64,000 nucleotides of DNA. It comes from Orbicella franksi. Taxonomy: Eukaryota. How positions within the stretch are numbered: position 1 is the first letter of the stretch; each line of letters starts with the position of its first letter. Below, piece after piece: positions 1 through 64,000 of the stretch. Under the pieces are notes generated by a model that saw nothing but the letters and a program-made list of their open reading frames with translations, ran no database searches and was not told the origin of the DNA. The translations under genes were made by a program, and so were the position numbers. The DNA lies in the NCBI GenBank assembly GCA_964199315.1, contig OZ116707.1:30752001-30816000 (forward strand). Direction: 5' to 3'.

Positions 1-70
1 AGAGCGTCCGGCTAGATCACGGAGGGTCGTGAGCTCAAATCCCATCTGGAACTCGGATTTTTTTCCGAGT
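1..70 (+). mobile_element. Fragment of a tRNA-derived SINE-like repeat (truncated by window edge)
   Basis: AGAGCG...GGAGGGTCGTGAGCTCAAATCCCATC resembles a tRNA D-arm end and a degenerate B box/T-arm, followed by a T-run; no intact cloverleaf. Confidence 0.45.
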
Positions 71-1272
71 TGATGTTATTTTTACATTTAATAGTAGTTT
101 TTCCACGAGCCAAATTGAAAGGAAGTTTTCACAAAAGAATATTAAGTTCGCTATTAAATATTGAGCGTTTGTTTTCGAGGTTAAAAGGTGTCAAAACCTC
201 CCCCCAAAACTTAACTATAGCAGAGCTCGTCAACTGCGTGATTTTTTCCGGCATTCCTGAATTTTGTTTCTAAAAGGAGCTGGAGTTTCCAAGCAGATTC
301 CTTGCTTAATTTGTGTTTTCAAAACACTGAAAACGAAACTCTAAACAGACAATGAGTGATGAGAAACTTGACAAAAGCGTTGAAGAAGACACAAGCATAA
401 ACATAAGCTGGTCTACACAATTTGTGCTTCGTGTAGATTACTGTAACTGGAAAAATACCTCCTGGATTTTGGCAGAGTATGGTTACGGTTACTGATGCCT
501 AATCGTACCGTTTGTGGCACGCTTTGGCGACATGCAGGCTGTTTGGCGCAACCAAACTCGGCTGACATGTCGTCGAACTGTAACAAAAAGTTGCGATTAG
601 GTATAAAAATCAAACTCAAAACTGAGAATATGTGGCCTGTGTGAAGATATAACATTTCCTTATAGTCTCAGTGGCAAGTGCGGGTGTTTTTCTATGTATT
701 ATGTGAGATGTCAACTCCATCCAGCCGTTATAGAACAACAATATCTAAGCAGGCCAGTTCTAGCTACAATCAAAGATTTCTTTATCTTCGCATCGTCTAC
801 GACCTAAACAGCTTGTAAAACTGCATTGTCGATGATTCCTTACAGAGAATTATTGGAACAACTTTACGACCCTGTAACAGGCAATCTTTATTTATATTTT
901 TTTGACAGATGCAGAGACAACAATTTTCTTTCGCAGTGGCCATAACACCCTTAAACAGTTCATATCCGTTCGTGTGTCGTTTGTCACCTTTTAAATTTTG
1001 TTTGTTCTGTTGGTTCCAAGCCGAGTTTCGTTTGAACTGAAACTCTCGATTTAGTCGTAAAATAAATGTTGCACAAAATTGTCGTGGCTGCCCGATTGTC
1101 AGATCTTTGGTTGACTGGTCATGCAGTACAAAAGCACCTGTCTGTATAAGACATTCTGGATACGCTTTTTGTTCGATATCAAATATACTTGCTCTTTTCA
1201 CGGCCTAGTAAGTAAACTGCTGACTGGTTCCACTGTCTCGTCTGTGCCAAACTTCAAAGTTGTATCGAAGAA

Positions 1273-4200
1273 ATGTGTTATGAACTCTTCAGAGGACGTC
1301 GTGCTACTTTTATAACTTTCTTTGTTATCCAAGTACTTTTCTGCACAGGTAGGTCAAAAGATCACAATAGACGAACTATTAACAGATTAAGTGCTCCAAT
1401 TCTTAGTTTCGAATGAGAAATCTACCATTATTATTTTGCTTGTTTTCATCTCAAAGGCTTAAATGGAAGTTCGCATTCGTGGCGTGATCCAAGAGAGTGT
1501 CTCCCGGTGGCTACGTTTGATAATACCGTTATTTCCTCTTCTCACAATATGACAATGGCAAGTCACTGGCTTGGGCATCATAAGAACCTTTCAAGTTGTG
1601 TTCTACACTGCTGTGACACAGAAAACTGTGATGTAGTGCTGTTCGATGGCCACTCCTGTTACAGCGTGTTTTGTTCAACGGAAGACGTTTGTCGCTTTCA
1701 AACAGCAGTGCAAGGACAAAGGTCATTTCAGGCTGTGTTGTTAAACAATGCGTTTAAAAGTAAGTTACGGCAACTTCTGATCAGTCGGTTATGGAAACTG
1801 CTTCCTTAATCTGACCACGCTAAGTATGCTCTATGTAATATTTGTGTAAGCTCTTATGTTGAAAACACATTTCAGGTTTCATATTAACAGCAGAGTACTT
1901 TAATAATATTCCCACAAACATGAAGGGGAACAAAGTTTGAATGAAACGAAATATTGGTAAAAGAAGTGTTTGACCCATAAGAACGGGTACCAGTACCGTA
2001 AGTAGAATGCAGGATGCTTCCTTGCTTTGTTTTTATTTTTCCCGGGGGTGGGGGAAAGTAGAGACTCCCTTATATGGGCTATACAGGCATGTGCAGCACC
2101 AAAGGGTATGGTTTTGAGATGTTTTGCCCTGAAAAAGGTATAAATTCTCACCATTTTGATCTGAATTAGGGTATGTTTTACACGTTGGCTTAGCATTGGG
2201 CATTTTGTTTACATGGAACTATTTTTTTTCTGCATCAACGTTGTCAAATTTGTCGCCCTTCTGAAATGTTTATGCAAATGGCTCCATTTCTGGTTAACTT
2301 CGGTCATATAGTCATATCAGAGTCGTGAGGTAATTTTAGAGATATGGTGTATCAATTTTTCACTCATGCAGGTCTGAAATAGACTATGGAAAATCACATT
2401 TTTTGGCCTGAAATTGGGTAAGGGCTTCAAGGTTGGGCCGCAAACCCCACCAAAATCTTTGGGGAGTACCCCACCGGGTGGGGGAGGGATCTCTTGCCTC
2501 ATGATCTCTTTGTTTTTTCTACATAAAGCAGATTTTTTTTTTTTTTTTTTTTTTTGATTTAACAAACATGGCCAATCAATAATCTGGTCACCAGAGACGC
2601 TAAATCGAAACGGCTACTATTTCGTTTGGCTGAGAAAACGAAGACTATTGTTTCCACCATTGCATTTCTCATCAGCGCTGAAAGTGCAGGCCAGAAAATA
2701 TAATTCCTCAACTGAACATGTCGAGAAAAAGCGCCACGCTGTAAGTGTTTTCGCAATGTTAACTTCAGAAGTAAGGTGCTCAGTATAGATTGACTCTTCT
2801 TAACCTATAATAGTCAGTTATTAATGTATGATAATAATTGAAAATAATTGATAATGAAAGTAATATGGTATGTCAAGAGACATGATCTATCGTCTCTTGG
2901 GTATGTTTAATCTAATTCACAGGAAAAAGTTCACCGAAGATTAAAGACACGTCGAAAACCAAGCAACCTTATTCCAACGAGCACGCTGTCTGGTTAAATG
3001 AAACTCAGTTAAGTGGTTTCCGAGAAATCAAGATTAACTCAAACAGCCAAAAGACTATGAATGAGACACAACACGCTTTTCATGTTAAAAAGAAGTTTTC
3101 TGCAAAGCGAAGAGATGAACTTTCAACTAGCAGGAGAAAGAAAGGCGCACCGAACCGCCGTTCTGTCAAAACAAGAGTCAAAAGTGAAACCCAAGTTAAA
3201 AATGTAAAGAAAAGTAAATACTTGCACAAGGATGATAAAAAGTGCGGAATCATAGAGATAGCAAAGAATGCCACTTTGAATTCAGGAATGGACGCAGGGA
3301 ACTTTACACTACGTGGAAAATCAAATGACATTACACACTGCGCAAAGCTCTGTTGTCAGGACCAGCTGTGTGATATCGCCCTTATCATGACTGGCCGATG
3401 TTATACTGTGCAGTGTTATAGCATGCAAGATTGTCAATCTAAGAACGTTGACAGCAAAACAGTTGATAATGTCATAGCGTACATAGATAATCCTTCCAAG
3501 AAGCTCCGAAGTGACAGGTGGGATATCAAACAAGCTAAAGATCACGTTCAAAGGAAAAATAGCAAGAAAACAGTGGTGCCTAATCCAAATGAAGGTAACA
3601 AATGCGTCGCGTGGTAAGAAGCTTGAATTATTGCTCTAAACAGGGAGTCATAAGGAGCAAAGTTAAAATCACTTATTGTATTACTGCGCCTTTCAATAAC
3701 GTGTGGACTCTAAGATTAAAATCTCAACCGACAAATGCGTTTTTCACTACCGTCAATCAAATGTTCAGCGGCTCCTCCGAGCTTCCGACTACTGCCTAGT
3801 GCGCGGTAATCAAATCGTTGAGCAAAGTTCAGACAACGAAACAGTGGTCGGCAGTAGTTGGAAGCTGGGAGAAGCCGCCAAACATTTGATCGACGGTAGC
3901 GAGAAACGCATTTGTCGGTTGAGCTTTGAATTTTAGAGTCCGCATGTTACTGAAAGGCGTAGTAAAGGCAATCCATATGTCAAAAGTTGAGCATAATGCC
4001 AATACTTAGGCCATTTAGAAATGATTCAATTTTTTGACCTACTTTTCCCATTTCTGGAAACAAACAAAATAGTCATTATTTCCTCATACTTATGTTGTTC
4101 CGTTTTAGGTAACATAGGCGACCTTCTTGATTCAGTCCGGTTTCTGAATGGACCTTCCAACATCAACTCAGACATGAAGTTTAACTTTCTGCAGCAGTGC

Positions 4201-7200
4201 GCTCTGTATGTTGAACCGGAAAATTTCACTAAGACTGTCCATGGCTGGGTTACACCACGATATACACCTGTTAAATATCTTTACCAGTCTTCCAGTGGGA
4301 CTCCTCCACCTCTCGGCATGAGATCTGCAGTACCGCTTGGAGGAATGGGCACAGGTAATGCTGCTATGAGACTCCCGCAACTATGGAGTAGACTAACAAG
4401 TTCTTTCCCTTCGGTGGAATTGGAATAATAGCGTTGAATTGTTTCGGACAAAGCGAAGTCCAGTAGCATGGAATTGAGAGACCAAGGTGTAATTCTTAAA
4501 TATCATTGGAAGCATTGAAGAACTTGGATAATGCCTGTATAAGGGTTTAACTCGCTTTACGTTTGTTTACCCCTCTTGAAAGCAATACGTACGCATTCAT
4601 ACGGGTAACACATGAACCATTATGGATAATCTGTTTTATATTGTAATATCAATTTTTTTATCTCTTTTCTTGTTTTTAATTTTATTATGATTTGAAGGGG
4701 CCCACTGAAAACCGCCAAGGCGAGTGGGCTCCCTGGATAAATATTGTTATTACTATTATTATCATTATTATTATTATTATTAATTGTTATTATTATCATT
4801 ATTATTAGTATTATTATTAATATGACGTCTATCTGTTGTCAGTGTTATTCCTGTGTATTGCACGTATGTGTTTGTATGTACCCATATATTTCCCAGCTAT
4901 GTTCGTGTGGTGCTCGTATTTATACCATCCCATAGAAAATACAGCCAATCAGAAATTAGCAAAGCCGTCGTATACTCTGCGGTATTGCACCCAACTTTCC
5001 CATCGCGCCTTGCGCGTATATCACTGATTGTGTTGGCCACTGTATTTTCTATGGCATGGTATAAAATAATTATACAACACGTTCTCGTTGGTATACCATG
5101 GAATATCCCACTAGTCACTTGTATTTTCTTGGTATAGACACGAGCCTTAAGTAAGAGGTCGCGTGGACGTTACCTGTGTATTACCCTTCAGTATCCTTTT
5201 CTTACTCCCATGTTAGTGGCATGAAAAAAAAAAACGAGAATTAGAAGTCTTAAGACTTGGTAGAGGCGTGCTGAAATTTTCTGCTTTTCATTTCTAGGAT
5301 CACTAGAGCTAAGGGCTGACGGATCATTCCACGAGTGGACCCTTGAGAACCAGTCTCCCGGTGGCTCGGTCAAACTCGGGCCAGGTGCATTGGATAAAGC
5401 GCTACTTGGAGTACGAGTTCGCTCCTCGTTGGGAACAAAAGTCGCCTTGCTACGAACACACCCTCCCCCTGGATACCCCGGTGTGAAAGGATTGTCCTAC
5501 TCTGGTTCTTTTCCAGTGTCAAGACTCAGTGTTAGAGACGAGAGATTTTTTGGTGTAGAAATGGATTTATTTGCGTATGGAACTCTCCGTGCAAGAAAAA
5601 CTGATTTGTCTTTTGTTCCTGGGGTAACTTTCACGCTGAGTGTTAAAAATCCTACTGAGAAAGAAGTGAACTTGTCTTTCTTGTTAAATATTCCTCTTGG
5701 TGAACAACCAGGTAACGTCATAACACAAGTTACGGTATTACTGTTATAGTTTTAATTTTCATTTAGGTTGCTTAGCTACCAGATTTCGCGCTCGCGAGTA
5801 TTTACTTCGCTACTCCCCATTCTCCCGGGAGCTCGGTCGCTGCTGTTGGCTGCTCCGCCGCTGAGACAAATCCCACCAGCAATACGGTTAGCGTGTTTTC
5901 AATAAGCGCAGCGTTGTTGTTCAGAGGTGCGGCGTTTATTCGAGGGCTGCCGTTATTACTATTTTAGCTGTCATGCGCAGAACTTAGCCTAGGGCAGCAC
6001 CTTTGCGAGTCCAAATCGATAGCCTGACCATGGATAAGCAAAAATTCCATTCTGATGACTTAGCACTACAGAAATCTGTGTCTGTGATTGGTCGATTGAC
6101 TTTGTCATCAGTAATCTCCGGGTGAAATCTCACAGTTCTATTGAGATCGATTGAGAGAAAAGGAAACTTGGCATGAGCAGGGAGTTGTCTGCTTGTTCAG
6201 TCCTCTTGTTTTGCAATGTGTATTTATTTTGTTTCTTTTTCCTTTTTGATCCCCAGACACATCAAGGGATGGTGACAATATAGAGACCATAGTTGACGTG
6301 GAGTCGTCCGCACAGTGTGCAGCCATGTGTAATGAAGACGATCGCTGTATGGCATGGAGCTACGAAAAGAACAATTGTTCCTTAAAGGACTCTATGCCGC
6401 TTCACGCTTACCGGCCTGATGTTATTTCCGGTAAGCCTGGAAACACTCTAAACAAGGCCGCCATAGCCTGAAATGTCAGTCATCTCCCGCCTTCAGCCTA
6501 ATTAGACTGAGGGCGGAAGATGACTGACATTTCACTGTTAAGGCGGCCTGAGATTTAAAAATTGTAGCCTGCGAGCAGGCTCACCTTTGAGTCACGCGCG
6601 AGCGACGAAGAGCAAAGCAATCCGGCGGGAAGGAGTCTAGGGAAGAGGCACCTTTCTCGTCTCGCGGCTACGCCGCGCGCGCTTGTGCTCCAACGTGAGC
6701 CCGCTCGCAGACTAGGACTATTGTTGGTCTGTTTCTATCGCGGGGGGGGGGGGGGTACTCCCAGCAAAATTGGGTTGGGGTGTGCGGCCCGCTTCCCAAA
6801 AATCTTACCCTATTTACGACTGACCAAAACGGCTGAAAAACCATACCCTTTGGGGCAGCACATACCTATATAGCCAATATGAGGGAGTACCCCCTGGGTT
6901 TGCTTGCTTTAGATGGTTACTTGTTTGCTTACCTTTTGGTTTGTTTGCTGAGTAGAGCGTTTTGCAGAATGTAGAAAAATGTTTATGGCCAACAGATCAA
7001 ACAACAATTTCTGCTTCTAAAATCTGTTTGAAATTCTGACTGCACTAACACGAGACATTCGACTTGAATAGTTTATTGAGGATGCGTCAGTCAGTCATCT
7101 GATGTAATCCGTCTTATAAGATAATCTTACAACTATTGGTTCGAACAATTAGAACCTGTGCTGCGCCAGAGACGAAACGTATTCCTCATCTAACGCAGCA

Positions 7201-10200
7201 GCACGAGACCCCGAGAAAGGGTATGAAATCAACATTATCACAATTATCAAAATTATCACAATTATTGGTGGATGTACACGCTGTTAAAACAAAGGCTTAA
7301 AAGTGGACGAACACGAAGACTGACCAACTTTCTAGAATGACCTAAATCTCCCGCCAAAAGCGTAAATAAATGTAGTCCCTAAACGTCCCGTGACACCCCG
7401 CTAGCCTCTCCGTCCTGCTGACCCCATCAATCGTCAGAAATAGAATTACTCCCCGATCGTCTTTCGTGTTCTTTTGCTGGCAACTCTCTCATTCCTGGAA
7501 TATATTTTTTTACCTCCATTTTGAGTCTTCCTTCATTCTAAGGGATGTTGCTGAACGATCTGTGTGTTCGCAATTTAAATCTATCAAGAATGCCCATACT
7601 GTGCCAAATATAATTTTAGCCGTTTTTCTCGGTCGAACGCTCCCGCAAATAGAAGCCGCTCAGACTGTGCTGGGCCCAGATAACGCTATCCACCGGATAA
7701 ACCGCCATCCAGTGGATAAGTGTTAACAAAACAAACCACGCTATCCACTGGATATTGACTTATACGGAGGTCGAACAACCCAGGTGTGCTGGGTAAATCT
7801 TTTCTAACGGCAGAAGTACTAACTTGCGTGATTCTTGCGTAACGCAATACGTAACACGGACTACTTTTACAGTAGTTTCTTCCGTGAAAGAAAAAGTTAA
7901 CAAAACAGTACTAAACTCATTTAAAATGCGTAGGGGTGAAAGGACGATGGAAAATAACTGGTGAAATGCTGACTTGCAAAAGACCTGGAAACTTCCCTAA
8001 CAGCGGAAGTACCTCTTTGATGTCAATCAACACAAACAAGCCGACATTTGCAGTCACCGATGACTTCCGGTCGGTATGGGAAGCGTTTGAATCAAGTGGA
8101 AGGTTGAGGAAAAGGATTGAAGCTACAGGCTTTCATGGAACGATTTCCGTTGGTGCAAAATTACCTTCTGGAATAAGTGAAACATTGACATTTATTTTAG
8201 CCTGGCATTATCCTAACAGAGATCACACAGGAGAGCGAGTTGGGCAGTATTACAGGTGAGCAATGTATCGTGATACTGATCGAAATTGAAAATGGTTCAG
8301 TAGCTGGTTTTAGCGTTACAATTATAAATAGTAGGTTGCTCTAGCCTTCGAATGGCTCTTTCTTACAATGAAGGCCCTTTATTTTCCTCCAGTTTCTCTG
8401 CGTAGGAGCCTAGTAGTAAACGTTATTCAATATTCAATATTCTCCGCTCGCCCAGCGATTAAAGGCTCGGTTACAGCGGTTCTCTATGTGGACTATGTAA
8501 GGACAACAGTTTCTTCTTAAAAATCATAGAATTAATAAATTCGGATTGTAAAGAACATTTTAAATGTTGTTTGACTGTTCTGTTGCAATGGGTTCAAATT
8601 CTAGTTGAAAGTCAATTTCGAAGCTCAGCGAATATTTTAAGTTAGATCAGAATGGCCGGTAGGTTGCAATGCAGCAATATTTAACCAATACAGTCCAAAA
8701 TAATATACCAGAAAAGGTAAATGATTGCCTTTTGTATAAAAAAAAATTAAAAAAGAACTATAGAGAGAAAAAAAACTTTAAGCGAGAAAAAGAAAAAAAA
8801 ATATGTCGACGAGGATGGGATTCGAACCCACGCGTGCAGAGCACATTGGATTAGCAGTCCAACGCCTTAACCACTCGGCCACCTCGTCACTCACATAAAC
8901 TCTGCAAAATTTAAATATATAAATCTTAACTTCATATAGTGTGACCATTCCGGTGAGAGTACTTCTGAAAAGAACTGTTGTTGGTAACACTTTCAGAACT
9001 ACCCTCACCCGGATGATCACACTATACGAACTACTGATACTCCTGGGTTCAAACCATTTACTATATAAATCTTTTGTTTTTAATCACCTGACCCGTCTTT
9101 AAATTTAATAAAGAATGAAATCCAAAGGGGTTTCTTTGTTTCTTCTTTGAATCGAAGAAAATTCGCGGCGTGTCAAATTATTAATTAAAGACAAATACAA
9201 ATAATTTCTCTCTCGAGCCGTCTTCGCGGCAATTGTAAGCGAAAGAAGTGTCTTTAAATTTGTTTTAAATCCATTTTCGCGGCTCAAATTCTATTTACAA
9301 TGAAAATTGAATAATAAATTGACAGGTATTGCTCTTAAAATTAAAAAAATATACATTCGATAGACTTATTGTTGATCAGTGCTTCCAAAGCGTGGGAAAC
9401 CGTTTAAGACTTTGAACCTTAAAAATCAAATGCAAATCTCCGACATTTTTTGTCACTAGGGATGTTCCATGAATTGAAGCTTTCTTGCACGGGAAAAATG
9501 ACTCAAAAGACACGGTTTCAAATTCGCTAGAACTGTATTTATTTGTCAAATCGTGCAAATAAGGAATTGTTTTGCAGATATTGGGATAAGGAGGCTTTCC
9601 GTTTCTTCTCTAACCTCGAATAACTCTAATCTTGGATCTGTTTCATTATCACTCCCGACTCTTGAACCAATTTAAACTCGAGTTTTTAAGGATAGAAAAT
9701 ATGCACAGGTTATATTGTCTTTTCGAAAATAATGAATGCTTCTATCAGGAACTTCGTACTGTCAGAAAGGCAGCCTGAATATCAGCCGTCTACTCTGTAC
9801 GCTTACCCTCGAGTGGCAACATGTGTCTCCAGAAAAGACCAGAGATAGTAGCTGTTTTCTTGTATTGTATTTAATTTTCTGGTAAATTAAAATTGTATAA
9901 AACTTGTATTAAACGTTGCTTGCTAGTTATTTAGTGTTGTAAAACAAGCCTTTCCTTTGTTCTGTTTTAGCAAATTATTCAATTCCAGTGAGGATGTGGC
10001 CAACCATATGCGAGTCAACCTTTTGGGAAACTTGGAAGACATTATTTCTTGGCAGTCAAACATTTCTCCACCAAGGCCGGTCTCTTCTCCCCCACAGGAT
10101 CACGCTGTTCAATCTTCACTCCCTGAGTGGCTTCAAGATCACCTTATCAACAGTTTAAGTTTTTGGAGAAGTGGATTCCGAGTGGCTGACGGCAGGTAAC

Positions 10201-13200
10201 AGCTCACGCAAAGAATATAGCCATCTACTGATCGTCACGACCAACAGACAAACAGACAGCTGGGTAGACAGACACACAGACACAGACACACATCTGGACA
10301 GACACACTGGACGAAGAGACCGAGAGATTGACAGACACGGTGATGGTCTTGCTTATGGATGACACATTTAAACTGCATTTGTCACATTCGTCTTTTGAAA
10401 ATGATATTTCTCATCATAGTGTTCAAGCCTTCCCTCCTTGCTAAGTTATGAAGTCATGATTCTGCGACCAGAATGGACTTTGCCTGCACCCCATCCCCCC
10501 CCCCCCCCGCCCCACGTGCCAAATCAAAACACTACGCTGGATTTAGGTTACTGCATATAATCAATGAGAACGAACGAGAACTGATAAGATGAAAATTTTT
10601 CACTTTTTCTTATCCAGATGGCGACAGTGGGAGGCATTAGACTGTAATGACGTTGATTCAGTTCACAATGATTTCCAGCGAGAGCTGCCTTACGTCATGT
10701 TCTTTCCAGATTTGCTAGAGAACGTCGTGAGAGCCTGGGCTCGATTTCAGCACCCAGCTGGATATATACAAGAAACTCTGCAAATGCAGTGGGGATGCCA
10801 TAACCGGACAAACCGATTAGATAACCCGGGAGGGAGAGTTATGGCCGATGTTACGCCAGCCTTTCTAGCACAGGTATTTTGGTATAGAAATTAAATCCAG
10901 GATGGTCTGGTCTGACGGGTGTGTTACATAAAGCCGTAAAAATGTGAAGTATGGGTTGGTCAGCATAAAATAATATTGCAGAGTAATAAACATGATTTAT
11001 AATATTTTTAATTTGTATGTCTTGTATGAAAACGTGATTCGTAACGTTCGTGCATTATCCTTGTTCAGAATGTAAGTTTGTCATCGTCAATAAATACCTC
11101 AGTTGCAAATCTTCAAAACTAGCCTGACCTAACCCTTTATTAAGGAAAAGGCGGTTAAAATGTGATGGTTTTTAGGGGAGGAGTCGATAAGAAAGGAAAA
11201 CTTCTTACAAAAAATTGGAAAAAATAAACAAAAAACTAGACCAACATTTGACATCATTCTCGTCCCCAGGGCTGCCTCTCTTAGCCGATGAGGGTGACTC
11301 CGAAAATACGTGATTTGATTGGCTAGATTCTTGGACTAATATTTCTCCTAATTCAACGCTGTTTCCTTGCGAGCAATATCCACTGATTGATCTCTACCTA
11401 AAGCAGTTCAGTAACAGCACTTAAAGACCTCCAGGAAGTTTAAAACTGACCTACGACGAACCATTTTTAGTTTAGTCTTCCTTAACGTTAAGTTTAGGTC
11501 AGAATTTTACTGTGTTTTAAATTCTCTATATTAAAAGCTGTTAAAGCCTGTAGATTCTTTCATTCGCCAAAAGGTAATAATTAGAAATCAACCAGTGATC
11601 TTTCTGGGACACCAGCCTTGAATTAGTGAAAATGCACTCACAAAGGAGTCACCGGCTTAAGGCACCTCTGAGGACGAGATTCAAACCCAGACCACCATGC
11701 TTCAAAAACATGATTTTACTTTTTGCAGTTTTATCATCTTTACCTATGGACTGGCAACCAAAAACTCCTGCGAGACCTCTGGCCAGCGGCCCGCAAATCA
11801 TTGATTTGGCTGATGCATATCAGTACAGAAGGCTCGGGTCTTCCGTTACATCGAACCTGCACCTATGACATCATTTACCTCGAGGGTTACGACCACACCA
11901 CCTATAACAGTGTGATGTATCTTCTGGGTTTGCGAGCTGGACAAGTTCTTGCTGAGGCGCTAGGAGAAACAGAATTAGTTCAGACGGTTCGCCAAGCGTT
12001 CAAGTACGGAAAGGCTAAAATGGACAAAACTTTATGGAATGAGAATGACGGATTTTATCACTCTTGGTGGGATCACGAGAAAGGCTCACCTAATTGGCTA
12101 ATGACGGACTCCTTGTATGGACAAGTGAGTAGCACACTGCCTTTATAGGATCTATGGGAGCTCTACTCGATTTTCTTTATATTATATATTTGTAGTCATG
12201 GCTGCATGAGAACTTTGTTAGTTCCTGAAATGTCTTTGGAAAGCTCAATCACACAGCGGTTTAAATTATACTACTTCTACTTTAAGTTTATGATATACTC
12301 TACACGTTAAGTTGTTATTTTCTAGAGTTTCTTTTTTTTTTTCCTTATTTAGGTTTGGGCCTATGCTTTGGGTCTTGGAAGTCTCCTTGATCCTGATAAG
12401 ATGAAAAGACATCTGCAAAAGGAACGAGAATTGAATGACACGCCTTATGGATTGCGCGTGCTCACTCAGGGTATTCCTGCAAACAAACTGAGAAAGAAAA
12501 CAAACACAACTAGCAAGAACAAAATAACAAGACAGAAAAGAAAAATACCCAGAGAAGAGGCTGTAGCGCATCTGGACAGCTTCTTTAGCGAAGTTTCCGG
12601 ACTACAAAAGAAGTCCCATGTTAACAAGAATAAAGACTCTCCAAAGTTAGCTGTGAAGAAAAATCCAAAAACCAACACTGAAACAAGTAACAAAGTTCCA
12701 CGTCAAGTATCTTCAGATAAACATCTGGTGAAGAAAGTGGAAATGAAAATAAAGATCAGAAAAGACAATACTACCGCAAAAAAGGGTAATGCACTTGGAA
12801 AATCGAAGCAACCAAACAAAATAACTTCAATGCGACCTGTAACTCAAGAAACTCTTAATCACAAAAATTGTTTTTCTCTCGAAGAAGAGAGCAAGTTCAA
12901 CTCGATTTGGATGGGAAGCGATGCAGATTGGACAACTATGAACATTCATTTGGGAATGAATCCTGCAAAAGCACTCAAACAAGCTGAGAAAGCCTTAGAA
13001 CATTACAGAACAAAACTAAACGACTTCTGGAATATTCACGGTTTGACCGCTGGCCAAGGTTATGGCGTGGACGGTCAGCCCTGGTGCACGTCGCATTACG
13101 GTTTCCACATGGTTCTGTGGCATATACCGCTGGCTCTCTCTGGTCAGCTGTATAGCGCGGTCGAACAGAAATTGACGTTTGAGCCGAAATTAAAAGTCCC

Positions 13201-13396
13201 ATATGCTCTTCCGTTTTTCACTCCTTTTGGAAGCGGAACAGTTCAAGCGAGGAATCTCAATGAGCGCGTTAAATACATGGTGACTGTGACATTCGGGAAA
13301 CTCAAACTTAAGTTATTGGCCGTCTCGAAGAGCATGTATCCAAAGAACAGAATTAGCTTGAGGCAGGGCGAGTATGTTACTTGGGAAAAGAAATGA
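1273..13396 (+). CDS. Secreted GH116 (GBA2-related) glycoside hydrolase with 2 MANEC-like domains and an internal PAN/apple domain, ~1375 aa
   Basis: 11 GT-AG exons joining in frame: 1273-1348, 1457-1759, 2923-3594, 4109-4354, 5298-5711, 6257-6430, 7934-8255, 9971-10195, 10618-10873, 11729-12124, 12353-13396 (4128 nt). Signal-like [26 protein letters not shown]; two Cys-rich modules with C..CC....C......C....C....C spacing; GH116 motifs [47 protein letters not shown]. Confidence 0.88.
2041..2483. mobile_element. MITE-like repeat with G/C-rich imperfect termini
   Basis: Starts CCCGGGGG..., ends GGGGAGTACCCCACCGGG; shares internal sequence (GCAGCAC-C-AAAGGGTATGG, GGGCCGCA-ACCCC) in opposite orientation with 6741-6896. 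Confidence 0.55.
4742..4820. repeat. (TTA)n microsatellite
   Basis: Imperfect TTA tract seen directly. Confidence 0.9.
6565..6714. mobile_element. MITE (~150 bp) with ~20-bp TIRs
   Basis: TAGCCTGCGAGCAGGCTCAC ... GTGAGCCCGCTCGCAGACTA, TA at both ends. Confidence 0.75.
6741..6896. mobile_element. MITE with GGGGTACTCCC TIRs
   Basis: GGGGTACTCCC ... GGGAGTACCCC; related to 2041-2483. Confidence 0.65.
8807..8888 (-). tRNA. trnS-GCT: tRNA-Ser (anticodon GCT), in intron 7 of the GH116 gene, antisense
   Basis: Reverse complement GACGAGGTGGCCGAGTGGTTAAGGCGTTGGACTGCTAATCCAATGTGCTCTGCACGCGTGGGTTCGAATCCCATCCTCGTCG; 82 nt, all stems pair, long variable arm, T-run terminator follows. Confidence 0.97.
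8928..9061. mobile_element. Short retroelement-type insertion with internal inversion and 12-bp flanking direct repeats
   Basis: Imperfect ~43-bp inverted arms (8928-8970 and 8991-9033); TATATAAATCTT at 8916-8927 and 9062-9073. Confidence 0.55.
10245..10338. repeat. (ACAG/AC)n-rich simple repeat
   Basis: Degenerate GACA/CACA tract in intron 8 of the GH116 gene. Confidence 0.7.
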
Positions 13397-15099
13397 TTTC
13401 GCCCTCGTGTTGTCGAGTTCCCTGAAAATCAACTGACAAGAATAGACATGACGGCGTGATCCTTCCAGAAATTTCCCTTGATCTTTCCCTCCCTCCTCCC
13501 CCATACTTTTCCACCTCTTCCCTCGCCCTCCATACGTCACGTGGCTATGACGCGTTCAGCATAACTTCATTCTCCTTGCCTGTTTTTGTTTTTGCTATGG
13601 TTTGTCTGTTTTTTGTTTTGTTTTTGTTTTTTTTACTATAAATCCCCTGAGACCCCCATGACCTAATTCGTTAAGTATGAAAAAAGAGAACTTGGGTTTT
13701 AATCTCTCAACTAGTCATCACCGTTCACCATGTTGTATGTGTGAATGGTTTAATCAAAATGACGTCTGGTGTAAAATTACTTCAACTTGAAATGATTTTG
13801 CTTATGTTGAACTTGAAAGTGAATTTGTGAGCAAAACTCACCTTTTACACCAGGCCTCAGTTTGTAACAGACACAGTACACTGTTGAAAGGGACGTCAAA
13901 CGAATCGTTCGTTGCAGCAGTTTTTTTTTTATTTAGTTTACAGAAATAGAGTTACTCAAACAAGTCTATGGCTTGGTTTTATTGTTTGTGTTCTTTTATT
14001 AATTTTGTGGACTGAAACTGAAAATTGCACTTTGAGTGTGGACTGAATAAACTAAAAGTAAAAACTGAGACATTCAAAACTCTCTTCTTCAAGATGCTAT
14101 TACAAACAGCATCAGAGTACGTAATTCATATTTACATTCGCAAAAATAGTCATTTCTTTGTCTTACAACCTTTTCAAAAATATAAAATATGTGATATCTA
14201 ACAGTTCCACAGGATGAACTAATAAAATTGTTCGAAAAGAGTAAACTCTTTCTTTAGGGGGCACCCTAATCTCAGTCTTCGAGAACCGTGAATTTGAATT
14301 AATAGACAAACTTAACTTTGACACTGTCGACGTCTGAGCAGAACAAAAAACAACAAAAATGCTTGAAAGGGCACTTCTTAGAATTCTAAGAAAAGTTTTG
14401 ACAACTTTTATACGTTCTGTTTAACAAAACTATTTGCATTATAACCTTCAAATTCAGAAGTCCATCGGCAAAGGCGATGTTTTCAAGCCAGAAGTAGTAT
14501 GGTACGATGTTAATATAAGCTTCTCGTCTGAATTGTTACGAAAGGAGATGAGAAGGACCCTTTTGAAATACTGAGTGAAACACCGTTGGCATACATCCTT
14601 ATTCAAGATGGCGGCTGACTGTGGTACATGAGATGCTCGTCAGCTGTATATTTGTTGCTAACTTTGTTAACCATCTATAAGATTACAAGTAAGATTACTG
14701 CGCTGGCGAGTTAAAATAATCAATAAAGTTAACATATTGCGTACGTTTCACTTGTGACAGTCGTACCATTGATAATAAATACCTATTTTAGAGAGTTTTT
14801 TTACTCTGCCATCAGTAACTAAGAGACTGATTGATTTCTGATTTCTGAAACATTTTGCTGCTAGTGAGTTGACTTGGTCGTTTATCTCACGGTATGAGGA
14901 CCTCCTTATGTTCTTCCGTCCGAGATTGACATAACATTAAACACTGATCTGCCAGCCCTAAACCTTACGAAGCGTCCCTATTATTGGACTTTTGTATCTG
15001 CAGTATCTGTACCGATCATATTTACTAAATAGGGAGCAGTGCCCAAGTCTATAACGGCCGTATCTAAGTGTCAGTGGATTATGTGGTTGTCGAGCTTGT

Positions 15100-16682
15100 T
15101 TAAAGCTCGGTAGTATCTTCGGTCAAAGAAAATCGCTTCAAGAACAAACCATTAGGTAATGAAACTTTTAGAGAACCTGTTACTAACTGATCTGTGCCGC
15201 CTGATGTGGACTCTGAAGGAGAGTTACTTAGTACCATGCCATCAACATCACCATCGTAATCTGCAGGCTGGAGCTCCGGACTATCTCTACCTTTTTCGTA
15301 ATCACTTCGGCGGAGGACAACAGGTGAATTATTGTCGTCCTTCTCGTCGTCCTCCTCGTCGTCCTCGTCAGAGTCCGGCGGTGGCGGAGGAGGTCCTCTG
15401 GGGGGAGGAGGAAAGAACGCCTCGTGATCCATGTCATCAAGTTCATCTGAATCTCTGTCGTTCATGGCCGCCATTCGCGCGGCAGCGTAACCAAAATTGA
15501 TGAAGCTAGAAACACCGTGAGAGATGCTGTCATTCTCTTCCAATGAACTATTGTCTTCCTCTGCTGGTATGTGAATTATAACCTCTTGAGCTTCCTGTAT
15601 CAATTGAAATATGGCAAAGTAAGTTACCCGTACCGCGTGATGTTGGATAGCCACGCAGTCTTTACTTCAAAAGCAAGGATTTCTTATAAAGTCGAAGCAA
15701 GTCGGCCTTTTTCAGCTTGACACTTAGGCTTCAGTAAATTTCTCTAATGCATGTTAATAAGTCACACTAGCAAGCAGAACGTAATTGTCACGTGACTCGC
15801 TTAGCAGCTTAAACAGGAAAGGAGTGGGCACCACTGATTTATTCACTGAAGATGTTTATACTCTAATTATTGAGATACAAATCGTTGGAAAAGGAAACTT
15901 TGATCTTTCCCATTAACAGCGAAAACTTCTCGAATCATTTAGCTCAATGATAGTGCTCAGTTATTTATAAAACAACGTTTTTATGTTTACGGAGGACCTG
16001 CCTTCCCTTTACCGGTTATTTAAAAGTTTAGCTACTACATTCTTTGGTTAATGCCGTATTTAAAATTACACATATTTATATTTATGTTTTGTCAATAGTT
16101 ACATTTTATAACTTGGTAGTGTCAAATTTAAGATCTCCCGGATCAAACATCATTTGACGACCTTCAGTGCATGTTGAACCATTCTGTTAAAATTTCAAAA
16201 AGCAAAAACCTTCATCCATCTTTATTTATTCACTTCTTAAACAGATTACTGAGATAATTGTTAAACTCTTGGCCGTTAGCTTTGAAAATCTATAAAGAGT
16301 TTTCGGCGAAGGTGTAAAATAAGGTCAGTGTCATATTATAGAAAAAACTGTAGTTTTATATCGGATCAGGTTTAACACATGGAATTTTCATAAGAATTAC
16401 AACCTTAAATGATCTAAATGGTACCTGACGCGGCGGAAATTCTAACTACGTCTCATTCAGCATTATTTACAATAATCCGCCATCATGTTCTCGGATCTAA
16501 ACAAAGTCGTAATAACACCATCTTTGCTTATCCAGCAATAAACATTTAAGCTCACTTTTTGCGATATCCTTTCTGGGAGTTACATTAGAAGTAATTTTGT
16601 TGCACAACAAGAACTGCCCTTATAAACAGGCGAGTGCCGCAATAATAATAATAATAATAATAATGATAAAAATAATGATAAA

Positions 16683-16715
<33 letters not shown>

Positions 16716-19700
16716 TTTATTACCGTGTCAGTTTTACTAGTTTTTACCAATAAAAACTAATTGGGGACACCTCTCTACATTACTCCATAAAAGGGTGAGT
16801 GCTTACCTGTGCAGAATCTACATGGTCTGACGTCACGGCACTTTGAACAGGGTCAATGCTGAGGGAATAAAAGAAGGCGTTTCTAAATTGAAATTTCTAC
16901 TGATTTATACATAAAGATTGCTAAAGAATATTTATAACTCCATGCAGCCGTCAATTTACTCTTGGGAGAGTTATTGGCATTTGTCGAGGATGAGATATGA
17001 GGTTTTTAACCCAAAGTTGTGTCTATCATACAACTGTTGTATAACCTGAATGGAGGGTAATAATAGACTTTCAGTCTTGAATTAGTTCTTATCAACTGTG
17101 GCACAGAGGACCTAAGTACAGATCAAACACAGGGAGGTCTGTACTCAAGAGCGAGGTAAAGATTCTCCCGTACGGAGTTCTTTCAATAACATTTTTATTA
17201 CATGACTAAACCAGAATTAAATTAAGTAAACGCGCAGAAAGCCGGTATCCGATTGGCTCTCGCTGTCAACATGGTTGCGAATGAAGATGAAAAATTTGGA
17301 CATAAGACGGTCAGGCCAAATGCTTTTGTATTTTTCGTTTATAACTTTCTCACGGTTACTGTAACAACTAGACCGGTCTAGAGGCTGTTTAAATCGAAAT
17401 AAAACTGGCGGCTGCCTGTTATTACTTACAAGAAGGGTTTGTCATTAAAAGTCACTTTTGGTTTTCTCTTTTTCTTGAAAGGACTTTGACCTCTCCGTTT
17501 TCTCCTGAAAGAAACGCACAAAAAAACTTTAGAGTGAATTTAGTTCTAAATCATTACTAATGTTACAAAATGCGTTTGAGGCAGTAGAGAGAATTTTCAT
17601 ACTGTTGAGAAAAATTCGTACGAGATGTAAACAATGGCGAACATTTCGATTAGGAGAAAAATACTTCAACAGCTCCTGATCTGCACCACTTTAAAACCTC
17701 GTAGAACTAGCATTGCATTTTATGTTGTTTCAATTCACGCTACAACCGGCTCCACTTAACGCTGTATTGTAATTTCAGTGCGTGGGTTAAGTGATCCTGT
17801 ACCCTTTTAAATGCCTTTATATTTTTGCGAGGGGGGAAGATAAGACTGCATGAAATGCCTGTTTTCTGTACCATTTTGGACCATTTTAGACTATTTTGGA
17901 TCAGTAACCGAATGAGCACTCTTTCACTAAAAAATTTACGGGGATTTTCAACTTAGAAGGGACTGCATGGTTTTGGAAGTTGGTAAACCCGGGCCGTAGA
18001 ACAAGTACAAATATTCTGTGTTACGCTCGTTTTTCATGTTTGTTATTAACACTGGGCAACAGGAAGATATAATTTTTCATCACGTTATGCATGGTTAATA
18101 ATTGAAAAACACTCACATGATCAATATAATTATCATAATTATTGCTCCAACCCCGATAATTACACCAAGACAAATCATTGCTCCAACCACAGCGGATAAC
18201 TCGTTCTCAGTCCCCTTTCGAGCCTCAGGAGATGACGGTCCGTCGGGGAGCTGGTACCATTGGATATTAAACTGTTTGTAAGTACTATCCAATAGTTCCT
18301 TATTGTCTGACAAAGAACTAAAAATAACAAAGATGTTATGATTTTAAATCTGCAAATGTAACAATCGTTATTGCAATTGCTGCAGGAGTGGTGCGATTCA
18401 GTTTAATGTCATCGGAACCATAGTTGACGTGGCTTCGGTTTTGATTCAGTTATTGATTTCAACAAGATTTATTTCTGGGCGCCAGTTTCAAGAAATTTCT
18501 CTTCAACGGGGTTTCTTTGGTCTCATGGCCGAACATTTTTTTTCATCGTATGATGTCATGTAAGGATGCACTTTATCTACGACACCGATAACTAAAAACA
18601 TCATGAGCAAGCACTTCTGTTGTTTTTAACAACAGGTCTTACTATAAAACGTTTGTTACTTTGTACCTTATAACTTCAGTGGCTGGCATCACTTGCTTAT
18701 CTTTCACCACGTGAAAAGTCACCACAGTCCTGCAACACAACAAGGCACTAGGATCAGGTTCCCTCGTTCATTTTATGAGCAGCTTTCGTAGAATGAAGGT
18801 TTAAAAGCACATTACTTTTGAAGTTGGAACAAGATAAACAACACCAACAAATTGATCGGTCTCCTAATCTTTACACTTATATATCATCAAGTGTCGAGTG
18901 TTGTCCGATACATACATATTTTGTTTTTGCTCTCTTCTATTTCTTTGGTTAATAACTTAAATACATTCCATACACACTTACATACTTACTTTACAAAATT
19001 AAATTATTTACACCACTCACATTGCAATACTCGATTTACAGTACACTATTTACAGTGTTGTCCAATATAATTTGGTAGTACTTACGCGTTTTCGCCATTT
19101 TCTTGCTGTAGATATTTGATAAACGCTTTTCCTCCAGATATGGTTTCAAGCATCCTACCAATAAATTAAAATGTAATAAAATGCATACATTTTAAAAGCA
19201 TTTGAAAACATATAATGATAATAATTTGCATGGTGAGGTAATAATAAATAGGTGAATACTTCAGGATATAAGTACGCGATATGGGTTTCAAAGTGTTCTC
19301 GACTCAAAACAATGTTCAGAATTTCCGTTTTCTTAAATCGAGAGAATTCTATTAAAACTGCGCCTCATTTCACACCTAAGAAACTGCTGTCGGTGTTTTG
19401 TTATCTCTTCTGGTATCACTCCTGCCTTTATGAGAATAGAATCTTTATCGCGCAGGACGAAGACCTGAGGAAACAAAACAAACAAGTCTTCAAGCCAACC
19501 GCCAAAGTTATTACAAAAAAACAAAATATCTTAATTGACCACTCCCCCAATGGAGCTTTTCAGGCAAATGAATCTAGACTACGAGTAGTCCCTCTTTCGC
19601 TTAGTCCGTCGCGCGTGACGCGAAAGAAAACCGCGGGAAAAAAATGGCCGCGTCACAGGCGCGCACTTCTCGCCCGTAAAATCGCTTACAATACGATTAC

Positions 19701-22700
19701 TTACAAAATGCAGTCCACGGTATCTAAGGGTCTGTTTGCTGGAGGGCAAAAGATAGCCCGGGTTTACAAGCAAAATTTCACAAGCAGAGTAACCTTACAA
19801 ACCGGGACAACTTGATGCACGGTTACACTCAAAGAGAGTGAAAACAATCAGAAAGTTAACCCGGGTAGGCGGGTTAACTCTACCTGGAGTGTTTGCAAGG
19901 GAAAAAGTTAACCCCCCCTGCCAGGGTAACCCGCTTACCCGGGTAACCCTAGCTGCCTTGTAAACACGACGAAGAAGAAAACAGGAAATGTGTGAGTGCT
20001 AGGGTAACCCTCTCTCCTTGAATACAGGCCCTAACAAGCCGTGTACTATGTTTACAGAAGACACTTACATCCACAGTAGCGTTGGTACTTGGTTCTTGCC
20101 CGCCCTCTGAAGCACTGACCTCCAAAGTGAACTTTGACCCATCCTTATCAGCCAACGAGGCTGCTACTCTCACGTGACCCGTATATGGCTCGACATGAAA
20201 CAGTCCCGCTCCATTACCACTGACGAGTTTATAGAATATGACTGAGTCAGAGCCATCATGACTGGCCTGGAAAAATGATGTTCACAATTTACATTCATGT
20301 TTCTCTAATGACATATGTAATAGCACATAAGGACCTAGACTTGCATATACAACTCCCCCAGATAATTTTTTAACCCAGTATCTCCCAGTATACGCGCAAA
20401 AAAAAAACAGAATGGTGGTAAGTACGTCGTCGAGTTGTAATGGCTATGTTATGTTGTCATAAAGTTTTGATTTGATTTGATTTGATAACCTGAGACAATA
20501 ACAACAAAACTAACCTTTACAGTTGTCACCAACGAATAATAAGTCGTTTCTTTGTACACTCCTGGTAAATAATAACACAAAATTGTGCAAGGTAAGAGTC
20601 TGTATCAACGGGAAGTTGCAAGGTATTTTTTACTTGTTTATTCATTTATTTACATATCTGATTAAACTTCGTTCTATCTTCACCGCCCTATGGTTTCCAG
20701 TCCTCTCGCGTGGCTGGTAATTGAGCTTAGCCTCAATGGTTTCCGGTTTTGTGGAAACAATGCTGTTAAATCATTTGTGACACAACGCCTTTCAATTCCA
20801 AAGAGCTTCATCCTCATAGCCGCTATGTACTGATCATCTTTTTGAACTTTTTCACTCAACTAGTTGAAAGAATGTGATAATCATATGTACAGGAAAACGT
20901 TTTCTGCGAGAGCAGCTGCTGTTTGCTTAGTTTTGATATCGATCAAATTAATCTTACCTGCTATGTACGATCGTGGCGAGAAAACATTGACAACAACGAA
21001 ACCAACATCATAGCGAGGATGAAGTCCATCGTCTTGTGCTTTTACTACAAGCTAAACAACAGATACTGATGAGTAAATATCACAGTAATGAAATAAGAAA
21101 ATCGTTATTTACCCACGGTGTCCATTTCACATTTCATATTGTACTCTTCTACAAATTTAAAGCCTGCAAATTACCAAGTAAATTATGATAGAAACTTATT
21201 CAACTGACAGGGTTATCTACAGCCACAGTGATAGCTGCCATGGGTAATATTTTAGCACAAAAAAATACTGTATTGCCAGAAGGGACCTCTCGAGAGAATT
21301 ACATGATTTTTGAAATACTGAGCTGTTCTACTGCCTCACGGCGATAACGAGTTTGAATAGAATAGTTTGCCAGTCTGCACAACATGAGCTATCCAAACTC
21401 GAGAACCATAATAAGGGAAAAGAAGAAGGATTCGAAGTCACCATGGCGAAATGAGAGATATTGAAGTCAACAATATGAAACAGTCTAGTTAAACATAATT
21501 TGGTTTAACAAGTAAAAAAAAAAAACATTCCTTCTGGTAGAATGATACAAGACTAATAGATCCCAAATGAGTCTAACGAATAATAAAAACACTCTGTCCC
21601 AATACCATGTATTCTTCAGGGTCAGCGTCATTGTCAAATGTCCCGGATGTGGTAATGACGCCTGTGACACTATCAATAGAGAACTTGTTGTCGGCGCCTT
21701 GAACAAGGTGATAAGTAACTTGCGCATTTCTGGCTGCATCGGCATCTGAGGCTTGACACCGAGCAACAAACGAACCAGAACCGGCACCCTGAAATAGAAC
21801 GTACGAAGATCTGATACGTTAAACCATTTATAGCGAATTAGTCATCTTTTAGGCTGTACTTCCTGTGACATTCTACCAAATAATACCAATAACACTAGAT
21901 TAATCCTTTCAACCTCGATGTAAAGTGTAAATTCTCCTTACTGTTGTAAGAGATTTCTTTGAAAGTCAGTTCTGAGAATTGAATGCTTTAAATTAAAACA
22001 ATTGTCCATGTTCTCCTCGCCCGTGTGCCTTGTAATATATTAATATTTTAAGCCGAACTAAACTATGATCAAAACAACTTGTTACCTCAAAAACAGAAGC
22101 TCGAATGATCCTCGCTTGAAGAGCTGGAGAGTTATCGTTAGCATCTATCACGTGAATCGTGACGTTACTAAATGCTTTGCGTGGAGGCTGTCCCATATCA
22201 GAAGCTGATATGTTGAGTGTATGCTGAACTGCAGACTCGTAATCAAGTGGTTTCACCAAAGATAACGCTCCGGTTTGGTTATTCAAAGCAAAGATTCCTG
22301 ATAAAGAACACAAATAAACAGACACGCTCGAGTTGCGTCCTTCTAAAACTGGTGCATTATGCATTTGACAGCAAAATGTATGCAGTAAGACCTATGATAA
22401 TTCAGCAGTTAATTAGAAAGATGATTTTAAAATATTGATCCGCGTAAAGTGGCTTCCTGACCAAAGCGCACTTTATAGCAGCAACAGCTTTTTTTTTTTC
22501 AATTCCTTTTTACTTTTTTTGGTGCTATGTCTTTCGACCGTGTGGGGGCAACCTAATCATAAGTGGTTGATATGTCCAATGGTCGATATGTTTACAAACA
22601 CACACACACAGACAAGGATGCACAGAAAAAAACAATTTTCATTTAAAGCAGTTTGAGAACTGCAAAGTATAACTGGTCAACGCGACTCTCAATAAGTGTG

Positions 22701-25700
22701 TCTATTGATAAGGAATAGGAAAAAAACAGCTGCTAGTCGCTGTTAAAAACAGCATCTGAAAGTCACACATACCTTGTTCATTGCCTGCTATAATCTCGTA
22801 CATCACTAAACCGTTCTGACCAGCATCTGGGTCACGTGCCGCTACTGTGAAAACAACAGTCCCTGGTGATGTGTCTTCTCCTACACTTACCGACACCTCG
22901 TTCTCGAATTTTGGAGTGTTATCGTTTGCGTCCAAAACTTTGATAATTATCTGAAGAATTAGAAAAAAGAGAAAAAGGATTCTCATCTTTTTACATTCAC
23001 ATGATACTAAGATGGAAGCTTTTCTTACATTCCGCATAAATATACCCTCCAACAACAAAGGCAACATCCAATTTTCGCCATCAAAAGCACACGGCAATAT
23101 CATGTCCAGAAATGCACGAAATTGACAGATTTGAGGAAATTTCGTCAAACTGAGTGAATGGAGTTCATGGATTTGACGATTTTGCCGAACTTTAGTCAAA
23201 TTTGTCAAAGCCAAATCAACTTGGCGTATTTGACGGTTTTGACGATTTTGTCACTTGGCTGTGGCCAGGAGCCCGTTTCTCGAAAGCCCCGGTTTCGGGC
23301 CCTAAAAGCCATTTTTAGTCAATCAGCATTTAAAGACATAGAGGTGTATACGCCTGAAACTTATTGTATGAGGGGAGCTCTGTTCGTAGTAAGAATACGT
23401 GGAAAAAACAGCTCTGTAGTCACAAGGTTTGAGATTTTGCTACGGCTTTTCGGGTGCGAAAACTTTTCGGGGCCTTCGAGAAACGGGCTGTGGCCAAAAA
23501 GGACTTAAAAAGGCATACTAGGGCAATGATTCGATTCTGTTTTTTTTTTTTGTTTGTTTGTTTTTTAATGTCACGCCAAGCTAGCAGACGGTAAAAAAAA
23601 GTCCCTCACCATTGCAAATCCTTTGTTTTTTCCATTGCTCAGTAACTCTACAACCAAGGTATACTGATACTGTTCTTCTCTGTCCAAAGCTTGAGGGCCG
23701 ACTTTGAGCTCTTTTGACGTTCCATTGATGAAAAACTTGTCACCCTCACCGCCTTGATGAATTTGGAATACAGGGTTTGATACATTGAAATATTGTTCCA
23801 GAGGCTACAAATAAAAAACACAAACAATGATGTTAAAGACATTTTACTTTACACGCGAAGCTGGTTTTTAATTCTTGAATAAAAGAGGAACTGACGTACC
23901 TTTAAGTCAAACACTGTTGTGTTAGCTTCGTTTTCCAGCACCACAGTCTCAAATGTTCGATTTGGCATTGCACCCACATTTATCATGACCAGAGCAAATG
24001 CAACAGGATGATTGGTTGATTTTGCCTGGGAGAAGAAATCAAATTACAATTTTAATTAAGAGGTAAGCACTCTGAGACTTATTCATTTCTTTAGAGACGT
24101 TTATACAAAACGGAATTTATTTGTCGGTAATGATTGTTCGTGCCAAACATGCATGTCTTTCTATGGTTTATTCCTGCACGAAAGGGAGAACACATGATGC
24201 ACTTTTCTAAAAGAGGGATCTATACTTGTCTCATTCCAACAAAACCAACTTTAAGCTATTTTCTTGACTAAGAATGGTAAGTAACGCAAGCACTCCATGC
24301 GTCCTGTCGCTATAGCTGATTCATCATATTGCTTGGACTACTTACCGTTACTATGATGGGATAGGAGTCTCGAGTAAGATTACTGTTTACTGTTATTGAG
24401 CCTGTTATGTTGTTGATCGTGAATAACTTGTCAGGATCACTCTCTGCAATATAACAAAGCAAACTCTGGTCTTCAAACATTCTGACCTAAAATGCTAGTC
24501 TTGCCAGGGGTCCTGTGGTTCTCCCTAGTAGAGGGTCTGGTTTGGGTAATCGGCTGTAATCACAGCTATATATCAGTCAAGTTTCAGCCATTTCCCAGAT
24601 TTAGAGAGTTTAAGCATGACGTTTACAGCAGACGGCAAACGGCAAAGATTACCTCTGAATTTGTGTTCTTTTCTTCTAGTCCTTTACTAAATCACACAAA
24701 AATAGAAAAATCGCCCCTACTATTCACCTCAAATACAAATATTTTCACGCTAACTGTATAGACAGCTGAAGACAGACGGCAAAAACTTCATTTTTGCCAT
24801 TTGACGTAACGTCATGCTTAATCTCTCTATTAGTAAATTCTTCAAACCTCTGATCTCAGTTGCCATTGGATAATGTTGCTAACACTTAAAACGGTTGACA
24901 AATTTTCAGTTAACAGTTACATTCAGCTCCCGTGCTGCTCCCGTGCAGTTCGGGACATGATGGTATCTCCTGCTAGCTTGGGATGTGAAAATCTGACATA
25001 TGGAGGATATTTTAAGCTCGGTAATGAAATGTGAAGGTGAATTAATCAACATGACACGAGCGTGGGACAAAGAAAAATTCTGAGTCCCCGACAGGAATCA
25101 AACCCATGACCTCCCGAACACTGGGCGGGCGCTCTATCCACTGAGCTACGAGAACTCATGGAGAGTAAGGTCATTTAGCTGAGTTCATATATGACAGGTG
25201 TCCTGCATACTGCTAGGATCAACGCTATCGAATTCATCGTGAGCAGTGATAAGTTAATAAAGATGGTGAATTTTAAGCTCGGTAATGAAATGTGAAGGTG
25301 AATTAATCAACATGACGCGAGCGTCATGGGAGGTCATGGGTTCGATTCCTGTCGGGGACTCAGAATTTTTTTTGTCCCACGCTCGTGTCATGTTGATTAA
25401 TTCACGTTCACATATGGAGGGCAGGTTTTAAGATGAATCCCTCTCCTTCCTCGCTATACTCATGTTACGCGGAGGTGTTTGTTTTTCTACGATATTGAAT
25501 TTCCTGAGCTGCTAGTCCAGGATTCCTTTCTCCTCATGCAGAATGCCAGTCAAAATACAGACCAATAAATACAAATTTCCCTTTTTGCCATGGTGACGCT
25601 TGCTAATTATGAGTGCATTTCGTAAACAAGAGGAAAAGTCATGTGATATAGTTGTGCATTATGATGTTGTCTACCNNNNNNNNNNNNNNNNNNNNNNNNN

Positions 25701-28700
25701 NNNNNNNNNNNNNNNNNNNNNNNNNNNNNNNNNNNNNNNNNNNNNNNNNNNNNNNNNNNNNNNNNNNNNNNNNNNNNNNNNNNNNNNNNNNNNNNNNNNN
25801 NNNNNNNNNNNNNNNNNNNNNNNNACCAACCTGGATATATTGCATAGGAGACTGGAGCCTCCACCGAGTCTTGGTCTTCAGCGAGCACTTTAACGATTTC
25901 ACGGCCCTTAGTTGTCAGAAGAAAAAAGGCGTTTCACAAAAACGAAATTATCATGAGAGTACCTGCATATCTAGAAAATACCAAGCGTTATCTGGGATTG
26001 CAGCTAACAAGGGGAAACTTTTCCACATATTTGTTACGTCGAGTGCCCGGGCAAGAATAAAGATATCGTGGCACATCAATGAAGTTATTTAATGTCTGTG
26101 TGAAAGACATGATCAGTACAGAGTTGGTTCTTGTGATATGTGTGAGTTGACAAAACCAAAAAGAAATTTAGGTTTTAGAATAACTAGACACTCTCCTTCC
26201 TTTTTTGGAATAACAGGTTACTCCGGTCCTGTTTGTTTTGAGTTCTTTTTACGCCATCTCCAGAAATAAAGCACGTGGGTGAGACAGAATTGTATTCGAG
26301 TACAAACCTATGTAGCTCATCAAGTCTTACAGTTGTGTTTAGTTAAATGATTTAAGTAAACAGCAATCCTTCTTACTTGTGGCGTATCGACTTCAATCAA
26401 CGCTTCATATAAATACTGAGAGAACTTTGGTGGAAGATCGTCAGCATCTAACAGTCCTATGGTCACCACTGTCCAGTTTTGGTTGCCCGTGGGTGCACCA
26501 TGTTCATCCTGCAGAAGATTAGGTCAAAGTATCAAGAGAAGAATTTTGTAAGGAATGACAAACCTCAAGATGATGGATGAGGTTAACTTTCCAGTATTCA
26601 GTCGTCAAATACAAATCTCTTATTGAATTAGATATTTATGAAAAGCACGGCACAACTTAAAAGAAGTCCGAACTGTGCTTAAGAATGCGAGTACGTCATT
26701 TTCAAGTCTGTCTGTATTGTAATCCATTGTAAACCAAAATAATTACAGGTATTCATCCTCACTTCTAAACGGCTTTCTGTTACTCGTCGAATATTGTTTT
26801 ACAGCGCACGGCTTTTTTATTTATACCTCAGGGGTGAGTGGAAGATAACAGTCAAGCAAAGACAGAAAGCTAGGTTAGACTATGCACCTAACGCAAGATA
26901 TGTTCTTACCGTTGCCGTTATATTAAGATAATAATACGAACTTGATCCCTCGAAATCAAGTGGCTTTTTCAAAGTTATCTTCCCACTTAGACCAGCAATT
27001 TCAAAAACTCCTTCCTGAAAATGAAATAAGTAAATAAACGCATTACCTACTGGTTCCATTCGCTGCCTTGCATAAAGAAACCGATATTTTAACGGTAGTC
27101 CACGATGGCATCCTCTCAATTTTTGTGTATTTCTTTAGCAGGTGGTATAGTTACTTTACCAACAGTAAAGAAGTTTGTAAACGGTTAACCTTGGAATCTT
27201 ACAAGTCTGATTAAAATTTAATTGCCTTTATGTTAATCTTCGGCGACTATCCGTCGGATGAAACCGTTTCAACGATGAAAGGAGATGATAGGCAGTTACA
27301 AAAAGAACGCTGTATTCAAAGGTGAGTTGAGCAACTGAACCAGTTTTCCTGTCCCCGTTAGTTTCACACTGAATGCAGTGGGATTAATTCCAAAAAGAAT
27401 GAACTTGAAAGTATGAAGAGGGTGCTTTAGTAGTAAAATTTAGTTTTACTAAGAAGCAGCCTATGAAATCGCTGGGAGAAATTGAAGAAATTATATGACA
27501 TGTCAGAATGCAACGTTAGAGATCATTGGACTAGAATAATTAAATCACGAGATACTGAAACACACAGTGTATTATCTTTCGCCCACTTACTTTGTCTCCT
27601 CCTGCGATTTTGAAGTACACTGTATTGTAATGATGATCTGAGCTGTCTTTATCAGAAGCTGATACCTGGAACACCACCTCGCCAACTTCTGTGTTCTGAT
27701 TTTAATAAAAGTTACAACACAAATGTAAAACAATAGTGGTGGCATGCAAGCCTGTCGTGCTAGTCTTGGGTAATACCTGCTGTGAGCAGTCTGTGAAGTG
27801 TGTCACGATTATAAGCTCTCTTGCTCGTATTGCCTGATAATCATTTACCAGCTCAATATAGAGTAGTGAAGTCCGTGAACAGAAACTCAGGTCCTATTTA
27901 TATGGTCTCGGTTACCCGACACAACCCTCCCCCGAGGCAACTTTATCGAGCGTTTATATATATGTGAAAACGTAGTCCCTGTAGGTTGATCCCGCATGAT
28001 TATTCATAACCCTTATTGATACGAATTTCTGCTTCAAATCCTAAACCTAGGCATTGCGTGATACTTGCCACACCGAGAGTTTTCCCGTTAGGCGAGCCAA
28101 ATTAAGTGTTTATATGAAGAAAAGTTGCCCCGCTTGCCAGAGTTACCCTACCTGCCGAGCCGAGACAACTCACCCACTCGAGTTGTCTCGCCCACGAGAC
28201 GGTTTCGCGATCCTCGTGTAAACGGTTTGCTGAATTTTGCAAAGAAATAAGCTAAAAGTTACCTTGGGCAGGTTAACTCGGGGGGAGGGTTGTCTCGGGT
28301 ACCGGAGGCCTCAAAGTGTCGCATTTGAGGATGAACATGTCAGAGGTGCTGGAGGAAGACAATTAGTTCCTGTACTGGTTAGCCAACAGCTCCTAAGTTA
28401 TTAATTGAAACTTCTCGACTCTGCTGGGATTGCTTTACATTTTTTGGACAACTCAGCAAATGTTTTCACTGACTGAAGTGTTTCCCTAGTTAACACTGTA
28501 AGTAATTGAAAGGTTGGTTTTTATTTCGTTTTTACCTCAGAAATGTTGACTTGATATGGCAAGTTTTCAAACTGTGGATAGTTATCATTCAAGTCCAGCA
28601 CAGTGCAAAAGATAATTTTTGTACCCTGTCGAAGAGAGCAAAGGAGAAATATTTAGAACAGTTGAAGCCTATGATGGCATTTTCTTCAGATGGTGGCATA

Positions 28701-29566
28701 GTTCTTCTAAATGTGCTCTCGAAACAGCTCAACAAATTGCAGCATTCACTTTACTGTGCAAGGAGAATTCCGGCAACTAATCCGGCATAGTCAACGGAAC
28801 ATGATTTTTAGCCCGTGCTCAGATCCTGAAAACGATGAAATAAATGGCCGGATAAACCAGGAAATGAAACGAGAATGTACGTCCCTTGCCCTAAAAAAGT
28901 ACATTAAAATTAATTTCAGAAATGCCTCTAACCTTATTAGATTCGTCGCTTTTAGAAGCAACCACGTCAAACCGAATCGACGACGACGTTCCCTGAAAAA
29001 ATATATATATAATTTAGGGTTTAAACAAGACGAGAAAACACCGTGTTTTAGTCAGTGCTTCTGCGATCAACTAAAGGATCAATTAACTGACCGTGCGCAG
29101 ATGGACGGAATTTACTCTGAATGCTTGTTTGTTAAAATCACCAACGTTTTGGGTGAACCGAACAAGCCCTGAAACGGTTTTAACAATTTCAACGCTTGTT
29201 CGGATTGAAAAGCTCTATGATGATAGTGTTTGATTACCTCTCTGTCCAAAGTTCTTGCAACAGTAATAACGCCAGTCGTGCTGTTTATTTCAAACCATCC
29301 TTTGTCATTTGTAAGGGAATAAGTGATTTGAGCCCCAGTATTTGTCACGGCCACAGCTTGCACACTTGCAATGAACGTTCCTGAGGAAGAACGATGTGGA
29401 AACTTATCAATCACAGGCATGATAGCTCTTAATACGCGCTATGAGTTGGGAAAACGGTTGACATGCGATGTTCGGAAGGGTTCAGAGCAATCAGTGGTTC
29501 AGTGAACATCAGTTGGGAAATAACAGTGCCTTTTCTCTATATATTTAGATTTCTCTGCCTTAACAT

Positions 29567-29615
<49 letters not shown>

Positions 29616-32600
29616 CATTGTTTATTATATATATATATATAATAAACAATGGTAGCAAGACTTCAATTCATCGTTTATTGCGACAACGCTGTTTCGTATG
29701 GTCAAAGGATGACCACACTCATCAGGCAATATCAACGAATGACCGTTAAATTTCACAAACTGGCAATTAAAAGCTAACTTTAGGTTGCTATGAGATATAA
29801 AAACAGTTGCTATGATATGGAAAAACAGATGCTATATAACATTGAAAAATCTCGTGTTGCTAAAAGATTGCGTTACTTGCTCACAAAGTTCTTGAGTAGG
29901 TATCTGTTTCTGTGGGGGCACGCACTTGCTAGTTCGTTTCGCTTGTTCAAAGTACACAAACTCTTCTTACAGATGATCACGAATTTTTCAAAAAGACATA
30001 AATTACATTTGTTAGTAATGTTGCTATAAGGTCTGCACTGCTTAATGATTCTCCACTTGATGGTAAAAGGTTTGTTGTTGTCTTTGAGTGTCCAAATATG
30101 TTTAGATAGCTCAGTTTCGTTTCTCTTGTTTTGGTGTCGAAAGGATGCTGTGTGATTCCTGTAGCGCTCTTTAAAATTTGTGGCGAGGCCCACGTATGAT
30201 TCTGATGACGTTTGTGTTGTGATTGTGGCTTGGTAAACTACATTTTGTGTGAGGCATTTTCCGTCCAGCGGGCATTGATCCTTTTTTCTGCAGTTGCATT
30301 CTTTGGCGTTTGTTTGTGTTTGCGACTGGTGGTAATCTGATAGTAGTGCTTTGTTGTGTGACGAGATGATACTCTTCATGTTAGGCATGCAGGAGTAGCT
30401 GAGCTTCAGTGTGTGCTTGTTGAAGATCTTGTGTAGGGGGTGTCCGTTAGGGAAGCATCTGTCAATGATGTTTAGGAACTTCCTTCCCAGGTTAGTTTTC
30501 ACGTTAGCATTCCATGGGGGGTTGTACCATACGATTTTTCTTTGGCGATTTCTGTTGCGCTTTGGCTGTGGTTTATACGTGAGCTTGTGATTGTAGCCGC
30601 TCTCGTCAAGCGCTTTCTGGTACGGCGGAATCGCTTCGTCGAAAACTTTCTGGCTAGATGAGATGCTGGTCAGTCGTTTGTTGATGTTTTCTGGAATGTT
30701 CTTCAGTAGTGCGGGTGGGTGATTACTTTGTCGGTGAACGTAGAGGATTTTGTTGTTGGGTTTCATGAAGGGTTTGTAAGATCCACTTGTAAGGTCTAGG
30801 GTTACGTCTAGGAAGTTTATAGTTTTTTTGTTTGCTTTGATGGTGATTTTGAGGCCATTTGACTTGAAAATTTCACTGACTTCTTGTTTCGTTTTCGTTT
30901 TCGTTTTAGAAGAAATTTTCAAGTCAAATGGCCTCAAAATCACCATCAAAGCAAACAAAAAAACTATAAACTTCCTAGACGTAACCCTAGACCTTACAAG
31001 TGGATCTTACAAACCCTTCATGAAACCCAACAACAAAATCCTCTACGTTCACCGACAAAGTAATCACCCACCCGCACTACTGAAGAACATTCCAGAAAAC
31101 ATCAACAAACGACTGACCAGCATCTCATCTAGCCAGAAAGTTTTCGACGAAGCGATTCCGCCGTACCAGAAAGCGCTTGACGAGAGCGGCTACAATCACA
31201 AGCTCACGTATAAACCACAGCCAAAGCGCAACAGAAATCGCCAAAGAAAAATCGTATGGTACAACCCCCCATGGAATGCTAACGTGAAAACTAACCTGGG
31301 AAGGAAGTTCCTAAACATCATTGACAGATGCTTCCCTAACGGACACCCCCTACACAAGATCTTCAACAAGCACACACTGAAGCTCAGCTACTCCTGCATG
31401 CCTAACATGAAGAGTATCATCTCGTCACACAACAAAGCACTACTATCAGATTACCACCAGTCGCAAACACAAACAAACGCCAAAGAATGCAACTGCAGAA
31501 AAAAGGATCAATGCCCGCTGGACGGAAAATGCCTCACACAAAATGTAGTTTACCAAGCCACAATCACAACACAAACGTCATCAGAATCATACGTGGGCCT
31601 CGCCACAAATTTTAAAGAGCGCTACAGGAATCACACAGCATCCTTTCGACACCAAAACAAGAGAAACGAAACTGAGCTATCTAAACATATTTGGACACTC
31701 AAAGACAACAACAAACCTTTTACCATCAAGTGGAGAATCATTAAGCAGTGCAGACCTTATAGCAACATTACTAACAAATGTAATTTATGTCTTTTTGAAA
31801 AATTCGTGATCATCTGTAAGAAGAGTTTGTGTACTTTGAACAAGCGAAACGAACTAGCAAGTGCGTGCCCCCACAGAAACAGATACCTACTCAAGAACTT
31901 TGTGAGCAAGTAACGCAATCTTTTAGCAACACGAGATTTTTCAATGTTATATAGCATCTGTTTTTCCATATCATAGCAACTGTTTTTATATCTCATAGCA
32001 ACCTAAAGTTAGCTTTTAATTGCCAGTTTGTGAAATTTAACGGTCATTCGTTGATATTGCCTGATGAGTGTGGTCATCCTTTGACCATACGAAACAGCGT
32101 TGTCGCAATAAACGATGAATTGAAGTCTTGCTACCATTGTTTATTATCTACACTGCTCCTCTCAGAGTCGAGCGCTCTATAAATTTATTCTGTTCAAGTT
32201 CAAGAAGTATATATATAGTTAGTTATATATATATATATCAGTATATAACAATGAAGATGACGACGAAAACGTTGTGTCAATCGTCTGTCATTTAACTATG
32301 CAAAGTTTAGAGGCACTCGTTGACAATCATGGCCCTCTAATTTGGATGTGAGTTATTTAACTGACTTTCTTTTAGCGATCCGGCAAATTAACAAAACAAC
32401 GAAAATGGCCACAGTTTGCGGTTGTTAAGTGAGAGATCCATAAAGAGAAAAATCGCCGGTTTGCTGACTTTTTGGTAGAAGCGGTCCTAAAATCACAACT
32501 CAGTCGACGAAAGAAGAACACGTTTCCAAGACTCAAGGGCAAATTTTGAAAACGGGTGCCTAAATTTTTCTATTTGTGATCAAAATTTCGCGCTTGTGCT

Positions 32601-34517
32601 TCCGTAACTCATGATAGCAACCCTTTGGTAGCTTGCGAGGACTAGAATTAGTAATTTTTAACACTGAATCTTTTAGGTTTCTTCAGTTTGATGTAAATAT
32701 CATTGTATTTTCGCCATGTTGACGATAGAGACCCTCTGCTCAAGGTTACTGTGCTTTATACCAAAAGTCCTTTTGATGTTTTTTCAGTTTCCTTACCAGG
32801 AGGACTAGACTCATTCACTCTTGGCTCCAGCGGTAAATTTGGGCTTGGAAAGTAAACACCTGCCAAAAAAAAAGAACAAATTCTACAGACGCGGCGCACA
32901 CTCCATAATTAGATATTTAGTTGACTCCCGCTAGCCTTTATATTAAAGGAAATAAAGAAAGATTCAAAATTATCTCGGGAGATAATAGGGAATAATTCGG
33001 TATGTGTTTCAATCAGGTTTATTTCAGAGAAACACGAAAACTGGGGCGATACTTTGCTAATATAGAGACAGATCTGAAAGGAATAAAACAAATCAAAAGA
33101 AGACAGCAGAATTAGAATAGCTATATAGTTTGGTGGGTTACTGCAGTACATAGTTGTAAAGAGGTACTTTGTTGTAGAAACAGTTAATTACAAGACAGTA
33201 ATTTTGGGGAACTTTGTCTGATTAACTTTTGACTAATGTGGCTCGAATTATGATCGTATTTTACCCCGTACATAATTTAAAAATTAATTAACTAATAATA
33301 GTATTAATAGTTCTCTTAGAAACCGAATCACAGTATCCAACCTGAACTGAACTTTATGTAATTTGAACTAATGTAAAAATTATACACTCTCGGCCAGGGT
33401 GATCACAGACGGTTTCAGGTAATTTTTGGTCTTACTGTGGCTTGTAGTCTAACACTGTATTTAGAATAACTTGGAGGAAAGAAGAGTGGGTGTAATCATC
33501 AACCAATTGACACGTTTTAAAATAACATTACTTGCAGTCAGAACATCCAAGCGACTTGTTAATTTTTTTTTTTTTTTTTTCACATAAACAGATAGTGAAC
33601 TTTCAAATTAGTTTAACAAAAGTTTCCCCCCTTGTCTTAACACAGAACCGAACTGATCTTTCCAACCAGGTCCTGGTTAACTGATCTACAGGCAAGACTT
33701 GAGAAGCTACAGCCAGGATAAATTTTAAATAATAACTGCTGACACTCCGTTCAAGCATTGGACTGTAAAGTTGAATTATTAGCACAAAAATGCATGGTTG
33801 TTCTCGAAATCAATCCCTTCAGTCTCCTACGAAACAAAAATCTCAAAATGTTGGAGGACATTGGAAAACTATACACTTTTTCCATCCACCACCGACCACT
33901 CCGTGAAAATATAATATGTAAGTGGAAAATATGAACTTACAAGGAAATACTGGAATTTTCTAACCCGCAGGAAGTCAATTACCTCGAGGGATGCAAATAA
34001 TAAAACAAAACATGTCGAAGTGAAGGCTAAAAGACAATTTAAGGATTAAGATCTCGTAATTCAATCAATGAACAGAATACAATGTCAATTAAAGCCTGTG
34101 AAGGCACTACCAAAGTTTGGCATATCTGATGTCTTCTGCAGTGGTTTATGTTTGATGATCTTTCTGAAGTGTATACAAACTATATAAACCTAACATATGC
34201 TGATTAATTACCGCAATCCATAGAAGGGATATAGCATATAGAGCAGTCGCGGTTTGTACTGTTACGAGATAACATCAGTAAGAGTACAATCCATAAAGGT
34301 AACTTTGGCTCAATGTTTTTGTGTTCTCTACTCGGAATGCAAAGAAAGGAATTCGCGATACGCACTTACTCAGTGTTGTATTCAGTACTTGGAGACCAGA
34401 GCACATACATGGGCACACATACCCAGAATACATAAGGAATTTATTTGATTTACTTAACTTACCTTCGATCACGCCAGGCTTGAAAGCCGCCAATAAAAAC
34501 ATTAACTGAATTAGCAT
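15100..34517 (-). CDS. CDH23/CDHR2-like cadherin: signal peptide, 7 EC repeats, membrane-adjacent domain, TM, cytoplasmic tail; ~1075 aa
   Basis: 25 GT-AG exons joining in frame (5'->3'): 34517-34463, 32859-32797, 29380-29238, 28992-28933, 28625-28536, 27695-27591, 27014-26910, 26508-26377, 25906-25831, 24443-24346, 24025-23900, 23804-23610, 22950-22773, 22297-22086, 21788-21606, 21051-20958, 20561-20515, 20266-20069, 19464-19376, 19154-19086, 18729-18667, 18317-18117, 17504-17430, 16882-16807, 15594-15100 (3228 nt). LDRE/LDFE/LDYE and DxNDNxP motifs; MAD-like VFVLRDKDSILIK...FLRMLETISG...TVVTFHVVK...DNKELL; TM LSAVVGAMICLGVIIGVGAIIMIIILI; ends EDTTEL*. Confidence 0.92.
16641..16714. repeat. 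(AAT)n microsatellite
   Basis: Seen directly. Confidence 0.95.
19728..20031. mobile_element. PIF/Harbinger-type (Tourist-like) MITE
   Basis: Termini GGGTCTGTTT / ATACAGGCCC flanked by TAA on both sides; internal GGGTAACCC palindromic motifs. Confidence 0.7.
23271..23488. mobile_element. MITE with ~20-bp TIRs
   Basis: GCCCGTTTCTCGAAAGCCCC ... GGGGCCTTCGAGAAACGGGC. Confidence 0.75.
24602..24829. mobile_element. MITE with 20-bp TIRs
   Basis: TAGAGAGTTTAAGCATGACG ... CGTCATGCTTAATCTCTCTA (19/20 match). Confidence 0.8.
25007..25409. mobile_element. tRNA-derived SINE-like element, partially tandem-duplicated with an inverted copy
   Basis: Minus strand has A box TAGCTCAGTGG and B box GGTTTGATTCC; ~46-bp segment repeated directly (~25010 and ~25271); inverted partial copy ~25326-25405; ACATATGGAGG direct repeats at 24996-25006 and 25410-25420. 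Confidence 0.75.
25676..25824. other. Assembly gap (149 N)
   Basis: Run of N in cadherin intron 9. Confidence 1.
27890..28310. mobile_element. Harbinger-like MITE
   Basis: Subterminal inverted repeats TTACCCGACACAACCCTCCCCCGAG / CTCGGGGGGAGGGTTGTCTCGGGTAC; TCA on both flanks. Confidence 0.6.
29570..29611. repeat. (TA)n microsatellite at the left edge of the Penelope-like insertion
   Basis: Seen directly; TA-rich tract also at 32207-32246. Confidence 0.95.
29639..30900 (-). mobile_element. 5'-truncated Penelope-like retroelement (end of RT, thumb, GIY-YIG endonuclease, 3' UTR); left arm of palindrome
   Basis: Open frame KQEVSEIFKSNG...INFLDVTL...YVHRQSNHP...CNCRKKDQCPLDGKC...VVYQA...YVGLAT...KW...CNLCLFEK, stop at 29873. 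Confidence 0.93.
29676..29731 (-). ncRNA. Type I hammerhead ribozyme (left arm)
   Basis: Exact reverse complement of 32055-32110. Confidence 0.85.
30912..32206 (+). mobile_element. 5'-truncated Penelope-like retroelement; right arm of palindrome, extending ~60 bp further 3'
   Basis: Mirror of the left arm (position x maps to 61786-x); same translation to the stop at 31913; followed by a TA-rich tract. Confidence 0.93.
32055..32110 (+). ncRNA. Type I hammerhead ribozyme (right arm)
   Basis: TATTGC-CTGATGA-GTGTGGTCA(TCCTT)TGACCATAC-GAAACAGCGTTGTC-GCAATA: stem I, CUGAUGA core, 9-bp stem II, GAAA, short stem III, GUC cleavage triplet. Confidence 0.88.
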
Positions 34518-37500
34518 GGCTTGTGGAGTTTAGTTTGGTAGAGTTCAATCGTGCTTCCTTGGATCGTCGCCGGTAAAAGTTCAATCGTCTTCCTGAGCCG
34601 CTGCGAGAAACGTGTGCATGTACGAAGCCAGATTTTACATGACCTCTATTGCTTCGAAGAACGCTAACAATGCAGACTACAGCTTCGTCTCAGAACGGGT
34701 CTGTTGTCTTAATCAACACGCGATCGCCTCGATTCCATCATCCCAAGCACTCATGTATCGCTAACAAGCAGTGAAATTTATTCGATTTTAATTTCAATTT
34801 TTGTTTTCCCACACCAAAAAGATTATGCAAATCTTGGCAGTTCTGCATGAGCGAGAGCTTGATTACATTGCATTTGCATAAAATGTAGCATCAATAGATC
34901 TCTAGGGTAACCTGATCATGAGTGGGTGGATCTGGGATTTCATTGGCTCGTTTAGAGCCGCTGACGTGACCTGTGTTCATTAGGTCAGATGTGAACCTCG
35001 TCCAAAGCAAGTTTCTTTTCGAGAATATTAACGGAAATATAATTTCTTTGTCCTTAATTGTTTTCTCATTTCTCTTATTTCATTACTTTCACTTCTTTGA
35101 GTAACCGAGTCATGCATTGGAAATGAGTTTTGATGCAATTAGAAGGTCGGCGTTCAGAGCTTCTTCAGAAAGAGGTTTTCACGCGATCGTGCAATCAGTC
35201 TTACCTTATTTTGTCGGTCACTTATGGAAAGAGATCTTCACAACCCTAGGCCAGGCTGTGTCAGGAGTAGGTATCTAAATCTAGTAGACAAGCACTTGTC
35301 CTCTTCAACTGGAGTGAATTTAATCATCGATTATTCAAGATTGGTTATACAACAGACAGCCGCATTTTGTCAGCTGTATAAAATTGCTCAGTGTGTGGAC
35401 ACCAGAGTCTCCGATGACAAATAATAACTAGTTCAATAACTCAGCACCTTTTTAAGTTATTGGTTATAATCTCCAGTGTTTCATGTATGTCTGGCATTCT
35501 ATTAATGTTTCAGAGAGGAATTATAAGAAATTTTAACTTCTTAATCGAGTTAGAGGACAGTGGATTTGTTGGCGAATTTTTAAGAACATTGCTACACAGT
35601 TCTTTTTATATTTTCTATAAACAGGTTTCTTCCACCGACACTAATAAAAAGAACCAACCCGTGAGCACCAAAGTTGGCAGAGAAATTGCCTGAAGACGCT
35701 GTTTACAAGGCTTGAAAGTTAAACAAAATTAGAAGAACCTAACGGTTTCGACTACTTAAGTCATCTTCACAAATACTTTTCGGTTTCCATTGAGCTAAAC
35801 ATGCACCAACACGTTTAAACAAGACACAATGGTCGGTATTTGCTTTTTGTCTAACCTCTGTCAAGTCAAGCGTAAATGTCGTGGGAAGATGAAGGTTGGG
35901 TCGAAATAGAGCCAGCGGTTGTCGTTAGCGCTTTTGCTTTATATAACGTTACATGAAGTATTCTCGCGGTCAAAAACTCAGTAGCCAAAACCGCATGTTG
36001 CAATACAATTATTTGTACCGGCCTGCCCAGCAGCAGAGTCCAGATCTAGGGAAGCATCTAAAGACTACAGGATATTAGAATTTTAAAAACGGCTAAAGGA
36101 ACTGAAATATTGTGCTTGTAAACAAGCCAAAATTCCCTTCAAAAACAGCGAGGCGATAGAAAGATTGAACATGGTGGGCGTTTGCTTAGTTGACAGGGAG
36201 CTGATTGTATGACATGATATTGTAAATTTGGCGCCATAGAATATCAAGGTGTGCTTTTTTTTTAAGCCAATCTTTGCTGGTAATGTACAGTGGTTGTGTA
36301 CATTGCTAAATATAGTTAAGTATCACCAAAACAAGGAAAGTGCAGCAATCAAACATGGCGCATAAGGTACTCAAAAGCGCACGAAAAATTGAAACCCTCT
36401 GTCTAATGTGATAATATAGTCTTTCTAACAATCTTTGAGTCACTGATAGTGGTCAAACTAACTGTCTTGAGTAATAGCAATCAGCAGCATACAAGCTGAG
36501 CTGGTATAAGGAATGTTTTGCCATTTTTCTGGGCACAATTGGTGGGTTAATGCTCACAATCTTACTTATGAAATGCTTTGGAAATAAAAACCGACTTAAA
36601 TTATCTGTAATCTCAAACTTAACTATCTGATGCTCAAATCATTCAAATTAAATAGGACATCCTGAGACGCGTGGTGCTGTAATTACTATCGAGACTATGG
36701 AGGTAAATCAAAAGCGTTTAATCGAATCAGCGTGATGCGGGAAAACCAAACCATCTCTGACGGGCGGAACATTTTCACTTCATAATCTATTCGCAACCAG
36801 TCATACATGATTCTTTCATAGACAATACTTGTCTTTTTATTCCTTATGTGATCGAATAAATGAACTCATCGCCATTGATCCTCTTGCAGAGGTTTTAGCT
36901 CATCTGTAAGCATATTGCACCAAAACATCATAAGTTTGCATCACAGTAATGAATACTTGAATTTTCTTTCATGATTTTTTGGCGCAATTGCTTTAATTAT
37001 AAACACAATTGCGCTCAACATTTCTTTACCTTGTTTTTCAGGAAAATTATTATCAACGTTTTCTATTCCTGCCAAACAGCCAGACGGCTTTAATACTGTT
37101 GTTTATTGTTGATTGCTGCCATGAAATTATGGTTGATGATTGTTGTCATGGAGTTTCATCCCTTTAACGATAAAATACATGCCTTGCGCTATGATATGAT
37201 ATTTTTAGTCTTTTTTGTTAAAGAAAGATGATTCGTACCGCCCATCGAATGGACGGGAAGCAAACCCAAATACAACCAGTCAAAATACAACTCATTTAAG
37301 TACACGTTGCAGAACTATATCTGTTTTAGGAAACTTTTCACGCCAACTCTTTGGCCCCGAGCGTCAACGGAACACATTAACGCCAAACCAGTGTTTGATA
37401 AGAGATTCATGATTTTGTGAGGACTATCTATAGCAATTTTTATCTGAAAATCCCTGCAATCTGATTGACCCTTTAGAAAAGTGTTTTCAGGATTGAAATC

Positions 37501-38098
37501 GAAATGATAATTAGAATTTTAAAAACTGCTAAGTCCTGTATTTCACTTTTTTTTTTTTCAAACTCGTACCCAATAAGACAATTTAGTGTTTCTTATACAT
37601 GGCTTAGCCTGGAGTATAAGCTTTTAAAGTAAGATTAATGTGCCTGAAATAATCGTGCTCAATATGGTCAATATTTTTAATAATCCGTCACTTTTCATAT
37701 ATTTAACCGGTCAGGTGCTAAGTGTCTTCCTGTGTACAGAATGCCCATCAAGCTACACAGAGATGAATTAACTTTAAATCCTATCTAAAACGCCCTTTAG
37801 CGGTCACTCAAAAGGATTTTTTCTCAACGTGCATCGATAATTAATCTGTGGGATTTTTCACTGATATTATTTTGCTCGTAAAGTGTGTTTTCGAATCCTT
37901 AGTAGTATGTTTGTATACCAACCTAAAGTTTGGAACAAATGTAAATTCTGAACAAAAATCTCACCTGCGTGGAAGTCAATTTTCCTATCTTCAAGTCAGA
38001 CAAAATAAAACAACATTTTGCAAAATCTTTTTCTGAAAACAAAATCCTAAAAACTTTAACTTTTTTTTTATTTCTTGATCCCCAGGATCGAAAATTCG

Positions 38099-38384
38099 AC
38101 CTGCTTCTGAAATCTAAAGCTTTAAATTTGTCATGATCAAGTTTTTAATTTAGAATTAGTCTACCATCATATTGTTTTAGGAATAAACAGCATATCACTC
38201 ATAAAAAAAGTGTCAACAGTCTGGAAAAAAAGTACATGAACAGGAAACAGAAATCAAGAATTCAACCTGCTTCTGAAATCTTAAGCTTCAAACTTGACAT
38301 GATCAAGTTTTTAATTTAGAATTAGTCTATCATCATATTGTTTTAAGAATAAACAGCGCATCACTCTTAAAAAAGTGTCAAGAG
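38099..38384. repeat. Local tandem duplication, ~120-bp unit at 166-bp spacing
   Basis: ACCTGCTTCTGAAATC...AAGTGTCAA at 38099 and 38265, roughly 90% similar by eye. Confidence 0.85.
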
Positions 38385-38998
38385 ATGTACAGGCAACAGC
38401 ACTGAGTGCTTTTCAGAACTGTAAATTTTATTCAAAAGAAAAGCGCATCGAGCGGAAATGTTTTGTTTTAAAGAGCTGACGCTCGTGGGTGTTCATATAT
38501 TTAGTATTACATGAAATATATGTTGGAATTGAAAACAGCGAAGTAGGCTTATTTCTAGTCGTGAAAATATGCCGGAAAATTTCCACTAATTGTTAACAGT
38601 GAAAGAGTCTTTGGAGAAATACGGGGTGTTTACAAATGTCACAATGCAAAACCAGGGAAATTAGTGTTCAACGCTCCAGTTTTAGTCGTGCTAGGTTTTG
38701 AACATGAAATGAATGCTTGCCTTAATAAAGTCTGTGGTTTAAATGACAAAGAGTTCGCTCGGTCGACATGGCGGCTGTTGTCATCTTATTTCTTCTCCTT
38801 CCTGTTCATTCTCCTTCCTCTTCAGTGTTTTCAGGTTCTTCTCCGTCTTTTCCTTCTATTTCTACCTCTTTTCTACTCTTCAGTTTCAAAATATGTGTTT
38901 ATTTCTCGAAGAAGCTGAGTGGGCTGTCAAAACTATTTTTCTTTGATCTCAGAATAGTGGTCTAATCAGTCCTTTGTGACTCATTAGCCATCACCTTG

Positions 38999-40234
38999 CT
39001 ACACTTTCTCGTGGGCCGCGGTTCCATCATTAATTTTAGCTTGTAGTTTCTCGGCGGAATTCCTTGATGACGACTTCGAACTTTTTTTGGAGCTGGAGCT
39101 AGAGCTTCTTCTCCTACTGAGTAAGAAGGAACTTCTTTTTCCGTCTTTGTCGCGCCTGTTGAGTGAAGAAGAGGTTCGTCGAAATGTGTTCAAGCTAAGT
39201 CCTTCCGTGGTATCCGCACAGCAACCGTCGGTGTCACATCGCAGAAGTTGCACGAAGTCACGGCGAAAGTCTGAGTTCACTACAGAGTAGATTATTGGAT
39301 TAGCAGAAGCGTTTGTTACCAGTAAAAGAACAAAGATACGAGCAGCGATTGCAACGTGTTTGGAACCGGTAATGTGGACAAAAAGAGACATGATGGTGGT
39401 CAAATGCGAGGGCGCCATGCAGACAGCAAACACAATAACAACTGGGGCAAGAAGTCTCAAGGCTCGGCGATTTTGTACAATCCTGGAAACAGACTCCTTT
39501 CGAGCAGTTTGTTCTCTGAAGCTCGAGCGCCGGTAGCTGTCGTGTCTGCGAATGCTGTCCTTCAGCTTCGTTCTGATGCGAATGTATGTTACCGCGATAA
39601 TACTCAAAGGAATGATGTAAAAAGCCAAGACAATCGTAGTATGGTACATCTGGCTGGACAACGGGTTAGGCCACAGTGGTTCGCAGATCACTATCCCGAT
39701 TTTTGGTATGGGTAGCAACTTCATGACGAAAAACAATGGCATTACCACAATAATGAAGGATAGAAGCCAGATGAGGAACAGGACGCGTTTGACTGTTTGT
39801 TTGTTCATTTGCGGCTTCATGCAATGCACCAGCATTCTGTAGCGATGAAGTGCAATGGCTGTGATGCAGCCGATTCCTACCCCGTAAAAGATTAAAGTGA
39901 AAGGGAAGACAGTTTCGCAAACGAACTCACCAAACGGCCACGAGATAGAGAATTCTTTGCTGATATGAATCGGATAGTTAATGAGTAACACTCCCAAATC
40001 GGCGATGGCGAGATTGAGAATTAAACGATTGCCGACTATCTTCAAGTTTCTTTTTTTCGATGTAACAACACACACGAGAACATTTCCGACAGTTCCTATA
40101 AGGGAAACAATTATTTGCAGCACAAGTATGATGATTCTTGCTGTATCATATTGCCGCGGTAAGTGTGTAATTCGCGAAGAGTTTGTGGAGTTTCCAAGAA
40201 TCGGCGTTGCTGAACTTGTGCCGTTTAACAGCAT
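38999..40234 (-). CDS. Class A (rhodopsin-like) GPCR, neuropeptide-receptor-like, 411 aa, intronless CDS
   Basis: First ATG at 40234 (track start 40273 is TTG). Seven hydrophobic segments; GN (TM1), LAIAD (TM2), WPFG..VC, HRY, NPIIY; N-glycosylation sequons in the N-terminus. Confidence 0.93.
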   Translation of the reverse strand: MLLNGTSSATPILGNSTNSSRITHLPRQYDTARIIILVLQIIVSLIGTVGNVLVCVVTSKKRNLKIVGNRLILNLAIADLGVLLINYPIHISKEFSISWPFGEFVCETVFPFTLIFYGVGIGCITAIALHRYRMLVHCMKPQMNKQTVKRVLFLIWLLSFIIVVMPLFFVMKLLPIPKIGIVICEPLWPNPLSSQMYHTTIVLAFYIIPLSIIAVTYIRIRTKLKDSIRRHDSYRRSSFREQTARKESVSRIVQNRRALRLLAPVVIVFAVCMAPSHLTTIMSLFVHITGSKHVAIAARIFVLLLVTNASANPIIYSVVNSDFRRDFVQLLRCDTDGCCADTTEGLSLNTFRRTSSSLNRRDKDGKRSSFLLSRRRSSSSSSKKSSKSSSRNSAEKLQAKINDGTAAHEKV

Positions 40235-43200
40235 AGCAACGCTCGATTTGCACTTCTCTTGCCAGAGCTTCAATGCAGGTCCGGATATTTATGTTTCAAC
40301 TAACGCAGTTTTGTTTGCGTCCTTTTTGTCTGAGCTTATATAGCCATCACATCATGGCTTGTTCATGGCCTGGTGCTCCTTATCCTCGTCTCTTTTACTG
40401 AACTTTGTTAATAGCTGTCACATAGAGAAATTGCCTCCGCTTAGACGTTCTATAAGATACGAAGAATTAGGGTGTTGAAAATTCAGGAAATATCATTTAC
40501 CTTTACCACGTTTGTTTCCTGTTATGTTTAAGTCTTTCCCATAATCAAAAGAAACACTGAAGCTTCCCATTACATTGGAGCTTCAATCAAAGACCTACTC
40601 AAAAAGAGAAATCGTGCGACTGAAGAAAGACAAAACTGTATTCAAAAGATTCCTGTTGCCCCTAGCTGTTTTATTTCCCACTCTATTGGTCGGAAAACAA
40701 AAACTTTAGAAATGCGTTTGTCAAATAACTCCAATTTTAGGCGCCTAAATGACTGAGGCAGGTGGATCAGATCAGAATATTCTTAGATTAATGGCTGGTG
40801 AAATGCACCGACACAGCACGCACAAATACAACGCTTTATGTTCCTAAAAATTTCTTGATTAATTTTTTACCCAACGTCTTTAGAGCCGTTCACAAAGACA
40901 AATTTTGCATTTTTATAGGTTTACGTTTGAAATTTGTTTGAAAAATCCAGCATCTTTCCAATGCTAAACAACAATGTAAAATGCATTAGATATATTTTTA
41001 GCTCTCCATTTGCCTTGTTGATTATGTTATATCATTCGAGCCTGAAGAAATTCTCACAAGGTATTTTCATATGAAAAACACAAAAAAACAAACCTTAAAT
41101 TTAACCGAAGTCGGAGGTAATTAAGGTAACATGTCAAGAAAATGTTTTGAATCTTTTCACCGTCATACCCTCTTTCTCGTCATCTTAAGTTGAAATTTTA
41201 ACCTTATCAAGTTTCCCCTCAGACTTTTCTCGATTATCCATGCAAAAAAATAAATAAAATACAAATTGAAAGGCGTTTATTGCTAGTAACTGAGTGTTTT
41301 GAATTCAATGCAAACAAATGTCATGAAGTGCATTTCACGATCCAGTGTTAATTAATCAAATTGTTAAATCGTTCCTTCAAAGTTTCCCTGATTTGTTTTT
41401 TGCTGCTTTTTGTTTTTGCTTGTTTTTATTTTTCCAACTAGTTCAGCGCACAAAACGTTTTGCATCGTACTTTGGCCAGTCTTGCTGTATACGTCGTGCG
41501 TAGCGAAGATAAAGATTCTCAAAACATGTTTGGTTTGGTTTGTTTAATTCTAATATATTCTTGCTGAACGTTGCTTTTGTAGTTGTAGTAATACACTATC
41601 ACAACGTACGTCATCGTTATTTGGGAATACGGTTTGAAATTTAACACTTGTAATACACTATATAAAGCAGATTGAGTGACCAATCAGCTATCAGGATTTT
41701 TACTGGCTATAACAGCACAGGATTTCTAACCCGTAAAGTTTTAAACTCCTATAACGGTCTTGAAAAAGACGTTCTTGTGTCTTTTTGCGACCTGTTCGTT
41801 GTTCTGTTCGACACAAAAAAAAACCTCATTAGTTGCTTGTAACAGTACAGCTTCGATAACAACCTTCGGGAAATCAACTGGCCATATACCAGTTCATCCG
41901 TCAGAGTTATTTTTAACAAGTAATAAACTGCAATTGTTTTTCCTTCAACTGAATCATTTATGTTGCGAAATAGTTTGTTATATGGCCAGAGAGTTAAAAT
42001 GAAAAATTGGCGACATAAATTAAAACCCCCCCTAAATATAGAAAGCGTAAATTGCCAAACCCTGGCGTGAACTAATGGCTACATGCACCTTTTTTCTTGC
42101 CGCTTGTAATGCTACCAATGTCAATTATCACACCTATAAGGTAGTCATTTATATAAAGGTCAAGACATTTTAATTCAAAGACACTGTCCGACATGTAAAC
42201 TCCAATAAATATATACATATATGTGGCCTCGGTACTTTTACCTGATTTCAGATAATTCATTACCTATGCATTTGCAGTTCGTTAGAGACAAAAGATAAAT
42301 ATAGAAGAGATTTCCTGAAGATCGTTTGAATTATCCCAATGCTTAACTCTAAAGAGGATCAGATTCCACCGGAGGGCTTCATATAAATATAGATCTTATT
42401 ATAGGATACTAAAACAGCAATTTTTTCTGAATTTCTTCAACGATGCACGTATTTGTTTTCCTTGTTTTAATTTGTTTCCGGCATATTGTGCAACAATTTC
42501 AAATTTAGTTCGCTCTGAATTATATTTAAAACAATTTTGATGATATAAAGATGACTTTTGCGAGGGTGGACATTTTAAGTCTTGACAAACCCCGAGGAAG
42601 CACACATGAAAAACATGTATAATATGTTATCTTGAAAGTACAATATTTCATCACATGACTTTCTTCTGTAAGAAATTAAATGAATCACTTAAATAACGCT
42701 ATTCCTAAAGTTCAGTTGATACAATCAGTGTTTGGGAAGGAACGGTTCTTGTTTGTTGTCTTTATAGAAGAAATACTGGCAGTTAATTGGGGTAAAGGTG
42801 AACTCACTCAAGTTTGAGGTTAATTAATTCTAAAGAGAGGGGGAGGGGTTAGCTTACACAAGAAGGGCGCTGTTGGGTATTTTGCCGTAGGCTTTATTTC
42901 GGTCACTGCGTTCGATTTTATTTTTATTTCCCATTAGAGACAGTCTTTCTATCCGTGAAATGCCTAAATGTTTTAATTCTAGCTGTGAAACTGGATTTTT
43001 TGAGCGTTCTAAAGTAGGTAACTGTTTGACCTACGAATCAGTTTTGAATTGTTTAAAAATAAATTTGGAACTACAATTTAAAAACGCTTTAAACCAAAGA
43101 ATAATTTAGAATAACAGTATAAAAAGTTGCTACTTGTTTCCGTTTAAACAGTTGCTAGTTGTGAGCTACTTGCTCATAAATCCCTTTATGATCGTACGTA

Positions 43201-45353
43201 TCTTAGTTGAGTACCAGAAATATTGTGACACCCGGGTTCCATTCGCTCAAAAGCACGTGGAATAAATAAGCGGATGGCCTGGAGAACTGAATTGTGGCAT
43301 TTTCAGTGGGAGGTATCTAACTAGAGCTTAAGAGGCGTTTTGACAGCCCACTTAAATGATTGAGTTTGCTTCAATTCTGTCGTACGAATGCAAGTCGATT
43401 CAGTCTACCTCCTTTATCTCGATCCACACCCATGCCGTTCTTACGTTGAATGCCCTGAGTTGTGTCTCCTGTGTAGGCTGTCGAGGGCCAACGTCCACTT
43501 TACCTGCCTTCTTGCAACAACTCTGCAGCTCTATTCTTGCCGGCAATTGTTTGTCATTTTTGCTGACGATCAATACAATCCCAGACATAAGCCTTAGTAT
43601 CATAATTTCCTTGCCGCAATTTTTTGTTATTACAGGATTAAGAGACGGTGGGAATTGCATTCCACTGGTGTTTACTGTCAAAATGCGGGAGCTCGATTCA
43701 GACTTAAATAGTCAAGAGAATTGTTTATCAAGGCTGTGTAAAATTTTAATGTGCTTGTGAATTAGCGATGTAAGAATAGTCTTCAGTCTATAGTAAACTT
43801 GCAAGAGTTTGAGGAGCCTAGCTCACTGAGTTGATTACAAAGGCTTCGGGAAGACAATTTACCTTTTTGTGCGGTTTTAAGCTTCAAGCTTTTTTTTTAA
43901 GCTTCAAGTTTTGAATGCTGCCAATAGTTGTGGAATGGAGCAGTTCACCTCAGTTCTGACGAAGTCTTTCCCGAAAGTCTTGTTGCTGGCATTTGGTAAA
44001 CAGAACAATTTGTTCTTTGTCCAGCGCTAGGACAAGTTTCTCTGTTCACCAGAAACTGACTGGTCTCAACCACCCGTAATTTTTGTTCTTTCCTCTCCGG
44101 CTCTACTCGACGCACTCAGATCAGTCACTTTTCATAAGTGTTCAAAAGTACAAAATTAACTCTAAAGTACTCAGTTGGAGTGTTACAAATGAAAACAACT
44201 CAAGTAGTTCCTTCTAAGCGTTAACCCTAGAAAGCAAATCAAATGTGTACCACACAAGATAAAGAAAAATTCTTTGATCCACGATCTCTGGAATTGCTCA
44301 CCGACTGAGCTCCGAGAAGGCAGCAGGTGGGAATTGGGTGGGAATTCTACCTTGCCACGAATTTACCCGCATTATCGACTATTGACACTATTGGAGTCGA
44401 ATACTGTTCAAAGAGACTCTCTCAGAAATTTCATAAACTACAGAATCGGCGTGTGCTGCGTGAATCTTAACCTTCTCAAGTTATGAGTATCCCTCGTCAA
44501 CTTTTTCGCGCTCTAAGTTGGAGACGTTTGTTCAGGAGATCCAGATAGATCAAGGATTGGAATGGATTCTTGATCTCAGATCACACAGATACCTTACACC
44601 CCAGTTGAGGAAATGAAAAACACGAATTTGGACTATTTGGGATGTCCACCCAGACACGCTGATCACGCCGCGTTTTTGAAATTAGTTGCCGGTAGTTGAT
44701 AATATATTGCAAATATTCATTGCCTCCAGTATACCCTGGCGTTCCGCTGGAGCTAACAATTAAGAAGCTTAGACGACGATTTCCGAGAGGATACCCGGCT
44801 TACTTCTCAAAGTCGACTGTAAAAAAACGCAAAACTTCACACTGAAGCTACCATGGCTGTTATAATCAATTATTTGCGGAGAAAATAGGACTTCGGAAAC
44901 TTGCCGCTCTTATAGCCTTCTCACAGACACCACACTGTCAAGCAAATAAACTTTTTTAAAATCCTTTCTGAAAGAAGCCAACGGAAATCCGGATTTAGAT
45001 TTGATCTGCTGAATCCACTAAGGACTGCAGATTCCTCTGATTCATGATCCGTGCAGTTTTACCTTTTGGAACGGAAACCCTAAAGCCGTTTCTGGAGTCT
45101 AGATACTCCCAGAAAAAAAAAGCACCCTTATTATTAACAGGCAACTAGTATTACAAAAGCAATCATGGTTTTCGACGCTATTAGCAACCAGACTTAGGAT
45201 AATTTCAGTTCTTGGTGAGGTAAGTCTTTCAATCATAAAACTGCCGAACGAAAGCTATCTACGCAAGAACGTGCACTTATCATTGTCAACGAAGTTTTAG
45301 CTCTTGCGGGGTTGTGTTAAGAAAAAGCTTACCTGCATGATGACATAGAAGAA

Positions 45354-45442
45354 ACTGACTGGTTGACTGACTGGTTGACTGACTGACTGGCTGACTGACT
45401 GGCTTACTGGCTGGCTGACTGACTGACTGACTGACTGACTGG
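45354..45442. repeat. (ACTG/CTGG)n tetranucleotide microsatellite
   Basis: Seen directly. Confidence 0.9.
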
Positions 45443-45519
45443 TAGCACTAAGACTAGCACGTAGGCACCAGCACTTGACTAGCCAGTGTGACTATGTAAA
45501 GGACCTCACTATGTCGTCG

Positions 45520-45533
45520 GTTTCCATAGCAAC
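45520..45533. promoter_or_regulatory. RFX X-box-like motif
   Basis: GTTTCCATAGCAAC fits the X-box consensus GTYNCYATRGNAAC; target gene not established. Confidence 0.45.
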
Positions 45534-48500
45534 CGTCCAAGCACCGATCCCTCAGTCGGGTCCCCGCCTTCGCTTCAGGGCACACTCCACTACTGCCTTG
45601 TCCCTTTGCACTGCAGCCACACCCCACCTCTGTTCGTTGCGTAGCGGAACCGGGACACCAATACTCAAACAGATTATCGACAAGTGTCACCACTGGTTCA
45701 CAGCCGACAGACTGGATTCAGAGATTGTACCGCAAGGTCCTAATACCAACCAGAAGCTAAGTTATGGACGGTTACCGTTTGCACGGAATCATGATTTCGG
45801 TAAAAAACATTAACAACTGCATAGGTTTAGCCATCAAGATAAGAGAATAAAAGTAGCTTGTACAATTTGATTATTTTCCAGGTTGATAAAACAAAAAGAA
45901 CCCTGCTGACCTGTCGACCAAACTTATACTAAAGTACCAAAGTGGAGCTCGGTACTATAGTGATGTAAACAGATGGCAAACTGTCTTTCGGGTCTTACTG
46001 TAGAAGTTGATAATGGTTTTAGTGCCGGATAGATTGAGTCGAGTCCCGAAATCAGTGATTCCAAAGTGTTAATTTTCGTTATCAACAACGACTACCGCGA
46101 AATCACGGTTTCTTTTCGTTTGCTTTGGTCAGCTATTTAATCTCCTTGTTCTCTCTTTCAACTTTTCAGTGGGCTAGAAGAAAGCTAAGCTAGCGCTATT
46201 TTGGCTTTGCTGACGCGATGATCAGTTTACTGTCACCATGGATGTCACTTTGAACGTAAATGAAAACTTTACCAGTAATAAAGCGCCAAAATACTCTGAC
46301 CAAAAATCCTACTGATACAAACTGGCCAACACCTACGGGGGTGAGAAAGACTCCTGCTGGGCCTTGAACGATCAGAGTAATTACAGTGGGCGCCTACCCA
46401 AGATAAGAGGAGAGCGCGAGAGAGACTGATTTATATTAACTTCCCGCCATTTTGGCCACGGAATGTGGCTGTACACCATTGCAATATCTAGTTTGGAGAC
46501 AGTTAGTATTATGCATGCTGCTTTTTAACTTTACTTGAAACCTATAGAAGAATAGAGACAACTTGATTTTTGTGGAAATGCGTTGTTTTTCAAGCCTGAG
46601 CTAGTGTTATCCTAATGATGTGCCTTTTCCAAGCAGTATTGTTTATTTTTTTCTGTTGGAAGTTGTTTGATACCAGCAGTCACTTACAACAAGCCTGAAC
46701 AAAAACGATACTACTTGAAATGAGCCGAGACTGAACGTCTTTTGTTTGTTATGAACGACCAGGCGAGAGGTGGATATTATAACTTGAAACGGCAAATAAG
46801 CCCAAACGCACGACATGGTCTGGTGTTATAGTGTTCTCGTGTGTTCGGGTCATCAAGGGTTAGGCCTATGCTGTCAGTGGACGAGTCAGTTGTCGGTCGA
46901 TGTTTGTAATATTTTCAGTTAGTATACGAGACAAGTCTGCTACTCTGTAATTTTTTGTCCTTGTCCGTCTCCATCGATGCCGGTAATCATGTGGCAAGAT
47001 GTCAATTTCAAAGCTGACCTCAGTGAAAGATACCGTTGATTTCAAACGATTTTGGCAAACAATTTGATGATAGTTGTGGTCAAGCTTCCATTCTTTAGGT
47101 CGAAGTAAATCTTACTGCTGCCAGTGTAATGGAAAATGACAACGCTAGTGCACGGGCCCAGAGGTATTTAGTCTAATTTAAGAAAAGCACGAGCAGCTGC
47201 ATGGAGCCAAAGTGCCCTAGCTCTTGCCGTACGTGTTTGAGGCCGGTCAGAAGTGAGTTTGGGCAGCGCCTCGACGTAGCTCCTCCCTGTTTGCCTTAAA
47301 AATGAAAGGCTATGGAAGTGATTGAAGTCTCAGGGACAAACCCTGTTTTTCACGTTCCGTTTCGGCAAGTGTCCCGGCGTAATAAATTTTTTATCAACAC
47401 AAAGCAGTGAACTTATATACAGCCCTTTTGTGGCGTGCCGCAACAATGGAGGCGCTATCCATTTGTCAGGAGAAATGGGCTCTTCATCCCTTTCCTCTCT
47501 CAACCCAATTCAGATCCTTCGAGCGCAGAATATAAGATGCAACATGAATACTGTTTTCCTGAAAATAATTTATACATGTATATTGAGTGTGAAAGGAAAA
47601 ATTCAACGTTTTACGCTGAAAAATAGGAGGTCACTATCAGGTAGCAGAAGGGCACGCAATAATTTTTCGGGGTCTTTTCAGAATACGCTATTGAAGATTA
47701 TGAAGACTGAAGAATTGTCTGTGTTCGGAAATTACCTTCTCTTCATTTGTTTCACAATTCCGGACGTTGTAAACAAATGCCTGAAGGCGGCCTTGAGGCT
47801 ATACAACTTTCTTTGAGGTAGACCAACTGATCGGGCACTTTACTTTCAAGTAGTTTGTTGTCTTCCCTGGTGTCAACGGAAATTTGTTGCACGAGCCAAG
47901 AGGATTTCACTCACTGTCAGTTTCTCGAGTTTCGCGCGCAAAGCTTTCTTTCTGTACATGTACTGTTCTATTTATAATTAGTCAAAGAACCGAATAATTG
48001 TTGCCAAGAGCCTTTTCAATTATTGTTGTTGATCAGTTTGGCCAGTCTTCAATGCCACATGAGTAAATCGAAAAGAACAAGACAGAGAGGGTGTAACACA
48101 AGAAATTCGAAGTGCGCATTGAAATCTACAAACAGAATCACTTCGAAAAGGCACAATAAGATCTTCAAACGTTTCCAGCAATCCACTTTTAATTTAATCG
48201 ATTTGCAAGCCGCGTGGACTCATCAATTCGAGCCTCCAAGTCGTGAAGGAAAACCAGACATTTCACGGTAGGATGTCGTCCTGGCTTGCTGGCTCGCTCG
48301 TCATGTTGAACAAAGGAGTCGGGCTCTTTTCTTTCCTCTGATACTAAAAAAAGGACCTCTAAAAGCTGTGAAGTTTGTATACCGCGAAAAGACTGCTTTC
48401 TTTTAGCACTGCATTGTAATTCTGTGAGAATTCGCTAATCCGCTCTGTGATTGGTTGCTGTGAAAGGAATGATTAGAGCTTATTGTTCTCAGTATGGCAT

Positions 48501-48793
48501 ATTTCCTTCTGTAAGTAAATACATTACTAGCCGTCGCATAGTTGTCAAATTCCAAGTCGATTTCAGGCGTTATGCAAAGGCTTCTGTGACTTAAATATTC
48601 TCAGAGTAAGTGGGTCTGCCGCGCTGGACGCTAGATTCCGTAGCGAAACTGTGCAATCAAACAGCTCAAGATCGGTTTTCTATTAAAGTGCAAAGTTTTC
48701 ACGCACTGGGGGGTTGAATACGTCACTTTAATGTTGTGGCTTGGTTCAATCGAATCGCGAATCGATGGATGTCTGTAGCCGCAGTTGATCAAT

Positions 48794-51700
48794 ATGGCGA
48801 CAGCGTGTGGAAGAAGTTTCTCTCTCCTTTTCTTACTCATGTTTCTTTGCTTTTTGGCGCAAGGTAAGGAGTCTTAAGTGATTAATTTTTGATTTGTGCT
48901 TTCATAAAAGGTGTGAATGTTCGAAGCATGAACAAATAGAAACCCGCAAGTTTTTGTGACAGCATGGCATCTGCGACTGCCCTGAAGAAACCTGAATGTA
49001 AACGAAACGCGCACATTCTCCCTTTGAAAGAACATGTTCTTAAAAGCTAAGCTGAGCTGTTGTCGTAGAAAGTCACGCGAGACGAGAGTTTTAGCTCAAT
49101 TTAGAATTTTGGCCGAGCAATAATCACTAAGATGATGCCGACTTAGTTTTTCCCCGTGGAAAGAAATCACTAGCTTCTTATTCTACTTGTTCCTTGGTTT
49201 CATGAAAACACCGGCATTTAGAAAACTATCTCGATATAATTGGAAGAATTCGAACACCGTTTTTGTTGGGAATTAAGCGGGAGTTAAGCGAAGAAGACAT
49301 TGCAGTGCACGGAATCGCGCGCCAAGCAACTTATGATCTGCGACATGCATATATGCTGTAACGTTTCGTGCTCAGCAGCTACTGCACAGTTTTCACTATG
49401 TACATTTCAAGGTTTGCTTTACACAACACGACCTAGATTGTGGCGTAATTACTTCTCGCGGTATACAAAAGTTTTCGTTTTTGTGTGAAGACGATTTTTA
49501 TGATGAGCGTTCGTATTGTAATAATTGTGTTTGTCCTAAGTATTTATACAACTGGGAACATCGATTTGCAATTTCATTCAAAGCGATGCGCGATGCTCGA
49601 TTTTTCATCACTCGCTTAATCGCTAGATTGTGAAATATACTTAGACTTTGTGACTAAAGGAAGAGGGCATTGCAAGGACTTGGTACGAAACACTGATCTC
49701 TATCACGACTTCAGTTGACGCCACTCGACATTACGAACGTGTTTATGCCTTTGCATTGTTGTCAATACATTCTCTATTCAGCCCAGCAAATTCTTCTCTT
49801 TAGAGCCACTACAATGGAACTTTTTTGTATCATTTATTGCTTTCTATAGTTGTGTCGTTTCTTTCAAAGATAAAACTTTTAGTTGAAATTATCGATTCTT
49901 TGTTGACTGTTGGTTGTGGAGGAAGTTTGCAAATTGAACGGCCGTGTATGTGTGCGAAGTGGTCCTTTTCGAAACAAAAGAATCTTGCTGTTTAGCTAAC
50001 CTCTCTATGAATACATCTTTTGGCTTTGTAAGCAGTTTGTCTCTTCTTGTTGTGTGATAAAGTAAGAGAGAGTCGCACAAATAACTGTTATTTAGTGTAG
50101 AGCTAATTTAAGCTCGCGTTGTAGTTGCAATTGAACTGAGCACATGATATTGGCTTTAGATATCATGCTGCAACTTCTGTTAGAAAATCAGCTTTCCTCC
50201 GAAGTTAGACAAAGATATGTGAAAGGTAAAATCTTGCTTAAAAAACTGAAGTTAAATTTAACATTTCGAGTGAGTGCTCGCTCAATTATAACAAGAAGTC
50301 ATTTATCTTTGCATTTATCTCACTTGTCACCGATCTCCGCGAAAAGAAAACAGTGACATGAATTGTGCATGAAGCGAGAAGCCGTCATGTGGAAAGTCAT
50401 TCCTCGCAGTTCATTCCTTTTTGCAGCTATTTGCTTTTGTTCCAATCTAAAGCGCATTACGGATTAATTGCTAGTTTTCAAAGCAAACATAGCCTTATTC
50501 AGGGATTTGTATGGTGTCTTTATTTTTTAGAGGTGTTGGGGTTGTTTTTCCTTTTGCTGCTAAACGCGCTTTGTGTCATATTGGGTGGAATTAAAAAAGA
50601 GATCAGATTCTTGTGCTAACAAGCCTAATTATTCTCTGTTAGATTCAAGTGACGCTTTGAATTATGTAAATAAATTGTGTTCATTGTACTTGTGCTTAAA
50701 GCGCACATGTTTTCTGTATGTTACATTTAATTCAGGTGATCCTGGTGTTAGACTTCATGTTGATTCTAATTTGTAGACGTAGCTTTATAGTTTATTTTAC
50801 TGTTTACATAGCAATGTTTTCACTTTGTACTTTATTAGATTCATTTGTACTTTATTTGACTTGTGTGTGGGTTTTGTCAAGTATAATATTCAATAACAAA
50901 GCAATGCCCATAAAAGCAATGCCTTCCGAAAGTATTCCAACTTGGTATAATGATGTGGTCTGGCTGACCAGTAAAATACCACTTTTTATGCCCCGGGGTC
51001 CAGACTGAATGCCCTGATATGTTGAAAGAAAGCCATCCTCATGTTTGTTAATTGAATTATCTTTTCACACTATAATCCCAGGAAATTACTGTTTTGTCCA
51101 TACTTTTTCAAGAAAGCAAATTTGTTTTAAGCAATATACTGCTTTCATTCTCTATTATTTTGTAGTACTCCATGTGTCTTTCACACGTTTTTGTTCAGTT
51201 ATACCATAACATGCTCCTTTCAATTCAGGTAAAGCCAAACTGGGCAGACAACTGACAGATGTTATTGAAATTATGTGGGTTTCCTTACAAAACAGTGAAT
51301 TAATGCTTCATTCATTCAAATCTTTCTTCCAAGTTAATAATGATGTAAAAATGCGGACATTTATTATTTCCATGTGATCCTTTCTGAATCAACCTAATAC
51401 TAATATTTAGGAAGAAAGACTGTCTGGTGAGACAAAGCATTGCATTTTATAAAGATTTAATATTAGTCCTTAGCAAAATGGAGATTACATTCCAATTTTC
51501 TGCTGTTGATTTCTGAGATGAACCAATAATAAAGGCTGATCTTTAACAGGGTAGACCAAAATGTTGGCTCAACGTTGTAAATGTTTAATAATCAACTTTC
51601 AACTGCCATGGTGTATAGCAACAACCATATTGCTTGCTTTAGTCTGATCTGCACAAGAGACTTCCGTGCTTGGAGATCTTGCTATCAGGTCAAGCTCTAA

Positions 51701-54700
51701 ATATCATATCATTGTCTTCTCAGTGTGGTTTTACTCCATTGACTCTCCCTCAGCGATGACGGGCTTGTTATAGATACTGGTAGTATATTTTATTCAAGCC
51801 ACGCGGTACCAATATATACGTCCCCTGCTGAGAACTTATTTTTGAACTTTTCATTTGATGCTAACCTTCATAGCAAGTTAAGTTTGACAATATTGCTTTA
51901 TAGTTTGATTGTGATGAATATTCAGTAATAAATTAGAAAAAGCCCCCAAGATATTGATGCAAGTGATCAGTATAAGTGAAAATTACTCTTGCTTTTGTAA
52001 TGAACAATGAAACCAAATCATTGGTCAACATTTCAAATGTTAAATTGACTGAATGGTTGTCATTTGTAAGCCAAAACAAAGCTTTTAGTTTATTATCACA
52101 GCTCTTCAAATGGACAAACTATCAGATTATGGAATGCATAGTTTGAATGGTGCAATAAGACTAACTTAAGTGACGACACAGGGCTGCAATATCCTACAAA
52201 TCAAAATCATACAATGGTAATTCTTTGATATTACTCAAGTGATTTGCGTTGGTAAAATTAAAGTGATGTACTTGTTAAATCAGAGAACATCACTCTTGTT
52301 GGCCCTCTTACATCTGCTAGGACACTTCATGTGGAATGTTGTGGTGATACACTGTAAACAATTTCCACTGAGAGGAATAGAAAGAATGTGAGAGTTTGGA
52401 AGCAAGCATCAGTTATCATAACATACTTTGAAATATTGAACGTTCCTCAACTCTGATAATGTTCTAAAGAATGTTAATTACCTTGGGCACAATGTTTCAG
52501 AAAACACTCCCTGTTAAATGCACTAAGTGGGTTGTAAAGCATGGCATTGCTGAATTGTTGATCTGAAAAATATTTTCTGAAATTCAAGTCTTATTATTAT
52601 AGCTGTAATTATTTTTGTCAATAGTAAACAAAATACCTTTAGATAAATCTGGATTAAGTTGTTTTTTCTTTTTTATGTACATGCAATATTCCAGAGTGTT
52701 TTGGATTTTTCTTTCCAACAGATTGTTTAATCAATATTTGTAGCTGAAAGCAGTGCTTACATTTTGGTAATTGCTTTATACTGCTTCTGTTGTTAAGCAC
52801 TGGTTTACATGTATCTGGGGTTCATACTAATTTGCAAATAATTTCAGCTCTTCAGAGTGCCTCATGCAGAAAAGTTACCCATACAGTGTAAAATATATTT
52901 ATCTATAGAGCTTTTACTTGGGGCTTTGAATTGTGTTATTAAATGTATTTTGCACATTTTAAATTGAATTTTATCCTACAGTTAGATTGTATATATCAAA
53001 TGAATATCCTAAAGCAGGGAACGTCCCATATAGGGATAACCTCTGACATTTCCTCATATCGTTTACTACATAATTTTTTTTTGTATGGTATAGTTTGTAA
53101 CTGGTTACTGTTAAACCAATTTTGAGTGACTAATAATAAAGTTACTACTACATAAAAGTGATGGGTATTCCTGACAAACTTGTTGTAATGTTGGTAGCAA
53201 TTCAAACACATTGGATTCTAAGTATACTAAATAAAAGATTCTATTTGTACGTGATCCATCAACCATTTTCACACTGGAGACACCATATCTCCAGTGAATA
53301 CATGCAACACAATGGATGTAATTCAAGGTGCCAAACAATCTCATCTAGGTTAATCTGTTGGCCTGACTAATTGAGATGGATGAAATAAAGTTTGACTAGT
53401 GTCCCAAGATAAGAGATAAGTTACCTCTTTAATATGTGAATGCAACCCCTCTGAGACAAGTTGAACATCTTTGAGAATTAACTTACCTACATTTATGGCT
53501 CCAGTGTTACAACAAAGTCCTGCATCACTTATACATTGTTATAAATCTTTAAGGTCACTTCAGTTAGATAGTACAAATGCACCTTGGTTAGATCTCTGCA
53601 TTAGTATGATGCTGATTCACAAAGCAATGTTTTAATTTCAGAAGCTGAGAGCTTAAGATGTAGGTGTAGTACACACAACTGTCCTGGCGACCATCTCAAT
53701 GAAACTTGCACAACTGAAGGTCACTGCTATAAGAAAGTGGAACCAGGAGTTGATGACAGCTATGAGCTCATCACATATGGCTGCTTACCACCTAAAGAGA
53801 AGACTAGAATGCAATGCAACACTCCAGATCACGTTCATAAGAAACAACTTTCCATGGAGTGCTGCAGACATGCTGACATGTGTAACACATTGCTGCAGCC
53901 AAGTTTACCAACAACACCCTCTCCTACCACAGGTACAGGGCTTTTGCTATTTTGATTTGAAACTGGGTGGGTGCTGCTTTTGGTTTTAAATGAGTATTTG
54001 TTCCTAGTTTACATCCTTATAAAGTATGCGAGGACAAATGTATGGTGTACAGCTGCCAACTGGATGAACTGTTTGGTTTGTCTCATTACTACAGTTCATA
54101 GAATTTTGTTTGAAGTAAACAAATGTGGAGGTGTTAGAAGTAGGTTTCCCTGCAGGACTCAAAAATAAAAATATCTTAAGTGACTGGCAAAGGAAAAATA
54201 GTAGCCAAATGCAAAAATGTAACTACCAGAAGGTATAATAACAGGAAATAAGAATGTAGGGCATCATTAACATCACTATACGGCTTCTGGTTGTGGCCTT
54301 GGAATACATCGAATTATTCTCCACTGAAGTGACTCAAAGTAGCAACCAAGTGATCTTCAGATGAAAATTATGCAGCTAAATGCAAGCCTTCTGAAAATAG
54401 TCCAGATATGCTATATGTAAAAGTGATATAGTAATAGTAATAGTCATAATTTATTTTATGTCGAAAAAGTGGAAAGTGTTTGCACAATCTTCCCAGCCAG
54501 AGGCTCATGATATGTGATGAAACTTACTGTCATTGAGCCACTTTTGCACTAAAACACTTACCTTCAACCATGCACACTTAATTTAAGGTGACCAAAGATT
54601 AAATTTGTCAGGGCAATATTTTAATTATTGATATAGTTGCTTGATTATATCTTTTGCTCTGGTGAGTTTTCTTAGTTTACTCCTGAAATGATCTGAACAA

Positions 54701-57700
54701 AACTTCCACAATCCTTGATATTCTTGGCCATGATATTATTCTACAGCAAACAATTATTGAGTAACTGTTTTACCCAGGAGTAGAGTTATCATATTATAAC
54801 AGTATCATTTCTTACCTCCAGGAAAGTAAACTTGAAATCCACTATCCAATACTTAACCATGTGGATATATATTGATCACGGCACTTAAGCCTCAAGAACA
54901 GAAACTAAGTCTTGAAATCCACTAACCCTCACTTAACCAAACTGATAATCTGATCAACACTCTGCTACTGGAGTGGAGCAACAGTATCTCTATCAGTAGC
55001 TCTACTCTTCTGTTTCATAAACATTCATAGGGAAGAATCCTGTTAGTTAATCCATTAACTACTTCTGGCTTAATTTCCCTCAATGTTCAATATATACTGT
55101 TTTGACCCAGGAGTGATCACATGGTCAATTTCTCTCCAGAATTTCCCTCCAACTCAAGCATTTATTCATCATGTATCTTATATTATATGAAACTCATTAT
55201 CGTCCTCATTGTTGTTGTCACCCTCGTGGTCGTCGTCATCATCATTACCATAGGGAAATTATCTTCTGTTAATGTTCTCCCAAATAGTAACAATAAAGAA
55301 ATGTATTAAGGTAAGTAAGGAGAATTTTTACTTGCATGCTTTTGCCAAAACGTATACCTATTAATAGTGTTTTTTACCTTGTTTTAGTTGAGACTGTTGC
55401 AGAAGAGTCTGAAGATGGTGTCACAGAGCAGTATTCCATTCTCTTTATCAGTGCTGGTGTTTGTGTTGCAGTGTTTATAATCTTCCTTGGGGTTCTTTGT
55501 TTCCGGTAAGTACTTACTGTTTGTCAGTCTATTTAATTCTCCTTCACAGATTTCATAAGAAGCCAGGCTTATACAGAGGTCTGACCCCCGTTAAAACTCA
55601 CACAGCCATCTTCTTTTCACTGGTATAGTTATTATGCAAATGTATGCCTGAGGTTCTCAAAATTAAATGAAAGCTTAGTCCTTTTTTAATCAGCTGATTA
55701 GCAGTGCTCATTAAGTGTTACAAACAGCCAGTTAGCCACAGACAGCTTAAAATTCATTTTAGATGGTGCTTTGGAAGGAAAGACAGCCAGTTTATTCAGG
55801 AGCACTTTTGCTATTTTAGGCCTCAAATTGTATTTTTAAGAGCTTAGACGTCAAAACTGATGGTTTCTTGAAGAGAACATCTCCAATCTGAATATGCCTG
55901 AATGTCTCTCCAACATATATACCGTGTAGAATTGAAAATGTGTAGTGAAATGGTTCGCATGATGTTTTGTTTCTAGCTTTAGAGTATCACGCAGAGTTCC
56001 TTCGCCCCTCGATGTTGAGAAGTATGCACATCCATATGTAACACCAGGAGAAACGCTCAAAGATATGCTTGATCAGAGCTCTGGTAGTGGTTCAGGTTTG
56101 CCACTTCTGGTAAGTAAAAACATGCTATTAATGGAACATTAAGTAATCTTAGAGGAAATACTGACTATAATGTTAAAAATCATAATAAAAGTACTGGCCA
56201 AAAAACAGCAGATTAAGGTTCTTGTATTTTGTCTATATAATAGGCACAGTGCAATTACTCAGATTCCCCTTCATTCTTGCAAAAAAGTAAAATTGGTTTA
56301 CTCTGGAATATAGGTTGAACATAATGATGTTGTCTTACGTCCATCACCCTGTGAATTTCTTCACTTGTATGTGGTTGAATTTCTTTTAGGTTCAGAGAAC
56401 CATTGCCAAACAAGTCACGCTTGTTAGGAGTGTTGGTAAAGGGAGATATGGTGAAGTGTGGCAGGCAAGGTGGCGTGGAGAAGATGTAGCAGTCAAAATA
56501 TTCCTTTCCCACTGTGAATCCTCTTGGCAAAGGGAAACAGAAATCTACCAAACTGTTTTACTACGTCATGAGAGCATCCTTGGATTCATAGCATCAGACA
56601 TTATTGGAAGCAATCAGGTTACACAGATGTACCTGATATCAGATTATCACCCTTATGGCTCATTATACGATTTCTTACGGTGCCATTGCCTTAACAAGAA
56701 GACCATGATCAAACTGGCATTGTCTGCTTCTGCAGGACTGACTCATCTTCATACTGAAATCCAAGGAACAAAGGGCAAACCTCCTATTGCACATCGTGAT
56801 ATTAAGAGCAAGAACATCCTAGTAAAAGAAAACCTGACCTGCTGCATTGCAGATTTTGGACTTGCTGTTAAGTACTCATCAGAAACTGAAGAGATAGACA
56901 TCAAGCCAGACACAAGAGTAGGAACTAGAAGATACATGGCTCCTGAGGTGTTAGACAATGCATTGGACACTAGACACTTTGCCGCATTTAAGATGGCAGA
57001 CATTTACTCTTTTGGACTGGTCTTGTGGGAGATTGCTAGACGGTGTATTTCTGATGGCAAGTATTCTACATTTTGTCCTGTATCAAAATTGGAATAATTA
57101 ATAAGGCTGATTCAAGCAACTCATGATAAGTGACCTATTAAATAAGTAACTCCATTCAGCTTCCAGAGAAAGCTACTGACAATGAGTGAAAGTGTCTCTC
57201 TGTATGGGATCAATTTGTTAGATTGCTCAGCGAGGGCTTGAATCAAACAGCCAGAAGCAAATAAACACCAGGTCACCATGCCTTCCACAATTGACAGAGA
57301 ATTCATAATGAAATTCTGTGCTCGAGTTAGTCACAGCTGCAGTGTACATTATACATGAGCGAATTTCTAGAACTTTCTAACTTGTTCCTTATTATTTCAG
57401 AAACTGGTTTGTGTGAAGAATATCAAGTACCCTATTTTGACATGTTGCCTGGAGATCCCTCATTTGATGAAGTCAAGAAAGTTGTACTTACAGAAAAGAA
57501 GCGGCCTTCAGTGCCCAATAGATGGTATCGAGATGAGGTAAGATTTGTAGCTTTGTAGTAATCATAGACCAAAAGCAACAATACCTATTAGTAAGTACTA
57601 TGAATAAAAGAACATCATATAGAACACTTAGAATTCAAACTGTTAGCCCACGCAAAGGTAAAGTATGTCAACTTGGCAATGTTAATAAATGATAAATAAA

Positions 57701-58147
57701 TAATAACAATAGAGAGAAATGACCCTCAATGCTTTCCCTACCAAAATAAAATTATCCATGGGTTATTCTACAGATTTTGTACAGTATAAATAATTAAATT
57801 TGATACATTAAGCTTAAATTTAAGTTTTGTGTGCCCTCTCAACTACAATATCTTGAAGTCTAAACTGAGTAAATACTGTCAAGAAGGGATCAAACTTGCT
57901 AGTACTATCAAGTCATGCAAAAGACAAGATTGAAGGCTCTTAAAATAATCACCTGTGAATCTCTTTACAGTCTCTTCAAACAGTGGCCAAACTGATGACA
58001 GAGTGTTGGGCAAACCATCCTGCGGCTCGGTTAACTGCTTTGAGAGTGCAGAAAACTATGAACAAACTCAAGAAGTCCATGGATTATATAGACCAACCAT
58101 TCAGTGTTGATGATGACAGCCCTCGCACTAGTGTTACAACAGCATAA
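48794..58147 (+). CDS. BMPR1: BMP type I receptor (ALK3/6-thickveins-like) Ser/Thr kinase, ~530 aa
   Basis: Exons 48794-48863, 53642-53932, 55388-55505, 55977-56109, 56390-57056, 57401-57537, 57971-58147 (1593 nt). Signal peptide; ectodomain with ECC....MCN..LQPSLP; TM; GS box [19 protein letters not shown]; kinase [17 protein letters not shown]; L45 region [14 protein letters not shown] closer to BMPR1 than ALK2 or ALK5. Confidence 0.93.
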
Positions 58148-58690
58148 AGAGGAACGCTTGTAGACTCAACACAGGCAGTGTCGATTGCACTGAGGCTTGC
58201 CTGTCGATCAAGAGACAGTTAGCAGATCTATGTGCTAATTCTCATGATTCTGCTTTGAAATTATCCAGCCATGAGTAGAACAAGAACAAAGTACCTTACA
58301 AACTGACAGGAATGTACTTTGTACATTTTTCACTTTCCATTTACTCAAAAACCATGTAAACTGCCCCCAAGCTGAAGGGCATTTAATGATGAAACAAATG
58401 TAATTAATGCCTTCCAGTTTTTACTGTAGATCAAAGTTTGTTTCAGTTTAAAATGGAACATTAGGGTATGAAGGGGGAATTCTAAGGGAATTTAAAACAA
58501 AAATGGATTTAACAACATGGGTTTCAATTGCCATGTAATTGGTAAGTTCTGCAACAAGAAATACCCTCCATAAATCAAAATAAGTTCAAAGAAAGTATAT
58601 TATTGCAATTGCTGGAAAGAACACTAGCTTAGTATGTGTCAGGAAAATTATATTTTTTTAAGATGCTCCCCTGTTACTTCCCAATTTCAA

Positions 58691-59769
58691 GAGTTTTATA
58701 AACCTGCAAGTCAGCAAGCCATGCGAGCCAAAGGGTGAGCCATGCGAGTCATGCGAGTCATGCGAGCCCTAGTAAAAATGTTAAGATTTTTTATTTGTTA
58801 CATTTACATTCACATGAGAACAAGAACAAGAGCAACGGAACAAGATGAATAAGATCGCAATATTAAATTCTTGCAATATTAAATTCTAAGGGAAGGGACA
58901 ACCACATGCAGCAGTCAGCCAACCGACAAAGTTTTGGTAACTCTGATTCACTAAAGAGCGAACCTGTTAAAATTAAGCGATTCACTCACCATTCTTGACG
59001 CCAATACACGGAGTTGCCCTGAAGTACTGTTCTCTTTTTTCTTGAATGATTTTCAACGTGGATATCAATGAATGACAGGTGCCAATGGATACCATTCACT
59101 TACCCATTCGAGTAGTGGTGGGGCGGTGGAGCTGTACGTTTCTCTCAGAAAATTTCTTTACTGTAGTCCTGAACCTTAATAAATTTTTGACGCATTGTTT
59201 TTATTTTTTGCGGATCCTGGGCGATTTGAATACGCAAAATTTTCTCCAAACAACAAAAATATGAAACAAAGAAAAAAATTCATCACACTCAGGGTAGCCA
59301 TGATTACTATGACGCAAGACTTGGCATGATGTATATGTGCAGATGTTTAGAGCATTTTTCATATTTGCTGCACCAGCAATAGTTCTGGTAACCGAAGCGA
59401 GATTAGGATTTTCTTTTGGGAATATTTCAATTGTAGGCACTTTTGTAGCTAAATTTTTATTTAAAATTAATTTCCCAGGCCCGGAAAGAGAGAGTACTCT
59501 AGGAGCAAGGTTGTACCGTTTATACTCGTCCCCAGGGTCATCTCCGCTTTCAAGATGGCGGGCGAGCGGTTTATAGAGATAGTTTAGTGATAGTCGGGTG
59601 CGAGATCTATGTTTCTTGGCGAAACGTCGATGACCTCCCAGACCAGTTGAAGAAAAAAAAAATACTCGCATAAATGGCTTGCATGACTCGCATGACTCGC
59701 ATGGCTCACACCGTGGCTCGCATGGCTCGCTGGCTCGCATGGCTCGCTGGCTCGCAGATTTAGCAGACC
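58691..59769. mobile_element. Non-autonomous MULE/Foldback-like DNA transposon (~1.08 kb)
   Basis: 78-94-bp imperfect TIRs made of CATGCGAGY repeats; 10-bp direct repeat CCAATTTCAA at 58681-58690 and 59770-59779. Confidence 0.8.
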
Positions 59770-60522
59770 CCAATTTCAATGGTTTTGTTTTTGGTGACTG
59801 TCCCTGAAAAAGTGACCAGTTACTGTAGTGGTGCTAATTATTGTAGATTATTGTATAATAAAAATGTACATAGGATTTATCATTTTGATGTTGGAACTTT
59901 AATATGTACTTAATCACAGGGTCATGGAGGTTGACTACTAATTTAGCAAAGATGGAAAATGCACAAACTGAATGGCTGCCTAGTTTGTTTACATAAATTT
60001 ATTTAACATGGGCAAAATTTTGTGTTAACATTTCTTATCTAGATACAGAATTAAAAAATTACCTCTTCCATGTTATCTATATATGTGGCTTCATGCAAAC
60101 GAGTGATTTATCTTTTGGGGGAGATTATTGTTTGTCACGAGTGTTTTGATACACACCTTATATCTGAGTACCTTGTGTCCAGTCCTGTGTGCTTTTTACT
60201 TCCCACTTACTTGTATCATGTTCATTCAATTTTTAACCCTTCATGTAGCTGTTCAACTCAAGATTCGTGTTAACTAATTTGCATAAAACTATAAAACAAA
60301 AAAAATTGAAAACACTTATCAACAGTTTAAAGGTCAAATCTTTTTAATGACTAAGTTTTCAATGCTTTGTTTTTGGTTTAATGTGTGTTACCATGACCAA
60401 AATAAAGGAACTTCAAAGATTGGCTATGCTTAAGTCTCAAGTTTAAAACAACTAACAAGTGTCTTTTAGTAATCCTACCTGGTCACAGTTACTGTACTCT
60501 AATTCTAAACCTAAAAATTAAC

Positions 60523-60703
60523 AAATTGATGTCATTTTTTATGTATCTGTCCTCTTATTGATGATAAATTGCATCATAACATTGTCAAAGTGGCTGTGTA
60601 ACCAGTCGCCTACGGCTTGTGGTTCTGCAGTAAACTTTGACAATGTTATGATGCAATTTATCATCAATAAGAGGACAGACGCATAAAAAACTGATGTCAA
60701 TTT
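60523..60703. repeat. Inverted repeat, ~69-bp arms with 42-nt spacer
   Basis: Arms 60523-60591 and 60634-60703; central ~45 bp complement perfectly. Confidence 0.9.
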
Positions 60704-61791
60704 ATTTTTTACAATAACAAGACCCGAAAATGGTCAAATGCCGGGAATAAATGAGGGGAAAAGACGTGGTAAACTTGTCGTAAACAAAGATAAGTGAATT
60801 GTATTCAAAAATGATGTGAACATTGTCGATAGCTTTTCTCGCTTTTTGATTGGCTACTTAAAAAAGTCCATAAAATCTCATTAAAAGTTGACAGACAGCT
60901 GAAAGTTGAACTTGAAAGCTTGCATAAATTAAAATTTTGTACATCTGTGTTCTTACTGATGATAAAATGAGCCAATCAGCACGTGAGAAATTAGACAGTT
61001 ATTGTAAAATATGTAAATTGATCCTTATAGTTTAGTCTGTTTGAAATTTTTCGTTGGTACCTCTCAGGTTGAAATTTAAACAAAAAACTGGCGGGCCAGG
61101 AGCTTCACTTTTAGGCTTGGCTAAATCTATGTATTATTCATGGGGAGGGCCGGGGAGTACCGGTAAGTCAGTGCATGATTACTTCCTGTTCCAAGAGTGT
61201 TCCAGGTAAATCCTCATTGCAGTCGCTGAGTATCTTATGCTTGAAAATAGAGGAGATATCTTGTAAGTTCTCTCTTTCTCTCAATCATGGAGTTTCAACA
61301 AACTCCTCAACCTGCAAATGAAAGTGACACCAAAGTGACATAATTATAATTCTGGCTAAAAATAGCCAGAGCCATACTGACGCATCAGCTGTAAATTTTC
61401 TGCCATAGTATACCGTGAAGCTAACAAATGAGAAAGCTGAAGGCAAAATGTGATAAATAGCTGTGATGTGATATTTTACTAAGAAAAAAAAGACATTGCA
61501 ATACTGCACTTACTAGTTTGGCTACCCAGTGGAAATGAGTACTGTCAAAGTGTTGTAAGAGTGAAGATATTCAGTTAATCCATCAGGAATACAATTATTT
61601 TGCTTTTAAAATTTTAATTTCTTTTAGGACTTTAGACCTTCCAGTTGGGAAATGATCGAGCGGTACTGGGTCTGAGTGTTCCGTGATGTCATCGTATACG
61701 CGCCTTTCCCATTCTCTCAGACGGAACCATCTTTGGGGAGGTTTGCTAGCCTCATCTTTTCGAACAGTTTTGTAAAATTGTCGCCGATATT

Positions 61792-63082
61792 ATGGAGCAA
61801 TCCGACCGTGATATATTGCGCAAAAACAGGCAGGATTTATTGAAGGATATGGAGGCGAAAAGAGTCGCTTCGCGGCTTTACTCGAGAGGTATTTTCAGCG
61901 AAGAAGATAAGGACGAGGTGAACTCCAAATCTACTACGAATGAGCAAGGAGAATGTTTGCTTGACATTCTTCCCAAAAGAGGACCAAAAGCTTTTCGTGC
62001 CTTTTGCGACGTCTTACACGAATTGTCTCCTCACTTGGAATCACTTCTGAGGCCGGTTCAAGAAGCGGGTGAGATACTTTGTATGTTGCCATTGTCAACT
62101 GAAAATTAGTATGCTTATCAAATTCGATCGATCGAGCTCAAGCACGAATTCTTTTATCGTGCAGTTTTGAACATTGTATAGCAAGCGTGCATAACTCCAA
62201 TCAAGATAATTCTTTACCATTTAAAATGTTTAAGTATTGCCCTTTTGTTTGCACTCCTTATCCTTGTCAATATTGGTACCATTTCCGAAGTGTACACCAG
62301 GCTGTAAAATTTTATTCATAGTGCGGTATCCATCTGTAAAATAGTTAATGGTAAAGGTTTGAGCTTCTTTAGCTGAGTCATGTTTTTGGTCGTCACAAAC
62401 TGCTTGTAGCATCATACTTCCGGGCAATGCCCTTTCTCGGAAAAAAAAGGCAAGTGTCGCATCGATCGTGAGTTCATTGCATGCCGGTTAATTTAACCAA
62501 TTATTATTGACTTCGACGATGATGTTGTCTCCCCTCAGATTCCATTCAGCTTGATTTTCATTTTTTTTTATTATCTCATTAACCTGGAACAAAGAATACT
62601 AACAATAAGATGTCATCTTGCATGCTTTGTCTCACTGATTGGTCCAACAGTCTTTCCCTAACTCAAATGTCCTATCTTCTGGTGAATGTCCATTACAGTG
62701 TTCAAATGGTTTACTGCAGGTACAACTCTGGGACCTTGTTGAAATTATGCACTGTTACTCACATTAGTATTCTTCTGTTCTGATTTGTTTTGTTTTATTA
62801 TTTTCAGATGTCATATGAGTTTGCCATGAAATATGTCATTCCAGTTTAATAACCAGATTGAAATATCTACTTTATTATTTCCCAATTTCTAGTCATTTCT
62901 TCCCATTTCCACATGACTTGAACTTCCCATAGCTTGAATCTTTCCTGATTGCCTTGAAGGTTCAAGTTATCAGGTGTCAACTTTAACAACTGGTCTCCCT
63001 TTTCAAACAGGAATACCAAGTGAAGGTACTGATGGTGGAAACAAGAACCCTATCTCTAGCACTTCAAACCTTGGTGCATCAG
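61792..63082 (+). CDS. CARD-domain protein, first two exons (gene continues beyond window)
   Basis: Exon 61792-62068 MEQSDRDILRKNRQDLLKDM...LLDILPKRGPKAFRAFCDVL...HLESLL is a typical CARD; phase-1 exon 63011-63082 continues in frame (GIPSEGTDGG...). Confidence 0.85.
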
Positions 63083-64000
63083 GTACTTGACAATAAATAA
63101 ATTACTAATTATTCTTAATTTAATGTAGGTGAATATTGGACACACTGTATGCCACATTTGATCTTGAGATTGGACCAGAATAATTTGTTATGTTTATGAA
63201 GTGTAATGCAATCCTAATCCAGTCAGTATTGAGATTTTTTTAGACAATCGTGTTCACTGTTTTGGCCTCCCCGCAGCAGGGGCAAATTACATCATGGGGT
63301 ACGCAGTCATGTGTATAGATTTGAGGCAAGTGTTCAAAGCTGCAGTTTGGCACTTAAATGCTGTGATTTTCGGCAATAGGTGACTCTACCCTTGTCATCC
63401 AGAGTGACTATTTTGTACCTTGGCGATGGCAAATGTTCATGAATTGTTTCAGGTTGTGTAGGAAATGACCGGGATATATGGTTAGAAAATAAAAGTTTCC
63501 GAGTTGTAGCTCGGACTAGCTCGGTCAATGACCATGATTTGTTTTCTGAAAACAAACTTTCCTCGTCTTGTAGCTGTGATTTATGTTTAGAACTCTTTTA
63601 ACCTCTTTCATTTGTGTAAACAAGATGTAAATTCGAGCAACTGAAACAAATACAAACACCAAGTAAAATTGACAAGATGTAAAGTATTGGTGACAAGCTG
63701 TCTAACAGCGTCAGCTGGTCAAAATTTATTTTCTTGAGAAATATCTATCACGAAATATCTATCAAGTGTTAGTGATCTGAAATTGAAGTTTGAGTTTCAC
63801 AAACAGTTAAATAAAATGTCTTTGCTGTAAAATATTTTGTCCAGTACAAGTTAAAACTTTATTATTAAAACCATTTTTAGGGGTCGCTGCTGCGGGATCT
63901 AATTTATTCATCGTTAGGTAAACTTTACGCGCAAATCGTTATCTGTCATTTTGATCAAACTTTGTTTGTCAAATATGTAAAGTACACCCGTGAATGCACC

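Follow-up and report, generated by a model that had tools for sequence, protein, structure and literature searches.

Does the coral locus at 1273–13396 encode a single, intact enzyme of the CAZy family GH116, and is that enzyme anything other than GBA2? To our knowledge, GH116 in animals is known only through GBA2, a cytosol-facing lipid glucosidase that is linked to human ataxia and spastic paraplegia. A first-pass annotation of the stretch of Orbicella franksi DNA analysed here (64,000 nucleotides, hereafter the window, in whose numbering all positions are given) had proposed one modular gene with a signal-like N-terminus, two Cys-rich MANEC-like modules and a GH116 body interrupted by a PAN/apple module. 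We found that the window holds, at 1273–13396 on the + strand, a single intact gene, and we regard as likely the explanation as a whole, namely that this gene encodes a modular GH116 enzyme of the secretory pathway that would hydrolyse foreign or mucus glycans.

The gene model was rebuilt independently with the GT-AG rule, by hand from the sequence with a script check, which returned the same 11 in-frame exons and exactly the same start and end as annotated before. The coding sequence spans 4128 nt and translates into 1375 amino acids with one stop only, the terminal one; all ten introns run from GT to AG, and introns 1–6 are all in phase 1, which makes exons 2–6 symmetric module exons. Exon 1 (1273–1348) contains the start codon and a signal-like peptide ([26 protein letters not shown]) and ends in phase 1, exon 2 (1457–1759; 303 nt, phase 1-1) encodes a first MANEC/MANSC-type module with 8 Cys, and exon 3 (2923–3594; phase 1-1) encodes a basic linker, a second such module (8 Cys, ~3240–3490) and a short basic linker. 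The GH116 N-domain starts (PLGGMGTG) in exon 4 (4109–4354), behind a conserved motif ([12 protein letters not shown]), and the first part of its N-terminal beta-sandwich lies in exon 5 (5298–5711); a PAN/apple module of 58 amino acids with 4 Cys (exon 6, 6257–6430, phase 1-1) is set within this domain, which resumes in exon 7 (7934–8255). Exon 8 (9971–10195) links the N-domain to the (alpha/alpha)6 catalytic domain, as placed by alignment to the GBA2 structure 9wiz and to orthologs. The catalytic domain then extends over exon 9 (10618–10873), with the predicted nucleophile Glu816 (codon 10631–10633) in the motif GRWRQWEAxDC, exon 10 (11729–12124), with the predicted acid/base Asp943 (codon 11867–11869) in a T-Y-D motif, and exon 11 (12353–13396), which encodes its C-terminal part, a basic Lys-rich insert and the stop codon.

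The model is colinear over residues 1–1375 with an ortholog from the coral Oculina patagonica (XP_078367102.1 / KAL9979874.1; 78% identity), with no gap at any of the ten exon junctions, and is 69% identical to the 1246-amino-acid model XP_022798834.1 of Stylophora pistillata, with no gap at the eight junctions which that model covers (exon 3/exon 4 to exon 10/exon 11), although both ortholog models may be partly computational themselves. The two orthologs also share the domain order and carry a basic insert at the same site. Identity to Oculina peaked in the GH116 exons (84–93%) and was lowest in the linkers, which fits the expectation under purifying selection. Judged from these alignments, the match to the coral orthologs cannot be due to chance, and together with the Pfam matches they agree with the earlier view of one modular gene.

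The GH116 identity of the body is supported by profiles, fold and residues alike. Searched as single exons, exon 7 matched Glyco_hydr_116N with 40.0 bits (cut-off 30.2) and exon 10 matched DUF608, the GH116 catalytic region, with 50.9 bits (cut-off 26.3); exon 5, which is 92% identical to Oculina, covers positions 78–144 of the Glyco_hydr_116N profile and exon 7 positions 170–286, and the N-domain start in exon 4 is supported by profile alignment to the enzymes ExoMA2 and TxGH116. In full-length relatives, the N-domain scored 69–137 bits and the catalytic region 30–70 bits. The fold, like the sugar pocket discussed below, was read from the 78%-identical Oculina ortholog and from alignments, not from the window protein itself. 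An AF2 model of the ortholog core (mean pLDDT 80.7, pTM 0.83) has the two-domain fold of an N-terminal beta-sandwich and an (alpha/alpha)6 barrel, and its top PDB matches are all GH116 (E 1e-38 to 1e-25). The best of them is ExoMA2 (8IC6; E 1.9e-38, TM by target 0.75), a GH116 exo-beta-D-arabinofuranosidase of Microbacterium arabinogalactanolyticum (PMC10509167), which is also the best profile match (E 7.4e-53). The same fold is found in TxGH116 (TM by target ~0.75), the Thermoanaerobacterium xylanolyticum beta-glucosidase that serves as structural model for GBA2 (PDB 5BVU and others). These Pfam matches, the fold of the ortholog and a conserved catalytic Glu and Asp place the protein in GH116.

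In the profile alignment, with the numbering checked, Glu816 aligns with the nucleophile E441 of TxGH116 and T941-Y-D943 with T591-Y-D593, which contains its acid/base D593, so that these residues are common to the two proteins; TxGH116 is otherwise ~14% identical and lacks a signal peptide, the PAN insert, the MANEC modules and the basic loop. The distance from nucleophile to acid/base is 127 residues in the window protein vs 126 in ExoMA2. Across 61 GH116 rows of the clade described below and its bacterial relatives, the nucleophile Glu is invariant and the acid/base Asp is present in 60, one bacterial row having Glu; the Thr of T-Y-D is Ser in one cnidarian row, and the Tyr and Asp are invariant in 34 sequences. 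An alternative placement, in which the acid/base Asp would have become the Asn of 'KFNSIW', was discarded, since TxGH116 numbering puts the acid/base at the T-Y-D of exon 10 and the ExoMA2 spacing agrees. The protein is most likely a retaining glycosidase whose nucleophile is Glu816 and whose acid/base is Asp943, in line with other GH116 enzymes.

For the Cys-rich modules, we took as MANEC/MANSC-type an N-terminal module of ~85 amino acids with 7–8 conserved Cys and a Pfam match over the cut-off. Both modules have 8 Cys, and their exon ORFs matched KIAA0319_N (32.9 bits for exon 2 and 42.8 for exon 3; cut-off 27), while the scores for MANEC itself (PF07502; 24.5 and 16.4 bits) are under its cut-off of 25.5. 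The label 'MANEC-like' is therefore fair, and KIAA0319_N type would be the better one. Exon 2 is 72% identical to Oculina, and the linker of exon 3 has a pI of 10.6 by composition. The module of exon 6 matched PAN_4 (28.0 bits, cut-off 27) and PAN_1 (25.5 bits, cut-off 21.4), and its membership of the PAN/apple group is further indicated by its four Cys and by the strands and helix (beta-beta-alpha-beta-beta, pLDDT 83–96) of the Oculina ortholog in AF2. KIAA0319, HAI-1 and LRP11, which carry the MANSC/MANEC domain, and Toxoplasma MIC4, whose apple domain (PDB 4A5V) is matched by the PAN part of the clade profile at E 2e-4, are receptors, inhibitors or adhesins, unlike the GH116 enzyme here. 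The insert of exon 11 (12470–12883) comprises ~140 Lys-rich amino acids with a pI of 10.5 and a conserved RQKR at 12530–12541, and is mostly disordered in the AF2 prediction of the Oculina ortholog; among the 61 rows (42 eukaryotic and 19 taken as bacterial), a basic insert at this site is confined to six anthozoan 'long' orthologs, and transcript-derived ORFs of a Stylophora-type ortholog retain it. That the Lys-rich stretch of exon 11 might conceal an intron was also considered and rejected, because the stretch is colinear in three corals and because of its retention in the transcript-derived ORFs P0245, P0247 and P0248.

A GH116 phylogeny, which had been suggested as a check on the affinity of this gene, placed it outside GBA2 and within a PAN-bearing clade (SH-aLRT 100) made up of eukaryotes only, whose sister is a bacterial Wenyingzhuangia/Novipirellula group (99). 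Members include cnidarians, sponges, molluscs, annelids, a brachiopod and protists, among the latter the phagotrophic amoebozoans, a malawimonad, Telonema and Picozoa. The Cnidaria form one clade (99–100), in which the window protein groups with Oculina and Stylophora at 100. The PAN insert is present in 42 of 42 eukaryotic rows and in none of the 19 relatives taken as bacterial. The window protein has all features of the clade, i.e., a PAN of 56–64 amino acids with 4–6 Cys, GRWRQ[WF]EAxDC, 'SHYG[FY]' in place of 'SHYxR' and an N-terminal signal; other than the PAN insert, these are typical of the 42 eukaryotic rows, with some variation. The sea-anemone proteins Nematostella vectensis LOC5512607 and Actinia tenebrosa LOC116288065 fall into the same ortholog group (SH-aLRT 100), and have a single weak MANEC-type module and an insert that is longer and unrelated in sequence. 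The MANEC modules and the ~140-residue basic loop are additions made in anthozoans, and the gene represents the 'long' form that anthozoans have of this old clade of PAN-bearing GH116 proteins, which extends across the eukaryotes.

Animal GBA2 shares its CAZy family and catalytic mechanism with the window protein, and is cytosolic, membrane-associated and without a signal peptide. A canonical GBA2 with GBA2 motifs is encoded in the same genome on another contig (G000:C1, 30.70–30.71 Mb), which tblastn with the window protein did not reach, the two being too distant, and the GBA2 branch of the tree measures 5.6 substitutions per site. A separate canonical GBA2, a very long tree distance and a signal-like N-terminus all argue against orthology to animal GBA2, and by these comparisons the gene is not a modified GBA2.

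The first-pass annotation recognised this architecture from no characterised protein, and had named an already described and widespread architecture as one ground for refutation. In the literature we found no paper on GH116 joined with PAN, apple, MANSC or MANEC, none on GH116 in corals and none under the locus names of the orthologs, so that the first statement holds. Widespread the architecture is, given the PAN form in all eukaryotic rows examined and an Atlas cluster of 67 mostly cnidarian members that is already automatically named for MANSC, GH116 and PAN; a description in a paper was not found. The core architecture is, in sum, widespread in databases, in a clade for which we found no published study, and neither is it unique nor does anything so far point to a new mechanism. 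As a separate observation, the Velella nematocyst proteome lists a 'non-lysosomal glucosylceramidase-like' protein (PMC11509761).

At its N-terminus, the protein has what was judged by eye and by hydrophobicity to be a signal peptide: the basic stretch RGRR (n-region) is followed by a core of 14 hydrophobic residues and then by C-T-G, which places small residues at −3 and −1. In the Oculina ortholog, the start Met is the same and a similar peptide follows it, and a signal-like start is seen in most full-length clade members examined, those without one including visibly truncated models. In short paralogs and protist members, the conserved motif of exon 4 directly follows the signal peptide. 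The protein contains 20 Cys in its three modules (two MANEC-type plus PAN) and 17 N-x-S/T sequons. In agreement with the earlier annotation, a transmembrane segment was not found, as the Kyte-Doolittle mean stays below 1.8 over any 19 consecutive residues of the protein, and the C-terminus is not hydrophobic. Entry into the secretory pathway is well supported by these features, and the protein is probably secreted.

The bacterial sister group offers a hint to the function beyond this point. Wenyingzhuangia fucanilytica AXE80_02935 and the Novipirellula GH116 are 32–36% identical to the window protein, with which they have the GRxRQxE motif of the nucleophile and the His and Glu of the pocket in common, and at least two of these relatives have export leaders, one of lipoprotein type and another of Tat type; they differ in having no PAN insert (2 residues at the site) and no MANEC modules, and in keeping the Arg of 'HYxRQ'. 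The neighbours of the W. fucanilytica homolog are SusC/SusD, a GH2, a sulfatase and a second GH116, and GH116 genes also occur within planctomycete fucoidan loci (PMC11685898). Because the clade has exported bacterial enzymes as its nearest relatives, and one of these belongs to a sulfated-polysaccharide locus, a non-cytosolic role on foreign or mucus-type glycans seems most likely, in the gastric cavity, in mucus or in the phagolysosomal lumen. The same enzyme might instead be a lysosomal or phagosomal hydrolase, perhaps of the symbiosome lumen, that digests engulfed prey, microbes or algal material, which we consider rather unlikely. A signal peptide alone fits secreted and lysosomal destinations equally, and the clade is common in phagotrophic protists as well as in sponges and cnidarians, which digest intracellularly; however, the Pfam families of the PAN and MANEC/MANSC modules occur typically in proteins at the cell surface or outside the cell, long basic linkers and RQKR suit a secreted protein bound to matrix or mucus, no lysosomal sorting signal can be read in the sequence, and the bacterial relatives leave the cytosol for the cell surface or the periplasm.

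The sugar pocket bears on the substrate. In TxGH116, glucose is contacted by D452 and H507 (3-OH), by D452, T591 and R792 (4-OH), and by E777 and R786 (6-OH) (PMC10167657). In the profile alignment, the window protein has H827 at the D452 position and E863 at the H507 position and keeps T591, so at least two glucose-binding residues of TxGH116 are replaced. The Arg of the 'RSLA'/'HYxR' motif, which bacterial relatives retain, is F1279, making R786 probably a Phe, and no acidic residue aligned with E777, where the mapping of E777, R786 and R792 is a motif comparison via ExoMA2 and GBA2 and not a structural superposition. The glucose −1 subsite of GH116 subfamily 1, i.e., of the GBA2/TxGH116 beta-glucosidases (D452, H507, T591, E777, R786 and R792), was accordingly not found in the window protein. 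ExoMA2, which is bacterial, 15% identical and without a PAN insert, likewise has His at the D452 position, and differs in having Arg483 where Glu863 stands here and in keeping the Arg of 'HYAR'. Because this pocket differs from that of GH116 beta-glucosidases and glucosylceramidases, the substrate is probably not glucosylceramide. On the bolder proposal given below, a loss of the 6-OH-binding Glu/Arg pair to aromatic residues would point to a sugar that lacks a free 6-OH, e.g., a pentose or 6-deoxy sugar, or to sugars released from sulfated marine glycans. An extracellular beta-glucosidase or glucosylceramidase, acting on glucosides as a secreted functional analogue of GBA2, is improbable against this background. 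It would agree with the conserved catalytic pair and T591, with the fact that characterised GH116 enzymes are mostly beta-glucosidases (PMC10509167), and with the database name of the relatives, 'non-lysosomal glucosylceramidase'; yet these names are automatic, the 3-OH binders are replaced (D452 by His, H507 by Glu) as is the 6-OH-binding Arg (by Phe), and the best structural and profile match, ExoMA2, is a non-glucosidase GH116 with His at the D452 position.

RNA data did not provide the confirmation of exon junctions that had been called for. Over 1200–7199, four runs labelled as this or a like-labelled coral (two contig sets and two raw-read sets) contained no splice joint and not a single spliced read or contig; the contigs were of low depth, unspliced and genome-colinear across splice sites, and the raw reads fell on repeats only. 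Transcription of the gene and the joining of exons 3 and 4 are predicted here, the latter from the ortholog models. The lack of spliced RNA in this span would suit two transcription units, with exons 1–3 encoding a small secreted protein and exons 4–11 a GH116 with its own start, for which an in-frame ATG at 4021 is a candidate: a hydrophobic stretch follows it, close to the exon 4 acceptor on the upstream side, the frame is open from 3997 on and continues into exon 4, encoding [30 protein letters not shown] ahead of the conserved mature N-terminus, and short paralogs consist of signal peptide and GH116 only. We nevertheless hold this arrangement to be very unlikely. In the GenBank/RefSeq models of Oculina and Stylophora, the MANEC part and GH116 are joined in one protein with conserved junction residues (PNPNE|GNIGD), the Atlas cluster joins a seven-cysteine domain with GH116 in 67 members, and the frame past the exon 3 donor stops within 7 codons. 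The idea of a relic signal peptide behind a start at 4021 was itself judged weak, since ~29 open codons are not unusual in a T-rich acceptor tract, and the equivalent exon of the neighbouring short paralog starts at the acceptor, with a nearby ATG out of frame. A catalytically dead, lectin-like scaffold that only binds glycans, as might be imagined from the altered pocket, the several putative binding modules and one Stylophora-type transcript-derived ORF that skips exon 10 with the acid/base, is hardly credible when Glu and Asp are kept throughout the 61 rows (but for the single bacterial Glu) and the catalytic exons are the most conserved part (86–93% to Oculina).

The preferred reading, a secretory-pathway enzyme for foreign or mucus glycans, implies the following mode of action. 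Behind its signal-like peptide, the protein consists of two 8-Cys modules with a basic linker, a beta-sandwich with the built-in PAN module, and an (alpha/alpha)6 domain with the basic loop. Retaining hydrolysis would proceed via Glu816 and Asp943, the enzyme may be held on its glycan substrate by its PAN and MANEC modules together with its basic stretches, and the dibasic RQKR in the disordered loop is a putative convertase cleavage site. A bolder proposal, which we put forward tentatively and at somewhat less than even chances, is that the clade represents an unrecognised fifth functional subfamily of GH116, ancient, eukaryote-wide, secreted and PAN-bearing, with a specificity new to the family. 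Anthozoans would have gained the MANSC modules through exon shuffling, and in addition a basic loop that a convertase could cleave. If so, corals would have an extracellular enzyme dedicated to glycans of foreign or mucus origin.

The gene is a clean example of module gain via phase-1 exons. Besides GBA2, many animals and also phagotrophic protists carry a second GH116 lineage, predicted to enter the secretory pathway, in which a PAN module is built in and the sugar pocket is altered. Once its substrate is defined, GH116 would gain a new activity or subfamily, and there would also be a handle on the breakdown of algal, microbial or mucus glycans in corals and other early-branching animals, a process relevant to feeding, to the turnover of mucus and to contact with symbionts and microbes.

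The exon set was rebuilt from the forward strand of the window (G000:C10:30,752,001-30,816,000 in the 497 Mb assembly), with the exon list of the first-pass annotation left aside, and the independent rebuild gave an 11-exon gene with the identical start and end, 1273-13396. The exons lie at 1273-1348, 1457-1759, 2923-3594, 4109-4354, 5298-5711, 6257-6430, 7934-8255, 9971-10195, 10618-10873, 11729-12124 and 12353-13396 (exons 1 to 11, all on the + strand), every intron is bounded by GT..AG, and the coding sequence of 4128 nt translates to 1375 aa with its sole stop at the end. Because introns 1-6 are each in phase 1, exons 2-6 (303, 672, 246, 414 and 174 nt) are symmetric, a pattern that is expected of, and would fit, shuffled extracellular modules. 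ARAGORN also called a tRNA-Ser (anticodon GCT) at 8805-8889 on the − strand, antisense within intron 7, as either a gene or a tRNA-derived repeat.

When the exon ORFs were searched with Pfam, KIAA0319_N matched exons 2 and 3 (32.9 and 42.8 bits, cut-off 27) and MANEC fell slightly under its cut-off on both. The Glyco_hydr_116N domain is split into two halves on exons 5 and 7 (profile positions 78-144 and 170-286), exon 6 scored over the cut-offs of both PAN_4 and PAN_1, and the GH116 catalytic region was matched on exon 10 (50.9 bits). Each MANEC-type module contains 8 Cys and the PAN exon 4. Two stretches are strongly basic, the linker joining the MANEC modules (pI 10.6) and 138 aa within exon 11 (pI 10.5), and 17 N-x-S/T sequons are present in the protein. 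Three signal-peptide regions are readable in the N-terminus, beyond which no segment was hydrophobic enough for a membrane span.

As to whether these exons form one gene or two, the model aligned over its full length with Oculina patagonica XP_078367102.1 at 78% identity (the Oculina 1367-aa isoform is listed under both GenBank and RefSeq accessions), and with the 1371-aa Stylophora pistillata XP_022798834.1 at 69%. The three-way coral alignment has zero gaps at the exon junctions, and the junction of exons 3 and 4 is conserved (PNPNE/GNIGD in the window, PHPNEGNIGD in Oculina and PNPNGADIGD in Stylophora). Identity in the ortholog alignment ranged from 84-93% in the GH116 exons through 72% in the first MANEC module and 54% in exon 3 to 40% in the signal exon, as is seen in proteins under selection. 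Spliced RNA was sought over 1200-7199 in two contig runs and two raw-read runs, and no joint matching a splice was found: in the two poly-A or random-primed contig runs all contigs were of low depth and continued unspliced through the splice sites, and in the raw-read runs reads fell on repeats only. RNA-contig depth was in the hundreds to thousands at 3600-4000, 4800-5200 and 6400-7100 (introns 3, 4 and 6) versus 2-20 on exons, and these peaks are expressed or high-copy repeats. Three transcript ORFs (P0245, P0247 and P0248), taken from short Logan contigs, continue from exon 9 through exons 10 and 11, basic insert included, and offer indirect transcript evidence, for the ortholog rather than the window gene. 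In another Logan contig, from a Stylophora-type ortholog (P0246), exon 9 is joined straight to exon 11 (…AFLAQ/VWAYALG…), so that exon 10 (396 nt), and with it the acid/base Asp, is left out; either an assembly artefact or an in-frame splice form lacking catalytic activity may account for this.

The window gene is a member of the GH116 family and is not GBA2. A search of 1.8 billion representative proteins with exon 10 returned only 371 matches at E <1e-3, with PAN located within the GH116 N-domain in all of the long ones. A clade profile built from 34 members matched every solved GH116 structure: ExoMA2 (E 7e-53), TxGH116 (E 7e-50), TeGH116 (E 9e-34) and GBA2 (9wiz, E 6e-31). The AF2 model of the Oculina ortholog core showed the two-domain GH116 fold (pLDDT 80.7, pTM 0.83) with ExoMA2 and TxGH116 as top PDB matches; its PAN insert was folded confidently, and its basic insert was disordered save for one long helix. 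The first-pass annotation had contrasted the gene product with cytosol-facing animal GBA2, and the canonical GBA2 of the coral is indeed a separate gene elsewhere in the genome (G000:C1:30,703,928-30,709,819; motifs YRMYNTYDVHFY, ADQTFD, EEVWTG and FRSLAYMRPLSIW), beyond tblastn reach: it was not recovered when the window protein was used as a tblastn query on the coral genome. This GBA2 gene is divided into many small exons, with motifs near-identical to those of vertebrate GBA2.

To the question, raised at first reading, of whether the gene would group with animal GBA2 or a bacterial/protist clade, a 62-row tree that took the coral GBA2 as root answered with a eukaryotic clade that has a bacterial sister. 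The window protein groups with Oculina (98) and then Stylophora (100), and the anthozoan long group, which adds Nematostella, Actinia and Actinostola (100), is nested in a cnidarian clade (99) within a 42-row eukaryotic clade (100). Bacterial sequences, Wenyingzhuangia fucanilytica and Novipirellula among them, form the sister group of this eukaryotic clade (99). All 42 eukaryotic rows have the PAN insert (56-64 aa, 4-6 Cys), and none of the 19 rows taken as bacterial does (2 named bacteria, the remainder unnamed metagenome proteins); the latter have only 2 residues at the site. The clade includes, beyond the anthozoans, the cnidarians Hydractinia and Hydra, sponges (Halichondria, Ephydatia, Sycon), lophotrochozoans (the limpets Patella and Lottia, Lingula, and the annelids Owenia and Dimorphilus) and protists (Soliformovum, Luapelamoeba, Gefionella, Telonema, Picozoa, Apiculatamorpha); a further tree placed the cnidarians (100) and a sponge plus lophotrochozoan group (100) apart, both within the clade. 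Most full-length members have a signal-like start, and of the bacterial relatives' leaders one is lipoprotein-type and another Tat-type. An intron-less, protist-type metagenome protein of 1455 aa (P0028) carries an aspartyl protease domain of eukaryotic type (PF00026, 212 bits) ahead of PAN_4 and the PAN-inserted GH116.

The genome search located two paralogs of the short form (signal peptide plus PAN-inserted GH116), 42-70% identical per exon: one ~50 kb upstream of the window gene on the same contig (L002, G000:C10:30,695,110-30,703,422, +) and one on contig C572 (L003, −). The Oculina short paralog (G017594/5) and long gene (G017598) also have nearby locus tags, a proximity that points to an old tandem cluster. 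The conserved motif LYDSL..FLNEG, which comes directly after the signal peptide in short paralogs and in protists, opens exon 4 of the window gene, so the signal exon, MANEC modules and linkers are additions ahead of the ancestral mature protein. The frame of exon 4 is open upstream over 3997-4108, where an ATG at 4021 leads into a run of hydrophobic residues, and this upstream part ends precisely at the start of the ancestral mature N-terminus; it could be a relic or alternative signal peptide, but the T-rich acceptor tract is the likelier reason for the open frame. MANEC modules number two in corals and one, weak, in sea anemones, and the six anthozoan long proteins alone have a catalytic-domain insert of 130-220 aa, with a dibasic site that is conserved as RQKR in three corals and reads RRKR in Actinia.

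Residues of the active site were mapped by profile alignment, with the chain numbering checked against published residue numbers. E441 of TxGH116 corresponds to E816 of the window protein and T591-Y-D593 to T941-Y-D943, while D452 is replaced by H827 and H507 by E863. Among 61 rows of clade members and relatives the nucleophile Glu was kept in all, the acid/base Asp in 60 (one bacterial row has Glu) and the Thr of T-Y-D in 60 (one cnidarian row has Ser). In TxGH116 the glucose 3-OH is bound by D452 and H507, the 4-OH by D452, T591 and R792, and the 6-OH by E777 and R786 (PMC10167657). The His at the D452 site is shared with ExoMA2, which cleaves beta-D-arabinofuranosides (PMC10509167). By motif mapping only, the R786-equivalent Arg is retained in bacterial relatives (SHYxRQ), every eukaryotic member that aligns there has Phe or Tyr in its place (SHYGFH in the window protein), and comparison with the E-x(n)-[FA]-R-S-L-A motif of GBA2 and ExoMA2 likewise indicated that the short Glu-bearing segment is absent from the clade. 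Given the conserved catalytic pair and the changed pocket residues, the enzyme looks catalytically competent, with a pocket that appears not to be suited to glucose in the way seen in TxGH116 and GBA2; that the Glu/Arg pair is lost would do no more than hint at a sugar without a free 6-OH.

Published GH116 subfamilies comprise 1-3 and the ExoMA2 group (PMC10509167). Our literature searches found no report of GH116 combined with PAN, apple, MANSC or MANEC modules and no mention of the orthologs of the window gene. The finding is real and the clade is undescribed in the literature searched, while the architecture occurs widely in databases and the mechanism belongs to an already known family. 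The initial remark that the architecture was not recognised from any characterised protein stands for the literature searched; in databases, a 67-member, mainly cnidarian ESM Atlas cluster already carries the GH116 and PAN families under the automatic name ‘Seven cysteines N-terminal domain-containing protein’.

The W. fucanilytica homolog shares a SusC/SusD locus with another GH116, a sulfatase and a GH2, and fucoidan loci of marine Planctomycetota contain GH116 genes (PMC11685898). Our best reading is that the protein would be a retaining exo-glycosidase acting outside the cytosol, probably on foreign or mucus-type glycans and not on glucosylceramide, because of the clade-wide export signals, the frequency in phagotrophs and simple-gut animals, the presence of lectin-type modules and the changes in the pocket. 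It may act after release to the gastric cavity or the mucus, or in phagolysosomes, and the sequence is compatible with either.

Follow-up and report, generated by a model that had tools for sequence, protein, structure and literature searches.

The window analyzed here, 64,000 nucleotides of DNA from Orbicella franksi, holds on its minus strand a genuine reef-coral gene, which is expressed and codes for a cell-adhesion protein of 1044 residues. This protein adds a new member to the cadherin-related proteins and probably acts in adhesion, as a receptor to which a PDZ scaffold and an actin regulator are recruited.

The gene runs from an ATG at 34517 to a stop codon at 15102-15100, exactly the limits (15100-34517) given in the original prediction. 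It has 24 exons (Table 1), every intron is GT-AG, all phases agree, and the coding sequence of 3135 nt begins with a short signal peptide and continues with the architecture that had been proposed: seven EC repeats, a membrane-adjacent domain (MAD), a transmembrane (TM) helix, and a C-terminal EDTTEL. PolyA RNA reads give eight joints exactly as the model predicts, covering the splicing of exons 7-16; exons 1-6 and 17-24 are placed by phase logic and by the conservation of exons and splice sites. Since exonic reads are absent from one of three polyA RNA runs (X21), expression of the gene is restricted or condition-dependent. Two acceptors upstream of that of exon 10 (giving VRMFEDQ... or SLLCYIA...) were ruled out by phase, domain length, and the RNA joint at 24443. 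Direct joining of the short juxtamembrane exon (ending ...KPK) to the last exon was rejected as well, because distant species conserve VTFND.PF at the protein level and a conserved exon of 52 nt restores the phase.

An assembly gap within intron 9 was a cause for worry. The last base of exon 9 is 25831, and the N run starts after the 6 nt of its donor, GTTGGT (25830-25825). The phase is 1 on leaving exon 9, and exon 10 (acceptor 24444/24443) requires phase 1. The RNA joint 24443-25831 passes straight across the gap in 8 reads of X23, 16 reads of X24, and one contig of X10, and the exon 9/10 boundaries are identical in two further coral assemblies (L009 and L008). From the donor preceding the N run, the match in phase, the RNA joint, and the shared boundaries, it follows that the reading frame is continuous. 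The gap conceals no coding sequence, and the worry is thereby corrected.

Table 1. Exons of the coral cadherin gene and the assembly gap, in window coordinates.
Feature	Position	Strand	Basis or remark
Exon 1: start codon and signal peptide, aa 1-19	34463..34517	-	kept with ATG in L009
Exon 2: EC1 start, mature N-terminus VYFPSP...	32797..32859	-	exon model, conservation
Exon 3: EC1 core	29238..29380	-	Pfam Cadherin, 42 bits
Exon 4: EC1	28933..28992	-	exon model, conservation
Exon 5: EC1 end (DLNDNYPQF) and EC2 start	28536..28625	-	exon model
Exon 6: EC2	27591..27695	-	Pfam, 15 bits; exon model
Exon 7: EC2	26910..27014	-	Pfam, 20 bits; RNA-read loose end at 26509 matches exon 7 end
Exon 8: EC2 end and EC3 start	26377..26508	-	RNA joint 25905/26376
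Exon 9: EC3, donor GTTGGT adjoins gap	25831..25906	-	RNA joints both sides; same boundary in L009, L008
Assembly gap (N)	25676..25824		wholly within intron 9; skipped by RNA joint 24443-25831
Exon 10: EC3	24346..24443	-	RNA joints; Pfam, 22 bits
Exon 11: EC3 end (Ca-free linker INVGAMPNRTF) and EC4 start	23900..24025	-	RNA joints
Exon 12: EC4	23610..23804	-	RNA joints; Pfam, 31 bits
Exon 13: EC4 end and EC5 start	22773..22950	-	RNA joints; Pfam, 29-31 bits
Exon 14: EC5 and EC6 start	22086..22297	-	RNA joints; Pfam, 41 bits
Exon 15: EC6	21606..21788	-	RNA joints; Pfam, 39 bits
Exon 16: EC6 end (Ca-free linker VVNVFSPRSY)	20958..21051	-	RNA joint 21051/21606
Exon 17: EC7 start	20515..20561	-	conserved in L006, L007
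Exon 18: EC7	20069..20266	-	Pfam Cadherin, 34 bits
Exon 19 (M1): MAD, first part	19376..19464	-	conserved in L005, L006, L007
Exon 20 (M2): MAD, middle	18667..18729	-	exon model, conservation
Exon 21: MAD end, linker, TM helix (~18193-18119)	18117..18317	-	exon model, conservation
Exon 22: basic juxtamembrane segment, RVxF-like motif KVTF (17458-17447)	17430..17504	-	conservation, motif scan
Exon 23: cytoplasmic, 52 nt	16807..16858	-	found via cross-species conservation
Exon 24: acidic proline-rich tail and stop; FFPPPP..GPPP..PPDSD 15417-15367, TTEL 15114-15103	15100..15594	-	tail alignment, motif scan

The orthologue in a related coral (L009) keeps all 24 exons and all splice sites in an intact ORF of 1049 aa. 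Conservation of exons extends to L005 and L006/L008, which are more distant, and the locus keeps synteny with its GH116 neighbour, which lies downstream of the cadherin in L006 and L007. Measured against the L009 orthologue, dN/dS is 0.235 overall and drops to 0.044 in the MAD and to 0 over the linker plus TM helix; EC1 evolves fastest, at 0.67 (a noisy figure, from 105 codons).

Membership in the cadherin superfamily follows from matches of Pfam PF00028 to exon pieces of all seven ECs (bit scores in Table 1); for EC2 and EC3 the pieces miss the gathering score solely on account of the exon boundaries that divide these domains. A full or near-full Ca-binding motif (LDRE or DxNDN-type) is present at four linkers (EC1-2, EC2-3, EC4-5, and EC5-6); the linkers EC3-4 and EC6-7 have no DxNDN, and EC1 has no DxD calcium ligands. 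The mature protein begins without a CDH23-type extension, as had been foreseen. In PDB searches, the EC pieces match CELSR1, clustered and delta protocadherins, PCDH15, FAT4, DCHS1, and CDH23 with no preference, although for EC5-6 and EC7 the best single-stretch matches are CELSR1, then protocadherins. For the EC1 piece the matches lie in internal ECs of PCDH15 and CDH23, plus CELSR1 and FAT4, in what is a weak test, as the piece has only 47 aa. Similarity at the EC1 tip is the basis of the Cr-2 (CDH23/CDHR2) grouping (10.1101/460097), and no CDH23 or CDHR2 tip in PDB is matched by these 47 aa: the CDH23 EC1-2 entries (2wcp and others) are matched in their EC2, and Cdhr2 (5cyx) appears as one weak match (E 3.7e-4) to an internal EC (residues 254-287). 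The EC pieces thus lend no backing to the kinship with CDH23 and CDHR2 that was originally put forward. Weak secondary Pfam matches, all below cut-offs, are Cadherin_FAT4_N on EC1 and Cadherin_CELSR2_9th on EC7, and the same matches are precomputed for the exons of the L006 orthologue. No exon piece matches EGF or LamG in Pfam, and the organization of FAT cadherins (~32-34 ECs with EGF and LamG) is not seen here.

After EC7 comes a non-EC stretch of ~80 aa (aa 721-800) at the membrane, reading VFVLRDKDSILIK ... SDNKELL, and then a single hydrophobic TM helix (~aa 813-837). A resemblance to the MAD of CDH23 had been claimed on the strength of three strings (ILRDDQRVKIV, FIHLLSNITG, and DENKEQL) that are absent from every frame of the window. 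ILRDD, FIHLL, DENKE, and their sub-strings were also sought in all three minus-strand frames and are absent there. The exon pieces of the domain (split over three exons) give chance-level matches in PDB and Pfam, to no MAD and no family, and the resemblance is left unsupported. Two DNA patterns spanning the junctions of the spliced MAD found no match in metagenome contigs, the exon ORFs matched by the TM exon in a protein search were all unspliced, and the same exon had no usable match in the ESM Atlas. Matches to the MAD-TM exon are confined to coral-like sequences.

The cytoplasmic tail has 206 aa, 164 of them from the last exon, and a motif scan finds KVTF at aa 854, FPPPP at aa 941, and TEL at the C-terminus. 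Its features are a basic juxtamembrane RVxF-like K/R-V-T/K-F, a Ser/Thr-rich acidic patch, and a C-terminal T-[E/D]-L. Coral tails that are otherwise only 42-99% identical share, in 25 of 25 aligned sequences, the block FFPPPP...GPPP..PPDSD with its acidic flanks and the final T-x-L (invariant alignment positions P62-P65, P68-70, P72-73, S75, D76, F155, E159, T162, and L164). Invariance of FPPPP and T-x-L argues for function, though motifs so short do not name a partner. The block is an Ena/VASP EVH1-type motif, the core consensus being F/L/Y/W-PPPP, usually with acidic flanks, and the cadherin FAT1 uses it (PMC2172355). It does not figure in the original prediction. Genes for WH1/EVH1 domains are present in the same genome.

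The C-terminus, described at first as a harmonin-type PDZ motif, is a class-I PDZ-binding motif (PBM), a free T-E-L followed by the stop codon; such motifs of CDH23 and CDHR2 bind PDZ scaffolds (PMC2967513; 10.1101/2020.09.06.285171). The term harmonin-type says too much. TEL-type PBMs are promiscuous, the ITEL of CDH23 binding MAGI-1 and PIST as well (PMC2967513), and the PBM-bearing microvillar cadherin CDHR5 has EBP50 rather than USH1C as its partner, so the scaffold cannot be told from a PBM alone (PMC10916864).

The tail is predicted to be intrinsically disordered: AlphaFold2 gives a mean pLDDT of 57.7 and a pTM of 0.16, the polyproline block alone being confident. Set against 1.84 billion protein representatives, it has 7 matches, all short coral-like exon ORFs or low-complexity sequences, and a search through the tail for full-length homologues returned exon-sized ORFs only. 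A profile of the 25 tails found polyproline chance matches in PDB and no homologue. Pfam, at E up to 1, reports no family for the 164-aa last exon and the juxtamembrane exon and no catenin-binding Cadherin_C; by its sequence, then, the protein appears not to be a classical cadherin, and its tail shows no apparent homology to the CDH23/CDHR2 lineage.

Taken together, the locus reasonably likely encodes a single-pass, non-classical cadherin-related adhesion receptor whose tail of linear motifs recruits a PDZ scaffold and Ena/VASP. The ectodomain would make Ca-dependent contacts between membranes or protrusions, with the compact, strongly constrained non-EC domain of ~80 aa sitting on the membrane. 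The tail would work through short linear motifs: FFPPPP-x-GPPP-x-PP, the kind of block to which Ena/VASP EVH1 domains bind, would recruit an actin-elongation factor, and the class-I PDZ ligand would anchor the contact to a PDZ scaffold.

Perhaps the protein is instead a short member of the Cr-2 group, whose DTTEL binds harmonin PDZ2 and which links stereovilli or microvilli (of hair bundles, cnidocytes, or collar-type cells) as part of an Usher/IMAC-like complex of cnidarians. The tip-link cadherins CDH23 and PCDH15 are likewise non-classical and multi-exon, with some Ca-free EC linkers, and both share with CDHR2 a non-EC domain directly before the TM segment (10.1101/460097); in the coral protein a non-EC domain has the same place and is under stronger constraint than the rest of the ectodomain. 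The invariant T-E-L equals the last three residues of the CDH23 PBM (PMC2967513), a motif of EVH1 type would be in keeping with an actin protrusion, and Nematostella has a harmonin homologue and a CDH23-like protein ending ...DETTL (PMC3899209). CDHR2 (PCDH24) and CDHR5 are, like the coral protein, short-to-medium cadherin-related proteins with C-terminal PBMs, CDHR2 having a predicted MAD10 and a PBM that binds USH1C PDZ2 (10.1101/460097; 10.1101/2020.09.06.285171) and CDHR5 a proline-rich tail (PMC10916864). However, EC1, EC5-6, and EC7 carry no sequence signal specific to CDH23 or CDHR2, the quoted MAD strings are missing and the MAD pieces match nothing in PDB or Pfam, MADs are predicted also in FAT and CELSR (10.1101/460097), the tail has no detectable homology to any non-coral protein, and the PBM, as discussed above, singles out no scaffold. 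CDH23 and PCDH15 have 27 and 11 ECs and MADs of ~100 aa, and the coral protein, with seven ECs and a shorter membrane-adjacent domain, has neither their N-terminal extension nor specific similarity to their EC1 nor a detectably homologous tail. CDHR2 has nine ECs, and CDHR5 has four together with a mucin domain. Nothing tested ties the gene specifically to the hearing-related CDH23, to CDHR2, or to harmonin, and the Cr-2 reading seems unlikely.

It is also rather unlikely that the gene is a shortened FAT/CELSR or protocadherin-like offshoot that serves polarity signalling and the contact of epithelial or neuronal cells with one another rather than linking protrusions. The PDB matches of EC5-6 and EC7 and the secondary Pfam matches lean that way, but the latter are all below cut-offs and piecewise PDB scores are too coarse to resolve families. 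Seven ECs and an RVTF-like juxtamembrane motif recall the delta-1 protocadherins, which have seven ECs and an RRVTF motif, and FAT1, like the coral protein, ends in a PDZ ligand. The cytoplasmic F/L/Y/W-PPPP motifs of FAT1 bind Ena/VASP EVH1 domains (PMC2172355), and in FAT cadherins a MAD is predicted to follow the last EC (10.1101/460097). Unlike the coral domain, however, the MAD of FAT1 is not next to the membrane, and FAT1 has 34 ECs with EGF and LamG domains and no detectable tail homology. The coral protein lacks the 7TM, EGF, and LamG parts of CELSR/Flamingo, and vertebrate protocadherin ectodomains have no MAD-like domain. A lineage-specific surface molecule (e.g., for self/non-self or symbiont recognition), functioning through its ectodomain only and with tail motifs that bind nothing, would fit the rapid evolution of EC1, as in recognition molecules, and the confinement of the tail and MAD-TM exon to coral-like sequences. 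That proposal is very improbable, as FFPPPP..GPPP..PPDSD and F..E..T.L-COOH, fully invariant in 25 sequences otherwise so variable, are hard to explain without binding partners.

A further elaboration of the adhesion receptor favored here is decidedly doubtful: that it is a compact, lineage-specific reef-coral link cadherin with a true MAD, its tail coupling a harmonin-like PDZ scaffold and Ena/VASP at actin protrusions (microvillar collars, or the stereovilli of hair-bundle cells or of cells that support cnidocytes). It would then be a counterpart, streamlined independently, to the Usher and intermicrovillar adhesion complexes. At present there is a well-supported gene model for a cadherin-related protein that is uncharacterised and confined to coral-like sequences. 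If its tail docks a PDZ scaffold and Ena/VASP, the protein would offer a tractable entry to how cnidarians couple cell-surface links to actin, since expressing and localising a protein of 1044 aa is far less demanding than for the giant CDH23-like protein studied so far in sea anemones, with its predicted 44 repeats.

When the region from 36000 to 14000 is translated from stop to stop on the minus strand, it resolves into a series of short open segments resembling cadherins, which Pfam PF00028 matches piece by piece; the last open segment encodes 188 aa and ends in ...SLTEDTTEL. A gene model was built by reading the DNA at all candidate exon boundaries; its introns are canonical GT-AG and its phases agree. 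Without the 52-nt exon listed in the table, a juxtamembrane exon ending in phase 2 meets a last exon beginning in phase 0; the 52-nt exon is conserved at the orthologous loci of other coral assemblies, and adding it restores the phase. The completed model comprises 24 exons with a 3135-nt CDS, encoding a protein of 1044 aa with seven extracellular cadherin (EC) repeats and, between EC7 and the transmembrane (TM) helix, a membrane-adjacent domain (MAD). Its start (34517) and stop coincide with the limits originally predicted for the gene, and the compact cadherin-related architecture with a non-EC domain next to the membrane is likewise borne out.

Features of the cadherin-related gene and its protein
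Feature	Nucleotides	Residues (aa)	Remark
Signal peptide		1-19	
EC1 to EC7		20-720	
Non-EC membrane-adjacent stretch (MAD)		721-800	short linker after
TM helix		about 813-837	strongly hydrophobic; sole TM-grade hydrophobic segment in the protein
Cytoplasmic tail			206 aa
N run (assembly gap)	25676-25824		within intron 9
52-nt exon	16858-16807		
Juxtamembrane motif	17447-17458 (-)	854-857	K/R-V-T/K-F
Polyproline block	15367-15417 (-)	940-956	FFPPPP-x-GPPP-x-PPDSD
Stop codon	15102-15100		

Exon 9 (25906-25831) ends in ...AIYP plus one base, followed by the donor GTTGGT, directly after which the Ns begin. Exon 10 starts at 24443 after a good acceptor and requires exactly one upstream base, and joining the two exons yields a normal EC3, about 98 aa long. 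Raw reads of three polyA RNA-seq runs (X21, X23, and X24) and one contig set (X10) were mapped on 20900-26560. The joint 24443-25831, which skips 1387 nt (CT..AC on the plus strand), is carried by 8 reads of X23, 16 reads of X24, and 1 contig of X10. Seven further joints in this region all lie at predicted sites (21051/21606, 21787/22085, 22296/22772, 22950/23610, 23804/23900, 24024/24345, and 25905/26376), and a loose end of RNA reads at 26509 coincides with the end of exon 7. The boundaries of exons 9 and 10 are identical in L009, the orthologous locus of a close relative, and in L008, from a more distant coral, and the 938-nt intron 9 of L009 contains no cadherin-like exon. The RNA joint, the exon phases, and the shared boundaries therefore place the gap within an intron, with a continuous reading frame and no EC concealed.

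Exonic reads are present in X23 and X24 and absent from X21, so expression is sample-dependent. Part of the X23 and X24 reads carry A>T at 22809 (exon 13, aa 464), changing L464 to I; the variants at 21726, 23658, and 23936 are synonymous. Differences between alleles or strains seem a likelier source of these variants than RNA editing. One X10 contig extends from exon 14 into intron 13 (22324-22748) with 20 differences as well as several indels, and is an unspliced or DNA-derived copy of a divergent allele or strain. Intron 9 also holds interspersed SINE-like repeats (about 24490-24680 and 24870-25435), with translations such as WIERPPSVREVMG..., where RNA depth is very high and loose ends and joints of the "opposite strands" and "goes back" kinds are many. 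Such joints come from copies elsewhere in the genome, and the signal does not reflect transcription of intron 9. Intron 2 carries two identical 361-aa ORFs, inverted and overlapping, at 29873-30958 (-) and 30828-31913 (+); a GIY-YIG-like motif in both marks a head-to-head palindrome of a Penelope-like element.

The tail exon, used as a query, found orthologues in about 25 coral-derived sequences, three of which, on long contigs, were compared with their flanks. In L009, all 24 exons are collinear, every splice site is retained, and the ORF (1049 aa) is intact, the length of each indel being a multiple of three. L005 and L006/L008 are more distant, and the exons recognizable there run from EC2 or EC3 through the tail, at 46-78% protein identity. 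The loci are orthologous, since the cadherin is followed downstream by GH116 exons in both L006 and L007, the arrangement seen in the window. Relative to L009, dN/dS is 0.235 overall, highest in EC1 (0.67 for aa 20-124, only 105 codons), 0.044 in the MAD, and 0 across both linker and TM helix; the tip thus changes quickly and the base hardly at all, though the numbers are small. The tail exon is single-copy in the genome of Orbicella franksi. A paralogous cadherin-related gene (G000:C13:15705650-15731336 (+), loci L015-L018) has a MAD-TM exon 39-41% identical to that of the present gene, and upstream of it lie an exon resembling EC1 and five or more other cadherin exons; since the tail is single-copy, this paralogue lacks a similar one.

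Among 25 aligned coral tails, 42-99% identical to that of the window, the polyproline block is invariant in all 25, as is the pattern of the free C-terminus, F-[S/P]-[L/S]-x-E-x-x-T-x-L, which closes with T-E-L, T-D-L, or, in a single sequence, T-V-L. The terminal T-x-L-COOH is a class-I PDZ ligand motif, as the original prediction proposed. The tail matches no Pfam family or PDB chain, and AlphaFold2, given the 25-tail alignment, returns a mean pLDDT of 57.7 and a pTM of 0.16 for the tail, with confidence only in the polyproline block; the tail is therefore predicted to be a disordered region bearing short linear motifs. One of these, FPPPP, had escaped the original prediction and fits the core ligand type of Ena/VASP EVH1 domains. 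FAT1, a cadherin, recruits Ena/VASP through an FPPPP-type motif and organizes actin (PMC2172355). Genes with WH1/EVH1 domains exist in the Orbicella franksi genome. Also, three coral species conserve the juxtamembrane motif with ND.PF directly after it, and the motif fits the RVxF pattern of putative PP1-docking sites. Delta-1 protocadherins carry RRVTF, a motif of the same pattern.

The gene had been read as a short member of the CDH23/CDHR2 lineage, serving with harmonin in an Usher-like link. In favor of that reading, a Nematostella CDH23-like protein ends in ...YDETTL, and a harmonin homologue exists in the same animal (PMC3899209). The coral protein has the class-I PDZ-binding motif (PBM) in common with CDH23 and CDHR2, but similarity at the tip and homology in the tail, the two sequence tests of the lineage, were not found. 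Matches in PDB to the EC1, EC5-6, and EC7 pieces mix CELSR1, clustered and nonclustered protocadherins, PCDH15, FAT4, DCHS1, CDH23, and classical cadherins. Because multirepeat chains inflate full-sequence scores, best single stretches were compared, and CELSR1 was the best for two of the three pieces. The EC1 piece matched internal repeats rather than the tips of CDH23 or CDHR2; Cdhr2 appeared once among the matches of the EC pieces (E 3.7e-4), and no relative of the tail was detectable outside coral-like sequences.

The MAD speaks neither for nor against this lineage. The strings cited for its resemblance to CDH23 (ILRDDQRVKIV, FIHLLSNITG, and DENKEQL) are not present in the window, and the actual sequence (VFVLRDKDSILIK..., ...SDNKELL...) resembles them only loosely. 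The domain is split over three exons, and its pieces matched no MAD in PDB and no Pfam family, but at just 29, 20, and 66 aa they are too short for this to be decisive; a search for a spliced contig or spliced protein fragment found none. A MAD, even if genuine, would be no specific mark of CDH23/CDHR2, because the study that defined MAD12 predicts such domains also in all FATs and all CELSRs, besides CDH23 and PCDH24/CDHR2 (10.1101/460097). The PBM is a weak family mark as well, because such motifs bind differing scaffolds: harmonin, MAGI-1, and PIST in the case of CDH23's ITEL (PMC2967513), USH1C PDZ2 for CDHR2 (10.1101/2020.09.06.285171), and EBP50/E3KARP instead for CDHR5, found at microvillar tips (PMC10916864). 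An Usher-like link, with harmonin as putative partner, is an unlikely, minority possibility.

What stands of the original prediction is the gene itself, its membrane-adjacent non-EC domain, and its conserved PDZ ligand, and what tip similarity and tail homology do not support is its place in the CDH23/CDHR2 lineage. The gene encodes a compact receptor related to cadherins, and the best reading of its motifs is that of a generic adhesion receptor whose disordered tail would recruit a PDZ scaffold and an actin regulator of the Ena/VASP type.

What the first reader, a model, noticed from the sequence alone, without database searches (positions are those of the whole stretch)
29639..32147. 2.5-kb head-to-head Penelope palindrome inside cadherin intron 2
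Seen: 1236-bp arms (29639-30874 and 30912-32147) around a 37-bp spacer, with identical translations and no mismatch in the stretches I compared. Flanking host exons stay collinear and in phase. Known: PLEs form inverted, 5'-truncated insertions; CxCx5C, KW, CxLC and TA targeting match my recollection of the Hydra clade. Inference: a very recent insertion that makes every host pre-mRNA fold into ~1.2 kb of dsRNA, a built-in source of anti-PLE siRNA or ADAR substrate and a cruciform-prone site.
Basis: partly seen in the sequence, partly recalled or inferred. Interest (0 to 1): 0.75.

Follow-up and report, generated by a model that had tools for sequence, protein, structure and literature searches.

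The report
Twin head-to-head Penelope retrotransposon insertion
This is a real, very young, dead-on-arrival double insertion of a coral Penelope-like retrotransposon, two truncated copies laid down head-to-head in a (TA)n microsatellite beside a cadherin exon; it is the usual insertion form of this transposon family, and no regulatory role is shown.

Summary
Arms 29639-30874 and 30912-32147 are 1236 nt with no mismatch, around a 37-nt spacer.

The arms are 5'-truncated 3' halves of a ~2.4-kb Penelope-like element of the Hydra clade. A full copy shows RWK, DKT, CxCx5C, CxxC and CxH motifs, no CCHH, a hammerhead core and a (TA)n target.

Each arm holds element sequence the other lacks: 22 nt at 30875-30896 on the left and a 60-nt "tail" at 32148-32207 on the right. 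A fold-back assembly artefact is therefore unlikely.

The structure is the family's norm. About two thirds of the 100 listed 3' termini (of 129 in the genome) sit in such pairs. All 29 pairs inspected carry exactly one tail.

This fits published work that a PLE enzyme cuts and extends both target strands and starts reverse transcription at two sites that bound the tail. The best reading is one insertion event primed from both strands.

Not shown:
- The intron number. Only the downstream cadherin exon was verified.
- The centre junction in independent reads.
- Any transcription, dsRNA, siRNA or editing. One polyA RNA run gave zero reads.

Earlier follow-ups of this scan judged two other palindromes from Penelope-like elements in this genome to be ordinary transposon scars. 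I agree.

The parts
29571..29612 (.). Left remnant of the (TA)n target microsatellite
   Evidence: Sequence. The same family is flanked by (TA)n at nearly all loci.
29613..29628 (+). 16-nt copy of the element's 3' terminus (TACCATTGTTTATTAT), inverted relative to the left arm. With the 10-nt (AT)5 at 29629-29638 and the first 16 nt of the left arm it forms a perfect 42-nt palindrome, 29613-29654.
   Evidence: It is the only such case among 34 short-end termini examined.
29639..30896 (-). Left arm: a 5'-truncated PLE copy with its sense strand on the minus strand, the same strand as the host gene. It ends outward at the 'short' 3' end ...TTATTAT, without a tail. 29639-30874 is the perfect repeat. 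30875-30896 is 22 nt more of genuine element sequence that the right arm lacks.
   Evidence: reference positions 1182-2442; family contigs follow the window up to 30896. Searches give the protein context ...EKTKQEVSEIFKSNGL.
30897..30911 (.). 15-nt filler at the head-to-head junction: two extra copies of the hexamer CGTTTT, then AGAA. This looks like polymerase stutter or template switching.
   Evidence: The junction is unique in the genome.
30912..32147 (+). Right arm: a 5'-truncated PLE copy covering reference positions 1204 to the short end. Its ORF remnant 30912-31913 encodes the last 333 aa (linker CxCx5C plus GIY-YIG endonuclease), followed by the 3' UTR.
32148..32207 (+). 60-nt PLE 'tail' (CTACACTGCTCC...CAAGAAG), present on the right arm only. 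In tandem or full-length copies the same sequence lies between the 3' end of one unit and the 5' UTR of the next.
32208..32247 (.). Right remnant of the (TA)n target, interrupted
32047..32119 (+). Minimal type-I hammerhead motif in the 3' UTR of the right arm. CUGAUGAG lies at 32061-32068 and CGAAAC at 32090-32095, with a 9-bp helix II and a 2-bp helix III. Cleavage is predicted after GUC at 32104.
   Evidence: Rfam models do not score it.
29667..29739 (-). Mirror copy of the hammerhead motif in the left arm, sense to the host pre-mRNA. Predicted cleavage lies between 29682 and 29681.
   Evidence: Mirror of the right arm.
29238..29380 (-). Host cadherin exon (GTFIASVQ...ITYSL...LDRE), preceded by a polypyrimidine tract and CAG and followed by GTAATC. 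It is the most 5' exon with detectable cadherin homology.
   Evidence: (2619 cadherin hits).

Best explanation
The 2.6-kb block 29613-32207 is one insertion event of a young Hydra-clade Penelope-like element (PLE) into a (TA)n microsatellite. It lies 232 nt upstream of a cadherin exon, most likely in a 5' intron.

Proposed mechanism:
1. The element's GIY-YIG endonuclease cut both strands of the self-complementary (TA)n target.
2. Each 3'-OH primed reverse transcription of RNA from the same source copy, possibly the same RNA molecule. One started at the inner start site (...UUAUUAU) and the other 60 nt further 3', which produces the one-sided tail.
3. The two cDNAs grew towards each other and stopped within 22 nt of each other, about halfway along the element (reference positions 1182 and 1204).
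4. They were joined 3' end to 3' end with a short stuttered filler.

The result is two outward-facing 3' halves with no RT domain and no intact ORF start, so the copy is dead on arrival.

Shown: the identity and anatomy of the parts, the recurrence of the architecture, and the one-tail rule. Inferred: the order of events, use of one RNA, and how the two cDNAs were joined.

No host function is indicated. The capacity of a read-through transcript to form a 1.2-kb duplex is a physical property, not a demonstrated activity.
For: Identity of the element:
- A near-full copy (L032) is 2442 nt with one 707-aa ORF carrying RWK, DKT, YRDD, CxCx5C, GIY...YIG, CxxC and CxH, and no CCHH. These are the diagnostic features listed for the Hydra clade in PMC8557442 section 11.
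- Pfam GIY-YIG scores E=3e-4.
- More than 2400 homologues of about 700 aa occur in corals, a bivalve and a bryozoan.

One event, not two:
- The arms differ at 0 of 1236 sites, whereas the closest other copies differ at 2-11 sites.
- The arms' inner ends lie 22 nt apart.

A family-wide architecture:
- There are 129 3' termini in the genome. Of the 100 listed, about 64 form 32 (-,+) head-to-head pairs, and only one (+,-) neighbour pair is seen.
- Seven further long pairs have arms called 100% identical.
- 29 of 29 pairs inspected have exactly one tail. L042 is scored by eye because of a 4-nt insertion. The chance is about 2e-9 if the two ends chose start sites independently.

Mechanistic precedent:
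- A purified Poseidon-clade PLE protein cleaves and extends both target strands.
- It starts reverse transcription at two adjacent internal sites that bound the genomic 'tail', and it is predicted to dimerise (PMC11167929).
- Inverted 5'-truncated copies and one-sided tails are described as typical of PLEs (PMC8557442).

Joining of the two cDNAs:
- In five sibling loci an arm ends exactly at the predicted hammerhead cleavage site. In four of them both arms do, overlapping by the self-complementary dinucleotide GC.
- This is what run-off cDNAs annealed 3' end to 3' end would give.

Not an artefact:
- Each arm has private, genuine element sequence, and the two flanks are different unique DNA.
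Against: - No read or contig spanning the centre or the left flank-arm junction was obtained. Short-read contigs stop at (TA)n, and no run was listed for the centre junction.
- The in vitro study saw no strand bias in start-site choice, so the strict one-tail rule needs an extra assumption, such as a dimer on one RNA.
- Neither the tailed nor the untailed arm is consistently the longer one across pairs. A simple leading/trailing model on one RNA is therefore not established.
- Clade membership rests on motifs, not on a phylogeny with reference Hydra families.
Confidence: 0.72

Rival explanations
1. Snap-back origin. A single cDNA folded back on itself at its 3' end and primed its own second strand, giving a hairpin that was fixed as a palindrome.
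For: The arms are nearly equal in length, with only a 15-37-nt centre. Many sibling pairs also have near-equal arms.
Against: - A fold-back copy would also copy the tail and the primer-side flank, yet 29 of 29 pairs have one tail only.
- Here the untailed arm is the longer one, so it cannot be a copy of the tailed arm.
- Other pairs have very unequal arms, for example reference positions 1297 against 2110 and 2232 against 2396. In the second of these the short arm starts exactly at the hammerhead cleavage site, which implies a separate RNA template.
- (CTAT)n stutter at short ends looks like initiation slippage.
Confidence: 0.1
2. Assembly artefact. A fold-back or chimeric long read produced a false inverted duplication of a single truncated copy.
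For: The centre junction was not found in any indexed public run. Short-read contigs cannot bridge the arms. PMC8557442 notes that such structures trouble assemblies.
Against: - The left arm has 22 nt of genuine element sequence that the right arm lacks, and the right arm has a 60-nt tail that the left arm lacks.
- The flanks are different single-copy sequences, not mirror images.
- The structure obeys the one-tail rule of 28 other loci.
- Hairpins of 84-240 bp from the same family are short enough to sit inside single reads. One such joined form appears in an independent short-read contig (joint 29738>32046).
Confidence: 0.05
3. Two independent insertions of the same family into the same (TA)n tract at different times, in opposite orientation.
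For: (TA)n is a hot target. Nested or complex loci exist, for example contig C3 at about 26.66 Mb, which has three termini.
Against: - The arms show 0 differences in 1236 nt, against 2-11 between copies at different loci.
- The inner ends lie within 22 nt of each other, out of about 2400 possible positions.
- Orientation is almost always (-,+), with exactly one tail per pair.
Confidence: 0.03
4. A functional reading, the first reader's. The intronic palindrome is transcribed with the cadherin pre-mRNA, folds into about 1.2 kb of dsRNA, and feeds Dicer or ADAR. It would give siRNAs against the PLE family and/or lower cadherin output.
For: The host-sense transcript across 29600-32220 has a predicted MFE of -2403 kcal/mol, with 1236 pairs across the centre. 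The left arm is sense to the host gene. Metatranscriptome contigs of six runs hold 63-67% of the sampled words of the 5.5-kb stretch, but these were not inspected.
Against: - A polyA RNA-seq run of the species laid no read on the 6-kb stretch, exons included.
- No small-RNA or editing data were available.
- At least 32 sibling palindromes exist, so any such effect is a generic by-product of the family rather than a feature of this locus.
- The arms carry no A-to-G type differences, though this is uninformative at the DNA level.
Confidence: 0.1

Closest known systems
Hydra clade of C-terminal-endonuclease Penelope-like elements (Craig et al. 2021, PMC8557442), reported from Hydra, Nematostella, Acropora millepora and other aquatic invertebrates
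   Same: The unit is under 3 kb with a single ORF. It has RWK and DKT motifs, a CxCx5C linker, a GIY-YIG endonuclease without CCHH, and CxxC and CxH around the conserved E and N. It has a hammerhead core in the UTR and inserts into (TA)n.
   Different: Placement rests on motifs only. No tree with the Repbase Hydra families was built. Rfam hammerhead models do not score the ribozyme motif.
Generic PLE insertion architecture: inverted 5'-truncated copies, pseudo-LTRs and a one-sided 30-40-bp tail (Evgen'ev & Arkhipova 2005; Arkhipova 2006, as summarised in PMC8557442)
   Same: Head-to-head 5'-truncated copies with a tail at one end only.
   Different: The tail is 60 nt here rather than 30-40. 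In this family the head-to-head form is the majority form, and the one-tail rule held in all 29 pairs inspected.
PAc (Poseidon, Anolis) in vitro TPRT (Frangieh et al. 2024, PMC11167929)
   Same: Two alternative 3' ends separated by the tail match two RT start sites. The need for priming on both strands matches the observed cleavage and extension of both strands.
   Different: PAc belongs to another clade and cuts at ATT. In vitro, no strand preference for start site was seen and HHR-cleaved RNA was not detected. In this coral family each pair uses each start site once, and some arms end exactly at the hammerhead cleavage site.
L1 twin priming (Ostertag & Kazazian 2001; from my own knowledge)
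   Same: Both DNA ends at the target prime cDNA synthesis, giving inverted segments.
   Different: Twin priming yields non-overlapping, inverted parts of one copy. Here both arms contain the same 3' half, so the insertion is a duplicated palindrome.
Hairpin-RNA (hpRNA) endo-siRNA loci formed by inverted TE copies in flies, mice and plants (from my own knowledge)
   Same: A long perfect inverted repeat that could be transcribed as one RNA.
   Different: No transcription or small RNAs are shown. The repeat is an insertion by-product, not a conserved locus.

Membership tests
Penelope-like element, Hydra clade | C-terminal GIY-YIG endonuclease | tested here: met
   Pfam PF01541 scores E=3.2e-4 at 21.4 bits, just under the 22.6 cut-off. 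The VVYQA...YVGLA...R...E...N pattern is visible.
Penelope-like element, Hydra clade | N-terminal RWK motif, and DKG changed to DKT | tested here: met
   HRMRWKAFF and VKADKTTNHY occur in the 707-aa ORF of L032.
Penelope-like element, Hydra clade | Linker Zn-finger modified to CxCx5C; CCHH absent from the endonuclease; CxxC and CxH flanking the conserved E and N | tested here: met
   CNCRKKDQC is present. There is no Cys or His pair between the GIY and YIG blocks. CNLC..FE and N..CPH are present. All were checked by inspection.
Penelope-like element, Hydra clade | Short element (under 3 kb) with a single ORF | tested here: met
   The unit is about 2.44 kb with one 707-aa ORF.
Penelope-like element, Hydra clade | Insertion into (TA)n | tested here: met
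   The window's flanks and about 60 termini at other loci.
Penelope-like element, Hydra clade | Canonical hammerhead ribozyme motif | tested here: inconclusive
   - The full core is present: CUGAUGA, a 9-bp helix II, GAAA, and a GUC cleavage triplet.
- It is conserved in a subfamily with 75% DNA identity, where the cleavage triplet is GUA.
- The helix III loop changes from AGCGUU to AGGUCU and stays self-complementary.
- No Rfam model scores it, even at E<=10.
- Cleavage was not assayed.
Penelope-like element, Hydra clade | RT groups with reference Hydra families in a phylogeny | not tested
   No reference (Repbase) sequences were available. Homologues found are unnamed.
PLE complex insertion (inverted 5'-truncated copy plus one-sided tail) | An adjacent inverted 5'-truncated copy, with a tail at one end only | tested here: met
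hpRNA / endo-siRNA or ADAR-substrate locus | The inverted repeat is transcribed as one RNA | tested here: inconclusive
   The polyA RNA run X21 laid 0 reads on 28520-34519. The tool marks this as no test unless the organism is shown to be in the run.
hpRNA / endo-siRNA or ADAR-substrate locus | 20-24-nt small RNAs or clustered A-to-I changes map to the arms | not testable with these tools
   No small-RNA libraries were available.
Fold-back assembly artefact | The two halves, flanks included, are mirror images with no private sequence | tested here: not met
   There are 22 private nt in the left arm and a 60-nt private tail on the right arm, and the flanks are distinct and unique.

The most novel reading that the evidence does not exclude
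The palindromes of this coral PLE family, including this one, may be a genomic record of how PLEs integrate.

- A dimeric RNP sits on one RNA with one subunit at each of the two RT start sites. Each subunit primes from one strand of the self-complementary (TA)n target, which would explain exactly one tail per pair.
- Both cDNAs run to the same RNA 5' end and anneal 3' end to 3' end.
- Arms ending exactly at the predicted hammerhead cleavage site would then be in vivo evidence that the ribozyme processes PLE template RNA.

The published in vitro and RNA-seq work on another PLE did not detect such processing.
Probability: 0.35. Interest if true: 0.55.

Novelty: new member of a known kind. Interest (0 to 1): 0.3.

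Why it matters
For the host gene it probably matters little. This is a young, non-autonomous transposon scar in non-coding DNA, one of dozens of the same shape in the genome.

Its value is as a clean specimen. The arms are perfect, the tail is on one side, the centre is stuttered, and a small terminal palindrome sits at one end.

Together with its siblings it offers sequence-level constraints on the still poorly understood PLE integration pathway:
- priming from both target strands;
- use of two start sites;
- joining of cDNA to cDNA;

If the cadherin is expressed in some tissue, the locus could also serve as a test case for whether cnidarians process intronic TE hairpins into small RNAs.

Tried and rejected
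- Rfam at E<=1 over 28500-33500 gave only microRNA-family hits centred on the palindrome centre (30818-30968). These reflect the perfect hairpin, not miRNA genes, and I rejected them. A rerun at E<=10 over 131 nt found no hammerhead model.
- Pfam found no RT family for the 707-aa ORF at E<=0.1. RT identity rests on motifs and on homologues that carry PF26215, one of them also PF00078.
- A whole-library protein search with the cadherin exon returned giant cadherins and one 102-aa ORF call, but no orthologous gene model. Exons 1-2 could not be mapped.
- Read laying gave little. DNA contigs stop at (TA)n and collapse the repeat. The only joint (29738>32046) comes from roughly 200-bp sibling hairpins elsewhere. 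The RNA run gave no reads.
- The search for runs holding the centre junction listed none.
- The search for a second haplotype copy of either flank in the assembly found none.
- Metagenome contigs L064 and L065 cover the left flank at about 99% identity. L064 ends in (TA)n. L065 leaves (TA)n into a different repeat, which is either another allele or a chimeric join, so it is not usable as an empty-site test. These contigs also span the window's masked N run; I did not read or use those letters.
- The TATAAA in the tail is not conserved in the subfamily with 75% DNA identity, so I dropped the idea that it acts as a promoter.
A natural copy (L032:4411-6852) served as the coordinate reference.

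Full report
**Observation.** The repeat finder reports an inverted repeat with arms 29636-30874 and 30912-32150 and 37 nt between them. A base-by-base check shows one mismatch, at 32148/29638. Both arms encode the same 333-aa ORF remnant. The centre junction occurs once in the 497-Mb assembly, and both flanks are single-copy.

**What the arms are.**
- The arm protein ends in a GIY-YIG endonuclease (Pfam E=3e-4, just below the cut-off).
- The genome holds many near-identical copies.
- A near-full copy, L032:4411-6852, is 2442 nt with one 707-aa ORF.
- That ORF carries RWK, DKT instead of DKG, a YRDD box, a CxCx5C linker, no CCHH in the endonuclease, and CxxC and CxH around the conserved E and N.
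- These are the features that Craig et al. 2021 list for the Hydra clade of Penelope-like elements, together with small size and insertion into (TA)n (PMC8557442 section 11). That clade is reported from the coral Acropora millepora.
- More than 2400 homologues of about 700 aa exist in public data, named ones coming from a coral, a bivalve and a bryozoan.
- Notes from this scan describe the genome as a reef coral.
- Membership rests on motifs. I built no tree with reference families.

**Anatomy in the window.**
1. (TA)n lies at 29571-29612.
2. A 16-nt copy of the element's 3' terminus follows at 29613-29628, then 10 nt of AT.
3. The left arm has its sense strand on the minus strand. It ends outward at ...TTATTAT (29639).
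4. Inward, the left arm runs 22 nt beyond the perfect repeat, to 30896. Those 22 nt are genuine element sequence: family contigs follow the window to 30896, and BLAST to the reference copy gives positions 1182-2442.
5. Positions 30897-30911 are filler made of two extra CGTTTT hexamers plus AGAA.
6. The right arm (30912-32147, reference positions 1204 onward) continues into a 60-nt tail, 32148-32207.
7. An interrupted (TA)n follows.
8. In full-length or tandem copies the tail sequence lies between the 3' end of one unit and the 5' UTR of the next.

**Hammerhead motif.**
- Each arm carries a minimal type-I hammerhead core in its 3' UTR: CUGAUGAG, a 9-bp helix II, CGAAAC, a 2-bp helix III and GUC, with cleavage predicted after 32104.
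- The core is conserved in a subfamily with 75% DNA identity, where the cleavage triplet is GUA and the helix III loop changes but stays self-complementary.
- Rfam models do not score the motif.
- Rfam's microRNA hits at the centre only reflect the perfect hairpin.

**The structure is the family's norm.**
- A 31-nt terminus pattern occurs 129 times in the genome, against 0 for the reversed control.
- Of the 100 places listed, about 64 form 32 (-,+) pairs within 7 kb. Only one (+,-) neighbour pair is seen (counted by hand).
- Further long pairs have arms of 620 to over 2258 nt, called 100% identical.
- Across loci the element has two alternative 3' ends. One stops at ...TTATTAT and the other is 60 nt longer, the tail. 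Both abut (TA)n.
- In all 29 pairs I could inspect, exactly one arm has the tail. L042 was scored by eye because its tail has a 4-nt insertion.
- If the ends chose independently, the chance of that result is about 2e-9.
- The window's pair obeys the rule.

**One event.**
- The arms differ at 0 of 1236 sites, while the closest other copies differ at 2-11 sites over 700-1240 nt.
- Arms of some other pairs have diverged. Arms are therefore not kept identical indefinitely, and zero differences indicates youth.
- The arms' inner ends are 22 nt apart.

**Mechanism.**
- Frangieh et al. 2024 showed that a purified PLE protein cleaves and extends both target strands. It starts reverse transcription at two adjacent internal sites that bound the genomic tail, and it is predicted to dimerise (PMC11167929).
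- Craig et al. describe inverted 5'-truncated copies and one-sided tails as typical of PLEs.
- The simplest reading is target-primed reverse transcription from both strands of the self-complementary (TA)n. One strand uses each start site, on RNA from one source, and the two cDNA 3' ends are then joined.
- Sibling loci support the joining step. In four 84-86-bp hairpins both arms end exactly at the predicted hammerhead cleavage site and overlap by the palindromic GC. In a fifth locus one arm ends there.
- Another cluster of arm ends lies at reference positions 2337-2345, the 5' foot of hammerhead helix I. I cannot explain it.
- The strict one-tail rule is not predicted by the in vitro work, which saw no strand bias. 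A dimer on one RNA is my inference.

**Artefact?**
- Each arm holds genuine element sequence the other lacks, the flanks are different unique DNA, and the locus obeys the family rule. A fold-back artefact is therefore unlikely.
- Read-level proof is missing. Short-read contigs stop at (TA)n. The junction of the tail's last 20 nt with the right flank is seen in runs X1 and X6. No run was listed for the centre junction, from only three sampled words.

**Host context.**
- Cadherin-homologous exons lie on the minus strand from 20030 to 29435.
- The nearest exon is 29238-29380, preceded by a polypyrimidine tract and CAG and followed by GTAATC. Its protein matches 2619 cadherins.
- The exon starts mid-domain with a split codon, so coding exons must lie upstream, beyond the insertion. 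None is detectable by homology, and the polyA RNA run gave no reads.
- 'Intron 2' and 'in phase' therefore remain unverified.

**Function.**
- A host-sense transcript across the block would fold with 1236 pairs (MFE -2403 kcal/mol).
- That is potential only. I have no evidence of transcription, small RNAs or editing.
- In such a duplex the sense hammerhead in the left arm would be sequestered by its antisense partner.
- With at least 32 sibling palindromes, any dsRNA effect would be a generic by-product of the family.

**Verdict.** This is a confirmed, well-described specimen of a known kind. Two earlier follow-ups in this scan reached the same view for two other Penelope-like-element palindromes in this genome.

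Noticed in passing
L037:151-234, L038:151-236, L039:1462-1547, L040:151-236; right arm of L041:153-391: These are 84-86-bp perfect hairpins of the same family. Both arms end exactly at the predicted hammerhead cleavage site (GUC|GCAAU) and overlap by the self-complementary GC. This looks like run-off cDNA on ribozyme-cleaved RNA, and so like possible in vivo evidence of PLE hammerhead activity.
   Followed up: partly
L042-L052 (about 200-bp hairpins); reference positions 2337-2345 of L032:4411-6852: At least nine independent pairs have both arms ending within 8 nt of the 5' foot of hammerhead helix I, at the A of TCATTC. This suggests a discrete RNA 5' end or an RT stop. The cause is unknown.
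   Followed up: partly
window 29613-29654: A perfect 42-nt palindrome sits at the outer end of the left arm: a 16-nt inverted terminus, (AT)5, and the terminus itself. It is unique among 34 short-end termini examined.
   Followed up: partly
L013, L015, L019, L020, L028/L036 termini: (CTAT)n or (CT)n runs lie between the short 3' end and (TA)n. They are consistent with repeated slippage at initiation by a telomerase-related RT.
   Followed up: no
L065:4596-4707; flanks in L007/L031, L039, L044/L045, L048: A second repeat (GGCAGAATAATATGGTTTTCCAAACGG...) abuts (TA)n at several loci. In metagenome contig L065 it follows the same (TA)n as the window's left flank. This is either another allele or a chimeric join.
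   Followed up: no
window 38999-40273 (-): An intact 424-aa single-exon ORF that looks like a rhodopsin-type GPCR, upstream of the cadherin on the same strand.
   Followed up: no
L055-L058 versus window 32030-32215 (alignment A1): A subfamily with 75% DNA identity keeps the hammerhead core and the tail/short-end dichotomy. Its helix III loop changes from AGCGUU to AGGUCU yet stays self-complementary, which fits ribozyme dimerisation.
   Followed up: partly
loci with a break at query position 1028 of the arm; L039:154-911, L054:153-627: A subfamily carries a 100-125-bp A-rich insertion in the 3' UTR.
   Followed up: no
runs X15-X20: Six coral metatranscriptome runs hold 63-67% of the sampled words of the mostly intronic stretch 28000-33500. 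This could mean unspliced RNA, transcripts of other family copies, or DNA carry-over. It could not be inspected.
   Followed up: no
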